DNA from: Perna viridis
Taxonomy: Eukaryota
DNA: 64,000 nt
Reading direction: 5' to 3'
Assembly (NCBI GenBank): GCA_037379345.1
Contig: CM074517.1
Location: forward strand, 34,906,001-34,970,000
Below, piece after piece: positions 1 to 64,000 of this stretch. Numbering within the stretch: the first letter of the stretch is position 1; each line of letters begins with the position of its first letter. The notes below the pieces were generated by a model. It was not told where the DNA came from. It made no database searches and saw only the letters and a program-made list of their open reading frames with translations. The position numbers were made by a program, and so were the translations under genes.

Positions 1-326
1 TACATCAGATAAGCATGATAAAACAGATTATAATCAAAATAAAGTTTGAAGGAATAAAAACATAAGAAAAAAATAACAACAATAACAATTGCCCTGTCAC
101 GTTAGCCAACATAAAATTCATGAAAAATGAAAACGAATATGCTGTTTACCAGCTGACACCACGTGGTGGTGTGACTAGGACCTTGGGAATAGAACCCTTT
201 GTCAACCTTTTTTTCCCAGCTATTTACATATATATACATAGTCAACCAGCACTGTAACTTAGCACTAGAACAACAAAGCACTGCAGTTAAATGTCACATA
301 AGCATTACATAATCATAATATTAATG

Positions 327-560
327 TTAGAGAATGTTCAGAGAATCACTGATCAGCTTGTGCAGCAGGGGGGGGGCGTTGTCGGATGGTCCATATAATC
401 TGGCGACACACTTCAGGAAGTGGGTTGTCGTAATCTGGCGGTCCATATACTGGTCCCAGCAGGTCTGTATCTTCTCCTCCAACTTGGTGTACTTGGGGTT
501 GTTGTCCCTCTCTAGGTCGTCGGCAGCAACGGCGATGTCTACCAGCTGGGCTGTTGCTGT
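327..560 (-). pseudogene. Possible C-terminal fragment of a MULE-type transposase
   Basis: Translation KYTKLEEKIQTCWDQYMDRQITTTHFLKCVARLYGP resembles the C-terminal helical tail of invertebrate MULE transposases. No catalytic core is visible. Confidence 0.4.
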
Positions 561-2566
561 TGCTGTTCTTGGATCAACAAAACGTTTTGTGAGTATTTTT
601 GTATTATGATGACTCAACTTCAAGAACTTTTTCTCTAACCAAGTTTTAGTTACGGACAAAATAAGATGAAATTATATATTGGGCCATATAATAGCTCTGC
701 AGGTCCACAACGTCGAGTTCTTGTTGGCATACTCAGGGCGAACATGTAACTAGGGCGAAACCACCCGATACCGTTTCGCCACGGACTGACAATACATATC
801 CGAGTTTTCTCTGTAATTATCTTTTCGTATAACACTTGTTGTCTTGTCGATGCAGGAACGCATAAGATGAGCATTCCAGTAACGTAGTAAATAGTTGTAC
901 AAAAAGTTATTTCATGGCTAGCGAAGGAGTTAAATTTAGGTAAATGCTACATATAATATAAATCCTTGGGTTAACGAATGACACTGCACATTCTCGGGAC
1001 TTTGTCTTGATTAAACATAGTACGTGTACATTTTAATACCCAGATCTAACGTAAGATGCAGGCATTTCCGTTCGTCCATAGGATGGTGCCATATCAGAAA
1101 ATAATTTCCATGCAAGCGAACCTCTTTCACGGGCTGCAGTAATTCGGTTTTGTAATGTAAATTAAAGCATTGACTGTAAAATCATTGATGACAGTTACAC
1201 GCATAGACTTGTAATTAATTATGACTCCCTGTTACATGTACGGTTTTAATTCGCTAGTTACTGTAAAATTATAAAAACCTTATATAAATTAAAAGAAAAA
1301 AACTCATTCACTAGTAAGCAGATCCTTTCAGTAAATATAATTATATACAAGGACTTTTATAATAGCCTATCAAAATCCTTTGGTTGTTATATTCAAAAAA
1401 GAAGTATTAAAAATGATATAATTGGATTAATGTGGATAATTTCATGCAAAATTTTGGTGAAAATGAGGAAATATACTATGACACACCCCTTTTTTCTAGA
1501 CCCCCACCCCTTTTAGAACCCACTTTCAAAATCTCGGTTAAGTTTACGTACGACACTACACAGGCCTGGTGACGAATAGAATCGCCCTGAGGTAATTTTT
1601 AAAAAAATGTTTTATAGCTCAGACAGAACAGGTGAATCAACAGGTGACAGGATTTACCTATCCAATATTGCAGTAGATGTTCGTTCCCTTACAGTTCTGG
1701 TCATCCGTGTGCATATAGTGTACAAAAGTGCGTTCCTGTTATATACAAGAAGCTTTTACAGATGAGATGATGACAAAGGTATACTAGTATATTCCAACAA
1801 TACAGTAAAAATCCTTAACTGTATAGTTTCAAAATCGCCTACATACATGTAGGGAAACTGAAGCTCTAAAGTTTGTCATACCTCTGGTTATAGCTACAAT
1901 TTATATAATATGTATTAAACTGTATTGTACATACGTGTAATAAGATTCGCCCATTCTACTTTTCGAAACACTATACGGTGGAATCTATATGTACAATCTA
2001 TACCTGGTGTACACTGAACATACTATTTTGTACTTTTTACCAAGACTTAGTGTCTACACGTTGAAATTCAATGAAAGTGTACATTGCGCGTTTTTCGATT
2101 CAACTTTTGCGTCAATTGGATAAAAACTAGTTTAATTGTCCCAACATATTTCCCTGTGGTTGAATTGCGCTTAAAAAGACTGGCACTAATTGTGTCAGTT
2201 TACCTGTAAAAGGTAGTGATATCAAATATTTCATAAAAATATGAAAATAAAATAGAAGTTAAGAATATATATATCCCAAAAATGCCAAAAAGATGTAATC
2301 TACAGTTAAATAGATTTTCCTTGTATTGGATCTAGTACTGAAAAATCTTTTAAATGAACATTAACTCCGCCCGGATAACTCGCCGGTCCAAAGTCTGGAT
2401 GTCCCTATCATATGTAAAATCAATTACAATTCTTCCGATGCGCGGTTCAGTCACGGTGCTTCACACGTCATACAATAAGGACACAACCCATGTCATGCCA
2501 AAAACTGTTTTAAAATATAGGAGAGTTCTTCGTGATGTCATCACTTACCTTTGATTTTGGATTTGG

Positions 2567-2949
2567 ATGTTGCTACAAGATTGAAGTCATCACTACAGAA
2601 GTTTTATGGTCGTCATCATGAACTCGTGGATCGTTATGGTGCATCCATCAGCACCATGAAAACTGATTTATTCAACGGGTCATAGTTTTCCTTTCCTCGT
2701 TTGTCTACCCCGGACTTGACTTTTTATGAGCAACTCGGCGGGTGTTTCTAGAAAAGCAGAGGACGCTTACCCTACCGGTGCACCTGGTCCATGCTCCCAG
2801 TAATGGAGTCCGAGTTGCTCATTTACTGTTGTTACTTTGTATGTATGATTTTAGTTACTTTGTTGTATGTCTGTTTTCCATGTCTGGTCTTTGTCCCTGG
2901 ATTACATTCTTTTGATTACAGCTATAACCTTGGTTCCCTTGATTACTCT
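2567..2949 (+). mobile_element. 3' fragment of a Penelope-like retroelement (dispersed repeat, copy 1)
   Basis: Encodes ATRLKSSLQKFYGRHHELVDRYG. Near-identical to 48443-48840 and 43840-44245, and partly to 14986-15144 on the minus strand. Confidence 0.7.
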
Positions 2950-4379
2950 TGGCAAAAAATTCCCTTGAGTGGCATGGGGCATCAACTTTATATCATCATA
3001 AATGTTTTCGTTTTTTAAGATAATTGAAAAATTCTTTTGGTTCTCTACACTGTCAATAATACTCTTTTTATCCACGGAATTTTAAAATAAATGTTCAGTA
3101 ATTAGACTATGTGAGCATAAAAATTTTAAAATATTTTTTTAATGATAATAGAGGTTTACATATAAATATCATTTCAAATTTATTTTTTTTAAGTAAAAGA
3201 GTAAAAAAAAAATACACATAAAATATGAATTATTTTATCTAAATGAAACATTTTACAGAACCAAAATTGGATATAAAATAACAAAGTCATAAAGTTTTGA
3301 AAATTTGGATTCTAATCATGAATTTGCTAATTGTTTATTTCGTTGTTTATTTGCCAACCAATTTGACACTTAATGATATGAAAATTAGTGAATATGACAT
3401 CACTAATGAGATTGGTGAACTCTGCTATAGTGGTCCAATTTCTATTTAAAGACTCCATGAGCGAATCAATGAAATACCAAAAAAATGTCATCCTTAAAGA
3501 TCTGACAAGAATATCATAACATTATATCCCTTACGAATAAGCCTATTCAACGGTTTAGTTTACTTATTGGGCGACTATCGAGCTTTCCGTGCTATGTGTA
3601 GAATATTACCGTAAAACAAAGGGTGAGAGACAAACATGAATATTTGTCCATAACAAATGAATGGTTATTATTAACAAAGTTATCTCTATAAGAGTCAAAA
3701 TGAAAAGTCTGCATAAAATTTATATGGTATTATCAAAGTACAACTGGAAAGTTTGCAACCATTGCAATGATCATCGTCAGGCATTTCCTTTGGACATTGA
3801 GGATTAAACCAGGTTTTATGGCGGCTGTCCTTGGTCCCCTTATAAATTGATTTTTAATGTGACATTTGTGCTTAAGAAATAATCAAACAAATAGTCGTTT
3901 CACATATTTTCGACAAAAGTGAATAGAATGTATCATTTTCATAATTTTCTTGGGTAAATTTAGGGTCCTATGTCAGCTCCTATTTTGTAAATCTCTTGAT
4001 CTGCCACACGAAACACGTACGAAGCCATATTACGGGATGTATTTATTACCTAGATTATAAGTGCCCCCAGCTAAACCGACCACTTCCTGTATATTGTACT
4101 CAATAAACAGTAAAACGGAATATCGAGCTGTTAATACCTGTAGTCATTTTCTCGTAATAAAAAAAAATGAGTTTTATGTACACATTTTGACTGTAGATTT
4201 TGATTTTTTAAATTCATTGTAAAGATCAATTCAAATCAATATCTGTATAAGTTAAGTAAGGCAATCATGCTCACCGGTACAATGTTACAACAAACGACAG
4301 CACATATCCCAGTATTCTAACAACTGAACAGAAGATAATATACGTTAGAATTGCAAATATACCTAATCATAATTAAAGT

Positions 4380-4642
4380 AATTAAGTTAAGACCGTAAAT
4401 GCATGGAAAAGGAACCTACATAAATTACGCATCACCTTGAAATTTCCAGTGATTTTGAAATATATGCATGTACTATAGTTTGAAAGAGGGTGGGCTTCTA
4501 AAATAATAAGGCTAGACATACTGGCGTCACAACTCGATACAAAATGAAATTCATCCTCGACACGTTTCATAGTGCATAAAGCACACTATTTGACATCTCT
4601 ATACCATAGTAACGCCCAGTTTCAACAAACAAGGAATGTGAT
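4380..4642 (-). mobile_element. RTE-X/L2-like LINE 3' remnant split by the BEL insertion (continues at ~13087-13250)
   Basis: Removing the BEL element and one TSD restores the minus-strand reading CKLR*SSHSLFVETGRYYG...CALCTMKRVEDEFHFV..C, the C-terminal Cys/His motif of LINE ORF2. Confidence 0.75.
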
Positions 4643-5451
4643 TGTAAAAGTTAACTGTTTTCCGGAATTTTAATCCGGTACGATTCCGTATTTAGAATAG
4701 ACACGTTGAAATATCTTACGCCATTTGCAATTTTGACGAAACTAATTTACGTTTTAGAGTTTATAAGCCCAAAGAGGTATGTAATCGTAATATTATTAGT
4801 GTAAATAATGTTTTCATATCATTGTTTCAATCGTGAGTACATTTTTATTTGAATTTTATTGATTTTGAACAACTATTTTTAGAACTACAACATTGACGAT
4901 TGTTTACACAGACATTTTCTTTTAAATTGGCGTATTTTGATCGTATGCATCCATATCTCATTATTTTGCGTAGATTTATAATTAATCAGCTTAATTCTAT
5001 GATATTTCAAGTTGAAAAGTTCTTTGTCAAGTTTGATTTTTACGATTTTGTTGATAAGTAAATAAACGTGAGGCTCCAAGTAATTATTTTATTGATTTTT
5101 AGAAATACTTTATGACCGAATTTATCGTAATTTTTCATGGTAAATTGTGTGTTATTTTATATTGTTTTGATGCTTCATGAACATGGTTTTGTACTCACAC
5201 AATTTTATTGTATTTTTGACAGTTTTGACGTAGACGTTTATATGCAGTATCAAAGAGATTTCATTCATGGATTATTGTTGAAGTGTTGCGTAATATTGCG
5301 TTTCTGATTGCGAATAGATAAATGTTATATATTGCGAAATCCATATATAATATTATTGAAATCACATCACGTCTGACAATAAATATTTTCAGTACAAACT
5401 TTTGGGTTTCAATTAACAACTCCTCGCGGTGGTTCGATCACTGCCGTGATA
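4643..5451 (+). repeat. BEL/Pao 5' LTR (TGT...GATA)
   Basis: Direct repeat of 12280-13086 with roughly a dozen differences counted by eye. Confidence 0.95.
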
Positions 5452-5600
5452 GTCAAAACTCTTATATTTACTCATGTGTGGAGTCCTAATTGTAATATGT
5501 GTTGAATCTAAACTCTTGCGTTGAATGAACAGTATTGCGAACTGTCTTAAAAGTTATTCAGTGGAATTCCAATTAGAGTAATAAAGTTTTTGATGAACAA

Positions 5601-6296
5601 ATGAGTGAAAACAAATTGCGAAAGTGCATACGGAAGGGCACAACAGATGTGAAAGCTGACTTATCATTTACTCCAGTGTTTGTTACCGACAGTAAAGGTA
5701 AATACTTGAGATGTTGTGCGACTGACGATAGAATAAAGTTTTATTATAAAAGTTCTGTAAATTCTGAAGATATCAAGAAGTGGTTTAAGAACATTCCGAA
5801 ACTAGTGTCGAAATATTCTAGAGTGAGAATATATTTATGGATTGGTACATGCGACTTGACAGTTAAATCTGGAAGATACATTGTTTTGAACAAGGATTCA
5901 TCTGTAAAAACATTCAAGGATAATTTACTATTTTTGAAGGACACATATGCATCAGAAAGTGTAAAAATTACATTTATTCATGTACCATATTATTCAATAA
6001 GGATCTGGAATAAGACGAAAGGACATAAATCACCAGAACAGTACACGAGTGATGATGAGACATTAAATTCACGAATAGATAATATAAATAACTACATAGA
6101 CGATTTGAATTCAGAGTTAAGTTCATATAGTCCGAAGATAAACGGAGACCTTCTGCGAAGTCGAAAACGTGCGAATTCCGTGCAAAGATACTCACAGAAC
6201 TTTAAACTGTTGCCTGATGGTATACACCCTGGTACAATTCTTGCGAAAGCCTGGTTTGTTACTCTAGTGAAAATTATAAACAGAGACTGTGTGTAG
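5601..6296 (+). CDS. SGNH/GDSL hydrolase (esterase-like) accessory ORF upstream of BEL gag
   Basis: Intact 231-aa ORF with block I FVTDSKG (Ser nucleophile), block III WIGTCD (GxND-like) and block V DGIHP (Asp/His). Confidence 0.85.
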   Translation: MSENKLRKCIRKGTTDVKADLSFTPVFVTDSKGKYLRCCATDDRIKFYYKSSVNSEDIKKWFKNIPKLVSKYSRVRIYLWIGTCDLTVKSGRYIVLNKDSSVKTFKDNLLFLKDTYASESVKITFIHVPYYSIRIWNKTKGHKSPEQYTSDDETLNSRIDNINNYIDDLNSELSSYSPKINGDLLRSRKRANSVQRYSQNFKLLPDGIHPGTILAKAWFVTLVKIINRDCV

Positions 6297-6620
6297 AGTG
6301 TAGGCAGGGGAAGCTCAGTCACACTCAGGTTTGTTTACATTATTATAATATTTCACTGTAGTTTCATGTTAAGACATATGCTGATTATAATATAAGGGTA
6401 ACACATGGAATTAATTTAGGTCAAGGTCAGGTTACATTTAACATGCATGTACATGTTGGTCATGATAGGCTAAGTGTCTATTATTAGTATTTAATACATA
6501 TATGTTATTAGTACATATATGACTCTGGTTTATTTTATGATATAGGCTAAAAATTGAGTGAACACTGTGTGTAGGCTGGGATTGCTCAGTCACACACAAG
6601 ATAAAGGTACATGTTTAGCC

Positions 6621-8100
6621 ATGTCACATGCTAATGAGACTGCTCAGGGTGCACAAGGTGTAGATAATAAGGTTAAAGATGAAAAACCCTCAAGAGACAT
6701 TAAGTATACAGAAAAGGGTCTAGAATATCAGATTGCTCAGAAATGTAAAACTGTCAGACAATTTATTTCTCAGTGGCATACTGAAGCAGAAAAGCTAAAT
6801 GTTGTTCTATCAGACTCTTCTGAAAGTAGTGTAATAACGAATGCACGAGACCATCTATTGAAAGTCATGAATGATCTACGAATAGAATGTAGCGTATTGA
6901 AATCATTGTTAGGAGAGAGCACAGAAGATGTCCCTAAGTATGATGACATTGAGAATGAACACCATAGACTCATATCTAGCGTTGCGGATGTACTATTAGA
7001 TCTGAAGAGTGACGTTGAAGTATTCTCAAAGGCACGTTCTAAAGTAAGCGTAAGATCTCGTTACTCATCTAAAAGGTCAGTAGGGTCAGATCATTCTGAG
7101 AAACAACAATTAACAGCAAAGAAGGAAGCACTGAAAATTGAGCTGAAATATATGGACAGGGAGTCTAAGGCGAAATTGGAATATGATCGAATTAAGGCTA
7201 TGAAAAAGTTGGACATCACTGAAGCTACATTGGAAGTTCATGACAGAGATGAAGATGACGAGTTAAATAGTAGGCTGGATTTACCTGTAGCATCAAAGGA
7301 CGAGAAAGTAAGCAAATATGTAAACTCATACGATCACAAAAAACCAACCAGAAACGACATTGATGATCAAGAACATGACATGACTCATCTTAAAAGTACT
7401 CCCTCTACTGGTATGCAAAATTTAATGGAGGCTGATGTCACAATGCCACAAACTTCTAAGGTCAGAATCGCGTCTCAAGAAAGTCATGGTGTGTCTAAGT
7501 CTAAGCCAACAAATACTACAGTCAGTTTTAGACCTCTACCAAATACACAGAACACGCTTAACCCAGATGCGAATGCGTTCACACCAGTCTCACATAATGA
7601 TATATCAGGGTCGGCTACCCGTGGAACAATGGCACCTACATTGGGTATGAATCAGACCACAGTAGATAATGGACTATCTGCGATTATGAAAACTTTGATG
7701 GACCATGTAAGTCTTGGCAGACTACCATCTCCGGAACCTCCTGTCTTCAGTGGCGATCCTCTGTTATATCCTGGATGGAAGGCAGCATTTAGTACGCTAA
7801 TAGAGCAACGACACATACCGAAAGCCGAGCAAATTCATTATTTGAAGAAATATCTCGCTGGACCAGCGAAGGAAGCTGTAGAGAACTACTTTCTACTTTC
7901 TAGTGATGCTGCTTATGATGAAGCCAAAATTCTATTAGACGAGCGGTTTGGGGATCCATTTGTGATCGGTAATGCATTTAGAGTTACAAGTTGGAAAAAT
8001 GGCCCAAGATTGCATCTCGAGACAGTAAAGCGCTCCAGAAGTTTGCAGATTTCTAGAAATGTTCAAAGCTGCACCCAACTGCATTCCATGGTGATGTAGA
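6621..8100 (+). pseudogene. BEL/Pao gag (coiled-coil plus DUF1759-like region), frameshifted and 3'-deleted
   Basis: PEPPVFSGDPLLYPGWKAAFSTLIE...HYLKKYLAGPAKEAVE...LDERFGDP. Frame is lost near 7985 and no zinc knuckles are seen. Confidence 0.85.
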
Positions 8101-8224
8101 TCATTCAAAGGTACAATCAAAGGACTCAAATAATCCCTTTACTTGTGAAACAAAGTCAATAGTTCAGGCGTCACATACGAGCATATCATTTCTTAGTAGT
8201 AGCAAAGCTCTTAGCAAGAACAGT

Positions 8225-11200
8225 ATGGTACTACCAGTGTACTTGTCACATAGCGATAATCCAGACAATGAAAGGTTGGTGTATGCTATGTTAGACACAC
8301 AATCTGATACTTGTTTCATCCTAGAGGATACCTGCAGATCTCTCGGTTTGGCTGGAACAGGTGTCACACTTAAGCTTTCTACAATGCTAGCAGAGAATAA
8401 AACCGTTAGAAGTGCTCGTTTTAAGGGACTACTGGTGCGAGGACACGACAGTACATAGAATAGCTCTACCAGATACCTTTTCTAGAAGTATTATTCCGGC
8501 TAACAAAAGCCACATACCCACTCCGGAAATGCGAGATCATGGTCTCATCTTAGTACCATAGCTGATAAATTAATGCCCATGGCAAACTGTGAAATAGACC
8601 TGCATATAGGTTACAACGGTCAAGGTACTACAACCGGTCGAAGTTTCTAGGATGTTCGAGTTGGACTTTAGTGAGAATACGGCATGCAATGATTCAAATA
8701 GTATGTCACAGGAAGACAAGAGATTCATTCAGGTTGTAAGTGACGGAATTGAGTTCGACGATAGTAGTGGACATTACAGTTTACCACTACCGTTTAAAGG
8801 AGAACCTCCTCATCTTCCTAATAATAGATTTGTGGCGATGCGGAGACTTACAAATCTCACCAAGCGATTCAAGGCGGGTAAACGATATTATGAGCTCTAT
8901 AAGGAATTCATGGAAAATCTTATTAAGAGAGGTCATGCCGAGATTGTTTCTCAGTCAGAAATGTCCCAAGATGAAGGCTTTGAATGGTATATTCCGCATC
9001 ATGGAGTGTTTCATCCACGGAAACCGGATAAGTTGAGAGTTGTATTCCACCGCAGTTCTAAGTTTAAAGACAAAAGTTTAAATGACCACCTACTGCAAGG
9101 TCCCGATCTAACAAACACCCTCATTGGAGTCTTATGTCGTTTTCGACAGGGAAAGATCGCATTTACATGTGACATTGAACAAATGTTTCACCAGTTCTAT
9201 GTTCACAAGAACCATCGCAATTATCTTCGTTTCCTTTGGTGGAAAGATGCCAACATGACGGAAGTTGCGGTTTATAGAATGTGCGGCCACCTGTTTGGAG
9301 CAACTTCTTCTCCTCGCTGTGCCAATTTTGGACTAAAACAAATCGCAGCAGATAATGAAGTTGAATTTGGATCTAATGTCTCAAATTTCCTTAGAAAAGA
9401 TTTTTACGTAGACGATGGGTTAAAGTAAGTAGCGTCTGTCAAAGAGGCCGTCCAGATGATAAAGGGTAGTCAAAATATATGTTCAAAGGGCGGAGTACGA
9501 CTTCACAAGTTAAGCAGCAATTCAAAAGAAGTTTTGAGTTCTATACCAGTCGAAGATCGAGCTGTCGGATTGAAAGACATAGATATTTTCAATCATCAAC
9601 TACCGATTGAAACAACACTTGGTGTTCAGTGGAACATTGAATCTGACGCATTTCAATTCAGAATTACATTGAGTGACAAGCCACTGACCCGTAGAGGAAT
9701 CTTGTCGGCAATAAGCTCTGTATATGATCCTTTGGGTTTCATATCACCAGTGGTATTGGTAGGAAAACAAATCTTACAACAAACATGCGGATATGATGTT
9801 GATTGGGACGACCCGATTCCCGAAAATTTGCATATGCGATGGAAACGGTGGAGAAGTGATTTGAATGAGTTAGCGAACCTACAAATCAAGCGATGTGTAA
9901 TTCCAGATGATTTCACTGATGTCAAAATTATGGAATTTCATCATTTTTCAGATGCAAGTTTGGTTGGATATGGTCAGTGTTCATATCTAAGATCTATAGA
10001 TGCTTCCGGACGAATTTATTGTTCGTTGCTAATGGGAAAGGCTAGAGTCGCACCTAGAAAAGCGATGACAATACCACGTTTAGAACTGACAGCAGCAGTA
10101 ATTTCAGTTAAGGTTCACGCTGTATTGAAACGGGAATTTGAGTTTGAGAACGTTTTGCACTTCTTCTGGACAGATAGCTCAGTTGTATTAGGCTACATTA
10201 TGAATGACGCTAAACGCTTTCATGTTTTCGTAGGTAATAGAGTTCAGCTTATCAGAGATCAAACCAATCCTTGTCAGTGGAAATATGTACAATCTAAGGA
10301 AAATCCTGCTGAAATAGCATCCAGAGGAGCAACAGCTTCAGAATTGATCAGCTCGAATTGGATAACAGGACCAACTTTCCTGTGGAATAAGGAATTACCG
10401 ACATCTCATGCAGTCACTGACTTGGAAGACATGAAAGACGATCCCGAGGTGAAGAAAGTTCAGTCATTTACGACTTGTACGGAAAATACGACTTCTTCGA
10501 TGTTAGATAGACTAGCTTATTTTTCTAGATGGGACAGAGCCAAACGTGCCATTGCTAATTGTATTCGTTTGAAGCGTCTGTTAAGGAAACGTCTGGACAA
10601 AGAAAACGAAACGACAAAGGAATGTGTTGAGCATAACTCTCAGACTGTTGAAGATCTACAGAGAGCTCAGGTTGAAATTTTGCGAATAGTTCAAGCTGTT
10701 CATTTTGAAAAGGACATTGATAAACTTAAACGGAATGTTGAAATCAGCAAAGATTCGAATCTTCATCGGTTGGATCCTATATTGGATGAAAATGGACTCA
10801 TCCGAGTAGGAGGTCGAACACGTCAATCGCTCGATGCATATGAAGTAAAACATCCGATCATTCTACCAAGGAAGGATCATGTTACTGACTTGCTGGTCAA
10901 ACACTACCATGAAAGAGTACAGCACCAAGGTCGAGGAATAACGACGAATGAATTGCGAAGTAATGGCTTCTGGATTTTAGGGTGTAGTTCAGCAGTAACA
11001 AACGTTATTTACCATTGTTACACATGCAGGAAGCTTCGTGGAAGGTCACAAGGTCAGAAAATGGCGGATCTTCCAAGTGATAGAGTTGAACCCGCACCAC
11101 CCTTTTCATACTGTGGCGTTGACTGCTTTGGACCGTTTCTAGTAAAAGAAAGGAGAAAGGAACTAAAAAGATATGGAGTGATTTTCACTTGCTTTACCAG

Positions 11201-12073
11201 TAGAGCCATTCATTTGGAAATTGCCAACTCCTTGGATACGGACTCATAAACGCTCTTCGTCGATTCTTATGTCTTCGAGGACCCATTCGTCATCTTAGGT
11301 CGGATAGAGGGACTAATTTTATCGGCGCTAAGAATGAGTTGGATCGCGCAGTGTCAGAAATGGACGACGAACGAGTAGCGGAATTTCTCAAAAATGAAGG
11401 ATGCGACTATTTCAATTTGAAAACTAATGTACCCTATGCAAGTCATATGGGAGGTGTCTGGGAGATGCAAATTAGGACTGTTAGAAGTATATTGGCAACG
11501 TTGCTGTCAAAATTAAGTCAACAACTTGATGATGAATCATTACGGACTTTCATTTGCGAAGTTACCGCAATCGTTAATTCACGTCCTCTCTCCATAGAAA
11601 ATGTGAACGATCCTCATTCACCTGTACTTACTCCCAATCACCTGCTGACAATGAAATCCAAGATCATTTTGCCACCTCCAGGAAAATTCATAAGACCAGA
11701 CTTGTATGTAAAGCGGAGATGGAGACGTATTCAGTATCTAGCGAATGAGTTTTGGTTAAGGTGGCGCAGAGAATATCTAAGTAACCTCCAAACTAGAGAC
11801 AAGTGGACCAAAACCCGTAGGAATTTCAAAGTTGATGACGTCGTCATGGTTATAGATGATAACCTGCCAAGAAATGTTTGGAAAATTGGCCGAATGTTTG
11901 AGGCTAATATTGACAATGATGGTTTAGTTAGGAAAGTTAGACTTTCGATTGGATCTTCTGATTTGGATTCTAAAGGTGTTAGAAGAACAAGCTTGATGGG
12001 ATTAGATAGACCTATTCATAAACTGGTTCTGTTACATGAGACCGAGGAAATCCCCGCCGATGAGCCTCAGTAA
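8225..12073 (+). pseudogene. BEL/Pao pol (protease, RT, RNase H/Pao domain, integrase) with stops and frameshifts
   Basis: VYAMLDTQSD (protease); YIPHHGV..KLRVVF, DIEQMF, FYVDDG (RT); HHFSDAS, TIPRLELTAA, FWTDS (RNase H); HHCC and DDE integrase motifs. Stop at 9426-9428, frameshift near 11247. Confidence 0.93.
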
Positions 12074-12279
12074 TATATGTATGTGTGTGCATTGACGCTT
12101 GTTTATTGATAAACTGTATTTTATCTGAACATGTAGTAAATATTTTGAAAATACTATTTGACATGAAATTTTGATGACGGTATTGGTCGCAATATTTTTA
12201 TACTAGTGCATTATTGTGTTAATACTTTTTCGATATTTTGAAATTTTGAAAATTGAAGAATTTCAATTTTGGGGAGCCA

Positions 12280-13086
12280 TGTAAATGTTAACTGTTTTCC
12301 GGAATTTTAATCCGGTACGATTCCGTATTTAGAATAGACACGTTGAAATATCTTACGCCATTTGCAATTTTGACGAAACTAATTTACGTTTTAGAGTTTA
12401 TAAGCCCAAAGAGGTATGTAATCGTAATATTATTAATGTAAATAATGTTTTCATATCATTGTTTCAATCGTGAGTACATTTTTATTTGAATGTTATTGAT
12501 TTTGAACAACTATTTTTAGAACGACAACATTGACGATTGTTTACACATACATTTTCTTTTAAATTGGCGTATTTTGATCGTATGCATCCATATCTCATTA
12601 TTTTGCGTAGATTTATAATTAATCAGCTTAATTCTATGATATTTCAAGTTAAAAAGTTCTTTGTCAAGTTTGATTTTTACGATTTTGTTGATAGGTAAAT
12701 AAACGTGAGGCTCCAAGTAATTATTTTATTGATTTTTAGAAATACTTTATAACCGAATTTATCGTAATTTTTCATGGTAAATTGTGTGTTATTTCATATT
12801 GTTTTGATGCTTCATGAACATGGTTTTGTACTCACACAATTTTATTGTATTTTTTACAGTTTTGACGTAGATGTTTATATGCAGTATCAGAGATTTCATT
12901 CATGGATTATTGTTGAAGTGTTGCGTAATATTGCGTTTCTGATTGCGAATAGATAAATGTTATATATTGCGAAATCCATATATAATATTATTGAAATCAC
13001 ATCACGTCTGACAATAAATATTTTCAGTACAAACTTTTGGGTTTCAATTAACAACTCCTCGCGGTGGTTCGATCACTGCCGTGATA
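12280..13086 (+). repeat. BEL/Pao 3' LTR
   Basis: Direct repeat of 4643-5451, preceded by the PPT at 12271-12279. Confidence 0.95.
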
Positions 13087-13254
13087 GTGATGATTATCTT
13101 AGTTTACATCTAGTAAGGCATTTTTTGTAACAAGTCCGTTTTGTTAAATATTTTTGCAGACTTGGTACAAATTCAACAACAAATTTGTACAAATAACTCT
13201 TAGGAGAGCCCTGAAAGGTTCCGTTTAGATCAAATGTTAAGTACCAGTCAACAT

Positions 13255-13413
13255 AAAATTCAGACACTGTTAATGGAGAAGTGATTCGTGTTGGATAAAA
13301 AGTAATTCACGGTGAAGAAAAACCTACCAAACAAAAATTCAGACACTGCTAATGGGGAAGTGATTCGTGTTGGATAAAAATTAATTCACGGTGAAGAAAA
13401 ACCTACCAAACAA
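13255..13413. repeat. Two-copy tandem duplication (~79 bp)
   Basis: aaaattcagacactg...cctaccaaacaaa occurs twice. Confidence 0.9.
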
Positions 13414-14267
13414 ACGATGCTTCTGTGCAAATTTCATTAACAATCTACATTTTTGTACATACTTTTTCTTTATTTAGCGCAATAAACAAATAAAAAACTA
13501 AGACTGGTTATGTGATCAGTAACTGTTTCTAAACAAGAAATAAAATTAAATTGGGTTGGTTTTTGACGTGCTGTCTGATTTTTAGAAAGCCTGATAAAAA
13601 ATGTACTTACGATTAAAATACTAGGAGTGTGAAATGTGGTGCACGATAGAACGTTTCCATGTGTTGTTACCTCAAATTTGGTCCGTGGTCAAATCATAAC
13701 TTGTCATATTACACCATAATTCGTTTCTTTCCCCTGTATTTCCAAACTCATTGAGAAACTCTTCGCATATGAGAATAAGCACGCGAGAATAAGAACTTTC
13801 ACTGCTTTCAAAATCTTGGATGCAATTAAATGTTTTAAATTCGTTCTTCCCAAAATAGAGACAGGTTAGTATCATTCATTCCCGAGTGTTCGATATTGTC
13901 GTTTACCAAACGGAAATAAACGCGAGTTGAAGGATCACTCAGTCATAATCATTTTACTGCTACAAGTGGGGTTGCATGTACTGGACAACAAGAGCAAGTC
14001 TCACTTCCAGATAATGTTTACTAAAACCGTGTAAACATGATGGCTTTTCAAAGGGTATGGTCTGGATTAGACCCCCTTTTTTGTTGGATTTTTTTTCAAT
14101 ATTTTGCCATTTTTTGGGCAAATGTGGCAAAGTCCAACTTTCTAGTTTGCATATTTTAAGCAATGATTTTTATTTATATGCTGCAATGGTAATTCTTCTA
14201 CAAGTGATGGAATAAATATCAAGTGAAAAATGTGACTAAAACAGTATAAGCAATGACCATTATACAT

Positions 14268-14638
14268 AATAATACATTTTGTATATGTTCCATAAGTTTA
14301 TCTGTGCACGCAGTAAGACAAACTAGATAGAGGTAGGTACTTTCTCACATAAGATACAGTACAAATGTTTTTTTTTTGTTAAAATGTAGATATGGATAGT
14401 TATGGGTACAAATGTAACTTGTTTATGTTGTTAATCTTCTGTATTTTTGAATGCTGGAATAATACATTTTGTATATGTTCCATAAGTTTGTCTGTGCACG
14501 CAGTAAGACAAACTAGATAGAGGTAGGTACTTTCTCACATAAGATACAGTACAAATGTTTTTTTTTTGTTGTTAAAATGTAGATATGGATAGTTATGGGT
14601 ACAAATGTAACTTGTTTATGTTGTTAATCTTCTGTATT
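14268..14638. repeat. Two-copy tandem duplication (~190 bp)
   Basis: aataatacattttgtatatgttcc...ttctgtatt occurs at ~14268 and ~14458. Confidence 0.9.
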
Positions 14639-14985
14639 AACAATTCAGAAAGGCTTTAAATTTGAAATTAACAATATAGATATGATCATTTGAAACCATA
14701 ATAGATTCAGTGCTTCTAGACCCAAATGTAGTACAGAGTTTTGATTTTAGCATTTTAAATATAAAAATACTAGTTTAGTTTTTCAACCTGTCCATCACAC
14801 ACTGAAGATTGGATGCAAGTTTTCATTAGTGGGAATTGGGGTGTAAGATTGTTTGTGTTTGAAGAGAAATTGTGTTACGATTTGGAAATTGTATATATAT
14901 GGCATATAAGTTGTACTGATTTCATTTTTTCTTCTCATTTTTAAGCTCTTCTCTTTGCACCACTAACATACCTTGTGTTTCAAAG

Positions 14986-15144
14986 GTAATCAAGGGAACC
15001 AATGTAATAGCGGCAATCAAAGGAATGTAATTCAGGGACAAAGACCAGACATGGAAAACAGACATACACAACAAAGAACATAAAGTAACTTAAATCATAC
15101 ACACAAAGTAACAAAAGCAAATGAGCAACTCAGACTACACTAAA
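14986..15144 (-). mobile_element. Penelope-like repeat 3' end (copy 2)
   Basis: Reverse complement of the 3' part of 2567-2949. Confidence 0.7.
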
Positions 15145-17622
15145 CTTGTTACATTTTTTTAAAGTTCAACGACAGCTTTCTCCACAATCTCTTAATTAAT
15201 TTTGATTAAACTTACCCCCAGCATGTTTGACTTAACATTGAATGTTAAATGTGCATTACAAGATAACTGCTTTAAGGATGCTTGCAATGAAAATTAATTC
15301 AACTAAATTGAAAGGTACCATATGTATTATCATGCAGAATTGTATTTCACCATTTCAGGGACCAGCCACCTGCTTGCCTCTATGGTGAATGACTAATTCA
15401 GTATATGCAAACTTGATAGCTAATCATATCACGTATACACTGTTCTCCAGAATTTTTGTACTCCTGCTTTTTGAGACGGGACATATTATGGCATACTGGT
15501 GTCCGCCCATCTGTTCTTCATACTTAGCACAATAAATCAAAAGTGCTGCCACCAACTTATATAGAAAGCACTTTATCTGCGTGTCTGTCTGTCTGTTCAT
15601 GTTATCTTTTAGATGTCTGATTGCAAGTAATTTCAGCTGTTGATATTAGAAATGAATATATATCAAGTAAGAAAAAATAAGATCACTTTAATTACAAATA
15701 AAATGGTATTGTAAAATATTTTATATATTTTGTTTGCATAAAGATTTTTACTTGTTTTATTCTACAGAGATGAGAAAGGAAGCATGTTTCATGGGTTAGG
15801 CTGACCAAGAAGAAAAAGAAGTGCCAAAAAGCTGATTATGGACCTGAATTTAGACTTTCATTAGAATTTTTATAATTTATTTAAATATTAAGATAAAAGT
15901 ACTGCTCATACAGCATTCTAAGTTTATATTCTTATACAGCATATTTATAGTCAGAGTGTCTTTGAATATTTTTTTCTATTTAGTTGTTTTACATTTGTGG
16001 TTGATAAGTGAATTTTCAAAGTGATTTCATTTCAAAGCTATAAAAGATTAAAAACTTCAAAAAACATCCCAAAACAATTAAAAAAAAGCTCTCTCTTTTA
16101 GTCATTCAGCTTTTTTATTCATACTGCACAGAAGAAAAATGCACTAAGTGAATATGTAAGGCATACACTCTCTATGACTATCATTATATTTTAACCCAAG
16201 ATATCCCATGGGAGAATTTAAAATCCCATGAATTTCAAATTGTAACTACAAATTTATTTTAGTAAATATTGTAAAACAAAATGCATTTTATTAAATCCCA
16301 TGCAAATCTGCATCCAATGGTTACTCACATGACATGGTAGGTTGAAGAAAAAGCGGCGGAAGATTTGCAATTTAGTGTTTTGCAAATTTAAATTGTCTCG
16401 TGTTTCTTGTGAGTTTCTTGGTAAATTGATCAGTGGAAATGGGGTCAGTGTCTCTCCAGGTAAACTTGATTGTGTCTGCCAATGGCCAATCCCAGAGAAC
16501 AAAAAAGAACTGCAGAGTTTTCTGGGTTATACGAATTATTACCGAAAGCATATACAGGGGTATGCAGGGATGACGGCCGTTTTGTACGAATTGTCAGGTT
16601 CTAAGTCTGAATTTAGTTGGGGTCCCGAACATGAAAATGCCTTCACTAATCTGAAGAAAGCTATTACCACCCCACCGTGTTTAGCATTTCCAGAGTCGGA
16701 CGGACTATTTATTTTGGACACAGATGCGTCTCATAACGCTAAAGATGCTGAATTATCACAGATCCAGTCTGGAAAAGAAAGGGTCATTTCGTATGCAAGC
16801 AACACATTGATTTCAGAACAAAAAAGATACTGTACTACTCGTAAAGAATTGCTTGCGGTAGTGAAGTTCTGCCGACATTTCAAACATTTCTTATTAGGCC
16901 GGAAATTCTTATTACGGACAGATCATCATAGTCTAGTATGACAATATAGTCATAGTCTGAAGGACAACTTGCTCGTTGGCTGGAGGAATTGTCGTTATAC
17001 GACATGGAAATTGTTCATCAAGCTGGGGCTAAGTATTCGAACGCAGATGGGTTATCCAGAATTCCGGACCGTTCAGATTGTGATTGTTACCATGCTGGAG
17101 CAAGACTTGAAGACTTGCAGTGTGGAGACTGTAAATTCTACACCAAAAAGCATGAGCAATGGGCAAGGTTTATTTTTGGAAGTTGATGAAGTGGTTCCAC
17201 TAGCTCGGAAAATCGACTAGGAGGAAGCTAATAGAGCCTCAACTTACCAAGCGCAAAAAGTCAGCATTGATCCAACTGAGAGCAACGAATCGATTATCAA
17301 TTTGGTTGACGGGTACTCTAATGAAGAATTAAGCAAATATCAACATGAAGACCCCGATATATTACCTTTAATAAGATGGTTAAAATCCGGAGATCCGGAC
17401 GAGTCGGAAATTCGCTTGAGTAGTCCAGCGACGAAGTACTTGTGGCAATGTCGGTCACAGCTGATATACGATGACAAAGTACTTAACTATGTATTGATTT
17501 TGTCAAACTTATTAAATTGTCTGAAGCCTCAAAGTGTACATGAATTTTGCAGTTATGAATGTCCAATGACAATAAGTGGAATATCTGTAGTTGTACCAGA
17601 ACTTAACGTGCCAACAGTAAGT

Positions 17623-18403
17623 ATCATTGACACCCATTTCCACTTAGATGTCTTACTTAAAAGATCGCATGCTGGATCTCTTATTGACATAGAGGAAGAT
17701 ATACCACAATTTCTTGTTTTACAGACAGGCGTTGCAAACTATGTCTTACCCCACCATTGGGACTCGTATATCAGGTCGATAATGACTCAAGGATATCCGT
17801 CACATTTGGGATACATTCTCGCGTGATTTTGGAGGCTAATACAAAAGCTATAAATAAACTGAAGTGCCTTTGAAACATTGTGTCGGTCTTAGTGAAATCG
17901 GCATCGACCTGACTGGGGATGCCAGGGCTGATCTTTCACTAAAAGATCGTCAGATAGATTTTATCCGAAGGGTGCTTCCAATAGCCAGAGATTTGGACCA
18001 GCCGGTTGTACTTCATTGTCGAGATAATGGTAACGGTGAGGCTTCTCGCATTGCATATGACTTATTGCCCGAATTTCTGGATGATGACCACCGCATACAT
18101 TATCATTGTTTCAATGGAACTCTGGACGAGGCTAAGAAATTGCAATGTAAATACAGTAATGTCTACTTTGGGATATCCAGTTTGGTCCTGAAAGAGCCCA
18201 ATTTATTTGATGTTGTGGCCAAGATAGATCACGGGAAATTATTACTTGAATCCGACGCCCCATATTTATCACCGGAGAAGCATATCCGTGTGAACACGCC
18301 ATATTGCTTATCGGTAGTGATTGAAAAGGTTAGTCATATCAAGAATTTACCCGTTTCGATCCTCGCAACTTACATGAACGAAAATGCAAGGCGATTAATG
18401 TAG
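17623..18403 (+). pseudogene. TatD-family nuclease domain inside the Gypsy element (frameshifted around 17770-17860)
   Basis: IIDTHFHLD, FGIHS (alternate frame), VGLSEIGIDL, PVVLHCR, HYHCFNG, LLLESDAPYL, NTP, NARRL: the complete TatD motif series. Confidence 0.88.
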
Positions 18404-18823
18404 TGTTACCAGGAAGGTTTCTGCTTTCTTACAGTAATTCGTAATGACATGAAAATAGTTGAGGAAGGCTAATGCTTTCTTCTCTTTGTTAAAATACTGG
18501 TATAAAACCCGTTAAATTATTATATTGTTTTTATTTTTATTACTTGTTCCGTGCTTCAATACGTATAAGCCACATTTGTATTTGATTTTTTATGATAAGT
18601 CTTAACAGGAGACCCTTACTGTGTTATTTTTGTATATATAATGACTGCATCTAAAAGCGGTTTTATCGGAACTCGTGTTCCATTCATGTGGGAACTTGGA
18701 AATGAACGTTTCAATGGACATTTTATTGACTTTAAATTGTGTTTATTTTCAGTTTATGTATGTGTTTATGATGATGGGCTTTGATTTCAAGTGTATAATT
18801 ATCTTTTATAAGATTGGGGGGGA

Positions 18824-19053
18824 TGTTACAGTATGGTGTTAATGTGTACCGTATGGTGCTCCCATTATAGGAGGAATATATTTGCTGCTATTATATAACA
18901 CCGAATTGTGTGGTCTCTTCCGGTTAATAAAGATAAGAAAAGTCTGCTGTATTTCTAAGCTCCAAGACTTTGTGTCTATAACTCAGACTGTGTGTCTGCC
19001 CCCTAATTTCTATGTGATTTAGGGATATTTTTACGCCACCTAGTTCGGTAACA
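18824..19053 (+). repeat. 3' LTR of the TatD-bearing Gypsy
   Basis: 6-bp terminal inverted repeat TGTTAC/GTAACA, upstream PPT, internal AATAAA. The matching 5' LTR is not in the window. Confidence 0.8.
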
Positions 19054-19232
19054 CTACCTTAAATCAACGCTCCTAGCGTGCGTTCAAACGAACGAATAAC
19101 GATGTGTGAACGCACGATAAATGATGCACGAGAGATAAAAATTGGAAACGTGAACGTTTCAAGGAGTGTATATGTACAAATGTTGTAAATACAACTTCCA
19201 TGTCAATAGAAGACAAGCAGCTTAAAATGTAT

Positions 19233-19459
19233 TATTATACACATGAGTTGAAATAGATTTCTCTTCAATTTATTATTTTCCGGAAACGGCATTTTTCCGT
19301 CATCCGTTTAGTTAAATTTTTTTGGAGTTGTTTTTGTGTCGTCTGTTGCAAGTATATGTGTATATGTGTTTTTTTCATTTTTGGGGATTTGACAATTGAA
19401 TAATATAAACATATACCATTATTATATACCTCTCGTTCCCCAAACAACAGATGGTAAAA
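19233..19459 (+). repeat. Gypsy 5' LTR
   Basis: Diverged direct repeat of 34207-34427. Confidence 0.88.
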
Positions 19460-19530
19460 TGGTGGAGAATTCAAAGACGGTAACATGATTGAGAATTCAA
19501 AGACGGTAAAATGATGGAGAATTCAAAGAA
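19453..19530 (+). promoter_or_regulatory. Triplicated LTR-end/primer binding site (3 x 26 bp; tRNA-Ala-like PBS)
   Basis: ggtaaaatggtggagaattcaaagac / ggtaacatgattgagaattcaaagac / ggtaaaatgatggagaattcaaagaa. Confidence 0.75.
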
Positions 19531-19598
19531 GATGTGAATATCAGCTAGGTAAATTTGAACTTTGTTTGTAATTTTGTGCCAGTTCTCGAACTTTCTGA

Positions 19599-20337
19599 AT
19601 GAGCTTATCCATAGTGAACAAAAGGATTCGGGACCTTTCCAAACGTCTTGACAATGGCAATTCGAGAAAAATTCCAGTATTATTAACAGACAGTAGAGGT
19701 TGAAATTTAGAGAACGTTACAGATCCTAACTAGATATCCAGAAAACAAGTTGTGTTTTTGGTATTCGCCTGGCGATGGGGTTGAAAAACAGTTTTCATGG
19801 TTACAGGAAAATTTACAACAGAAATTTCAGGACATTGGTTCTCAACAGTTAACTTTATATATATGATTGGGAGCGTGTGACTAACGAAAAAAGTTGATCG
19901 TTACATTGAACTTAAGTCAGAAACTAATTCAACAGTGAGTAAAATTTACGAGACATATAAAGAAATTCACTGATATATTGGACAATTTCCCTCTATCAAT
20001 ATTGTGTTTTTAGAACTACCATTTTACTCTATCTACCTCTGTTATGTTCATCATCGCCACCCCAAACCACAACAGTTTCGTGTTCAAGACCAGAAATTAC
20101 ATAAACAAATCATTGAAGTGAATAAATTTATTAACCAAATTAACATTTTGCACCATCAGAATTCGCCTTCTTTCTCACGACTTAGAAAGTAGCCGTAAAC
20201 GAGCAGGTCAAGTTAGACCTAGATACAGTTTTAATTGTGGATTGTACGTTGATGGAGTCCACCCAAATCCTTCATTGGCGAAACTTTGGCTGATACGTAT
20301 AGCACTTCGGCTACCAAGAGACTGTGGAATCATATAG
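19599..20337 (+). pseudogene. SGNH/GDSL hydrolase pseudogene upstream of Gypsy gag, homologous to 5601-6296
   Basis: Manual translation across stops and frameshifts gives IPVLLTDSRG...LYI*LGACD..KKVDRYIEL...VFLELPFYSI...SRKRA...RYS...DGVHPNPSLAKLWL...RDC. Confidence 0.88.
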
Positions 20338-20522
20338 ATCTAGGTCTGAGTGAGATCTTTCACACTTTTACGACTGCATGCATTCAGGTGCGTAGGGTAA
20401 TCCGTACTACAAGACTTTGTATCCTAAATATGTAATAAAAATAATTTGAGGTCTTCCTCATTTGTACGTGAAAAGTGTTTGGGTGAGATAATTCTCATTT
20501 ATTTACTAATCAGTATAAATGT

Positions 20523-21703
20523 ATGGCTGATGTAGAATCCGATTTAAGTGATGCTAGTTCAAGTCTGTTCAACTCTTCTGTTCTCTCTGACAGATTTTTG
20601 GTAGAAAACGAATTTCATATTGATAAATTAAGTTCGTTCAATAGCCGTTTCTGACATTGAAGAGCTGTCCGATAGCACAAATACTTCTAACGTCTCTGAC
20701 AGTCCTCTGCTACCTCCAGTTCTCACCCTACAAACAGATCATAAAACTATACACCCGAAAGCAAAATCAGCTCCAAGTACAACAATCATAGAAAAACTAG
20801 CTGTGTGTAGAAAATTTGGGGGTTACCCGCATGAAAATGGTTCAATTTTTCTGAATGAATTTGATTCATATGCAACATTACACAACATACACGCTGGGGA
20901 CCATCGGCGTATAATTGCAGCGTTTCATTTGCACCTTACGGGGCCAGCTGTGACATGGTTTAATTCTCTCGACAAAAGTCACAAAGAAACCTGGGAAATT
21001 TTTTAGAGTCACTTCAAAAATGGATATGTCAATTTGAGTTGGAATCTCAAATTATCCTCATCTCAGTCATTGGAAGACTATCACTGCAAGCTTGTCGAAA
21101 AAGCACAACTTTTGTCAAAACCAGATCATGAAATATTATGTAAATTTGTGAAGGGTCTACCAGAAAAAACTTCTTTGTAAGGGCCAGTAACCACAGTTCT
21201 AGTGCAAGCGTACTCTCCGCAGCAAAAATGGGAGAGGCGAGTGGATACAGAATCCACACGGAGTTAAGTGTAGCTTCGGCTAATCCACAAAATACAACTG
21301 GGCAAAGTACACCTAAACAAACATATGACACGAAATCTGAAGTTACAGAGTTGAAAGAACAGGTGACAAATTTAACGAACATGGTACACAAATTCACGGT
21401 ACAAACTGAACCTTCCCAACGGAGACCAGCAAATAATTACAAACCGAGCGAAATACCGAACATGCTCGGGAACAACGCACACCAATGCGTAAAAATGAAC
21501 AAAAAGAAATATTCACTTGCAGTAAATGTGCCGGTGTCTGTCACATACAACTAAATTGCCTATGGAATAGCAAAGGAGAGCCAAATACTGATGTTAGGTG
21601 CCAAATGTGCAACCAATACGGCCATTCCGCATTTCAATGTCAAAAGTTTAACTCCACCACCCCGAGGGACACAGGGCACGCTCCTCCGGGCGGTCAATCT
21701 TAA
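20523..21703 (+). pseudogene. Gypsy gag with two zinc knuckles
   Basis: KFGGYPHENG..FLNEF..HLTGPAVTWF (capsid-like); CSKCAGVCHIQLNC and CQMCNQYGHSAFQC; multiple frameshifts. Confidence 0.85.
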
Positions 21704-21834
21704 GTGCCAGAAAGCGATCTCCTTCTCTGAGCCGACCAAGATATCATTTAACTGCAAATTCTTTAAAAGTTCAAGATGTTAGTGATTTATTTTCAGATTA
21801 TACTGATTCGGATAAAGAGGTAAAGTCCAAATTC

Positions 21835-24260
21835 TTGTACATGCCTGTAAAAGTACACGGTTTAAATATAACTGCGTTGGTTGATACTGGAAGCTCAATG
21901 AATGTTATATCTCGACAGTTTTATGACTCCATAAATTTTAATTGTAAAAGTCCAATTACAAATGTTTATGAAAGGATAACATTAGCTAACAATCAATCAA
22001 TTGACATTATGGGCACAACTAGCATCAAAGTTTCTGTGCCGAGAGGCAAACACTGGATAAGTGTCTATGTTCTCACACAAACTTCACATCCGCTAATCAT
22101 CGGTACCAGTTATTTAACTAAGCATACTATTGTTCTAGATTTTAGCAAATTTAGAATGTATTGCAAGGAGGCTAAAGTAAAAAGCCGGAGAAGAGTCACC
22201 ATTCCGCCGAACTCAGAATTAGTTGAATTCGGAAAATTAAACAATAATATTTTGTATGGTAATCAGGGCATATGTTCAAGTAGTGAATATCTAAACAAAA
22301 GGGGAATAATTGTTGCAAATACTGTAGTTATAGTCAGTAACAGAAATCTAGTCCCCGTCAGATTATTTAATGTTACAAATGAAAGTATAATGATTCCGAA
22401 AGGAAAATTGTTGTCAACATTTGAGATTTTAGATCAAATAATTGTTCAAAATATGCAATTATCGGAGCAATCTGGCGACGAGCAAGTGGACTCAAAGTTT
22501 TTGTCATATTTTGAAATGCCTGAAAATTTGAGTGATAAAGAGGAAGCTTAGTTGCAAGAATGCTTAAAATCTCACAAAAATTTGTTTGTGACCGACGAAA
22601 ACCCAGATCTAGGTTATTAGTGCATCATAGAATAACTTTAAAACCGGATTATCGCCCGAAGTACCAGAGACCATACCGTTTACCTCCCGATAAAAAAGAG
22701 GCCCTACGCGAGCACCTTGATGAACTATTACGTCAGAACATTATTGCACCAGTGAATGAATCCGAGAGAGTACCAATAACAAGCCCTGTTGTACTAGTAT
22801 CTAAGCGTACTAAACCAAAGAAAGCTTCCAATGAACGACATAAGAGTCCATTGCAGTATAGATTTTGCTGCGATTTTCGTTATTTGAATAGCCAAGTACA
22901 AGATTTTTGCTACTCGATTCCAGACCTGCAGGACCTCTTTTTCCAACTAATCACCGAATTTTCTAACCTCTATTGATATGTCTTCAGGATTCTTTCAGCA
23001 ACCGATTCATTCAGATAGTCAACGGTTTACCGCTATCAACACATGCTATGGTACTCTCAAATTTCTCAGATTACCGATGAGCCTGAAATCATCACCATCG
23101 TCTTTCCAACTTCTGATGGACAAAGTATTACATGGCCTCACTTTTAAAATTTATTTGTGTTACTTAGATGACATACTAATTGCATCGGAAGCTTTTGAAC
23201 AACATTTGGATGACTTGAGTAATGGGTTTTCTCGCTTAGAGGAAGCTGGTTTGAAGTTGGGACCAAGAAAATGTACTTTAGCACGAGATTCATGTATTTT
23301 TTCAGGCCACCTTACTTCAAAGAATGGCATTCAGCCACCTCCTGATCATATAACAACAATTCAAGAAATACCCTTTCTAAATCTGTACGTGAACTGAGAC
23401 GTGTAGTTGGTCTCTTTAACTGGTTTAAAAAGTATATTGATAATTTTAGTGTGACAATTGAACCACTGACTAGACTTTTACGGAAGAATATGCACTTCCG
23501 TTGGACTTTAGAACAAGAAACCGCTTTTATTGCTATGAAATCACTGCTCGTTTCATCGCCTATTTTAGCATTTCCGGATTATATCGTTCCGTTTCACCTA
23601 GGGGTTGACACGTCTGCAAAAGTAATAGGTTATGTACTTTTTCAATACCAAAAGGATGAAGATGACATTGAATTACGCAGAGTTATTACAGAATGTGACC
23701 ATCAAGCGTTGAAACCATTGTTCGGAAAACAGTTAAAAGGTGCTATTTGTGAAAGTTGGATAGCCATTATACAACAGTACAGTTTTGAAATAAGATACAA
23801 GCCAGCAAAGGAAATGCAGGTGGCCGACGCTCTGTCACGTAACACAAACCTGAAACAGTGCAGGATGAATTTTCTAGTCCAGACATTGAGGATCCATACT
23901 TTCCTTATCAAAAGGACATTGTTGGTGATATTATTGTGAAAAATGAAAATAAATTTCCTGTTACTTTACATTCTGACTCTAGTGATACAGAGCAGGTAAA
24001 TAACTTTTGTGTAGTGAAACCATCTTTATTGAAGCCACCTTCACTCACCAAAACCGACTTGAACCCTGACTCGATGTACGACGCAGATACGGAATGTGAC
24101 AATATACTAGATTTGAAAAAGTCTAAACTTTGTCGAAGTCAAAAAAATTAAATTACAAGTAGACCATTCTCACATTGAATCTAGTGCTTTTGAAGAAAGT
24201 AACAATCACTGTGACAAAATTGACAATTCAAGTAATGATGACACGACAAAAACCTATACT
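21835..24260 (+). pseudogene. Gypsy pol, 5' part (protease, RT, partly deleted RNase H, linker)
   Basis: ALVDTGSS; YQRPYRLP, YRFCCDFRYLN, CYLDDILI; GVDTS, ECDHQAL, VADALSR. Confidence 0.9.
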
Positions 24261-24477
24261 AGAAAGAGTTACAGTCCTTGATCTGCTAAGGTGTATTGAG
24301 GTTAGCTCCGACAAAAAATGATTTATTACAAATTCAATTGAGTGTTGTTTATCCAGATTTGCTCTGGAAGTTCCTAAGACATTAACGTTTACATGTAAAT
24401 GCATTTTGATACATTAGAAGGCAGTATTCTGATTGTAAAATAACTTTTTTCGTTGAACGAAACAACAATAACAAACA

Positions 24478-25673
24478 TGGCGGCGTCCTATTCTTATGTT
24501 GCGAGAACAGACACTAATGCTAGTGGTGATAAAAAAATTGATGACGACCCTAATTCTGTGAAACCAATTTTCGTAAAAGACAGTGATATATTTGGTTCTG
24601 TAATTCCCAAAAAAGAATCATTCGTCACACATGTTGAAATATACAAGGCTATCGGCGAAGTAGTAGACCCATATACAATCAAAGGTATCCAACGTATTCG
24701 TCGTATGCGGCGTATATATATGGACAACCAGGAAGGTCGTTTGTCGTTGTTAACAAAGGGCATTGCGCTGAGGGGTAAGCAAATAAACATTCACACACAC
24801 AATCCAAACAACCCTTTGACTGCAAACCTGGCCATAATGAAAGTTGTAGTGAAAGGGGTCCCTCTTAGTGCTGATGATGGCATTATTAAAAGAACAATAG
24901 AACTTAAAGGGGTAAAAGTGGATTTCATAACAAGAGCACATATCAGAGTTGATGGGAGACTCACTAACTGTGAAAATGGAGACAGGATCCTATTGTGTAA
25001 AACCTTTATAGAACCTCTACCTAAATTCATGAAAATGGGGAGATACAGTGCTATAGTCTTACACAGTGGCCAGCCTACAGACAGTTATTCAAATGAGTCA
25101 AATGTTAAAACATGCAATAAATGCTTTGAAACTGGGCATATGATTCTAGAATGTCCAAATGATTGGAAATGTAAAAGGTGTAATGAATCAGGGCACAGAC
25201 AAATGGATTGTCCAGAAGCATTAACACCAGAAATGTTTAGTGACAATGAATGTAAAGATGATGATGATGATGTTGAATTAAGTGAAAATGAAAATGATGA
25301 TAATGATAGTACAAAAGCTGATGAGCCTGAGGTACAACAAGAATAATGTGAACAACAAAAACAGACAATAAAACAACAACAGACAATGAAACAACAGCAG
25401 AAAGAAAAAAGGGGTCAACAGTCAAATGGACAGGCCTTTGGGCAATCTGACAAGACACCCCATCAACAAGAAAAACCAAGAACTGGGAGAAATCAAAACA
25501 CTTCCAAAAAAAATGAAAAGTCTGTTTCTTTTGTTAAATCTCAAGGTACAATCAACGCTTCTGTAAACACTCCAGAAAGTAGAAATCAACATGGTAAGGG
25601 TAGAAACAAAAATCAACACACTCCTCCAACACCTGAGGAGAGGGACAAAGGTAAAAAAGCAAATAAAGGTTAA
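24478..25673 (+). pseudogene. LINE ORF1 (RRM-like region, two CCHC knuckles, acidic then basic tail); one in-frame stop at 25344
   Basis: CNKCFETGHMILEC and CKRCNESGHRQMDC. ORFs 24453-25346 and 25386-25673 are in the same frame. Confidence 0.88.
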
Positions 25674-25735
25674 TTACTATGTAAAAGTGTAATTTTAATT
25701 AAACCCCAAAAAAAACTTTAAAAAAAAAGATAAAA

Positions 25736-27127
25736 ATGGTATGTAAAAACAAGCTCTTCAAAAGAGTAAACATTGAATTGTGTTTTTTTGTAAAGATAAT
25801 GATTCTTTTCTTAAAGTTTGTTGTATTGAATTTAATTGTGATGTATATTTCACATAGAGATGATATTAATATTTGTGTGAAGGATTCTAATATAAAGAAA
25901 ATCAAAACTTGTTTTAGTTTTTCTTTTGTATGCAATACATCTTTAATGTTGTGTAACATTATACTTAAGTTGTACCGTACAGGCACTTACTTTATTAAGT
26001 TGTTACAAACTATGAAAAAATGTAAAACAATACAAGGTTCTAATGTAAAATCAAAATATTTAATAGAAAGTGGTAATAACAGAGTTGCCAAAATAGAGTT
26101 AATTATTTCAAACTATGTAGCTGATTTAATTTACAAAAACTGTAAAATGAGTTTTACCAACAATAGCTTGTTAAATAATTCGTTTACAAACAAAAACAAA
26201 AGAATAAAATATGTCAAGATCATATATCCTATTTATGTTTACAAACGTTTATTAAAACAGCTGAAGTTTGTTTACGTTTTATTTTGGATTTTACCTATTC
26301 TATTTTTAGCAAACTATATTTGGGTTTTTGTTTATACCGTTTTATAGTATGTATGTACGACACTGTCCATTTAAATTCTGATTTAAGACCAAATTTTGGA
26401 AATTTACTTATCACTTCATATTTCATGCGATCTAGAAGTGGTTACAATATTTGTCTCAATCGGTGTTTTCATAACATCTTATACGTGTACTTGCATATGT
26501 TACACGATGTCTGCAAACAATATTTGCTAGCTTATACTGAAGAAACTTATAAAATCGAGAAATACTCACAGTATTTTATCCGTTTGTGTCTCGAGCTCCA
26601 CGCCTTTGTAGGGTTTGCTGTCTCGGTGCGTTTCAAAGAACACATTAATAATTTTTATCTCGTTTTGAGTAAGGAAACACTTGTTCAATCCGATTTCATC
26701 ACATTTTGTTCCAAAGTTTTCATCTTACAGCTATCTTTCACAGAATACGCAATTGTCACAACTTACATTTTTTATATTTCTCAGGCTAATACCCATTGTC
26801 ACTTCAGAACAATAATTTTTCCCTTTTTTACGGGTGTTAATGTTATTTTAGATGAAAAAAAGTGAATATCCAGGTAAAATAGCACACGCTCTTGACCACA
26901 TGTTTTTTGTCTATCATTATAAAGCTTTGACCCAGACAAGGTCAATAGGTGCTATCAGGTCACGTACACTTTACCCAATGTTTGTACCCGTTTTAAGTGT
27001 GTTGTGTAACTATATCTGTGTCATCGTTTGTGTAAAGTTTTTTGTTTGTGTAAATGTTAATAAATGTTATATTGATATATATGTATTTAATATAAATATT
27101 ATTATCACTATTTACAATGGGATCTGA
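25736..27127 (+). CDS. Chain of overlapping hydrophobic ORFs (203, 193 and 91 aa) in the LINE inter-ORF region; unknown product
   Basis: Long stop-free frames in very AT-rich DNA tile the whole spacer; several F/L/I/V/Y-rich stretches. Confidence 0.4.
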
Positions 27128-30100
27128 AAATGTATTAAATCTAAATACTTTAAATGTAAACGGTTTGAAATGTAGAAATAAACGGAATAGAGTTTTTGAA
27201 TGGATTAAATCACAAAAGTGTTCGATTTGCTTTTTACAGGAAACACATTTTGATATTAATATTGAAAAAGAAATGTTGAAATACGACGAATTTAAAGTTT
27301 ATTGCAGTAATGCAACAACAAACAGGTGTGGTGTTGCAATAGTAATTAAAAAATCATTAAATCATAAAATTATTGATACATTTTCAGATGAGGAAGGTAG
27401 GATCATTTTGATTAATATTGAAATAGATAATTGTATATTCTCTTTATTATGTTTATATGCGCCTAATTGTAAAACTAGTAGAAATGCATTTTTTAAAAAG
27501 TAAATAGTATGCTTAAAGAACATGGGATTGGAATTCCTATATTGGGGGGTGATTTTAACGATAATTTCAAAAGTATTGATAGGAAAAGTACTAGAGTAGG
27601 GACATAAAATAACCAACCAGTTAATAGTCTTAAAGTTTTAATAAAAGAAAATAAGTCAACTGATATCTGGAGACTTTTAATTGAAAATAAACAACAATTT
27701 ACTTGGCGGAGAAAGGATAAGTCTCAAGCGAGTCGCATAGATATGATATTGATCGGAAAAGATTTTATCCCGTATGTAGAATGTTGTAAAATTAAGCCAG
27801 CTGTCATTAATTATACAGATCATCAGAGCATATTTTTAAAGTTTAAGACCGGTGCGTCAGAAAAAGGGAGGGGTTATTGGAAGATAAATAAATCGGTTTT
27901 AAATGATGATGTTTATGTAAATACGATTAATCTATTAATCGATAAGTGTTTTAAAGATAAACAAAATACTAATGACATACAATTGGCATGGGATGTTTTC
28001 AAAATTGAGGTAAGGGAGATAACTGTTGAATATTGCAGAAATAAAGCAAAAACAACTAGGGAAAATTTGAAACTTCTTGAGAAAAAATTGGAACATAAGT
28101 TGAAGGTAAGGGATGAACAAGACGTAGATTCAGATATTACGGATAAGGAAATTAATAATCTTGAAATTGAAATTGGTAAAATTTACGATGAAAAGGCAAA
28201 AGGGGCACAAATCAGATCTAGGGAAAAATGGATTGAACTTGGTGAAAAAAATAATTCGTATTTTCTTGGTTTAGAAAAACAGAGTCAAATTAAGAAATCA
28301 ATTAACAAATTAACGTCCGGGGATGGAAACATTCTAACAGATCAGGGGGAGTTGCTAACAAATATTAAAAATTATTATGAAAAGTTATATTCATCTTCTT
28401 ATCCAGACAAAATACTTAGTGACCAATACATATTTAATACTAATCTTGATCCTAAAATAGGCGAAATTGACAAATCTAATTGTGACGGAGAAATAACATT
28501 GGACGAATGTACTAACGCTATTTTTAAAATGAAGCTTAATAGGTCACCTGGTTTAGACGGACTAACTGTCGAATTTTACAGAAAATTTTGGGGGAAATTG
28601 AAAAATATTACAGTTTCGGTTTTAAATACTGGCTATAGAAACCAAAACCTCACATATTCACAACGTACAAGTGTATTAACACTTTTATTTAAAAAGGGAG
28701 ATCCTTTGTCTTTGGATAATTATCGCCCAATTTCGCTCTTAAACGTGGATTTGAAACTTCTGTCATATATTCTGGCTCAAAGGTTGAAACACATTTTACC
28801 TGATATCATTAATGAAGATCAGACTGGTTATGTTAAAAATCGTTTTATTGGTTTCAACCTGCGGCAAATACAAGATATTATCGACTACACAGAGTTATAT
28901 AAAATAGAAGGGGCAATTGTATTTGTTGATTTTTCAAAAGCGTTTGATTCCCTAGAATGGAACTTTATGTTAACTGTTCTTAAACATTTTGGTTTTAATG
29001 ATTCATTTATATCGTGGGTTAAAACGTTGTATAATGGTATTCAAACTTGTGTCACTAATAATGGATGGATTTCTGAAATATTTAAAAACACAAGGGGAAT
29101 ACGCCAAGGATGTCCTTTATCTGCTCTTTTATTTGTATTATCTGTAGAAATAATGGCATCACGAATACGAAGTAATAATGACATCAAAGGTATCAATATC
29201 AAATTAGACCAAAGAAATCATAGTATAAAAATTTCTCAGTTAGCAGACGATACTACTCTGTTATGTAGCTCAAAGCAAGAAGTAGAATTTGCTATGAACG
29301 AAATTGAAATTTTTGGGTCTTTTTCTGGGTTAAAATTAAATCGAAACAAGACGGAAGGAATATGGGTAGGGAAGTTAAAATCTTGTAAAGATAAAGTTGC
29401 AGGAATTAGTTGGACTATAAATCCAGTAAAAACTCTGGGGGTATATTTTGGCTATTGTAGGGAAGAATGTGAAAAATTAAATTGGGAAAATAGAATAAAT
29501 AAGATGAATAGACTTTTTGATACATGGGGAAAGAGAAACCTAACAATTTTAGGAAAAATTTTAATAACAAAAACACTTGTCTTGCCAATTTTTACATATA
29601 TAGGGTCCACTTGTATCGTACCAGAAGTGTACATTAAAGAAATAGAAAGTAGATGTTTTAAATTTATATGGGATAATAAACCCGATAAAGTAAAACGAAC
29701 ACAATTATTGGTAGATATGAAGTAGGGGGATTGCGAATGGTAGACATAAGGAGTTATTTTTGTTCATTGAAAGCCGCGTGGGTGCAAAGATTAGCTATCG
29801 GAGAAATTGTAAATTGGAAGGTTATTCCTCATAAATATTTTAATGGTATTGGTACAAATTGGTTAATTTTTATGACGAATAATGATAATAGTATAAAACA
29901 TAAATATTTTAAAGATATTCCTGGTTTTTACAAAGAAGTATTAAAATGTTGGAATTTATCAGGTGGGGGCAATCAAGAAAAACCTACTACATTCACAGAA
30001 ATAAGAAAACAAATATTATGGAATAATAAATATATTAAATTTGAAAATAAACCTGTAATTTTTGATAATTGGATTAAAAGTAATATAATTTATATAAATG

Positions 30101-30909
30101 ACATAATAGATGCAAATGGATGCATATCTCAAGAAATCATTTTAAGTAAATTGAAAAACAAATCTAACTGGATAGCAGAAATTCAAACTTTGAAAAAAGC
30201 CATACCTTTCGAATGGAAACAATCTTTATCATCAGAAAATTCTGTAAAGAGTGTGGTTCATTTTAAAAGATTTCAAATTTGTTGGAAAAATATAGATATA
30301 AATGTAAAAAATATTTCGAACAAGATATTGTATGAATCATTTATAGTTAAAAAATTTGAATCCTCTATTGGAGTAAGCAAATGGTTAAGAATTTTTGATA
30401 TAAAAGACGTGTTTTTTATGCCAAACATTTATAATTTTATTTTTGGTTATTTACAAGAAAACAAATTGAAGATATTTCGATGGAAACTTCTACAATTCAT
30501 AATTCCTAACAGAAAACTATTATGTAAGTGGAAAATAACTCAAAATATTCAGTGCAATTTCTGTAATGAAGACGAAGATTATCTTCATTACTTTATATCC
30601 TGTTCGTGCTTAGATAATTTTTGGACAAAAATACAAGAAATTCTTCGTGTATGTAACATGAATTTTGAGATTACTTTAAAACATCTTGTTTTGGGATATA
30701 AAATATTTGATGAAACATATTTTTGGTTAAATCTCTTATTAACTATAATAGGCTTTTCTATTTATAAAGCATACTATGTATCTGAACATAGAACCAAACA
30801 TGTTAATACTTTTGATATCTTTGTTAAAGAATTGAAGACTACAATTAACTCAGTTAATAGTAATTCAAAATTAATATTCATCAAAAATTATGTATCAAAC
30901 AACTATTAG
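27117..30909 (+). pseudogene. LINE ORF2: APE endonuclease, RT and C-terminal Cys domain, with a few disruptions
   Basis: NVNGL, LQETH, YAPN, GDFN, SRID, TDH; SPGLDG, YRPISLLN, QGCPLS, LADD; CNFC..EDYLHYFISC. Confidence 0.93.
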
Positions 30910-31023
30910 AAGTGATATTGTATGTTAAGTTGAATGTATTTATGTATTAGTAAATTTATGTTTGAAATATTTTATTTTGACACTTTTTACTACCCTGGGT
31001 AACTAGTGATCATGAACAGGGAG

Positions 31024-31050
31024 CGTCAGAAGGTGCTTGGACTTCTGACG
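31024..31050 (+). other. Stem-loop in the LINE 3' UTR
   Basis: CGTCAGAAG-gtgcttgga-CTTCTGACG, a perfect 9-bp stem just upstream of AATAAA. Confidence 0.7.
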
Positions 31051-31122
31051 TAAACTGTAACAAGCTTTATTGATAATAAAGAATATTATTTGTTAAAAAA
31101 AAAACAAAAAAAAACCTATACT

Positions 31123-33229
31123 CCGAAATTGAGTGATCCTTCTTGTAGTACAAGTAGTATTGCAAACGTAGATACATCGACCATATCGAACGCGGACAAA
31201 TATGATAATTTTGATGGAACAACTGTGATTGATACTGACAATGCTACACAAACAGATATTTCAAAAACAGATGAACCTACATGTAGTACGGATACTAGTA
31301 GCTTAGATACATTGACTGTCTCGAACACGGACGATAATGATAACTTTGATAAAACAACTGTGATTGATACTCCAGAAAGTACAAATATTGATGCAGATGA
31401 TACATATACATGTAGATCAGAAAGTGATTTAATTTCGAATTCGGAAGCAGATATACGTAGAAAGATTGATACTATAGAAATTTTTTAAAATTCCAATTTT
31501 AGTCCTGAAAGTTTGCGAATACTGCAAGAAAAAGACGAGCTGTATTGCACGTACATTAAATATCTAAAGAATAGCATTTTGACGGAATCACAAAAAGAAG
31601 CGCGAAAGCTACTTATTCAAATTTCGGAGTTTGTGTTAATTGACGGTTTATTATTTCACCGTCGTATTGCAAAGTCCAAAAGAGTCAAAGACTTCAAAAA
31701 CTACCAATTAGTTCTTCCGAAAATTGCAGTTAAAACTGTGATTTCCATGTATCATGACTCTGCTCTTGGAGGACACGGTGGAATTCAGCACACCATTGAT
31801 TTAGTCAAGGAGAAATACTTTTTTCCGAAACTAGCACAAAAAGTGTCGGACTACATCAAAAGTTGTCCAGTATGTCAGCAGCAAAAAATTACTAAAGTGA
31901 ATACAAAATCAAAAATCACAGCTTATCGCACGCCTGACTCTCCATTTCAAGTCGTTCAAATCGGAATATATGGACCCGTCCCAATTTCTTCAAAGGGAAA
32001 TAAATACATTTGTACTGCAGTCGACATTTTCAGCAAATTCATTTTCGCAGAGGCTATTCCGTCTGCAGATTCAATGTCAGTTACTAAAGTGATTTTTAAA
32101 ATGATAACACAGTTTGATGTATTCGACACACTGATCAGGGACTTAGGATCAGAATTTATAAGTAGGTGCACAAAGGAGGTTTGCCGATTACTAGACATAA
32201 AACAGGAGTTAACTCCAAGCTTTTCTTACCATTGCCTAGAAGCGTGTGAACGGCAACACAGGACAATGGAAGAGCGCATGACACCCTCTATTGAACAAGG
32301 CAAAAATTGGGAAAATGTTTTACCACCAGCGCTATTTTCAATGAATAACACCGAAAATAGCAGCCTCGGGTTTTCTCTTTTTGAAATCGTCTATGGGCGC
32401 CGACCTAACTTCTCGTTATCACAACATCGTCGGAATTCCGATCCCAACACTCTGCCTAAGGACTGTCATGAATATTTGAATCAGTTAACGGACAGACTAC
32501 ATGTAATCCGTAATCAAGTACGACAAAATGCTATTGCTTCAAAGAACCAAATGTAAGCTAGGGTTAATAAAGAGAGAAGTACACTGGCGTACTCTACAGG
32601 AGATTATGTGTATTTACACAAAGAGCCAACAAGACAAGAACAGAAATTCAAATTCAAATATTCGGGACCCTACATTATTCATAAAGTCAACAGTCCGCAT
32701 ATGTTTACATTGAAAGACTCATTGACTCAAAAATGTCTTCCGCGTTCGGTCCATATTGATAGATTGAAAACAGCTTTTGTACGCAAACCAAAGTCTTACA
32801 ATTATGTCATGGACACTGTTCAATACAAAGTAAGCGATCAAAATGTTTCTATCTCAGAAATAGGTTCGCTAAACGAAGAAACGTCTATACAAGAATCAGT
32901 TTTGGTTGATGAAAGCAATAGTGACGCCAAACATTCTACTGCACTGAACGAAACTGCGCACGATTTGCATGTACGCCGTTCAAAGAGAAATGTACGCAAA
33001 CTAGATAGGTACAGAGGTAGTTCATTTACAGGCAACCCTTCTGAGACTGATAATTTAGTACAGTTCAAAGTTAAACGTGTTTTGGCGAAAAAAATTAGTA
33101 AATGGACAATGGCATTATTTAATACATGTAGGCGAGCCAGCCCAAAACTCGAAATGGATAGCAGACTTTAACCTGGACCCCACAATTAAGAAAATAATTG
33201 AATCGAGACTACCGCCACATATTTTGTAG
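31123..33229 (+). pseudogene. Gypsy pol, 3' part: T/D/S-rich linker, integrase, GPY motif and chromodomain-like tail
   Basis: HDSALGGHGG...CPVCQ; DDE core; YSGPY; after a frameshift FKVKRVLAKKLVNGQWHYLIHVGEPAQNSKWI. Confidence 0.88.
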
Positions 33230-34206
33230 TTCTGTACGGTGAGATCGTTCTTACGGTAACAAATAAAAGTCTTTATAATTGTGAGATCTTTCTCATAAGG
33301 TTCTTCCGTTTAATAATTTCAATCTCGCCATGAAACAATACTTTCATGAAATCAGATATTGTGAGGTCTTTCTCATTTCTCATTCACCCGAGTTTCCATG
33401 AACCTGACGAACCTAAATTTCACCACGTTGAAAGAAACTTCTTTTTGAGTGAGATTTTCTCATTGATAAATATTTAATTTTGATGTTATTACGGTTTTAT
33501 ATGGCTTTGATGTCAATTTGAATGACACTATACATTCTTAGGAGGTATAAAAGAACCCCTTTTATATACTTATACATGTAAGGAGAATTAATTTTACCTC
33601 ACTTGAGTAATAAAGTCGCCCGGACTTATTGCAGAATGTACGAATGGTACATGAATAATTGAAATTGTGCTCTGTGGTATGGAGTGCATGATGTTCAGAA
33701 ATAAACCCTGGAATATGAAATATTCATCAAGTCTTTCTTTTAATATTTTCGTGAGATTGCGCAAAGTAGTGTTTTGTTTTTTTAGACAGTGATAACCTAT
33801 GATTATGGAGTATTAATATTTTTGACTATGTTAGCAAGAGTTTGGGCCCTACTGAATTGCTACTCTATTTTTGTTTTTGCCACATTTATAAATGACACGT
33901 AAAATTTCATTATTTATAATAGATGGAAACGAATAGCTCCTTGTTCATGTTTAAATTTTCTATTTGAGACACAGAACCAGATATTGTAACGATGATAAAA
34001 GAGGAAAAATGTTAAGAATGCTATTGATTACTAACTTAAAGGTTGATTTTTATTGATTCTTCTATTTTTCTCTAAATGTTTATGAAATATGATGATATGG
34101 AGATCTGTTTGATATATTTATATGTGCATTTTGTATTTCCGCTTCGCTATGCTGAAATCTGAATTCAACTTAGTTGAAAAATGACCATTTTTCTTTGTGC
34201 GGGGGA

Positions 34207-34427
34207 TATTATATACATGAGTTGAATTCGATTTCTCTTCAATTTATTATTTTCCGGAAACGGCATTTGTCCGTCATCCGTTTTGTTATTATTACTTTTT
34301 TAGTAGTTTTTGGTGCCATCTGTTGCAAGTACACGTGCTTTTTCATTTTTTGGGATTTGACAATTAAAGAATATAAACATATACCATTATTATATACATC
34401 TCGTTCCCCAAACAACAGATGGTAAAA
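34207..34427 (+). repeat. Gypsy 3' LTR
   Basis: Direct repeat of 19233-19459, following the PPT. Confidence 0.88.
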
Positions 34428-34487
34428 GTATTACCTAAATATGCAAACTGGGTTTCAAGAACCATCTTAAGTTGTGAATATTCTAAA

Positions 34488-35781
34488 CCCAGACAGCATT
34501 CCTCCGTTGGGCCAACGTTGGTTCAACGGAGTGATTTACGTTGGGCCAACGTAAGGTACCCAATGTTGGCCCAACGTTGTAAGTGCAAAGAGAGGCAACG
34601 TTGGCCCAACGGAGGCAAACAATAGTTGGGCCAACGTAATGCCAACATTGACCCAACGAATCCCCAATATTGGCCCAACATAAGCCCAATGTTAACCCAA
34701 CCATGTGGTTAGACGATTGTGTTCCTTATGATATTAGAACATTATTTTATTATGTATTTCCTGCTCACATGCATATCGCAGGGTGCTGATGCTGTACACT
34801 CCTTCACAGTAAGTGCTCACATTTCCCCTCAGTTTATTATATAAATTCTTTACAGTAAGAATATACCAATGACAAGCTGATTGAAGTTTACAAGATGAGA
34901 AAAGAAAATCTATTATAACATTAGCAGATACTACGAGCATTGGTATACTAAATATTGAAAATTTGCAATTTTTTTTGCATTGAATAGACATCTGATAATA
35001 TCTGTCATTGTATTGTGTTTAGGATGAATTTACATTGAAAATGTGTATATAATTTGTTCAAAATGAAAGCAACTGTTTTGTAAAAGATGTATTATGCTCT
35101 CATTTACAAATCTGCATAAAAGGGAGATAACCATGTACACTATTGTAATCATCAATTAGATTTGGTTATTCATGATAACTTTTTTTGTGTTATTAAGTTC
35201 TAAATATTAAACGCGAATACTTGTGAAGAAACATTAAACATGCAGTTAACAAAACTCGAGAAAAGAGCCAACAATGCTTTTTTGAAATAAGTAAAATTGT
35301 ATTAATAAATAAATATATTTTGGTGCTTCAACGTTGGGTAAACGTTGGCCCAACTAAGTAACGCAGTTTAGATGCAACACAATATTTGCTTTCATATGTC
35401 CGGATTTGCTTCGTAGTTTTACTTTTTTGAGACCGACATACATGTTTGCATCAAGGATAATATTAAGTCTTTTTTTTTTTTGACATATTTGTTACCAAAG
35501 TCGTTTCAACGTTGGTACAATGTTGGTTCAGTTCATAGTAGGGCCAACGTCAAGCCAACGTAGAACCTTTTTATGATATGGAAGTATTTACAATTTCAAA
35601 ATGTCGTGTTTAATCATTTGGTTTTCAATTAAAAACCATTTTGGTTAAAAATAAATCAAGAAGAAATATTTCCATAATTACGGACTACTACATTGGGTCA
35701 ACGTTGTCTTCTCAAAGCCAGCTGAAAGCCAACGATCCAACCATCAGCCAACGTTGGCCAAACGGAGGCATGCTGTCTGGG
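34488..35781. mobile_element. Non-autonomous TIR DNA transposon (CCCAGACAGCA...TGCTGTCTGGG) with many subterminal CCAACGTTGG motifs
   Basis: ~34-bp imperfect TIRs; TAAA on both flanks; no transposase ORF. Confidence 0.85.
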
Positions 35782-38700
35782 TAAATCCTTCAATAGTTAA
35801 ATACATGTATGATATATGGTAAATTTAATGACTAAATGCTCATTTGACTTACAACACAAATATCCAGTCATGTTGAAAAACAAATCTTGCATGAACTACC
35901 AAAAAACAAGAAAAGATATAAGTGTTAGTTTTTTAGAAGGCTTATACATGTACTTGTAGTATTTATAGTTCAGTTGATAATTAAGTTTTAATTTCTCTTT
36001 CTTTCATAAATTAGTAAAGGTTATATAGTAAATGTCCATTTTAAACCTGAATGACAAAAAGATTATCTGAGAAAACATTTTTAGAGCAGATTATCTATAT
36101 TAACGATATACACAAAGTAAATATATTAGGTATAAACGACAAAATTTGCCGAACTTGTATACAACTTAACCAGAAAGTAATTTTCTTTGCAAAAATGATG
36201 AATCGGATGACCTCAGCTTATTTTATAAGCTAATCATGTATTATAGTACCTGACTGGGACAAATCTCATACCGCTAAACAAAAACGTAAGAAATAGAACA
36301 AATCTGTCAAATTTTGTTATGAATGGTGTTCATTCAGATGAATATTTTCTTCATCAAATGTATAATTGACTTAATTTGATTTTTGAAATGTTTTTTTTTT
36401 ATTATTGATTCAAACCAGTTCATATTCATTTGACTATATTCTTACCTAAAACAACAGATCAATGCAATGGTATGACCTGTATTCTACACGTTAGAAAAAT
36501 AATCAGAATAATTATACACTTTTATGTGTTTAATATATGTATTTGGATAGTAGAAATTGGTCAAATAAAGAAAATAATTGTATCGACTTATGGGTATTAA
36601 GTTGCTTTGTTCTCATATTATAAAATATTTCTATCGTCAAAGGAATTTAAATTCTCTATGTAAAGAAGTTGATTAAATGTTTGGGTTTATTTATAAAGAG
36701 TGCCAAGTTTTGTGGTTACTAGCGTTGATATTTCCCTAATATGTGCCTTAACTATTTAACACTTACATGTACAACAACCTTTTTGATTATTAAATGTCAA
36801 GTTAGACGTATGATAAGTACAGTTCAAAAACAAGGGACCTGCATTCAATGAGAGATTGTATCCTTGTGTGTACATAAATCTCTAATTTAACAATGCGTTG
36901 TATTGGGATATAGTATTTAAATATTTTGAGTGACGTTTTTCTTGAGACCAGACAGGGTTCTTTTAAATTTTCGTTAATGTTGATATTAGCAAAGATTTTG
37001 TGTAGTTATTATCTTTAGTGGAGTGAAATTTCTGTTACTTTGGTAGGATCTTTTTGGATATCATAAAAATGTCTTTCAGTGTATCTTACAACGGATTAGC
37101 AACTAAAAACATTCGACACATTTACTCAACGAGGCAAAGTATTAATGTTAAACAATTCCGAAGACACAAAATGCACTATCCATCGCCGCTATCACACGAG
37201 ATTGCATTGAAAAGACGACCAGACGTGCGCAAGAGAACCATGGCATACATTCCGGAGTATGAAACCGTTCTCCCAAGAGCCCCAGCCTTTCGGACTTTAC
37301 CCGGCTATAATTTAGAACGGATGGTTTCCAGACTGACAAAACCAAATAAAACGAAACAAAATCCTAGGGAGTGTGAGCACTATAAGAAAAGTTACCATAG
37401 ATATGAATTTGATCTTGGAAACCAACGGGACGATTTCAAACGAACCAAAAGTGACGTTAGAAAAATAACTGATAGACTTATAGAGCCTATATTGTGCAAT
37501 AAACACCATCATTACTCAAAGCACCAACGAGACGTAGATGATTTAACGCCAGTGTATATGTAAATATTTGTTTCTACAATATATACTTTCTTGATTTAAA
37601 AAAATACCATGCTCAAGCGTTTACAGTGAACCTTGGACTTGACGTCACTAAGCTGAGCCGCCAATACACCAGCCATCAAATAATATTAATGTGCGGTGCG
37701 TTCAAAAGGAATATATTTGTTTATACCAGGTTCCGGCCCTGTTATTTGATTAAAATTTTAGCTCGCTCAATGAACACCTACAGCCATATTTTTTTGTTAA
37801 AAAATGATCAAACCCGGACAAAAAATAACAATGAGCTGTAACAGCATAACGTCGTCGCAAAGTGTCGTTTTATGTACAATTTTGATTCTTTCTTTGGCCA
37901 AATAAAAAAGATGTGCAGTTATCTCTTTTAAAAAGGGTCGGTAGTGTTTTGTGTTGTTTATCACAAATGAAAATAGGAGACTTGAAGGTGGTTTTTCAGT
38001 CCGTGCATACAGGAGGGTTGGATGTAATCCGGCAGAAATACGTCATGAAATAAAAACAATCGAAACGAAATGAAATCCAAACGAAACAAATCAAAACGAC
38101 TAAACAAATGGATTACCTTTATTTTAAAATCAACGAATGAAGTCAGAAAAAAATAGGAAAAGCGGGGAAGGTATTACTAGCAGAAGTTATGATTTGTCTA
38201 AATTTGCCATGGATTAAACACAAAGGTCAACGTTGGTACAATGTTGGTTCAGTATTGGCTCATTGTTGGCTCTTGGTCGGACAAATGTAGAATAATGCAA
38301 ATCATGTAATCATAGTTTTGATTTGAAAATCAAAATTTAACAATACTCTCGCGCAGATTTCACTTCTAAAACAAGTTTTTAAAAAGAACCATAAAATGAA
38401 ATGGTTGTTCAATTATAGTAGGACCAAAGTCAGGCCAACGTAGAACCTTTTTTATGATATGAAAGTATTTACAATTTCAAAATGTCGTGTTTAATCATTT
38501 GGTTTTCAATTAAAAACCATTTCGGTTAAAAATAAATCAAGAAGAAATATTTCCATAATTACGGACTACTACATTGGGTCAACGTTGTCTTCCCAAAGCC
38601 AGCTGAAAGCCAACGATCCAACCATCAGCCAACGTTGGCCAAACGGAGGCATGCTGTCTGGGTAAATCCTTCAATAGTTAAATACATGTATGATATATGG

Positions 38701-39344
38701 TAAATTTAATGACTAAATGCTCATTTGACTTACAACACAAATATCCAGTCATGTTGAAAAACAAATCTTGCATGAACTACCAAAAAACAAGAAAAGATAT
38801 AAGTGTTAGTTTTTTAGAAGGCTTATACATGTACTTGTAGTATTTATAGTTCAGTTGATAATTAAGTTTTAATTTCTCTTTCTTTCATAAATTAGTAAAG
38901 GTTATATAGTAAATGTCCATTTTAAACCTGAATGACAAAAAGATTATCTGAGAAAACATTTTTAGAGCAGATTATCTATATTAACGATATACACAAAGTA
39001 AATATATTAGGTATAAACGACAAAATTTGCCGAACTTGTATACAACTTAACCAGAAAGTAATTTTCTTTGCAAAAATGATGAATCGGATGACCTCAGCTT
39101 ATTTTATAAGCTAATCATGTATTATAGTACCTGACTGGGACAAATCTCATACCGCTAAACAAAAACGTAAGAAATAGAACAAATCTGTCAAATTTTGTTA
39201 TGAATGGTGTTCATTCAGATGAATATTTTCTTCATCAAATGTATAATTGACTTAATTTGATTTTTGAAATGTTTTTTTTTTATTATTGATTCAAACCAGT
39301 TCATGTTCATTTGACTATATCCTTACCTAAAACAACAGATCAAT
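35535..39344 (+). repeat. Near-identical ~930-bp direct duplication (35535-36463 and 38415-39344); second pair 38101-38229 and 39360-39495
   Basis: Direct sequence match, which produces the identical 60-aa ORFs at 36051 and 38932. Confidence 0.93.
37069..37563 (+). CDS. Uncharacterised basic ~164-aa protein (single coding exon)
   Basis: Long, more GC-rich ORF in AT-rich flanks; candidate acceptor ttggtag just upstream; repeated motif (MVSRLTKP / ITDRLIEP). Confidence 0.55.
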   Translation: MSFSVSYNGLATKNIRHIYSTRQSINVKQFRRHKMHYPSPLSHEIALKRRPDVRKRTMAYIPEYETVLPRAPAFRTLPGYNLERMVSRLTKPNKTKQNPRECEHYKKSYHRYEFDLGNQRDDFKRTKSDVRKITDRLIEPILCNKHHHYSKHQRDVDDLTPVYM

Positions 39345-39497
39345 ACACCAAACAAATTCTAAACAAATGGATTACCTTTATTTCAAAGTCAACGAATGAA
39401 GTCAGAAAAAAAAAAAAAATAGGAAAAGCGGGGAAGGTATTACAAGCAGAAGTTATGATTTGTCTAAATTTGCCGAGGATTAAACACAAAGGTCATC

Positions 39498-39501
<4 letters not shown>

Positions 39502-39540
<39 letters not shown>
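39502..39540 (+). repeat. Poly(A) tract, 39 nt
   Basis: Uninterrupted A run. Confidence 0.95.
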
Positions 39541-39542
<2 letters not shown>

Positions 39543-40017
39543 ATATCTTAATAAGCTTAAAGTTTATGGATGGAAGGACATTTTATTTTATTTCTTGACA
39601 TGGGAAATGTGTGTATATGATGTAATGTCAATGTTCACTCTTTCACATATACACGAAACTACATTTATCCACAAACTCATGTTTCCATATTGGCTTGCGA
39701 CCATTTGTATATTTTTTTAAGTACACACATGTGAAGAATCTTTAAAGCAGTTGTATTATGGCTGTGTTCACTATGACGACGTGGTTAATTTGACGGCGAA
39801 AGCTAATCCGGGCTCCATTAAAACCGGTGAAACACAATCTGCAAATGATGTCACTTTTAAATTTAACTACATGTACCCGGTAATTATGAAAAGGTTTTAA
39901 AAAACATTTAAATCATTTTACCCTAAACACTAGTAGAGTTAATTCATACATGTATGAACATTCTAGATCATGAGCTTTATAATAATGTAAAATATACATT
40001 GTACATGTATCTATATA

Positions 40018-40160
40018 GCCTAGCTGGTGAAGTGGTCTAGGGTACTGGACTCAGTGCAGGCGATATTGCCATAGATGTAACAGCGGTACGAGTTCGAGTC
40101 CCGTGGAGAGAATGACAAAAAAATTGCGTCTCAAATTTGACAGTTCTAACATTGTTTGGA
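40018..40160 (+). mobile_element. tRNA-derived SINE-like remnant
   Basis: A-box-like TGGTGAAGTGG and B-box GTTCGAGTCC; no cloverleaf. Confidence 0.5.
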
Positions 40161-40940
40161 ATTTTTCAGACCCTTCTATGTTTACGTTATCTTCCCTGTA
40201 TCAATTTGATCAGATGCAAAGAATTGTGTATGTACATATAGCATGCACAGCTAGGATCAACATAGAATAGCATGTAAGCTGGTAGACTTCAACACACATC
40301 CCATTTGTCTTCTCATACGTATATATTATTTGGTATGGTTGTATCTGTATTTCGATACAGATACTCTGCTGTCTTACCCGATATATGGAGGTTTATTTCT
40401 GCTCGACATATTGAGCTGTCAAGATAATTATGTCAATATGTCGACATAATTATCACAAGTCTACTGAAAAATCTCGAAAAGAACATACATAATAACCCAT
40501 GTAGCCCATGGACTGGTCGGGTCAACCGTGCGACACATACACCCCTATGGAAACGCATTTGGCTCACTTTTTAAATTTTTATTGCTTCATCTCTACTTTT
40601 TTTTAACTTGAGTATGGAAGTCTATTTCTGTCATCGTGATAAATAAATGGCGTGAAAAATTATCTCGAAAAGTCGTGATAATTTGGGTATTTTGTCGACA
40701 TATGGCAATTTTATCTCAAAAAGTCACGATAATTTTCCCAATAGTTAAGATAATTATGTCGGCCGTTCCATATAATTACATGAATTATCGCGACTTTAAG
40801 GGAACCGACGACAACTTGTGTACGGAAGCGTATAGGTATCATTTTTTGTTGTTATAAAAGTCGACATTTCGTATCAAAATTATGGCAAAATACCGATTAT
40901 ACGGTCATTTAATAACCGTCCGATAATACGGAAGCGTATA

Positions 40941-41402
40941 GGTTACAGACCACCAATTCAACCAATGAGATTTGGAACGCAAAAATAGTCCTACGCAGAA
41001 ATTACTCCTGTTCCTCATAGTGCTGTGAAAAAAGTTCCCATCTCATTTAAAAAATTTAAACAGTTTCTGAAAGGAAAAACATTTCTGTACATTTTATAGG
41101 TGCATTTTGCTTCTTGTGATGTGAAGCCTAATTTCCATAATGATTTCTAAATATACCCCTATCTTGTGAAAACACTGGGATTTCCCATGCTATTTATAGA
41201 CACTTCACTTCCCGTGACCAGTACTGCACTGCAAGTCTGCTAACCCCACATGCCATTCTGAGGATTGTGAGCTGACATATGTAGAATCATGCTGATATAT
41301 AGTCCTCTGCAGGTTAAAGTTAAGGTAAAGTCCAGAGAAGCCATTAAATATTGTGAAATTAGCATAGAAGCCTATGGGAAGTGGAATTAGTGGATTTTAG
41401 CC
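40941..41402 (+). mobile_element. MITE with GG...CC imperfect TIRs (Kolobok-like), TSD TATA; copy 1
   Basis: Homologous to 61287-61701. Inserted into the second copy of a short local tandem repeat (40821-40900). Confidence 0.85.
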
Positions 41403-43544
41403 TATAGGTATCATTTTTTGTTGTTATAAAAGTCGACATTTCCTATCAAAATTATTGCAAAATACCGATTATACCTCGATATAAAAATAAATTGTCAATA
41501 AAACAATCGTTTAATATAAAATGTTGATTTTTAAATATCGACAAAAATTATCAACAATAAGATAATGACTTACATATATCAATATAATTTTAACATACGA
41601 CAAGAAAACTTGAAAATGACGAATTATATCACAGGATGTTGATATATTTAAATCGTTTTATCTGTATGTAGACTTGTCCACTTGTTTGCCACATGTCGAT
41701 TATTGGCATGTATTAATGTTCAAATCATATGAAGTAGATGATATTCAAGGAATGATTTATTTTAATAAGATGGACAACTCGGTTAGGTAATTTGACAGTC
41801 TGTGAGAGAAAATGGCTGCTGAAAATGCAAGTGCCAATAGACAGTGATTCTAGTTTACCTTTACGTTTTGTTACATATATTATTTCACGTATCATTTATC
41901 GTAAATTCCGCCTTGTTCGTACCTCTATTACCACCATGACCAGGATTGATTAAACAAGGGTGATTTAGTACACCCAGAACCAGTCCATTCTCTACACGTG
42001 ATTCTCTATAATTGTTAGGGAGGGGGTTTTTTTTGGCGAATGGGCTAATTGATAACCTAATTTTTAACATTTTTTGAGAATTATTATCCATGGTGATTTT
42101 GGATATTTCGTCGGATCCGGCGAAATAGCAGTTTTATTCATTCTCTTACCATACTTATATAAACTTTTTCTTTATAATGTAATCCATATATTTACTAATT
42201 AAATATTTACTTTTTGTAACATTTTTATTAAAGTATCATGATTGTATAGGATGATGTATTTCTCCCCTATATGATTAGCATTGGGTATTCTAGCCTTTTT
42301 GTTGTTTTCAGGTGAAGACCAATTAAATTATCTCTGTTTTTCATTGCAAATTAGGGCAAAATGGACAAATCACATGTATTTATAGCTATTTAACTTGATC
42401 CAGAAGAATGGCCACTGATATCATTTTGCAAAACCCAAATAAATGGACCCAAGACTATTTTTACAGTTCAGGACAAATAGCTTCACATTTTATGAAGGCT
42501 ATAATTAAATGTAGGCTAAGTTTCTTAGACTTCACAGCATTGTCTTCCAGTTAAGAAATAAGACTGCCAGGTGAGTAATTCATGGTCAGCTACTCAAATG
42601 AAATGTGAGTGATTTAGTCTGCTAAGGTAAAGGACCTGTAGTTTCACCTCCATGACTTATGGAAATATAATGTCCAATATTTTATTTGTTTTAACTCTTT
42701 TGTTGACCAGGGATATAACACCTCTAAAGGTATTTAACAACACCAGAAGAATAAGAAATGTATTGTGGCACATAGTTACGAAGATCTGTTTAAAAAAAAG
42801 TAAGAAGCGTGTGACAATATATGCAAGAAACATTGAGTATCTCTAAATAAGCATGAAATTGCAGAAATACAGTGGAAATTATTTTTCAGAAATACATGAA
42901 CCACTGTTAGCTTTTAAACGCCCCTCTTTAAAGACAGGACATATTATGGTATGTCACTGTCTGTCTGTCTTTTGGCTTTCCGCTCATACTTTGCACAATA
43001 ATTCAAAAATGATTTCAGCAATTATCATGAAATTTTGGTGAATTATCTTTATCTGTGACTATAAGCTCCTTTTCATTTGTTATTAGTTTTTGATGGTACA
43101 TATTAAAGAAGGGGGTGTAGTTTTTAAACAATTACTTTAGAATACTTTGGGCGATTGTCATGAAATTTTGGTGAATTGCTTATGTTGATGAACGAAATTT
43201 TGCCTTCATATTTTGGGAATATCTGATTATGTGTTTTGGAAATATGAGACTTTATTTGTGAAAAAGGATTTTTTTTCTCTGTTTTTGTACAATAACTGTA
43301 AAATGCTTCATTATTAATTTAAGCAACTGCCATGATTTTCTTTGTTCATTACTAAACATACCTTTCATTTGTAATATATATTTCATTTTTGAGTTATTGA
43401 ACTTTATTCCTAAAAAGGGGGGTCCGCTGTAGTTCACTGGTTACTCAAAAACTCTTAGAGCAAGTGTGATGAAACTTGTTCATGTTTTAGAGGTATGGAA
43501 CTTTATTCATGAAAAAAGCTTTTTTCCAAGTTTTCGTCGCTTCT

Positions 43545-44245
43545 ACCCCAAAAAACCTGAGGTAAATGGATACCACAGACACTGCGAGGTCAGCCTCATA
43601 TCCTGACCTACACTTAGAAATCGATGGTAAAGGAACACTATTGACCAAACTTTACGACAATCGTGATGACTTTTCATTCAAAATTGTCAACTTTCCTTTC
43701 ATCTGTGGCAATCTCCCTTCAGCACCTGCGTATGGATTGTTCATATCACAACTGGTACGTTATGCCAGAGCTTGCCGAAACTACGCAGACTTTTTGTATC
43801 ACGCTAGAACTCTAACAAATAGGCTTCTGGAACAGGGTCATGTTGCTACAAGATTGAAGTCATCACTACAGAAGTTTTATGGTCATCATCATGAACTCGT
43901 CGATCGCTATGGCGTATCCATCTGCGCCATGATAACTGTTTTATTCAACGTGTCATAGTTTTCTCTTTTCCTCGTTTGCCTAACCCGGCCTTAACTTTTT
44001 ATGAGAAAATCGGCGGGTGTTTCTAGAAAAGCAGAGGGCGCTTACGTGTACCCTAGCGGTGCACCTAGTCCATGTTCCCAGTTTTTAGTGAAGTCCGAGT
44101 TCCTCATTTGGTTTTTTGACTTTGTATGTATGATTTTAGTAACTTCATGGTCTTTGTTGTGTATATCTGTTTTCCGTGTCTGGTCTTTGCCCCTGGGTTA
44201 CATTCTTTAGATTACCGCTATAAACTTGGTTCCTTAATTATTCTC
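43545..44245 (+). mobile_element. Penelope-like retroelement 3' fragment with RT C-terminus (copy 3)
   Basis: DTTDTARSASYPDLHLEID..TKLYDNRDDFSFKIVNFPF..PAYGLFISQLVRYARAC; the ORF ends with no downstream GIY-YIG domain. Confidence 0.8.
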
Positions 44246-44329
44246 TTAAGCACTGCTGGAGTAATAATAGCCAAAATTTTATATTGGTCGACAGATTATC
44301 AGAAAAATTCGACCACAGATAAATCACAT

Positions 44330-44925
44330 AATGTTGAACACTATAACCCTTGTCAGTATTTGGCTAAACCTAACTTTTTGATATACATGGGGAAAACTTC
44401 TGACTGACCCCTACGTCCTATTTTTAGTAACAGCGGCCATGTTTTTGACGGGTCAAAAATCACCACATCAGTTCTATGCAGAATACACCAAGGAACATTT
44501 ATACCAAGTCTGGTCCATTAGTGTCAGAGGAGAAGATTTTTTAAAAGTAATAAGATTAAAAATATCCAAAAAACTACTAAAATGGCAATAACTCCAGAAT
44601 GGGTCGGCAGATTAGCACTAAAATTTGACTGCAGATAGATCTCATCAAACTGAAGATTTTAATATAGTCAGATTTCGGCTAAACATAACGGTTTTTGATA
44701 TACACCCCTATGTTCTATTTTCAGAACAGAGGCCGTGTCTTTAGACGGAGCAAAAATCGCCACATCAGTTCTATGCAGAATACCTCAAGTGATATTTATA
44801 CCAAATTTGGTTATAATTGCCCAGTAGTTTCAGAGGAGAAGAGTTTTGAAAAAAATTGTTTACGACGATGGACGACGACGACGGCAATAGTTCATATGGC
44901 TTTTCAGGCCAGTTGAGCAATAAAC
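44330..44925 (-). mobile_element. Helentron-like non-autonomous element with internal repeats
   Basis: Minus strand starts tttattgctcaactggcc...gtcgtcgtcc; internal ~300-bp repeat; similar to 58490-59412. Confidence 0.5.
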
Positions 44926-44964
44926 GGACAGCATGCCCACCCCCCCCCCGCTAATATATAAACA

Positions 44965-45545
44965 CGGAGGTGGGCACATGTGCTCCTATAGGGTGAGTAG
45001 TTCCTGCCTCTTGCAACACACCCATATTAATGTTCGTAGAAGCCAAGACCGATGAAGAGGAAGAAAGATTATAACAGATGTAGGTCATTAATTATAATTG
45101 AAACAGACACTCCATGTCGGTCATGGCGACGACCCTAGATCTCTAGTGACGACCTTAGTCTGTGTGCAACACACCCTTGTCCTAGTATCTTTTGCATAAG
45201 CCACTGAGCCCTATCTAAAACATTATTATAATGGTCGCACTTTATAGCCAAGTGTATTAATTAGCTGAGAAATACAACTTCATACGCTTGAGTGGATGGA
45301 ATGTTCCTACAAAGGAAAGAATAACTGACAATGAAGAAATCAAGGTCGTCGCGTTTGCTGTATAGTTTAGTTGACAGCTTTCCTCTTTTGTCAATTTCAA
45401 GATGACCCTTCATTTCAAGCTCTTAATGGAAGTTGCCTTCCTTTTGTTATTACTTAGGAAATTTTTGATGAAGTCTGTCTCATAGGTGTGGTAAAACAGA
45501 TCAACAAGTAGAGGTACACAATTGGGGTTCATTGGGCGGCCCCCG
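44965..45545 (-). mobile_element. Degenerate Penelope-like RT fragment
   Basis: Minus strand reads PMNPNCVPLLVDLFYHTYETDFI, resembling the PLE RT motif PMGTNCAPLLADLFL. Confidence 0.6.
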
Positions 45546-45674
45546 GTCTGCTGCAACACTAAACCACCGATTGAAAGAGAACAAAAATGTTAAAAATAAA
45601 AAATAAATAAAAAAAATCAACATAGTAATGACAGTATAGCTATTGTTTGATTCGGAATTGTTTTAACAAGATAT

Positions 45675-46860
45675 ATAAGTCGTCTACATGTACAACAAAC
45701 TGATGGGTGGGGTAGATTTAGCTGACCAGCAAATTACTACATACGAACCAAGTATCAAGTCTGAAAAGCTCTGGAAGAAACTTTTCATTAACTTCTTGTT
45801 AAGAACAGTTGGTAAGATTTTTTATTGTGAAGTTCCGCTATTATCCGGGTAATACTTTGGTCATATTTACCTTTGTTGATCTTCTTAATTTCTTTCTTAG
45901 AAAATTAGTTAACATAATTTTTTCCTATTAGCTTGTCTTTTTATCAAATAATGTATTTAATTAAATTTTTCACATGTACTATTTTTGTTACGTAGTCTTT
46001 AACCTGTCCGTTCGTTCATTTGTTCGGAAAAGTCACCTACATCTATAGAAAAAAATTAAAAATCTACACTATTTGAACGTCTGATTCTTCTTCTCGGCTT
46101 CAAAGTGTTTCACTTTCTTTTTAGTGAATAGCTAAATAATTTATCTTAAATACAGAAGTTCAGCCAGCAAAATGAGTTGTTAAGAGTTTATGTGCAGTCC
46201 TTACCAGGAACTGATAAGGAATTACGCTTGTGAGAAGAAAAGAACAGGAAAACCAGCCGTTCGCTACATCCCATTAAGATTGACTGAACGTCATTCCTGG
46301 TACATGATTATTATAACACTATAATTTATTATATGAATTTCCGGTGTTCAGGCAAATTAACTATAATAATTATACATTAAATTGCGTTTTTCATTTCAAG
46401 AAACACTTCCCCTATGATTATATATAAAACTATATGTAGATGACTTGTTATAACTTGAAAAACTGACTTGCTCTCCATCCGTTTGTCACAACATTACTTG
46501 CCATGCACCTCAAGTTTATTTGTGAGTTACATGAACCATCTCAGTTTTTTTAAGCAGGGCAATCTGTAAAAAAAAACAATTATACTGTTGATGAACTTGC
46601 TAAAAGATCGGTCAGAAGATGTAACCAATTCTACCGCGTTAAAATATATACATTCCCGGTTCGTGGAAATGCGCCGATTTTTAAACAGTCTGTAAAAGTT
46701 TGCTGTACGTCATATTTTATTTCAGATAAAAAGAGAAAAGTCTGTTAGGTTATCAATGCAAAAGTGAGAACTTGGTGCCCGGATAAGCATTGTAATGCAG
46801 CACTGTGCGTAGGGAATGTTTTAAACGATTTTATACCAGAAGGGCGGTTACAGAGGAATA
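45675..46860 (+). pseudogene. Intron-containing piggyBac transposase remnant (C-terminal part)
   Basis: YNKLMGGVDLADQQITTY...KLWKKLF ending at a gtaag donor (45812); next block NS*IIY...RLTERH; last block WCPDKHCNAALCVG..CFKRFYT (Cys-rich tail). Confidence 0.8.
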
Positions 46861-48442
46861 AAGCAATAGAAAATAATGAATATAATAAAATTGGCTAAAT
46901 TTAGTTTCTGTTTCTTTATTCCGGACACGATTTGTTACAGACGGACGCACGGACAGACAGACTGGTCACTAAAGGGTGTCCGCAACTTTTTGTGACGCAG
47001 CCCTAATTATTATAAATCACCACTCGGTGATAACTAATATCATAAGTATCGATTAAATTTTGTCATTCATGTCATTGGCTAGCAAATTTGTGTTTGAATC
47101 GGTATTTCTGTAATCTACAAGTCATCTTAATGTGTTCTATATTTGTTTTTGTTTTTGTTTTTGTTTTTGCCAGTCCGTAATTGGAGGCAAATGCCTACAT
47201 GCCTCAATGATATTTGCGGCCACGCTAGGGGACGGTGATTCAGTAAGAATACAAGTTTGCCTCCTGCCCAATGCAGAAAAGCCCACAGAGAGAAAAACAA
47301 AAAATGATGATTATAAATATAATTGAGTAAAGTAAACGTAAACATTAACATACATACACATAAGTTATTAAAAAAAATCACATAATGTTGTGTATCTAGA
47401 AAACACCAAGGAACGGTCTTATTGGATGTGCTATCTCCTGTTAGGAGATGCAGAATTTTTCCTTGTGTCAATGCAGAAAAAATGGTTTATTAGGGCCAGC
47501 TGCCCACTGGTCTTTAAACTGCAATAAGTATATTAGCTACATTATTTTTAATTAATTGAATGATCTCTAAAATATTATTGTCTTAACAAGTCATTAACAA
47601 AACAAATTATTAGGAGGTCCTAATGAGTACAATTTTATCATGCGTAACGGGAGAGCATGATTTGACTCCGCCACCGAAGATCGAACCCTAGTCCGCTAGG
47701 TGACAAACCAGCGACAAACCGATTCACCTAAAGAATTAATCCTTAAGTCAAGTCAATTAACTGGCTATTTAAATCTCACTACCTACTACAACGCAGGTAG
47801 GCCGTCCTGCCACACATGATTGCAGTGCTGTTGGTTGTTGGCGCTCATTATCATATTTTGTACATCAGAGAAGGAAATTGTGTTTATCAAGGCATGGACT
47901 CCATTATCAATCTAGAAATGTTCTAGAAAAGTTTACACCCCCAACATGTCAAAGTTTTCCCAAACGGCATTCTTTCTGTCCCATGTGCTTCTTCATGTAC
48001 ATGTAGAGATACTTTTTTACTGTAGTCAATACTTAATAAACATTGCGTTATGCTGTATACGTGTTTCAAGGAGCATCCTCTCACCATCAACAAATAGAAC
48101 AAATACATAGGAAGACCAGAATCAAACAATAGTCTCCAATAAGTACTCATAACCTAATATATCCTTTTTCATAAAAAAGATAACAAGAATAGTACCCACT
48201 CGGCTGGAAAAAATAATTATCAATATTTACTTGAACGGGTATGCCTTGAGCATATTTCATGGGTTGCATACAGATGTGTTTGAATAACGGACTTTTCTAA
48301 TCATCAACGAAAATTGTAAGTTGATAATTTTGAATATATGTACATGTATCTATACACGAATTTGATTTAAAAAAAAACCTTTAACTCAAGGAAACAATTT
48401 ATGTTACCGACATCTAGAAAATTAACCAGTTACCGACTTCTT

Positions 48443-48840
48443 ATGTTGCTACAAGATTGAAGTCATCACTACAGAAGTTTTGTGGTCGTCATCATGAACT
48501 CGTGGATCGTTATGGTGTATCCATCTGCACCATGAAAACTGATGTATTCAACGGGTCATAGTTTTCCTTTCCTCGTTTGTCTACCCCGGACTTAACTTTT
48601 TATGAGCAACTCGGCGGGTGTTCCTTGAGAAGCAGAGAACGCTTACCCTACCGGTGCACCTGGTCCATGCTCTCAGTTTTTAGTGGAGTCCGAGTTGCTC
48701 ATTTACTTTTGTTACTTTGTATGTATGATTTTAGTTACTTTATGTTCTTTGTTGTGAATGTCTGTTTTCCATGTCTGGTCTTTGTCCCTGGATTACATTC
48801 TTTTGATTACCGCTATAACCTTGGTTCCCTTGATTACTCT
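48443..48840 (+). mobile_element. Penelope-like repeat 3' fragment (copy 4)
   Basis: Near-identical to 2567-2949 and starts at the same atgttgctacaag position. Confidence 0.75.
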
Positions 48841-50661
48841 TTCAAGTCGCTTAATCGTATGTCATCCAATAAAGTTAATAAATGAGAGAAAAAAATATAT
48901 TGACATATTTTTTAAATCATGTTAATGACATTCCAAGGAAAGAAATAGTATGGAAGCGTATATTAGTCACGAGTTGCTGAGTTATTTTGTTATCAAGTAA
49001 ACATAAACAAGTAGGAAAGATGCATTAAATTTCAACTTGTCGACTTAAATTTGTTCACTTGTTTACTTATTTTCTTTACTTTCCTATTTGTAAAATGTGA
49101 ATATGACAACATCTTTGAACAAGTCTACATGTCGTAAGTATACTTGTGCTGTTGCATTTGTACAAACAATGAAGAAGTAAACTTAATGATGTTTACTTGT
49201 TCAGTTATTAAGTGGACATTTCGCCTTTTTTTAAGTTGACTTGTTGCGTTAGAACAGGCCAAATCAACTTGTATAAAGTGCTCTTGTTCAGTTGAAATGA
49301 GAAGCGTATGGAACAAGTCGACTTGCATTTGTTGACTTGTCTGGTTAATTTCTTTTCTTTCCGACCTTTTCCAGTGCATTAGACTTTATATCAAAATTAT
49401 GATCGTGAGAAATTTGAAAATTAGATACTCATTCCCACGCTAGAATTTTTTGGAGAATGATAGAAGAAAAAATGGAGCTGGATTAAACTATCGATGTAAG
49501 AAATTTTACTAATTATTCAACCATTATAAAAAAGAGAAGATATGCGGTAAGTATCAAGGAGGCCATAATCAATCTAAGTAAAAACGGAGAAAACTGATGA
49601 ATCTAGAGTTCTCCTTAAGGCCTTCAACTAGGGTGGAACTCTACTCCTCATGACGAGCTCTAAAAAGGAAATAATAAAAAAATAAGCGTGTATACTTAAA
49701 ACTGAATACTATAATTACTAGAATATCTTGCCTCAATGTTACTACTAGGAACAGTATTCCAGGTTATTACAATTACATACAAAATACAAATAAATATACA
49801 CGTTCAAAGACAAACCAGCGACCGTGACTCCTCACTTGGGACAGGCACATGGTACATGCGGTGGGGTTAAACATGATTTCCTAGATCCAAACCCTCCCCC
49901 ACATCGTGGCCAAAGGCAAAATCAAAGCAAACAAATGTGGGAAAATACACACTTAAAATATTACATCGAAAAAGCGAATCGAGAAAGGCATTTTTCTCTG
50001 CAGGAGGTAAATGATCTTTATTGTAAAACCATCAATAAACAGACGAAAAACTGCAAAATGCCTCATGAAAAATGACCAAATAAGAAAAACAATCGTTAGT
50101 ACTTTTTATGATGTCACAGGCGCGCGCTTCAATAGCACGTGACGCTAAACGTTGAATCAGGACCGATGGCGATAAAGATGGAGACAGACAATAGGTTGAA
50201 GCATTTAATATGAAATAGGCATTGCCCCAAAAAACGAGCACAGCTCAGTTGTAACGTCACTGAAAAAAAGTTATGAGGTCATTTGTCGGACTGCCCTTAC
50301 TGAAAAAAAATCAGCCTCCTCTGAATGTTTGCTGCACATTTGCATAAATATATTTTATGCAAATGACTTGGGATAATACAAAAATTCAAAAATCGTGTAA
50401 ATGATGCGTAAAAGACTCTGGATTTTGAAGGCAAATCAGCTAAATTTTTAATTGCAAAATCGGATGAACAATGAAGTCCTATACTAGGGGTGAAACCTAA
50501 ATATCAAGATATCCCAGGTCCGGCATTTTTCAAGAATAATAGGAAATAGGACACTATACTATATATTTAAGGTTTTGGTTTGTGAACTTTATCTGGCACT
50601 TTAGGGATACAGTCGACATAGCCCCTAGATAGGTGCGCTTTTTCACTTGTGTCTAGGGCCA

Positions 50662-50872
50662 CAGCGGCGGGTTCAAAGGGGGGCAAAGAGGGCGTACGCC
50701 CCCCCCCACCTTTGAGTGAAAAAATTAATATTTAAAGCACAAAATCGTACAAAAACGTCAATTTTTGGCAAAAAAATAGTCCTAATTTTTTTCAGGCTCG
50801 CTCTGCTCGGCAATATACAGTATATTTTCCTTCATTACGCCCCCTCTTTCAAAAATCCTGGAACCGACCCTG
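50662..50872. mobile_element. Small hAT-like MITE (CAG...CTG) with 5-bp flanking repeat GGCCA
   Basis: Imperfect GC-rich TIRs; GGCCA at 50657-50661 and 50873-50877. Confidence 0.6.
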
Positions 50873-53800
50873 GGCCATACATAGATTTACATACAGTGAC
50901 TATGGTCATGTTGAAGACTGTATGGGAATCTCGTTTGTGACATAATTGTTGTCTGATTGACATTTACTCCATATATCCTCATTTTCACCTATCAAGATCA
51001 CAAAAATAAAAACAGCAATTGTTATGAAATTTTCAGTGAATAAAAAAGTATCATGTATGTTTCTTCTGACCAAATGTATTTTTCACGACCAAGTTAGATT
51101 TTTTTTTTCATGAGAAACAAAAACTTTTGTAAGTAAAAACCAAAAAATAGCTACTAAAAATGGCAAAAATGCATTGATTTTTTTTCTCTAAATGAAAAAT
51201 AAGTTTACAGAAATTATTATTTATTTCAAAGCGCTATTTTCCCCCTTATTTTATATATATATATCTTGAAGATATAGTTAGAACTAGAGCAAAAATTTCA
51301 CTTACACTAATGAAAGCTTATTAAGAGCTATTGTAAAAGTGTCAGAGGTCAAAATTGTCAGATTTCCGGTTGAAAATAAGTTACACTTTTTGATTACTGA
51401 AATTCAGTTTCAAGTATTCAAATAGGTGAGCAATTCAGCTCCTTGCAGCCTCTTAGTTACATTGTCTTTTAATCTCTTTTATAGGATGAAAAGAAGCCCA
51501 TAAAGATTTGTGATCAGAAAAGGGAAATTAGAAAGGGGCTGGTAGTTAAGAATTTTGAAGAACTGATAAACATGTGTAAGTTGATATACTAAGTAGTTGT
51601 GTTTTATTATTTTTGTTTTGGTTAAGAATTATCTGTGGTTTGCTAAATTTCATATGTGGCAAAACTTGTAAAGCCATTTGTCCTTGAATGGAAGAGAAAA
51701 TTCAAGATGTTCTATTGAGATTTGTAACATTACAAATCTATAGTAGTGCACTCACCATGATTCGATGATGTGGGTTTTACAGACTTGCCTACCCACACGA
51801 ATTTGGCATAAGGCTCACGAGTTGTAAGGCTATCTTATTCCCTTACGATGGTTGTAAAATTCCTTATGAATCAGCAGATTTGTGGATTTTTAAAATATTT
51901 TTGGTTCTTGTCCGTCATTTCATGGGGGCTCTATATATTATAGGTGGTTTGGGCATTTCTGGTATTAAAAAAATGAAGTAAAAACGAACTTTCCATGTAT
52001 TCTTGTATGTCAAAATTTTGATAATAAAACCAAAGTCGATATAGAATGTTAACATTACGTGGCTATATCATGTGCCATTCACAATGAACATGTGTCGTTT
52101 CTGTGCTTAAAATTGCATTTGTGACCAATCAAAGAACATTACGTTTTTTTTTAAACCTCAACTTACTATTATTTTGTAGGTACCTTACTATCTCCTTAAC
52201 AAAAAGGGGAAGGCAAGTCTGCTTTAAGGTTTACCCTTGTCTGAATATGTGTAGCAAAAAAATTGTTCCCCTGTGAAATTTATTCTGATAGAAAGTATTT
52301 CACAGAAAATTTGTTCCAGAAGAATTTTTTTCATATGAAATAAGTTCTTGGAACAAATTTCATAGGAAAATTTGTTCTGTAACAGTTAATTCTTTTCACC
52401 AGTGTATTATTTCATTCTGGTTAAAATACACTAGATATTCCAGGATATGAATACGCTAGGCCTAGGGTATTTCTTCCGACGGCACTAGTGCAAGGTAGAA
52501 ATACAGTATAGTGTATTTATGCATCCAGACATTCTGTACCCAGAAAAAAAGTATGCTTACAGTTCCACTCCTGTGAAATTTATTCTGCTACAAATTTCAC
52601 ATAACAACTATGAAAAATGTTCTGGCACGATTTTCACAGAAAAAATATGTTCCTGCTGCAAAGTTTTATAACAAGAAATTATTTAAAGATAAAATTAAGC
52701 ACAGTAAAGAGCCTTCAGAATTTTTTGCAAAAGCTTTGACGATGCTGGGGCCCTCTTATCAATTCCTATGCTCCCAAGTACTATTGTGTCAAACTATTGG
52801 TTTTAAAACATTTTATAGTGTCTTACACATTCCATGCAGCTACATGTATTTTATACAAAAATTGAATTGGCTTATTAATACCAAACATAAATCAAGTATG
52901 AATTTTGGTGTTGTGATTTTTTTTTATTCAACCTTGGTCCTATTATGTTATATCCATGTAGTCGTCGGCGGCTTCCTCTATCTGTGGACAAATAGGTTTT
53001 CTTCTACAGAAAACCACTTGAACTTTGGTTAGAAATCTGCAAAATTCACTGGGAATGAGATGTCAGACTGAGGTGTACATACAATATTTTGGAAAACTTA
53101 TGATTGTTATAAAAATAAGTTACACATTTCAGTTACTTTATGAAGTACATGTCAATATCTGATTGCACAATTAATTTTTTTTCTCAGTATGTTGCCAAAT
53201 ATAGGCCTTAAAGCCCCTACTCCTTTAGTGTAAAAGTTTTGGATAAGAATATATGCTGATGTGCTCCTGGTATATACGTTTATTGTGAATACTAGCTGAC
53301 CTTTTGTTTTTTTTCTTTTTCATGTGTTCACAGGTTGTGACAAATTTGGATACCAAAGGGTCCAGTTTATCGTACTGGAAGAAGATGGAACAGAAATAGA
53401 GGAAGACTACTTCCGAACAATCCATGATAACTGCAATCTAATGGCTTTGCAAGTTGGGGAGAGGTGGACTAGTGCTACTGATGCCGGTAGTGGCACTAAC
53501 AGTGGTGAAGGTTAGTTAAAAGCTTTGAAATATTCCAACTGTTAGTTAAACTAGAAATTTTGTCTGTAAGCCATGGATGTCCCTCCCGTAATTCATTAAT
53601 GAAAGTAAGAAAATTAACTTTTCGGGAGCTCAGTCAGGTCAAAATTATAAGATTTCTGATTTAAGAATTATCTCTCTTCGAATAATGATCGAAATTCACT
53701 TTGAACCATTCAACACAGGTGAGTGAAAAAAAAGGGAAATAATGTGTTACTGACTATCAAGTTCCTGACTTTGTACAGGCTCTTTGGCTCCTTGGAGCCT

Positions 53801-53895
53801 CTAGTTTTAGGAGCAGTTATACTATTTTAAACTATCATTCATTTCATACTTTATTTAGTATTTTACACTAGATTTTTTTCTTGCCATATATTTTA

Positions 53896-54145
53896 GGGGA
53901 TGACCATTCGATTCTGAGGGGGCTGGCAGTTTATGATGGGTCAGACTATTTATTTTTAACTTTTTGCAGGCCAGAAATATTTCATTCATCAAACTTCCGG
54001 ACATATTATTTACCTTATGCTATAACAATGTTGAATCTGGAGGAACGCTAAATTATTTATCTATTTTCTTGGAGGATCAGGCCAGATTATTTAATTTATA
54101 AAAACTGCCAGGATCCCCCTCCCTCAGAATCAAATGGTCGTCCCC
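53896..54145. mobile_element. PIF/Harbinger (Tourist-like) MITE
   Basis: TIR GGGGATGACCATTCGATTCTGAGGG / CCCTCAGAATCAAATGGTCGTCCCC; TTA on both flanks. Confidence 0.8.
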
Positions 54146-55519
54146 TTAGTGTCTAAATTCCTAAGACAATATATTCATGTTGATTAAATATTTGTCCCAA
54201 AAGCAAGAAGAATTCTGCTATATGTTTAGTATATTTTAGGAAGCAGAGTTTACATTTTCTTAGATATTTTTTTCTTGACAAGTATACCATCTCGTGTAAT
54301 GGCAATGATTGAAAAATATAAGGGCAAAAAAAATGGTGATGAAGAGGTAAGAGAAATAAGAACATGCAAATGAAATTCAAACAATTGTAATACAGTGTAT
54401 TTTTCTTTACTTGCATAGTTTTCATACTTGCGATTTAAAGCTCTTTGATTTTCTAGGATTGAACCCCTAAAAATGATCCCCACAGGTCAACAAGCAAAAC
54501 ATTTATTGATACAGAACATTTGGCTCAAATGTTGTGTATTGCATGCCTAATATGAATGTACCTTATCTGTCATTGATCACATCTGGACAAATCAATCAGA
54601 GACTGTCCACCTTGAGTGTCCATTGTGGTTGTAAAGTTGCATGAATTACTCCACATAGACATAGAACTTTTATTTATATTACAAACAACATAAATTCTTT
54701 CCCTGCTGAAGATTTTAGTGATTCATGTTTATTGCGCTTAATGTTTTAAATAAGCCCAAAGACACAATTTCTTTACATATTGTCACCGAATTAAGATAGA
54801 TAAAAATCTTCTTGATTTGACACTAAAAAATGGCAAAACTTCTTGAATTTGAATGCATGTTTGGTTGCTTTGACCTTGAATTCATTTCCATTGTTCGAAG
54901 AGTGCTAATTTTACCCCTAGTTTTTGTGAGTAGTTCAGTTTCTCTCAGAAAGTGAAAAAGTCACGATGTACATGTATGGTTAATAGACCCCTTAGGATGT
55001 GCCCAGTCTGACAATTCACTAAACCTTGACCTTGTTTTCATGGATGACTTGGATATTTTTGCTACCATTTTTTGTCTCACCTGCGAAACAAAAGCGAGAC
55101 ATACACCTGTAGTGGCGCCAATGGCAGTTAATGTTGCCATCAAGTTTTATGCTCAAGTCCATATCTCGTGAAGTATAAGTGACAGGCTTTCAATATTTGG
55201 TACTTGACTTTCCCAGGGTCTTTTCCATGATCTGGTTGGAATTACAAAAATTGGTATGTTACTGGTCCCCTTCCAATTATGAGCAAACGGACGAAGGGTA
55301 CCAGGGTTTTGGTACAAAACAGTTGAACCTGCATAAAAAAAAGCAACCCATTCTTTTTATGCCTCCATGGCTTTAGTCAGGGCATATTAATTTAACCCTG
55401 TCCGTTCGTTCGTTTTCCCGTCTATTCATCCGAATACATATGCATACATGGTTGTCTGCCGAGCTCCTGACATACAGCTTTAGTTTAGAGATACAATTGT
55501 AATATTTTGTAGGATGGTT

Positions 55520-56120
55520 ATTATACCCTCGCAAACGATGTTTGGGGGTATATAGGTTTCATCATGTCTATCCATAATAGATTGTCCACAACTCCTCCTA
55601 AACGACATGCAGGATTTTGATAAAACTTGGTGGGTTGTTAGAATACATAAATGGAGATGTGCATGTGGTCAGGAATTTCATTTTGGACAATTTATATGGA
55701 TGTTTGGACTTGGTTGTTTTTTACAAATATATGGGTCAATGAGTTGTCCGCAACTCCTCCTAAACGATCTAAGGGATTTTGATAAAACTTTGTCAATTGT
55801 TAGATTACATAAAGGAGATGTACATATGGTGAAGAATTTAATTTTCGACAATTTATATCTACGATATGGTGTGTGGACTTAGTTGTTTTTCACCAATATC
55901 ATGAATATATGGGTCAATGCGTTGTCCGCAACTCCAGTTAAATAATTTAAAAGATTTTGATAAAACTTCATAGATTGTTACATTACATAATGGAGATGTG
56001 CATGTGGGGAGGAATTTTATTTCTGACAATTTATGTGGAAGATATGGATGTTTGAACTTAGTCATTTTTTGGCAATATATGGGTCAATGGCATTGTTTTG
56101 TGACTAGCACCTTGGTTGAA
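55520..56120 (+). mobile_element. Helentron-like element with three ~165-180-bp internal tandem repeats (intronic)
   Basis: ttgtcc(a/g)caactcc...ttttgataaaactt recurs at ~55582, 55743 and 55922. Confidence 0.55.
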
Positions 56121-58489
56121 AAAAATAATTTGACCAGTTTTGGCAATCAAATAAAAAGAAATATTCCGACAATTTTGTTGCATTGTTTGTAGCGGAAAAA
56201 AATTATCTGGCTCAAGGTAAAATCCCAGCCCCCAACCCCCGCACCCCCCACCCAGAATATCGAATGGTCGTGCCTTATATACATTGTTTTTTAATTTTTA
56301 ATATACAACTCATTTTTTTCTTTTGTAACAACAAGTCTCTGCATCATTTGCACACTAATTTTGTCCTTTTCAATATAAAGCATTTTATTATTATTTACCA
56401 TGAATTTTGAAACAAGTTTCCGTATTCTATGTTTTCTCTGTTAAAACAGTATCTTTACGATACATTTTATACTCTTCAGGATCCATAATTATCAACAGTT
56501 TAAAACTCTGATATGAGTACTTTTAGTGTATTTAAATATCCCTTGATTAACAATACTCCTGTGAAAAAAGTTCAAGAAGAACATATTTCACATTAAATTT
56601 GTTCTGGAGGAATCTTTTTAATAGGAACAAATTTTAGCTTACGTTTGTACCTGGCATTAAGATTTTTCTCAAGAATTCTAAAAAAATACAGGTAGTTTGA
56701 CTTCGTACTTTATCCATACAAGCTATATTAAGGAAAATGGTTTTGTCTGTCCTTTAACAGTTTAAGAGATACAATCTTAATATTTTGTAGGATGTTTATA
56801 CACTTAATGGAGGGGTAAACTTTTATGGGATTTTAGACTCTTACAAATATTCTCAAAACGACAGGTGTGAACTTTGTTGTACTAGCTGAATACCTTTTGA
56901 TTAGTTAAGATTTCTTATGGTCAGGTGGGAACATCAGTTGTGTCTTACAGACACACTTAATTTAAAAAAAATGTGCATAACAAAACAACTTTGTCCATAT
57001 CTATAAGTATGAATTGCAGGGGAGAAGGAGGTTGGGGCGTACTTCTTTTTTTGTTTGTTAATGAATTGTGCCAGTTTACATCATGACCTCAAAAAGTTTG
57101 TTTTGTGACATAAATTATCTTGAAAATGCACCATTAGGAAATTTATGTATACTAGTACTTGTCAGTCTGACATGTGTCATTAATCCTTGACCTAGTTTTC
57201 ATGCTTGAATGACCCTGAAAAAACTTGATGGTCTGTCATATATCTACTTCATGTCTAGCGACTCATTGTATTTCTTTAGCATATGAGCAATTTACTAATA
57301 CTTGGGGTAAACTGAGTGAGTAGTAGGTCACAGGTACATTGTTAATTGCTCTTTTTACTTTCAGAAACAGAAGAGAACCTACTCTACCAAGACTTGCATC
57401 GTTGGCTGGCAACATTACTTTTATATTCAATCCAAATACATCGTACAAAAAATTACTAAAAGTCCCCCATACTGGTCCTAGACCTGTTCAATTAAGCAAG
57501 GATCTAAGCCAAGACCAGATATTAGATGAACTTAAAAGAATCTTTTTCCCTAATGGAAAAAATTACAAAGGCTGCATCAGTAAGATGGAGGCATACATTA
57601 GTGCATATTCTGGGGAACAATTAGACTTTCCAACCGTGGAATACATTGGTAAAGAAAAGCCACACATTTATCTGTTCACAAAAGAAAAGGTGAAGTATTG
57701 TGTATTAGTCTCGCAGCAGCACTATTCAGAAATTGTCATTGTAAAGGGTGTTTTTATATACTTTATTCGGATTTTGATTTTGGCTATAGATTCCTCCTGT
57801 TTAATTTAGAGAATATTGATCAATTATTTATTTTAAAAAGATTTTGTCAAAATCTGAAGATGACGCAAAGTTTTGTCTTAAAATTATTTATTGAAAATTA
57901 TTAAATTCTCCCTACACAAATATTTATTTATATGCAGGGTTCCGTATTAACAATTAGTTTGGAGTTCATTCCACATGCCTTGTAAATTCTAACATGTCAC
58001 TCCTATAACTTTGTATAATCAATGGCAGATTATGACAAATTACCTTTAAAGTATTCATATATACTTTTTAATATGTACAAATAAAAAGACAAAGAAGCAG
58101 GTGCGCATGTTTATACCTATTCGAACACACCGCTTTATGTTTTATTTTTGCACCAGTAACTAAGTTGAAAACTGTAAGCAATAAATGTTGGACTAAAATT
58201 AAAATACTTCAGTCAAATAAAGGATAACTGTATGAATCACATCTTTTCTAAAGTTTTGAGAAAAATCGGAGATGGCACAATTTTGGTCACAAAATTATTT
58301 AATACTAGTACAACTGTGAAAATTTTGCCTGTTTGCATTATTTTTGCAATTCAAAAAACTTTTTTGATTCTAGTTAACTAATGTATGTTATTTCAATGAT
58401 ATCAACTAAAAATTAAAGGAAAAAAAATGGTTTAAATTACACTTTTATTACACATAGCAAGGTGTATAAACAACTAGGTGAACAATATT

Positions 58490-59412
58490 AACTCACCTGG
58501 CCTAAAGGCCATGTGAGCTATTGTCATCACTTAACTAGTATCCGTTGTCTGTCTGTCCACAATTCACATTTTAATCTTCTTCTGAAACCGCAGTGTGTCA
58601 ATTTTCACCAAACATTGGTAGAATGATCATTGGGTAGTCCTCTTTCAAATTAATATATCCTGGGCCCTGATTGGCATCCAATATGGCTGCCGATACTAAA
58701 AATAGAAAAAAGGGGGTGATAATAAAAAAAACCCTCTCCTCTGAAATCGCAGAGCCAATTTCAAACAAACTTTGGTAGATTATGATCCTCTTTCAGAATT
58801 GTATCCGATGATCCTGGCTGCTAACCAAGATGGCTGCCACAGCCGAACTAACAGGACTCTGTGGGAAATCATTTAAAAATCTTATTGTCTGGAACCTCTT
58901 GCTCAGTTGCAACCAAAGTTTGATAGAATGGTCCTTGGGTGATCCTCTCTCAGAATTATATCAATTAACCCAGCTAGCAAACCAAGATGGCTGCCACCAC
59001 GGAACTTAGTTTAACATAGGACCCTTTGGAAATTTATATAAAAAGCTTCTTGTCTAGAACCACTTTCTCAGTTGTAACCAAATATTAACGGAATTTTCAC
59101 TGGTTGGGTCTGTTCCAGAATGGTAACTGATAAGATGGTGGCCAAAGCCATACTTAGTTTTACATAGGATTGTAATCAAACCAAACTTTTGTTAAATGAT
59201 CACTTGGTCCCTGCAGAAATGTACCAGATAGCCCTGCCTTAAAGCCTAGAAAGTTGCCAGTGCCAAACTTAGTTTAACACCATACACTTTTGGAAATTTA
59301 TTTCAAATATTGCTTATTCAATACCAAACTTTAATCGATTGTTGAAATGCCAGCTTTGTTTTAGGAACTGTTAACCAGATGAAAATTACGGGCTCCCCAG
59401 GGAGCCTACAGT
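58490..59412 (+). mobile_element. Helentron-like element with ~150-bp internal tandem repeats (intronic)
   Basis: ctcacctggcctaaaggccatgtgag hairpin start, gtct microsatellite, repeated caagatggctgcc units, terminal hairpin ggctccccagggagcc. Confidence 0.6.
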
Positions 59413-60263
59413 TCAATACTCGAAGACTATCTGGAATGGGAAGTCGGCATTGTTAAAAAGATTTCTTCCTGGTTATGCTAAGCTATATTTAGACTATATA
59501 GCCAAGTACCGGTCCTTATATGTATTTAATATTACATGACATTTTTGGATTGTTAGAATTTGTGTTAAATTATCTGTTAGGCTAAAATTGAGACTTGCAA
59601 GTTTTCCAGGCGTGTTTCATACAGACATTACCGATTAATCGATATTCATTTATCCCAATACGATTAGTTAATCATACTTTTTTTTACATCTCAAGTATTT
59701 GTTATTTCATTATTTTTGCTGCTTTTATTTATATATAGAAATGGACAAGGCTTTGAAAAATCTTCTTAAATAAAGATATTAGAAGTGTTACCATAAATTC
59801 TATATCTTAACTGGTATTGAGTCTAATGTTTCATGTTTACTGAATTTAAATGTTGTAATTTCATCATTTCAGGAATCTTCTATTGAAAGTCAATCAAGTT
59901 CTGATAGAGAACAAAGTGATTTTCTACCCAAATTATCATCACCTGCTCCAAGAGCTGCTACACAGACTGATACTCAAAAATCCAGGCCAGAATCTAAACA
60001 ATGGATCAATCTAGGGACACCAACAACATCCATCAATACTGATTTCCTTGCATCAGCTTATAGTACAGACCCCTCTTGTTAGTAAGCAGTCTATAGGCAA
60101 AGTGAGGAATGATAATAGAAATCTAGATGGACTTATAAGGCCTGCAAGATCAGAATTTTGTTTTTCCATAAAACAAAGTTACCTCACATTAACAGGAGTT
60201 GTCTTTTCTAATAGAAGGTTTCTTGAAATTAGGGCTAGGTAAAAAAAATCCCTTAAATTTCAT

Positions 60264-60900
60264 TTTTAGCTCACCTGACTGAAAGTCTGGGGTCAAGATC
60301 GGACTTAGGGTATATCATGGCCATTATGGAGAGTAAATAGAACCATTAAGGTTGTGATAGTGGGCCAAAAAAAATTGCGAGTGGAAATTCTTTCACACCT
60401 TCCATGGGATTGAAATAAAACTTGTCACACTTAATTATCATGATGTGAATCTTATTTTTATATTTTTTTCAACGATCCACAAATTTGTCCAAGAGTTATG
60501 GTCCTTTATGACTTAGAAAATTCAGTTCAATATAGGGTATATGGTTTGCAAGTGCAAATTCTTCCACATCTTACATTGGATTGACATAAAACTTGACACA
60601 CTTAATTATCATGATGTGAAGATGTGCATCTCATTTCTTTTTTGACGATTCACAATTTATTCTCAAAAGTTACGGCCCCTAATGACTAAGAAAACTAAGT
60701 TCCGTATACAGTATTTAGAGTATATGGCTTTCGAGCTTGCATTCTTCGACACCATACATTGGATTAAGATAAAATTTGTACTTTGGATTGAGATAAAACT
60801 TGACACATTTAATTATCATGACAATGATGATATGCATATCATTCATTTTTTGTGCATGAATAGAACTATCAAGCAGTAAAAAAAGGGGGAGACATGTGTT
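60264..60900 (+). mobile_element. Helentron-like element with ~180-bp internal repeats (intronic)
   Basis: Starts tttttagctcacctg; aaaacttg.cacac.taattatcatga repeated three times. Confidence 0.5.
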
Positions 60901-61286
60901 TAAGTTTACTATAAAAAAAAAAAAAACAACCAACCCCTAGTTTTTCATTGAACTAATTTTCAAAAGCATTCATGACAGTATTTAGATGTGCATATCACTG
61001 GAATACTTATTTGGGGGCGTGACCCAATCTGACTGCAAGTTTCAAGTTTTCTCTGGCTAATAATCATTCTCACAATTGATATCCCTATAATATTAGTATT
61101 GTCCTTTGTAAAGTTATCAACTAGACAAATGTATTCTTGGTAAAAAAAATTCATGTGATTTAACTTTTTGTAAGCTCACCTATACTGATAAATTATTTTT
61201 CAGGTACACCATCCCAGCACACCTGGAACCTTTTTAAACAGTCCTTGTACAAGTGGAATAAACAATCCAATCTCAACTGGTATTAA

Positions 61287-61701
61287 GGTTACAGACCACC
61301 AATTCAACCAATGAGCATTTGGTACGTACGCAAAAATAGTCCTACGCAGAAATTACCCTTGTTCCTCATAGTGCTGTGAAAAAAGTTCTCATCTCATTTA
61401 AAAAATTTAAACAGTTTCTGAAAGGAAAAACATTTCTGTACATTTTATAGGTGCATTTTGCTTCTTGTGATGTGAAGCCTAATCTCCATAATGGTTTCCA
61501 TTTATTTTCCATGCTATTTATAGACCCTTCACTTCCGGTGACCAGTACTGCACTGCAAGTCTGCTAACCCTACATGCCATTCTGGGGATTGTGAGCTGAC
61601 ATATGTAGAATCATGCTGATATATAGTCCTCTGCAGAAGCCATTGAATATTGTGAAATTAGCATAGAAGCCTATGGGAAGTGGAATTAGTGGTTTCTAGC
61701 C
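61287..61701 (+). mobile_element. Kolobok-like MITE, TSD TTAA; copy 2, inserted in a coding exon
   Basis: TTAA at 61283-61286 and 61702-61705; homologous to 40941-41402; removal restores SGINNPISTGINNPETSG. Confidence 0.9.
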
Positions 61702-61704
61702 TTA

Positions 61705-62140
61705 ACAACCCTGAAACAAGTGGAACACGCAACCTCATCATAACTGATATGAACAACCCTGAAATCAGTGGAACAAGCAACCTTATCACAACAGGTCTGA
61801 ACAACACTGGAACAAGTGGAACAAGCAACCTGATCAAAACTGGTATTAACAACTCTGGAACAAGTGGCATAAACAACCCAATCTCAACTGGTATGAACAA
61901 CCGTGGAACAAGCAACCTCATCATAACTGATATGAACAACCCTGAAATCAGTGGAACAAGCAACCTTATCACAACTGGTATGAACAACCCTGGAACAAGT
62001 GGAATAAACAACCCAATCTCAACTGGTATGAACAACCGTGGAACAAGCAACCTCATCATAACTGATATGAACACCCCTGAAATCAGTGGAACAAGCAATC
62101 TTATCACAACTGGTATGAACAACCCTGGAACAAGTGGAAC
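61705..62140 (+). repeat. Coding minisatellite (Asn/Thr/Ser/Gly-rich repeats with a ~135-bp higher-order unit)
   Basis: MNNPEISGTSNLITTG-type units repeated in frame. Confidence 0.9.
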
Positions 62141-64000
62141 GACCAACCAGAACTCAAGTGGTAATAATCTATGTTCGGTCTGTTATGACAGGGAAATCAA
62201 TGCTGTACTGGAACCTTGTTATCACGCCTTCTGCTTACCATGAGGTATGCATTTGGAGTTGAACAAAATTGACTATCCAAGATGTAGATCAAGAATTGAC
62301 CAAGTTAAAAGAGTTTACTTTAATTAAAGTCCAAAGATTATCTTACAATTTACAATCACATTGCACAAATAAAGTGTAGAAATGTTACATTCATTTTTTA
62401 TCATGAACAAAAGCAAGTTATGCTTAGAAGAGATTCTCCATTTAAAGAATTCTGTGTATTAATGTACTTTTACTTTTTAGCTCACTTGTTTAATTGACAT
62501 TGAGTTAATGGTCAGTAACCATTGATTATGCATGTGTAGTTTTGGATTTTAGTTATGTTTTATTTCATAAGTGATCAGTGGAGGTCATTAATTTTGATGG
62601 TTTGGAAAATGTTACTATTGATTTTATTATATTTTATGCAATAACCTTTATAAGACAGTTTATTGTTTTATAAATATCACTTTGTCCATTGTGTAATAAC
62701 TTGAGAAAGTCTTATTCAATTTGTATTCAAGTTTACATAGTTGTTGCTTTGAATTTTTGTTGCTCCCAAGTGATCAAAGTTTTTGTCTACATAATATTAT
62801 GCCATATCCTTTATTTTAAATAAAGGAGTGGTGTTCACATGTTGTCTTATCCAATTGCTGAAATTTTCAAACAGTTAATTTTTTTTGATAGTCTTTTTAT
62901 GTAGGGGTTGTTTGAACTTGCAAGACATTTATTACTTCTTTTTAGGGTATCTTTTGCATTTGCCAGTGGAAGTGTTAGTGCATATAATGAAACATATTCC
63001 AGTGGATGAATTATTGACTTGTTTTCTCAAGAGTTCACTCGTCCTTCTATAAGATAATCATGTGCTTATATAGGGTGGTGGAATTTGAAGACTGCTACGA
63101 CATTGATAAAACCGTTGTTTTTTTTTGAACTGGTATTGACAATAACCAGATTCCAAAACATCAAATTCTTAGAAAATCTCAAATATTTGCATATATCATT
63201 TACTCTTGTATCACCAAATGTCATTGTTCAAGTTATACAGACAAACTAGAGAGTTTTGATGCCTGTAAGATTTTATTTAAACTGAAGCACATCAAGGTAA
63301 TGATGATATATTGTGCAAACTTAAAATATGTGCACGCCTCTATTGAACCTTCTGATAAATATATTGTAGAGAAATATATCGACACATACATTGCAAAGGT
63401 ACTTGAAAATTTAGGTAACCAACAAAAAAGGCAAATCTAGATTCTTAATAGCAAATTAAAGTTTCTTCCCCCTGTCCCATATATGTTTTGCTGAAACAAC
63501 CATAAGACTTTGTATTTGTTTAATTTCTTTTATTCAATAAAGATATTATTTTCAATTTGAAATAGCTTATGTCTTGTCCTACAGTTTATGATTAGGACAA
63601 TTTGTTCTGATAGGGCACAGTAATCATATGGAATTTTAGCTTATTCACAAGGAAGTTAAACTCCCTTATTCCTTTTGGGCTTGATAGTTTCCCAAAATAA
63701 ATGGTTTCCAAACAACTCAGAGAGTTCAATTAAACTTAGGTAAATAGCTATATGTGTGATGGCTAGAAGCTGATTTGTGTAAGGCCATCCTTTCAAAGGT
63801 CAAGGTCACATGAAATATAGTAACAATCTGGTACCATAACATAATATTATCTCAAATGACCTAAATGTTGGGGAACTATTGCTATCACATTGCATTCATT
63901 GTCTGCCTGTATGTAATTTTTTGCTCCGCTCATGAATGTGGAGGGGCATATAGTGTTACCCTTTTCTTTTCGTATGTACATCTGAACTATCAAGTTAAGT

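What the first reader, a model, noticed from the sequence alone, without database searches (positions are those of the whole stretch)
5601..20337. The same SGNH-hydrolase accessory gene sits upstream of gag in both a BEL/Pao and a Gypsy retrotransposon
Seen: the BEL ORF at 5601-6296 and the Gypsy pseudo-ORF at 19599-20337 align collinearly over their whole length. Matching blocks are TPVFVTDSKG/IPVLLTDSRG; IYLWIGTCDLTVKSGRYIVL/LYI*LGACD-TKKVDRYIEL; FIHVPYYSI/FLELPFYSI; DLLRSRKRA/DLESSRKRA; DGIHPGTILAKAW..RDC/DGVHPNPSLAKLW..RDC. Both lie between the 5' LTR/PBS and gag as separate ORFs. Known: SGNH esterase domains occur in ORF1 of some CR1/L2/RTE non-LTR elements but are not part of canonical BEL or Gypsy architecture. 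Inference: this is a mobile accessory module exchanged between, or repeatedly captured by, different LTR superfamilies. It may act on lipids or membranes during particle assembly or release, or on host acylated substrates. The GTCD/GACD variant of GxND suggests a distinct subfamily.
Basis: partly seen in the sequence, partly recalled or inferred. Interest (0 to 1): 0.92.

Follow-up and report, generated by a model that had tools for sequence, protein, structure and literature searches.

The report
Esterase gene shared by mussel retrotransposons
Two unrelated types of retrovirus-like jumping genes in this mussel-like genome carry, just ahead of their capsid gene, versions of the same small esterase-like gene; that gene belongs to a large unnamed family also found ahead of LINE-type elements, which extends a known but poorly understood link between such enzymes and mobile DNA.

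Summary
ORF 5601-6296 (231 aa, intact) is the first cistron of a BEL/Pao element at 4643-13086. That element has a 5-bp target-site duplication, GTGAT, and the insertion is polymorphic. A decayed homolog at 19599-20325 occupies the same slot in an old Gypsy element (19233-34427).

An AlphaFold model (pLDDT 93) matches only SGNH/GDSL hydrolases (Z 16-19). The Ser31/Asp206/His209 triad is conserved, but the oxyanion-hole Asn is replaced by a near-invariant Cys (motif GTCD).

The family is large and unnamed, with 566 clusters at 50% identity, and almost all members are about 240 aa. Of 13 contexts outside the window, 11 place it immediately 5' of BEL/Pao gag-pol, Gypsy-type gag-pol or LINE ORF1-ORF2. 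It is under purifying selection (dN/dS 0.08).

Its tree clusters by element class with the minimum number of switches. That fits a few ancient module transfers, not frequent exchange or repeated capture.

SGNH genes in rotifer Vesta LTR elements, Athena, Ngaro, CR1/L2 ORF1 and fish Helitrons are already published. This is therefore a new variant: a new position (5' "ORF0"), a new host superfamily (BEL/Pao) and a new sequence family. Catalysis, substrate and role are inferred only, and no RNA evidence for expression was obtained. Earlier notes of this scan report SGNH ORFs in other Gypsy elements of this genome.

The parts
4638..4642 (+). 5' target-site duplication GTGAT of the BEL/Pao insertion
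   Evidence: The same pentamer occurs at 13087-13091. RNA reads from two runs of the same species label pass from 4642 straight into 13092 onwards, which is the empty site.
4643..5451 (+). BEL/Pao 5' LTR
   Evidence: 98.4% identical to the repeat at 12280-13088 over 811 nt. Ends were fixed from the TSD and the empty-site reads.
5601..6296 (+). ORF0: intact 231-aa divergent SGNH-fold esterase-like gene. Motifs are DSKG at 30-33, GTCD at 82-85 and DGIHP at 206-210; block II has Ser52 where the family has Gly.
   Evidence: ORF and translation. AF2 model with pLDDT 93.3. Foldseek and VIA hits are SGNH hydrolases or design scaffolds that align alongside them, Z 16-19. Family conservation. dN/dS 0.08.
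6558..8099 (+). BEL/Pao gag (DUF1759). The first ATG is at about 6621.
   Evidence: Pfam PF03564, E 6e-9. Seven in-frame stops lie between ORF0 and this ORF.
8652..12073 (+). BEL/Pao pol, split in this copy into three ORFs (8652-9428, 9456-11249, 11339-12073)
   Evidence: Pfam hits: RVT_1 (weak), Peptidase_A17 at 3.5e-46, Integrase_H2C2 and DUF5641 at 1.8e-25.
12280..13086 (+). BEL/Pao 3' LTR, followed by TSD GTGAT at 13087-13091
19233..19459 (+). Gypsy 5' LTR. TSD GTAT lies at 19229-19232, and a TGG-starting primer-binding-like site follows from 19460.
   Evidence: 86.5% identical to 34207-34427. Flanks read directly.
19599..20325 (+). Decayed SGNH ORF0 of the Gypsy element, with at least 3 frameshifts and at least 6 stops
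   Evidence: tblastn with ORF 5601-6293 gives E 1e-15. The intact Gypsy-type ORF of L041 gives E 4e-39 and 1.5e-35, with frame changes near 19729, 19870 and 20169.
20758..21718 (+). Gypsy gag (decayed)
   Evidence: tblastn with Gypsy gag of L053 and L042, E 7.5e-56 and 1.9e-36.
21835..24013 (+). Gypsy protease, RT and start of RNase H
   Evidence: Pfam hits: gag-asp_proteas, RVT_1, RT_RNaseH_2. tblastn with L043 pol.
24453..30909 (+). Coding part of a LINE nested inside the Gypsy pol (zf-CCHC ORF1, RT, zf-RVT). It is not part of the finding but explains the 15-kb length.
   Evidence: Pfam. Gypsy homology stops at 24013 and resumes at 31630.
31513..33217 (+). Gypsy integrase
   Evidence: Pfam hits Integrase_H2C2 and rve. 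tblastn E 1e-132.
34207..34427 (+). Gypsy 3' LTR, preceded by a GGGGGA polypurine tract and followed by TSD GTAT at 34428-34431

Best explanation
ORF 5601-6296 is a retrotransposon accessory gene, not a host gene. It encodes a soluble, basic protein of about 230 aa with an SGNH-hydrolase fold. The protein keeps the Ser-Asp-His catalytic triad but has Cys where the oxyanion-hole Asn normally sits.

The ORF is the 5'-most cistron ("ORF0") of the element RNA, between the 5' LTR and leader and gag. The same protein family fills the same slot in BEL/Pao elements, in several Ty3/Gypsy lineages and, ahead of ORF1, in APE-type LINEs of bivalves and other marine invertebrates.

Shown here: the fold, conservation of the motifs, physical linkage inside LTR pairs, purifying selection, recent mobility of carriers, and clustering of the esterase tree by element class.

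Inferred: the protein is an active acyl-esterase made from the full-length element RNA, and it helps the element's own replication cycle. By analogy with the esterase domain of ZfL2-1 ORF1p, the likeliest substrate is a lipid, membrane or other acylated one, acted on during particle or RNP assembly or trafficking. Also inferred: the module moved between element classes a few times long ago and has since been inherited with its carrier.
For: Fold: the AF2 model has pLDDT 93.3 and pTM 0.88. The top Foldseek PDB hits are GDSL/SGNH enzymes or design scaffolds that align alongside them, E about 2e-6. VIA-align gives Z 16-19 at rmsd 2.5-3.2 A over about 180 residues.

Motif placement: DS follows strand 1, G follows strand 2, GTCD follows strand 3, and DGIHP precedes the last helix.

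Conservation: across 148 diverse members, D30, S31, K32, G52, G82, T83, C84, D206, G207, H209 and P210 are at least 90% conserved. 23 of 148 members give weak Lipase_GDSL hits.

Family size: 566 clusters at 50% identity, nearly all 230-255 aa.

Context (each homolog lies upstream of the element named):
- BEL/Pao gag-pol: P0005, P0006, P0015 and own-genome L040.
- Gypsy gag-pol: P0169 from Mytilus edulis, P0183, P0191 and own-genome L041-L043.
- An LTR element with gag and protease only in view: P0098.
- LINE ORF1 plus APE-RT: P0019, P0029.

Carrier activity: 100%-identical LTR pairs enclose the ORF in L052, L054 and L039. The window's BEL insertion is polymorphic.

Selection: dN/dS is 0.08 against an 84%-identical homolog.

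Localisation: no TM segment or signal peptide, and pI 9-9.7.

Tree: BEL tips form one clan (94/94). The labelled tips need only the minimum number of class changes. SGNH and RT divergence run in parallel within Gypsy.
Against: No enzymatic data exist for any member.

The canonical oxyanion Asn is replaced by Cys throughout the family, and block II Gly is Ser in this particular lineage, so hydrolysis could be weak or altered.

Pfam gives no hit for the window ORF, and no sequence-level match to any solved SGNH enzyme is significant.

No RNA reads covered the element in the two RNA-seq runs sampled, so expression is unproven.

How gag would be translated downstream of a 5' cistron is unknown.

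Only 13 homologs outside the window had their genomic context read. More than 50 own-genome hits could not be fetched.
Confidence: 0.75

Rival explanations
1. The protein is a pseudo-esterase or non-hydrolytic factor. On this view it keeps the SGNH scaffold but works as a binding or chaperone protein (for RNA, gag or acidic lipids) or as an acyltransferase, not as a hydrolase.
For: The oxyanion Asn is replaced by Cys in at least 90% of members, and block II Gly is Ser in the window's lineage. The protein has pI 9-9.7 and a conserved basic hairpin, R186/R188/K189/R196. The published ZfL2-1 esterase has very low turnover (PMC3905857). The peptidoglycan O-acetyltransferases PatB and OatA are among the structural matches.
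Against: Ser31, Asp206 and His209 are conserved in at least 90% of 148 members, and strong purifying selection acts on the gene. A purely structural role would not need the triad.
Confidence: 0.15
2. Each element class captured a host SGNH gene independently. The BEL and Gypsy ORFs would then resemble each other only because they descend from related host genes, with no transfer between elements.
For: The tree is unrooted. BEL, Gypsy and LINE sequences form separate clans. Two contexts show no retroelement partner: P0167 lies beside DUF6589/PHD ORFs and P0021 beside PIF1 helicase fragments.
Against: All members share one compact architecture of about 240 aa, the unusual GTCD motif and the same N-terminal helix. 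No intron-bearing host paralog was seen. 11 of 13 contexts read are retroelements. The same 5' slot is used in all three classes.
Confidence: 0.07
3. The similarity or the position is fortuitous. On this view ORF 5601-6296 is an unrelated ORF or a host gene fragment trapped in the element.
For: None found.
Against: Similarity is at E 1e-15 to 4e-39. The ORF lies inside LTR pairs in several genomes. It is conserved in three near-identical BEL copies of this genome.
Confidence: 0.02

Closest known systems
GDSL esterase/lipase ORF3 of bdelloid rotifer Vesta LTR retrotransposons and Athena Penelope-like elements (Rodriguez, Kenefick and Arkhipova 2017, PMC5408684)
   Same: A stand-alone SGNH/GDSL accessory ORF carried by Gypsy-like LTR elements and shared with another retroelement class. 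It lacks TM and coiled-coil domains, and its function is unknown.
   Different: The rotifer ORF lies 3' of pol (ORF3), whereas here it lies 5' of gag. The rotifer ORFs are reported with intact canonical S-G-N residues, whereas here Asn is Cys. BEL/Pao carriers were not reported. Sequence relatedness to the rotifer ORFs was not tested, because no sequences were at hand.
Esterase (ES) domain of ORF1p in CR1, L2 and RTEX LINEs; structure of ZfL2-1 ORF1p esterase, PDB 4c1b (Kapitonov and Jurka 2003; Schneider et al. 2013, PMC3905857)
   Same: An SGNH fold with a Ser-Asp-His triad, encoded upstream of the RT gene of a retroelement. The published enzyme is active on pNP-acetate and associated with lipids, which gives the best functional analogy.
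   Different: The ES domain is fused to a coiled coil or PHD within ORF1p. Here the gene is a separate cistron of about 240 aa that precedes a distinct ORF1 in the LINE contexts. ZfL2-1 has the canonical Asn195. Family profiles did not detect 4c1b at E up to 10, and it is not among the 50 best structural matches.
SGNH hydrolase ORF of Ngaro (tyrosine-recombinase) retrotransposons (Goodwin and Poulter 2004, as cited in PMC9210276)
   Same: An extra SGNH ORF in a retroelement, with no proven function.
   Different: It lies after the recombinase gene, in a different element order and in vertebrates. The relationship to this family was not tested.
Texim SGNH genes associated with Helitrons in fish (PMC4021074)
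   Same: An SGNH hydrolase gene lying just upstream of a transposon's coding region. One family member here (P0021) lies 258 nt upstream of PIF1-like helicase fragments.
   Different: Texim genes have introns and are described as captured host genes. The Helitron nature of the P0021 locus is not established.

Membership tests
SGNH/GDSL hydrolase superfamily | Three-layer alpha/beta/alpha fold with a central parallel sheet, as in solved SGNH enzymes | tested here: met
   The AF2 model has pLDDT 93.3. The 50 best PDB matches are SGNH/GDSL enzymes or design scaffolds that align alongside them, Z 15-19 at rmsd 2.3-3.6 A over 150-183 residues.
SGNH/GDSL hydrolase superfamily | Block I nucleophile Ser (GDS-type) directly after strand 1 | tested here: met
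   D30-S31 follows strand 24-29. D30, S31 and K32 are at least 90% conserved in 148 members.
SGNH/GDSL hydrolase superfamily | Block II oxyanion-hole Gly | tested here: inconclusive
   G52 is at least 90% conserved in the family. It is Ser in the window ORF and its closest relatives P0001 and P0002.
SGNH/GDSL hydrolase superfamily | Block III GxND with the oxyanion-hole Asn | tested here: not met
   The motif is G82-T83-C84-D85, and Cys84 is at least 90% conserved. HMMER aligns GTCD to the GTND or GN-D of SGNH chains.
SGNH/GDSL hydrolase superfamily | Block V DxxH (catalytic Asp and His) before the C-terminal helix | tested here: met
   D206-G-I-H209-P210 is at least 90% conserved and precedes helix 212-229.
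SGNH/GDSL hydrolase superfamily | Match to Pfam Lipase_GDSL or Lipase_GDSL_2 at the curated threshold | tested here: not met
   The window ORF has no Pfam hit. 23 and 10 of 148 members give only weak hits, best E 3e-5 and 2e-4.
SGNH/GDSL hydrolase superfamily | Ester hydrolysis or acyl transfer that depends on the Ser | not testable with these tools
   Needs a biochemical assay.
LINE ORF1p esterase (ES) domain of CR1/L2/RTEX | Detectable sequence kinship with the ES domain (ZfL2-1, PDB 4c1b), and fusion to the coiled-coil or PHD part of ORF1p | tested here: not met
   Profiles A1 and A2 do not find 4c1b at E up to 10. The gene is a separate ORF of about 240 aa ahead of ORF1.
Rotifer Vesta/Athena GDSL ORF3 | Position 3' of pol | tested here: not met
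   The gene lies 5' of gag in the window and in every retroelement context read. Sequence kinship was not tested.
BEL/Pao LTR retrotransposon (carrier 1) | LTR pair with TSD; gag with DUF1759; pol with Pao peptidase A17, RT, integrase and DUF5641 | tested here: met
Ty3/Gypsy LTR retrotransposon (carrier 2) | LTR pair with TSD, PBS and PPT; gag, then PR-RT-RH-INT in that order | tested here: met
   The element is interrupted by a nested LINE between RH and INT.

The most novel reading that the evidence does not exclude
One ancient family of about 240-aa esterases with a Cys-substituted oxyanion hole may be a pan-retroelement "ORF0" gene of lophotrochozoans. On this reading it has passed between LINEs, BEL/Pao and Gypsy elements, possibly also Helitron-like elements, and in this genome possibly also the env slot. 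It would be required for their propagation and act on a defined acylated target, for example membrane lipid during particle or RNP trafficking or cell-to-cell spread. That would make it a fourth common retroelement gene class beside gag, pol and env in these animals.
Probability: 0.3. Interest if true: 0.75.

Novelty: new variant of a known kind. Interest (0 to 1): 0.6.

Why it matters
SGNH esterases keep turning up in mobile elements: CR1/L2 ORF1p, Ngaro, rotifer Vesta and Athena, and fish Helitrons. No biological role has been established for any of them.

This family adds a third LTR-type carrier, BEL/Pao, and a new gene position, the 5'-most cistron. It also shows that a single sequence family is shared by LINE, BEL/Pao and Gypsy elements.

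The family is large, compact, intact in recently active elements and strongly constrained. The natural protein models with high confidence and should be easy to express. That makes the open question directly testable: what does an esterase do for a retroelement?

The family is also unannotated. Mytilus entries read "uncharacterized protein", and one LINE-bearing contig is filed under a bacterial MAG. Naming it would improve transposon annotation in molluscs and annelids.

Tried and rejected
- Pfam on the window ORF gave no hit.
- Profile searches of PDB sequences with 22 and with 148 members gave nothing significant; the best E values were 0.2-0.5, partly on SGNH chains.
- The BFVD viral fold search gave only generic phage SGNH esterases and tail-spike domains. 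There was no special likeness to viral haemagglutinin-esterases.
- RNA evidence: two raw RNA-seq runs of the same species label gave no reads on the element, only on the flank and the empty site. The older contig runs gave only short LTR and ORF pieces from related copies. Expression, transcript starts and splicing therefore remain unknown.
These include a multi-copy intact 219-273-aa subfamily. Their element class and position, including the "env-slot" copies mentioned in earlier scan notes, were not checked.
- A readthrough or fusion of ORF0 with gag is rejected, because seven in-frame stops lie between them.
- A secreted or membrane-anchored env-like role is rejected as unlikely, because there is no signal peptide or TM segment in the family.
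- The direction of transfer (LINE to BEL or the reverse) could not be settled. The tree is unrooted and LINE monophyly is unresolved, at 44% of bootstrap trees.
- Literature searches for BEL/Pao plus esterase, and for bivalve retrotransposon esterase domains, found no prior report.
- No binding prediction was run, because no binding claim is made.
Full report
**1. The observation**

ORF 5601-6296 is intact and encodes 231 aa. A tblastn of this protein against the whole 64-kb window finds itself and nothing else significant except two collinear pieces. These lie at 19839-20168 (frame +3) and 20170-20325 (frame +1), with a joint E of 1e-15.

An intact relative from a Gypsy element elsewhere in the same genome (L041:1649-2395) aligns to 19599-20325 at E 4e-39 and 1.5e-35. 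That alignment shows how the window's Gypsy copy is broken. The homologous path changes frame near 19729, 19870 and 20169 and crosses at least six stop codons. I only describe the breaks and built no mended version.

**2. The two carriers**

*BEL/Pao element.*
- It has direct repeats at 4643-5453 and 12280-13088 that are 98.4% identical.
- Its gag carries DUF1759. Its pol carries Pao peptidase A17, an integrase zinc domain and DUF5641.
- In this copy pol is split into three ORFs.
- The pentamer GTGAT flanks both ends.
- RNA reads from two runs labelled as the same species pass from 4642 directly into the sequence that starts at 13092. That is the empty site carrying one GTGAT.
- The insertion is therefore polymorphic and recent, and the element spans 4643-13086.
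- ORF0 begins 150 nt after the 5' LTR. Seven in-frame stops separate it from gag, so it is a separate cistron.

*Gypsy element.*
- It has 227-nt LTRs at 19233-19459 and 34207-34427 that are 86.5% identical, with TSD GTAT.
- A TGG-starting primer-binding-like site follows the 5' LTR, and a GGGGGA tract precedes the 3' LTR.
- Gag homology lies at 20758-21718, PR-RT at 22102-23564 and RNase H at 23568-24013.
- A nested LINE follows (zf-CCHC ORF1, RT, zf-RVT), and integrase homology resumes at 31630-33217.
- The SGNH pseudo-ORF sits 140 nt after the 5' LTR.

**3. What the protein is**

Pfam finds nothing for the window ORF. An AlphaFold2 model built on 22 homologs is confident, with mean pLDDT 93.3 and pTM 0.88.

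The top Foldseek matches in the PDB are GDSL/SGNH enzymes, or design scaffolds that align alongside them, at E about 2e-6. VIA-align gives Z 16-19 at rmsd 2.5-3.2 A over about 180 of 231 residues. The enzyme matches are acylhydrolases, sialate O-acetylesterases, PAF acetylhydrolase, acetyl-xylan esterases, PatB and OatA.

The conserved motifs fall where the SGNH blocks belong in the predicted secondary structure:
- D30-S31 lies after strand 1.
- The block II Gly lies after strand 2.
- G82-T83-C84-D85 lies after strand 3.
- D206-G-I-H209-P lies before the last helix.

In a 148-member alignment, D30, S31, K32, G52, G82, T83, C84, D206, G207, H209 and P210 are each at least 90% conserved. HMMER's weak alignments to SGNH chains place GTCD on GTND or GN-D. 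The Cys therefore occupies the position of the oxyanion-hole Asn.

The window's own lineage has Ser instead of the block II Gly. 23 of 148 members give sub-threshold hits to Pfam Lipase_GDSL and 10 to Lipase_GDSL_2. The proteins have no TM segment or signal-like N-terminus and a pI of 9-9.7.

Overall this is a divergent SGNH-fold family that keeps the catalytic triad but has an altered oxyanion hole.

**4. The family and where it lives**

phmmer against 1.84 billion cluster representatives finds 566 clusters at E ≤ 1e-3 and 302 at E ≤ 1e-10. Nearly all are 230-255 aa and match end to end. Named members are only "uncharacterized protein" entries from Mytilus edulis, M. galloprovincialis and M. 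coruscus, plus one "hypothetical protein" filed under a Sedimenticola MAG. The protein atlas points to Mollusca and Annelida.

I read the genomic context of 13 homologs outside the window.

| Context immediately downstream | Homologs |
|---|---|
| BEL/Pao gag-pol | P0005, P0006, P0015, own-genome L040 |
| Gypsy gag-pol | P0169, P0183, P0191, own-genome L041, L042, L043 |
| Retrotransposon gag and protease (LTR element, class not resolved) | P0098 |
| A separate ORF1 followed by an APE endonuclease/RT ORF, i.e. a LINE | P0019, P0029 |
| PIF1-helicase fragments | P0021 |
| No retroelement partner; beside DUF6589/PHD ORFs | P0167 |

The P0169 Gypsy partner in M. edulis is an annotated 1734-aa gene model that starts 155 nt downstream. 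P0019 sits on the contig filed under a Sedimenticola MAG, which I take to be eukaryote contamination.

Perfectly identical LTR pairs enclose the ORF together with gag-pol in the M. edulis Gypsy (L052), in another Gypsy (L054) and in a BEL element (L039).

In the window's own genome a profile search finds at least 85 matches. Further copies followed by Gypsy protease or RT are L015, L019, L021 and L051. The rest could not be fetched.

**5. Selection**

Against an 84%-identical homolog (P0002), Nei-Gojobori counts give dN 0.091 and dS 1.11, so dN/dS is 0.08. Against the 97%-identical copy in the same genome there are 6 synonymous and 5 non-synonymous differences.

**6. Exchange or co-inheritance?**

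In a 157-row tree and in a more careful 59-row tree, the BEL-labelled tips form one clan with support 95* and 94/94. Four or five Gypsy tips form another clan with support 100* and 99/99*. P0191 (Gypsy) and P0098 (LTR) fall in other clans. The two LINE-labelled clans join the BEL clan in a group with support 95* and 99/97*. The labelled tips need only the minimum possible number of class changes.

Within Gypsy, RT identity to L043 falls in the order L052 at 79%, L053 at 67%, the window and L042 at about 60%, and L054 at 33%. SGNH identity falls in step, at 66%, 43%, about 35% and 33%. The gene therefore travels with its carrier.

One homologous module in LINE, BEL/Pao and Gypsy elements cannot plausibly come from their common ancestor, because most lineages of each class lack it. 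A few old transfers between classes are therefore the simplest account.

BEL sequences are slightly closer to LINE-borne ones (38-42% identity) than to Gypsy-borne ones (33-39%). However, the tree is unrooted and LINE monophyly is unresolved, so the direction of transfer is open. Frequent exchange or repeated capture is not supported.

**7. Mechanism**

Shown here: a conserved, selected, triad-bearing SGNH-fold protein is encoded as the first cistron of retroelements that have recently moved.

Inferred: it is translated from the full-length RNA and acts as an acyl-esterase for the element's benefit. The best analogy is the ZfL2-1 ORF1p esterase. That enzyme hydrolyses pNP-acetate slowly, depends on its Ser and His, and was linked to lipids and membranes (PMC3905857).

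The Cys at the oxyanion position, the basic hairpin (R186, R188, K189, R196) and the high pI leave room for an altered chemistry or a binding role. How gag is expressed behind ORF0 is unknown. Reinitiation, an internal entry site or a spliced RNA are all possible. No RNA reads covered the element in the runs sampled.

**8. What is known**

SGNH/GDSL genes have been published in these mobile elements:
- CR1/L2/RTEX ORF1p (Kapitonov and Jurka 2003; PMC3905857).
- Ngaro elements (PMC9210276).
- Bdelloid Vesta LTR elements, as ORF3, and Athena elements. The authors explicitly proposed gene sharing between retroelement types (PMC5408684).
- Fish Helitrons (PMC4021074).

Searches for BEL/Pao with esterase, or for bivalve retrotransposon esterase domains, found nothing.

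Earlier notes of this scan report Gypsy elements of this same genome with an SGNH ORF in the env position, and one with an ORF upstream of gag. I could not check them. The multi-copy intact 219-273-aa subfamily seen may be those.

**9. Verdict**

This is a new variant of a known kind. It has a new position, a new carrier superfamily, and a large unannotated sequence family with an unusual active-site motif that is shared across three retroelement classes.

Noticed in passing
window 4600-4642 joined to 13092 onwards: RNA reads of two runs (X13, X14) read through the empty integration site. The BEL/Pao insertion is therefore absent from those individuals or alleles, and the flanking DNA is transcribed at a low level.
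   Followed up: partly
window 17302-18403: TatD-type DNase ORFs (PF01026, E 1.7e-33) lie directly after a Gypsy RT/RNase H fragment at 16342-16941.
   Followed up: no
window 24453-30909: A LINE with zf-CCHC ORF1, RT and zf-RVT is nested inside the Gypsy pol between RNase H and integrase. It carries no SGNH ORF.
   Followed up: partly
window 5593-5604: A three-codon upstream ORF (ATG AAC AAA TGA) ends in a stop that overlaps the ATG of ORF0. Several other ATGs lie in the 150-nt leader. This may be chance.
   Followed up: no
window 4774-5221: One contig of run X2 (RNA only by guess) skips 446 nt inside the LTR, with GT..AG ends, and then continues into the 3' flank of this locus. It could be an LTR deletion variant or a spliced read-through.
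   Followed up: no
G000, e.g. C14:10263862-10264476, C3:58420426-58421040, C8:25865978-25866592, C13:36339210-36339935: Several multi-copy subfamilies of intact 219-273-aa open frames match the family profile more distantly (E 1e-13 to 1e-17). They may be the env-slot SGNH ORFs of Gypsy elements reported in earlier scan notes. The DNA could not be fetched.
   Followed up: no
L037 (NCBI GCA_040505955.1, JBEVXT010000464.1): A 6-kb contig filed under a Sedimenticola MAG carries the SGNH ORF, an ORF1 and an APE-RT ORF. It is a eukaryotic LINE, so probably host DNA binned into a bacterial MAG.
   Followed up: partly
L036:1379-5103: Family member P0021 lies 258 nt upstream of PIF1-like helicase fragments on the same strand. 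This recalls the texim-Helitron association in fish. No Rep domain was looked for.
   Followed up: partly
L055:7199-9711: The Mytilus coruscus member P0167 has no retroelement gene nearby. It follows ORFs with DUF6589 and a PHD finger, which suggests a different and unidentified carrier.
   Followed up: partly

Follow-up and report, generated by a model that had tools for sequence, protein, structure and literature searches.

A TatD nuclease domain in the third gene of an apparently unpublished Gypsy retrotransposon lineage of invertebrates, and its decayed copy in Perna viridis

The window, by which we mean the whole 64-kb stretch of Perna viridis DNA that was analysed (64,000 nucleotides), is AT-rich and repeat-rich and contains a dead Gypsy copy that is reduced to its 3' half and carries an internal deletion (Table 1). 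This copy keeps the end of the reverse transcriptase (RT), RNase H and the pre-integrase linker in Gypsy pol order, followed by a TatD domain and by an LTR of the TG...CA type placed directly after the polypurine tract (PPT), as is characteristic of Gypsy elements; the 230-bp LTR and purine tract named in a preliminary description of this DNA were confirmed at 18810–19053. No integrase lies between RNase H and TatD, no gag, protease or front part of RT belonging to the TatD copy was found in the window, and blastn detects no second copy of the 230-bp LTR within it. Because the window holds no 5' LTR, the target-site duplication of this copy is not readable. On its 5' side the element abuts a very high-copy repeat that ends near 16404, where read depth changes in a step.

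Table 1. Parts of the decayed TatD-bearing Gypsy copy, in window coordinates
Feature	Position	Strand	Basis or remark
RT end and RNase H of Gypsy pol remnant	16411..16938	+	Pfam RT_RNaseH_2, E 1.5e-28
RNase H-to-integrase linker of pol, with stops and frameshifts	16939..17490	+	Six-frame reading
Internal deletion joint, as judged from homology	17490..17497	+	Pol homology ends at 17490, ORF3 homology begins at 17497
Leftover tail of ORF3 N-terminal helical domain	17497..17622	+	Aligns with conserved HW+..L region of family proteins
TatD (class II, HxH) domain of ORF3, pseudogenised	17623..18403	+	Three frames, breaks near 17780 and 17855-17870
AT-rich 3' untranslated region, without poly(A)	18404..18809	+	Sequence
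Polypurine tract	18810..18823	+	Directly 5' of LTR
3' LTR, 230 bp, TGTTAC...GTAACA ends	18824..19053	+	blastn

The TatD domain of the window contains no intron and retains all six metal-ligand residues and an extra catalytic Glu, but these are spread over three reading frames, with the HxH motif in frame 1 (17635–17643), a GIH motif in frame 3 (about 17808–17816), and the E/H/H/D ligands in frame 2 (17858–18403). The last 181 codons alone (17858–18400) match the Pfam TatD family PF01026 with an E-value of 1.6e-33. The preliminary description had placed a TatD with every metal-binding motif between pol and the PPT and LTR; its location, its ligands and its lack of introns all hold, whereas the idea of one intact ORF does not, and the ORF at 17302–17826 contains only the first ~50 TatD residues before the domain passes out of frame.

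Several other mobile elements share the window. A BEL/Pao element occupies 4643–13088, with terminal repeats that are 98–100% identical, DUF1759 and Peptidase_A17 domains, and ORFs split by stops or frameshifts. A second, unrelated Gypsy element extends from about 19225 to 34427 between two LTR-like repeats (94–96%), and an APE-RT LINE at about 24444–30909 interrupts its pol between the RNase H and integrase parts. The leaders of both elements carry SGNH/GDSL-esterase-like ORFs on the plus strand, at 5676–6257 in the BEL/Pao element and at 20158–20325 in the second Gypsy, which match the same region of a related locus (L433:553-1362) with E-values of 2e-24 and 0.002, respectively; that region itself gives only a weak Lipase_GDSL_2 match (E 0.044). 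The earlier remark that the window holds a second kind of accessory enzyme is borne out by these two ORFs. The TatD element is flanked by very high-copy repeats at about 15400–16404 and 19051–19172, both covered by reads in RNA run X14, the first mainly on one strand, and the second resembles a MITE whose short inverted ends touch the end of the LTR. Further along, an ORF at 61662–62243 encodes a RING finger (C3HC4, E 6.5e-5) downstream of a 24/48-bp tandem array.

The preliminary description had TatD joined to the pre-integrase linker in one ORF (17302–17826), with the integrase core absent. A single ORF (17221–17826) does extend from this linker as far as the HxH motif and integrase is indeed missing, but comparison with a complete relative (locus L132, described below) suggests another explanation for the junction. 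Window positions 16411–17490 align with L132 pol residues 552–930, the tblastn match ending just before the Integrase_H2C2 domain at residue 944, and position 17497 corresponds to residue 192 of the separate L132 ORF3. What the window lacks relative to L132 is thus ~2.4 kb comprising the integrase, the spacer between pol and ORF3, and the first ~190 residues of ORF3, the zinc-finger half. The bin at 17490 is also the commonest start of family matches upstream of the TatD motif (14 matches). In favour of a reading in which TatD is naturally fused to pol and replaces integrase are the continuous ORF and a 138-nt contig of run X11 that is identical to 17392–17525; this contig, however, proves only that the window copy is present in another data set. 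Against such a fusion, the joint lies partway through the helical domain of ORF3 and immediately ahead of the integrase zinc finger, a position expected from a deletion, frameshifts occur on both sides of it, and none of 34 long family proteins is a pol fusion. By homology, then, what looked like a linker–TatD fusion marks the site of a ~2.4-kb internal deletion in a pseudogenised copy. Replacement of integrase by design, already largely refuted, is very improbable, and intact relatives encode a whole integrase together with TatD as the C-terminal domain of a separate ORF3.

Read data from the same species suggest that the window copy has relatives there. Several contigs that are ~90% alike cover TatD in two DNA data sets, and a diverged 693-nt contig from run X2 joins the end of TatD through the 3' untranslated region to the LTR. 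The summed contig depth of the LTR is 2–3 times that of TatD in runs X1 and X2. Single-locus contigs have depths of about 55–63 in run X1; summed depths, a rough stand-in that gives no copy number, reach 80–260 for pol, 210–350 for TatD, and 700–875 for the LTR, a pattern that fits a small multicopy family. RNA run X14, of which 19% was read, has almost no reads over the TatD element and offers no evidence either way.

These copies bear on the possibility that a processed host TATDN gene landed by chance in a decayed Gypsy element. The window TatD is intronless, as a retrocopy would be, and NCBI labels close oyster relatives "putative deoxyribonuclease TATDN2". Yet the region around 17497–18810 has no poly(A), no repeat ends and no target-site duplication of its own; the preliminary description had named the first and last of these as signs of an independent retrocopy. 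Moreover, several diverged copies cover TatD in the same species, one of them linking it to the LTR, and the ORF3s nearest to the window TatD belong to elements that also supply the RNase H nearest to the window pol. We regard a chance host insertion as even more improbable than a natural fusion.

Loci of relatives were fetched by a finger-region pattern and profile scans. Flanking DNA accompanied 80 of 110 metagenome matches, and 2 of 85 pattern matches in genome_contigs showed a family match. Screening of 113 loci (L020–L132) identified 28 family members, the others being chance matches, and all seven loci with pol matches fell among the 28. One locus, L132, represents a whole element, with an open gag of 718 aa, a pol of 1448 aa, a separate 505-aa ORF3, a purine tract and an LTR, assembled as a collapsed circular contig with one junction. 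Its pol contains protease, RT, RNase H, Integrase_H2C2 and rve domains in the order PR-RT-RH-IN, and the window pol matches it from residue 552. As a separate observation, the L132 gag ORF opens with a weak helix-hairpin-helix match (L132:705-850; HHH_3, E 0.0011). The RNase H of the window is 51–60% identical to those of six TatD-bearing elements.

The same arrangement recurs across the family. Twelve family loci have 750 bp or more of DNA upstream of ORF3, and pol lies there in 10 of them (L030 and L083 have no pol match). In L028, L052, L058, L071 and L078, as well as L132, both pol and the separate ORF3 behind it are open. In a second subfamily, pol lies upstream in four of six loci, in the same order. 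In the genome bin that is the source of L132 (G001), integrase was matched 121 times and 21 contigs carry a non-bacterial TatD; an integrase lies upstream on the same strand in 13 of these 21, and 11 near-full matches all rank within the top 21 of the 121. The eight remaining TatD contigs have no integrase match, two of them being only 2.6 and 3.7 kb long. The integrase matches of this bin lie mostly in long open frames. Its integrase and TatD contigs are apparently host-animal repeats that contaminate a bacterial bin, and family proteins labelled Nitrospinota and Thiodiazotropha are probably contamination of the same kind. The answer to whether TatD is a separate ORF3, is fused to integrase or takes its place is therefore, for intact relatives, a separate ORF3.

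The env gene of errantiviruses is expressed by splicing. In 9 of 10 loci examined, ORF3 starts about 140–470 bp past the pol stop and in another frame. An acceptor-like site, consisting of a pyrimidine tract and a YAG within 14 nt, precedes the first ATG in 6 of 20 ORF3s compared with 100 of 2433 control ATGs (4%), with a threshold picked after looking at the data, and the other 14 of the 20 starts lack a strong acceptor. This signal suggests env-like splicing in some members, and production of ORF3 from a spliced subgenomic RNA is, in our judgement, somewhat more likely than not.

Searches with the TatD piece of the window returned long proteins with a C-terminal TatD. A profile built from nine sequences, run against representatives at 50% identity, found 1174 proteins with E-values of 1e-30 or lower, and among the best 150 of the 1174 most match its N-terminal part as well. 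The family is diverse, forming at least 150 clusters at 50% identity. Named members, which come from marine invertebrates, include oyster proteins annotated "TATDN2" or "YabD", an uncharacterised sea-urchin protein and hypothetical proteins of Capitella, and some clusters contain 76–79 members at 90% identity. What viral contigs yielded was limited to ordinary TatDs and pattern matches due to chance, BFVD contributed a single TatD-like viral match with no closer one, and atlas look-ups returned generic TatD clusters only.

Family ORF3s are about 500–1000 residues long and follow one order, with an acidic or low-complexity leader, a basic patch, one or more C2H2-type fingers, a helical domain and a class II TatD domain. 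From 179 family proteins, the 159 with HxH at the expected place were kept (HxH being the selection rule) and 20 were dropped; all six metal ligands (H, H, E, H, H, D) are kept in 155 of the 159 domains and the second Glu in 158. A model of family protein P0020 (pLDDT 79.6) matches TatD/YcfH structures (Foldseek E 8e-15; Z 30, rmsd 2.2 over 251 residues), and matches in whole-protein fold searches with this model were filled by the TatD barrel. The family members are thus, by motif and model, class II TatD domains with a full metal site and are predicted nucleases. Scans found no DEDDy family match in ORF3, its nuclease being TatD, and no RT, RNase H or integrase domain in any of 34 long family proteins. 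In many ORF3s (alignment A3) a Cys-rich loop (CxC...C...C) follows the first catalytic Glu; this loop is absent from the window copy.

The N-terminal region has no Pfam family for its zinc-finger and helical domains. Where enough of the N-terminus is available (126 proteins), 113 carry a CxxC..H..HxP finger, and a basic patch stands just before the finger in 82 of 117, compared with 11% of random windows. When the N-terminal profile was compared with the PDB, the matches were mostly tandem C2H2 proteins (CTCF, SALL4, Zif268), although weak ones with E-values of 0.08–5, above normal cut-offs. Only 8 of 125 family proteins contain a hydrophobic, membrane-like window, and a CCHC knuckle occurs in 3 of 125. 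An acidic FxPDY motif near the N-terminus was seen in 13 of 125.

Selection and co-inheritance provide further evidence for an ORF3 gene that belongs to its element. Among 13 close pairs drawn from 30 coding sequences, the five unsaturated pairs give a TatD dN/dS of 0.14–0.17, a range that indicates purifying selection on the coding sequence of the domain and answers the question, raised with the preliminary description, of how TatD has been selected. RNase H and TatD identities correlate across seven elements (Spearman 0.52, Mantel p 0.038), with TatD turning over faster (28–41% identity, against 47–68% for RNase H). On an integrase tree, with a very long branch as outgroup and 14 rows without TatD, the presence of TatD requires 4 changes, compared with 10.3 in shuffles, and none of 500 shuffles was as low; among the rows, L046 is labelled "none" yet has a truncated family ORF3, and L434, L435, L437 and L438 have less than 600 bp of downstream DNA.

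The remaining nine rows without TatD are of two kinds. Three loci (L431, L432 and L433) have no comparable ORF3. L431, whose integrase is 73% identical to that of L132, and L432 have no ORF of at least 120 aa past the integrase, and ORF3 is dispensable for some kin as far as these contigs extend, which is 1.2–1.4 kb past the integrase. Six other relatives (L436, L439, L440, L441, L442 and L443) carry a C2H2-headed ORF3 in the same slot. Pfam finger models match five of these six ORF3s, two of them over the cut-off, and the family finger profile scores 15.4 bits in L440 and 6.7 bits in L442, against at most 3.3 bits in 350 shuffles. The six ORF3s are 250–550 aa long, with a low-complexity middle and often a coiled-coil-like end. 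Because a zinc-finger ORF3 is often retained in kin that lack TatD, the nuclease resembles an effector that such a gene acquired. We infer that a zinc-finger gene occupies the slot and that part of the lineage joined TatD to it, the direction of gain or loss being a proposal.

Where the TatD domain came from was approached with a quick tree and profile scores. The tree, in which the one eukaryotic cellular TatD is the unnamed P0194, sets 55 family rows apart from bacterial TatDs with P0194 between them (SH-aLRT 91), and the long-branch P0212 falls inside the family. The window TatD falls among family ORF3s, next to P0041. The family profile scores E. coli YcfH at 112 bits, TATDN3 at 65 and TATDN1 at 44. 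The position of P0194, the names given by NCBI, and the scores of TATDN1 and TATDN3 below that of YcfH make up the case for TATDN2 ancestry, and the domain may well derive from a eukaryotic class II gene, probably TATDN2-like, that was fused onto an older zinc-finger ORF3. An origin from a bacterial YcfH-type gene is a less likely alternative to this plausible donor.

Taken jointly, the gag-pol-ORF3-PPT-LTR layout, the domain order of ORF3, the signs of purifying selection, the co-inheritance with pol, and the deletion and frameshifts of the window copy are, in our estimate, about 95% likely to be correctly described. TatD as an accessory gene of a Gypsy lineage, which the preliminary description had proposed, is upheld by the layout of the relatives, the clustering on the integrase tree and dN/dS.

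What the nuclease does for the element is a matter for hypothesis. Human TATDN2 is reported to be a nuclear RNase for hairpin RNA and the RNA of R-loops that requires E593, E705 and D707 (PMC10711561), and the residues of the ORF3 family match these by motif position. Medaka Tatdn2 is described as clearing R-loops in germ cells (PMC12709183). The equivalence by motif and the activity of the medaka protein favour removal of RNA–DNA hybrids or nascent RNA, and a protein that combines a class II TatD with C2H2-type fingers and a basic patch, and is not a membrane protein, is best taken as a nuclear nuclease tethered to nucleic acid. We hypothesize that the zinc fingers hold the nuclease, within the nucleus, on nucleic acid at loci of the element itself; there TatD would remove R-loops or nascent or structured RNA that would otherwise stall transcription or feed silencing; by clearing its own RNA in RNA–DNA hybrids or hairpins, the element could stay transcribed. 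TatD enzymes are also described as acting on single-stranded DNA and AP sites, and TATDN1, TATDN3 and bacterial TatDs act on DNA (PMC10085689), so that a DNA substrate would be compatible with the sequence as well. Judged from motifs and domain order, nuclear tethering with R-loop or nascent RNA removal is a possibility that we place slightly below even odds, and we favour it over the two accounts that follow. These take up the roles suggested in the preliminary description, removal of immunogenic nucleic acid and cDNA processing, both of which are rivals to a nuclear role that the zinc-finger head and basic patch make likelier.

The first locates the nuclease beyond the nucleus and makes it a factor against sensing or silencing, which would destroy stray cDNA, RNA–DNA hybrids, double-stranded RNA or small guide RNAs ahead of their use by host sensors or the piRNA/siRNA pathway. 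A separate ORF in the env slot that is under purifying selection and dispensable in some kin fits a gene in conflict with the host, TatD turns over faster than RNase H, and TatDs of parasites are reported to degrade host extracellular traps (PMC10085689). The C2H2-type head, the basic patch and the zinc-finger-only ORF3s of relatives suggest nuclear tethering instead, and dN/dS is low with no sign of an arms race across the TatD domain as a whole. On balance we consider an extranuclear role unlikely.

The other account makes TatD a replication helper in the particle that would trim primer tRNA or the 3' ends of cDNA, back up RNase H or act on damaged cDNA. TatD enzymes combine 3'-5' exonuclease and AP-endonuclease activity, as summarised in PMC10085689, the same role was proposed for the DEDDy ORF3s of rotifers (PMC5408684), and the few CCHC knuckles noted above would suit a particle protein. 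Since the RNase H and integrase of the carriers are intact, ORF3 lies outside the Gag-Pol polyprotein with no obvious route into the particle, and close kin exist without ORF3, we consider a helper role less likely still than an extranuclear one. Combining the favoured nuclear role with the history outlined above gives an old and diverse Gypsy lineage with a zinc-finger third gene, one large branch of which would have added a TATDN2-like, sequence-tethered RNase and, by erasing R-loops or nascent RNA where its copies have inserted, would escape germ-line silencing; as a whole, this composite is tentative and rather doubtful.

The lineage itself is real, conserved, widespread in invertebrates and apparently unpublished. 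Our literature search, which had Repbase Reports and subscription journals outside its reach, found no paper that places TatD in a retrotransposon and none on a C2H2 zinc-finger ORF3 of Gypsy LTR retrotransposons. Reviews of accessory enzymes name DEDDy, GDSL and others (PMC6338049, PMC6431247), and the accessible portions of one of them (PMC6431247) and of the rotifer ORF3 paper (PMC5408684) do not mention TatD. Gypsy clades including Mag and MolGy1-16 are listed in PMC6238403, the available text of which mentions no third ORF or nuclease. A gene called "TATDN2" is recorded among the non-Hox genes in the Hox cluster of the giant squid, beside transposon-derived genes (PMC6962438), and may be such an ORF3.

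If the composite reading given above is true, many "TATDN2" and "TatD" annotations in molluscs, echinoderms and annelids would be transposon ORF3s. The TatD/TATDN2 "gene families" of marine invertebrate annotations probably consist of transposon genes, and so do the TatD proteins of some symbiont genome bins. The lineage adds a second, unrelated nuclease fold to the few third-gene enzymes of LTR retrotransposons and shows repeated recruitment of 3' nucleases to this slot, here with a gene that is old. The zinc-finger head shared with TatD-less kin leads to the testable idea of a nuclear counter-defence tethered to nucleic acid. The window copy is a relic and the value lies in the clade, to which the present analysis adds the deletion map, the zinc-finger ORF3 of TatD-less kin, the acceptor signal, the dN/dS estimates and the survey within the host.

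Three known systems offer comparisons. As in env-bearing gypsy elements such as the errantiviruses (described in PMC5408684), a third ORF lies between pol and the 3' LTR and, in some members, begins after an acceptor-like site; unlike errantivirus env, ORF3 is not a membrane protein but a predicted enzyme. With the cellular class II TatDs (TATDN2, TATDN3 and YcfH/YjjV; PMC10085689, PMC10711561, PMC12709183) the ORF3 domain shares the HxH motif, the metal ligands and the fold, and with TATDN2, as reported for that protein, a long N-terminal extension with a basic patch. Unlike cellular TatDs, it resides in a multicopy mobile element, is intronless, and has an N-terminal module outside any Pfam family and, in many members, the extra Cys-rich loop. 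The closest precedent is Juno/Vesta of bdelloid rotifers, in which ORF3 encodes a DEDDy 3'-5' exonuclease (Rodriguez, Kenefick, Arkhipova 2017, PMC5408684). Both cases involve a Gypsy-type element, an enzymatic third ORF in the env position, intact catalytic residues, family-specific presence and a role that is unproven. The differences are that the enzyme described here is a TatD TIM barrel rather than a DEDDy nuclease, that it sits behind a C2H2-type zinc-finger and helical domain, and that the TatD form is spread across many families, its named members coming from oysters, a sea urchin and an annelid.
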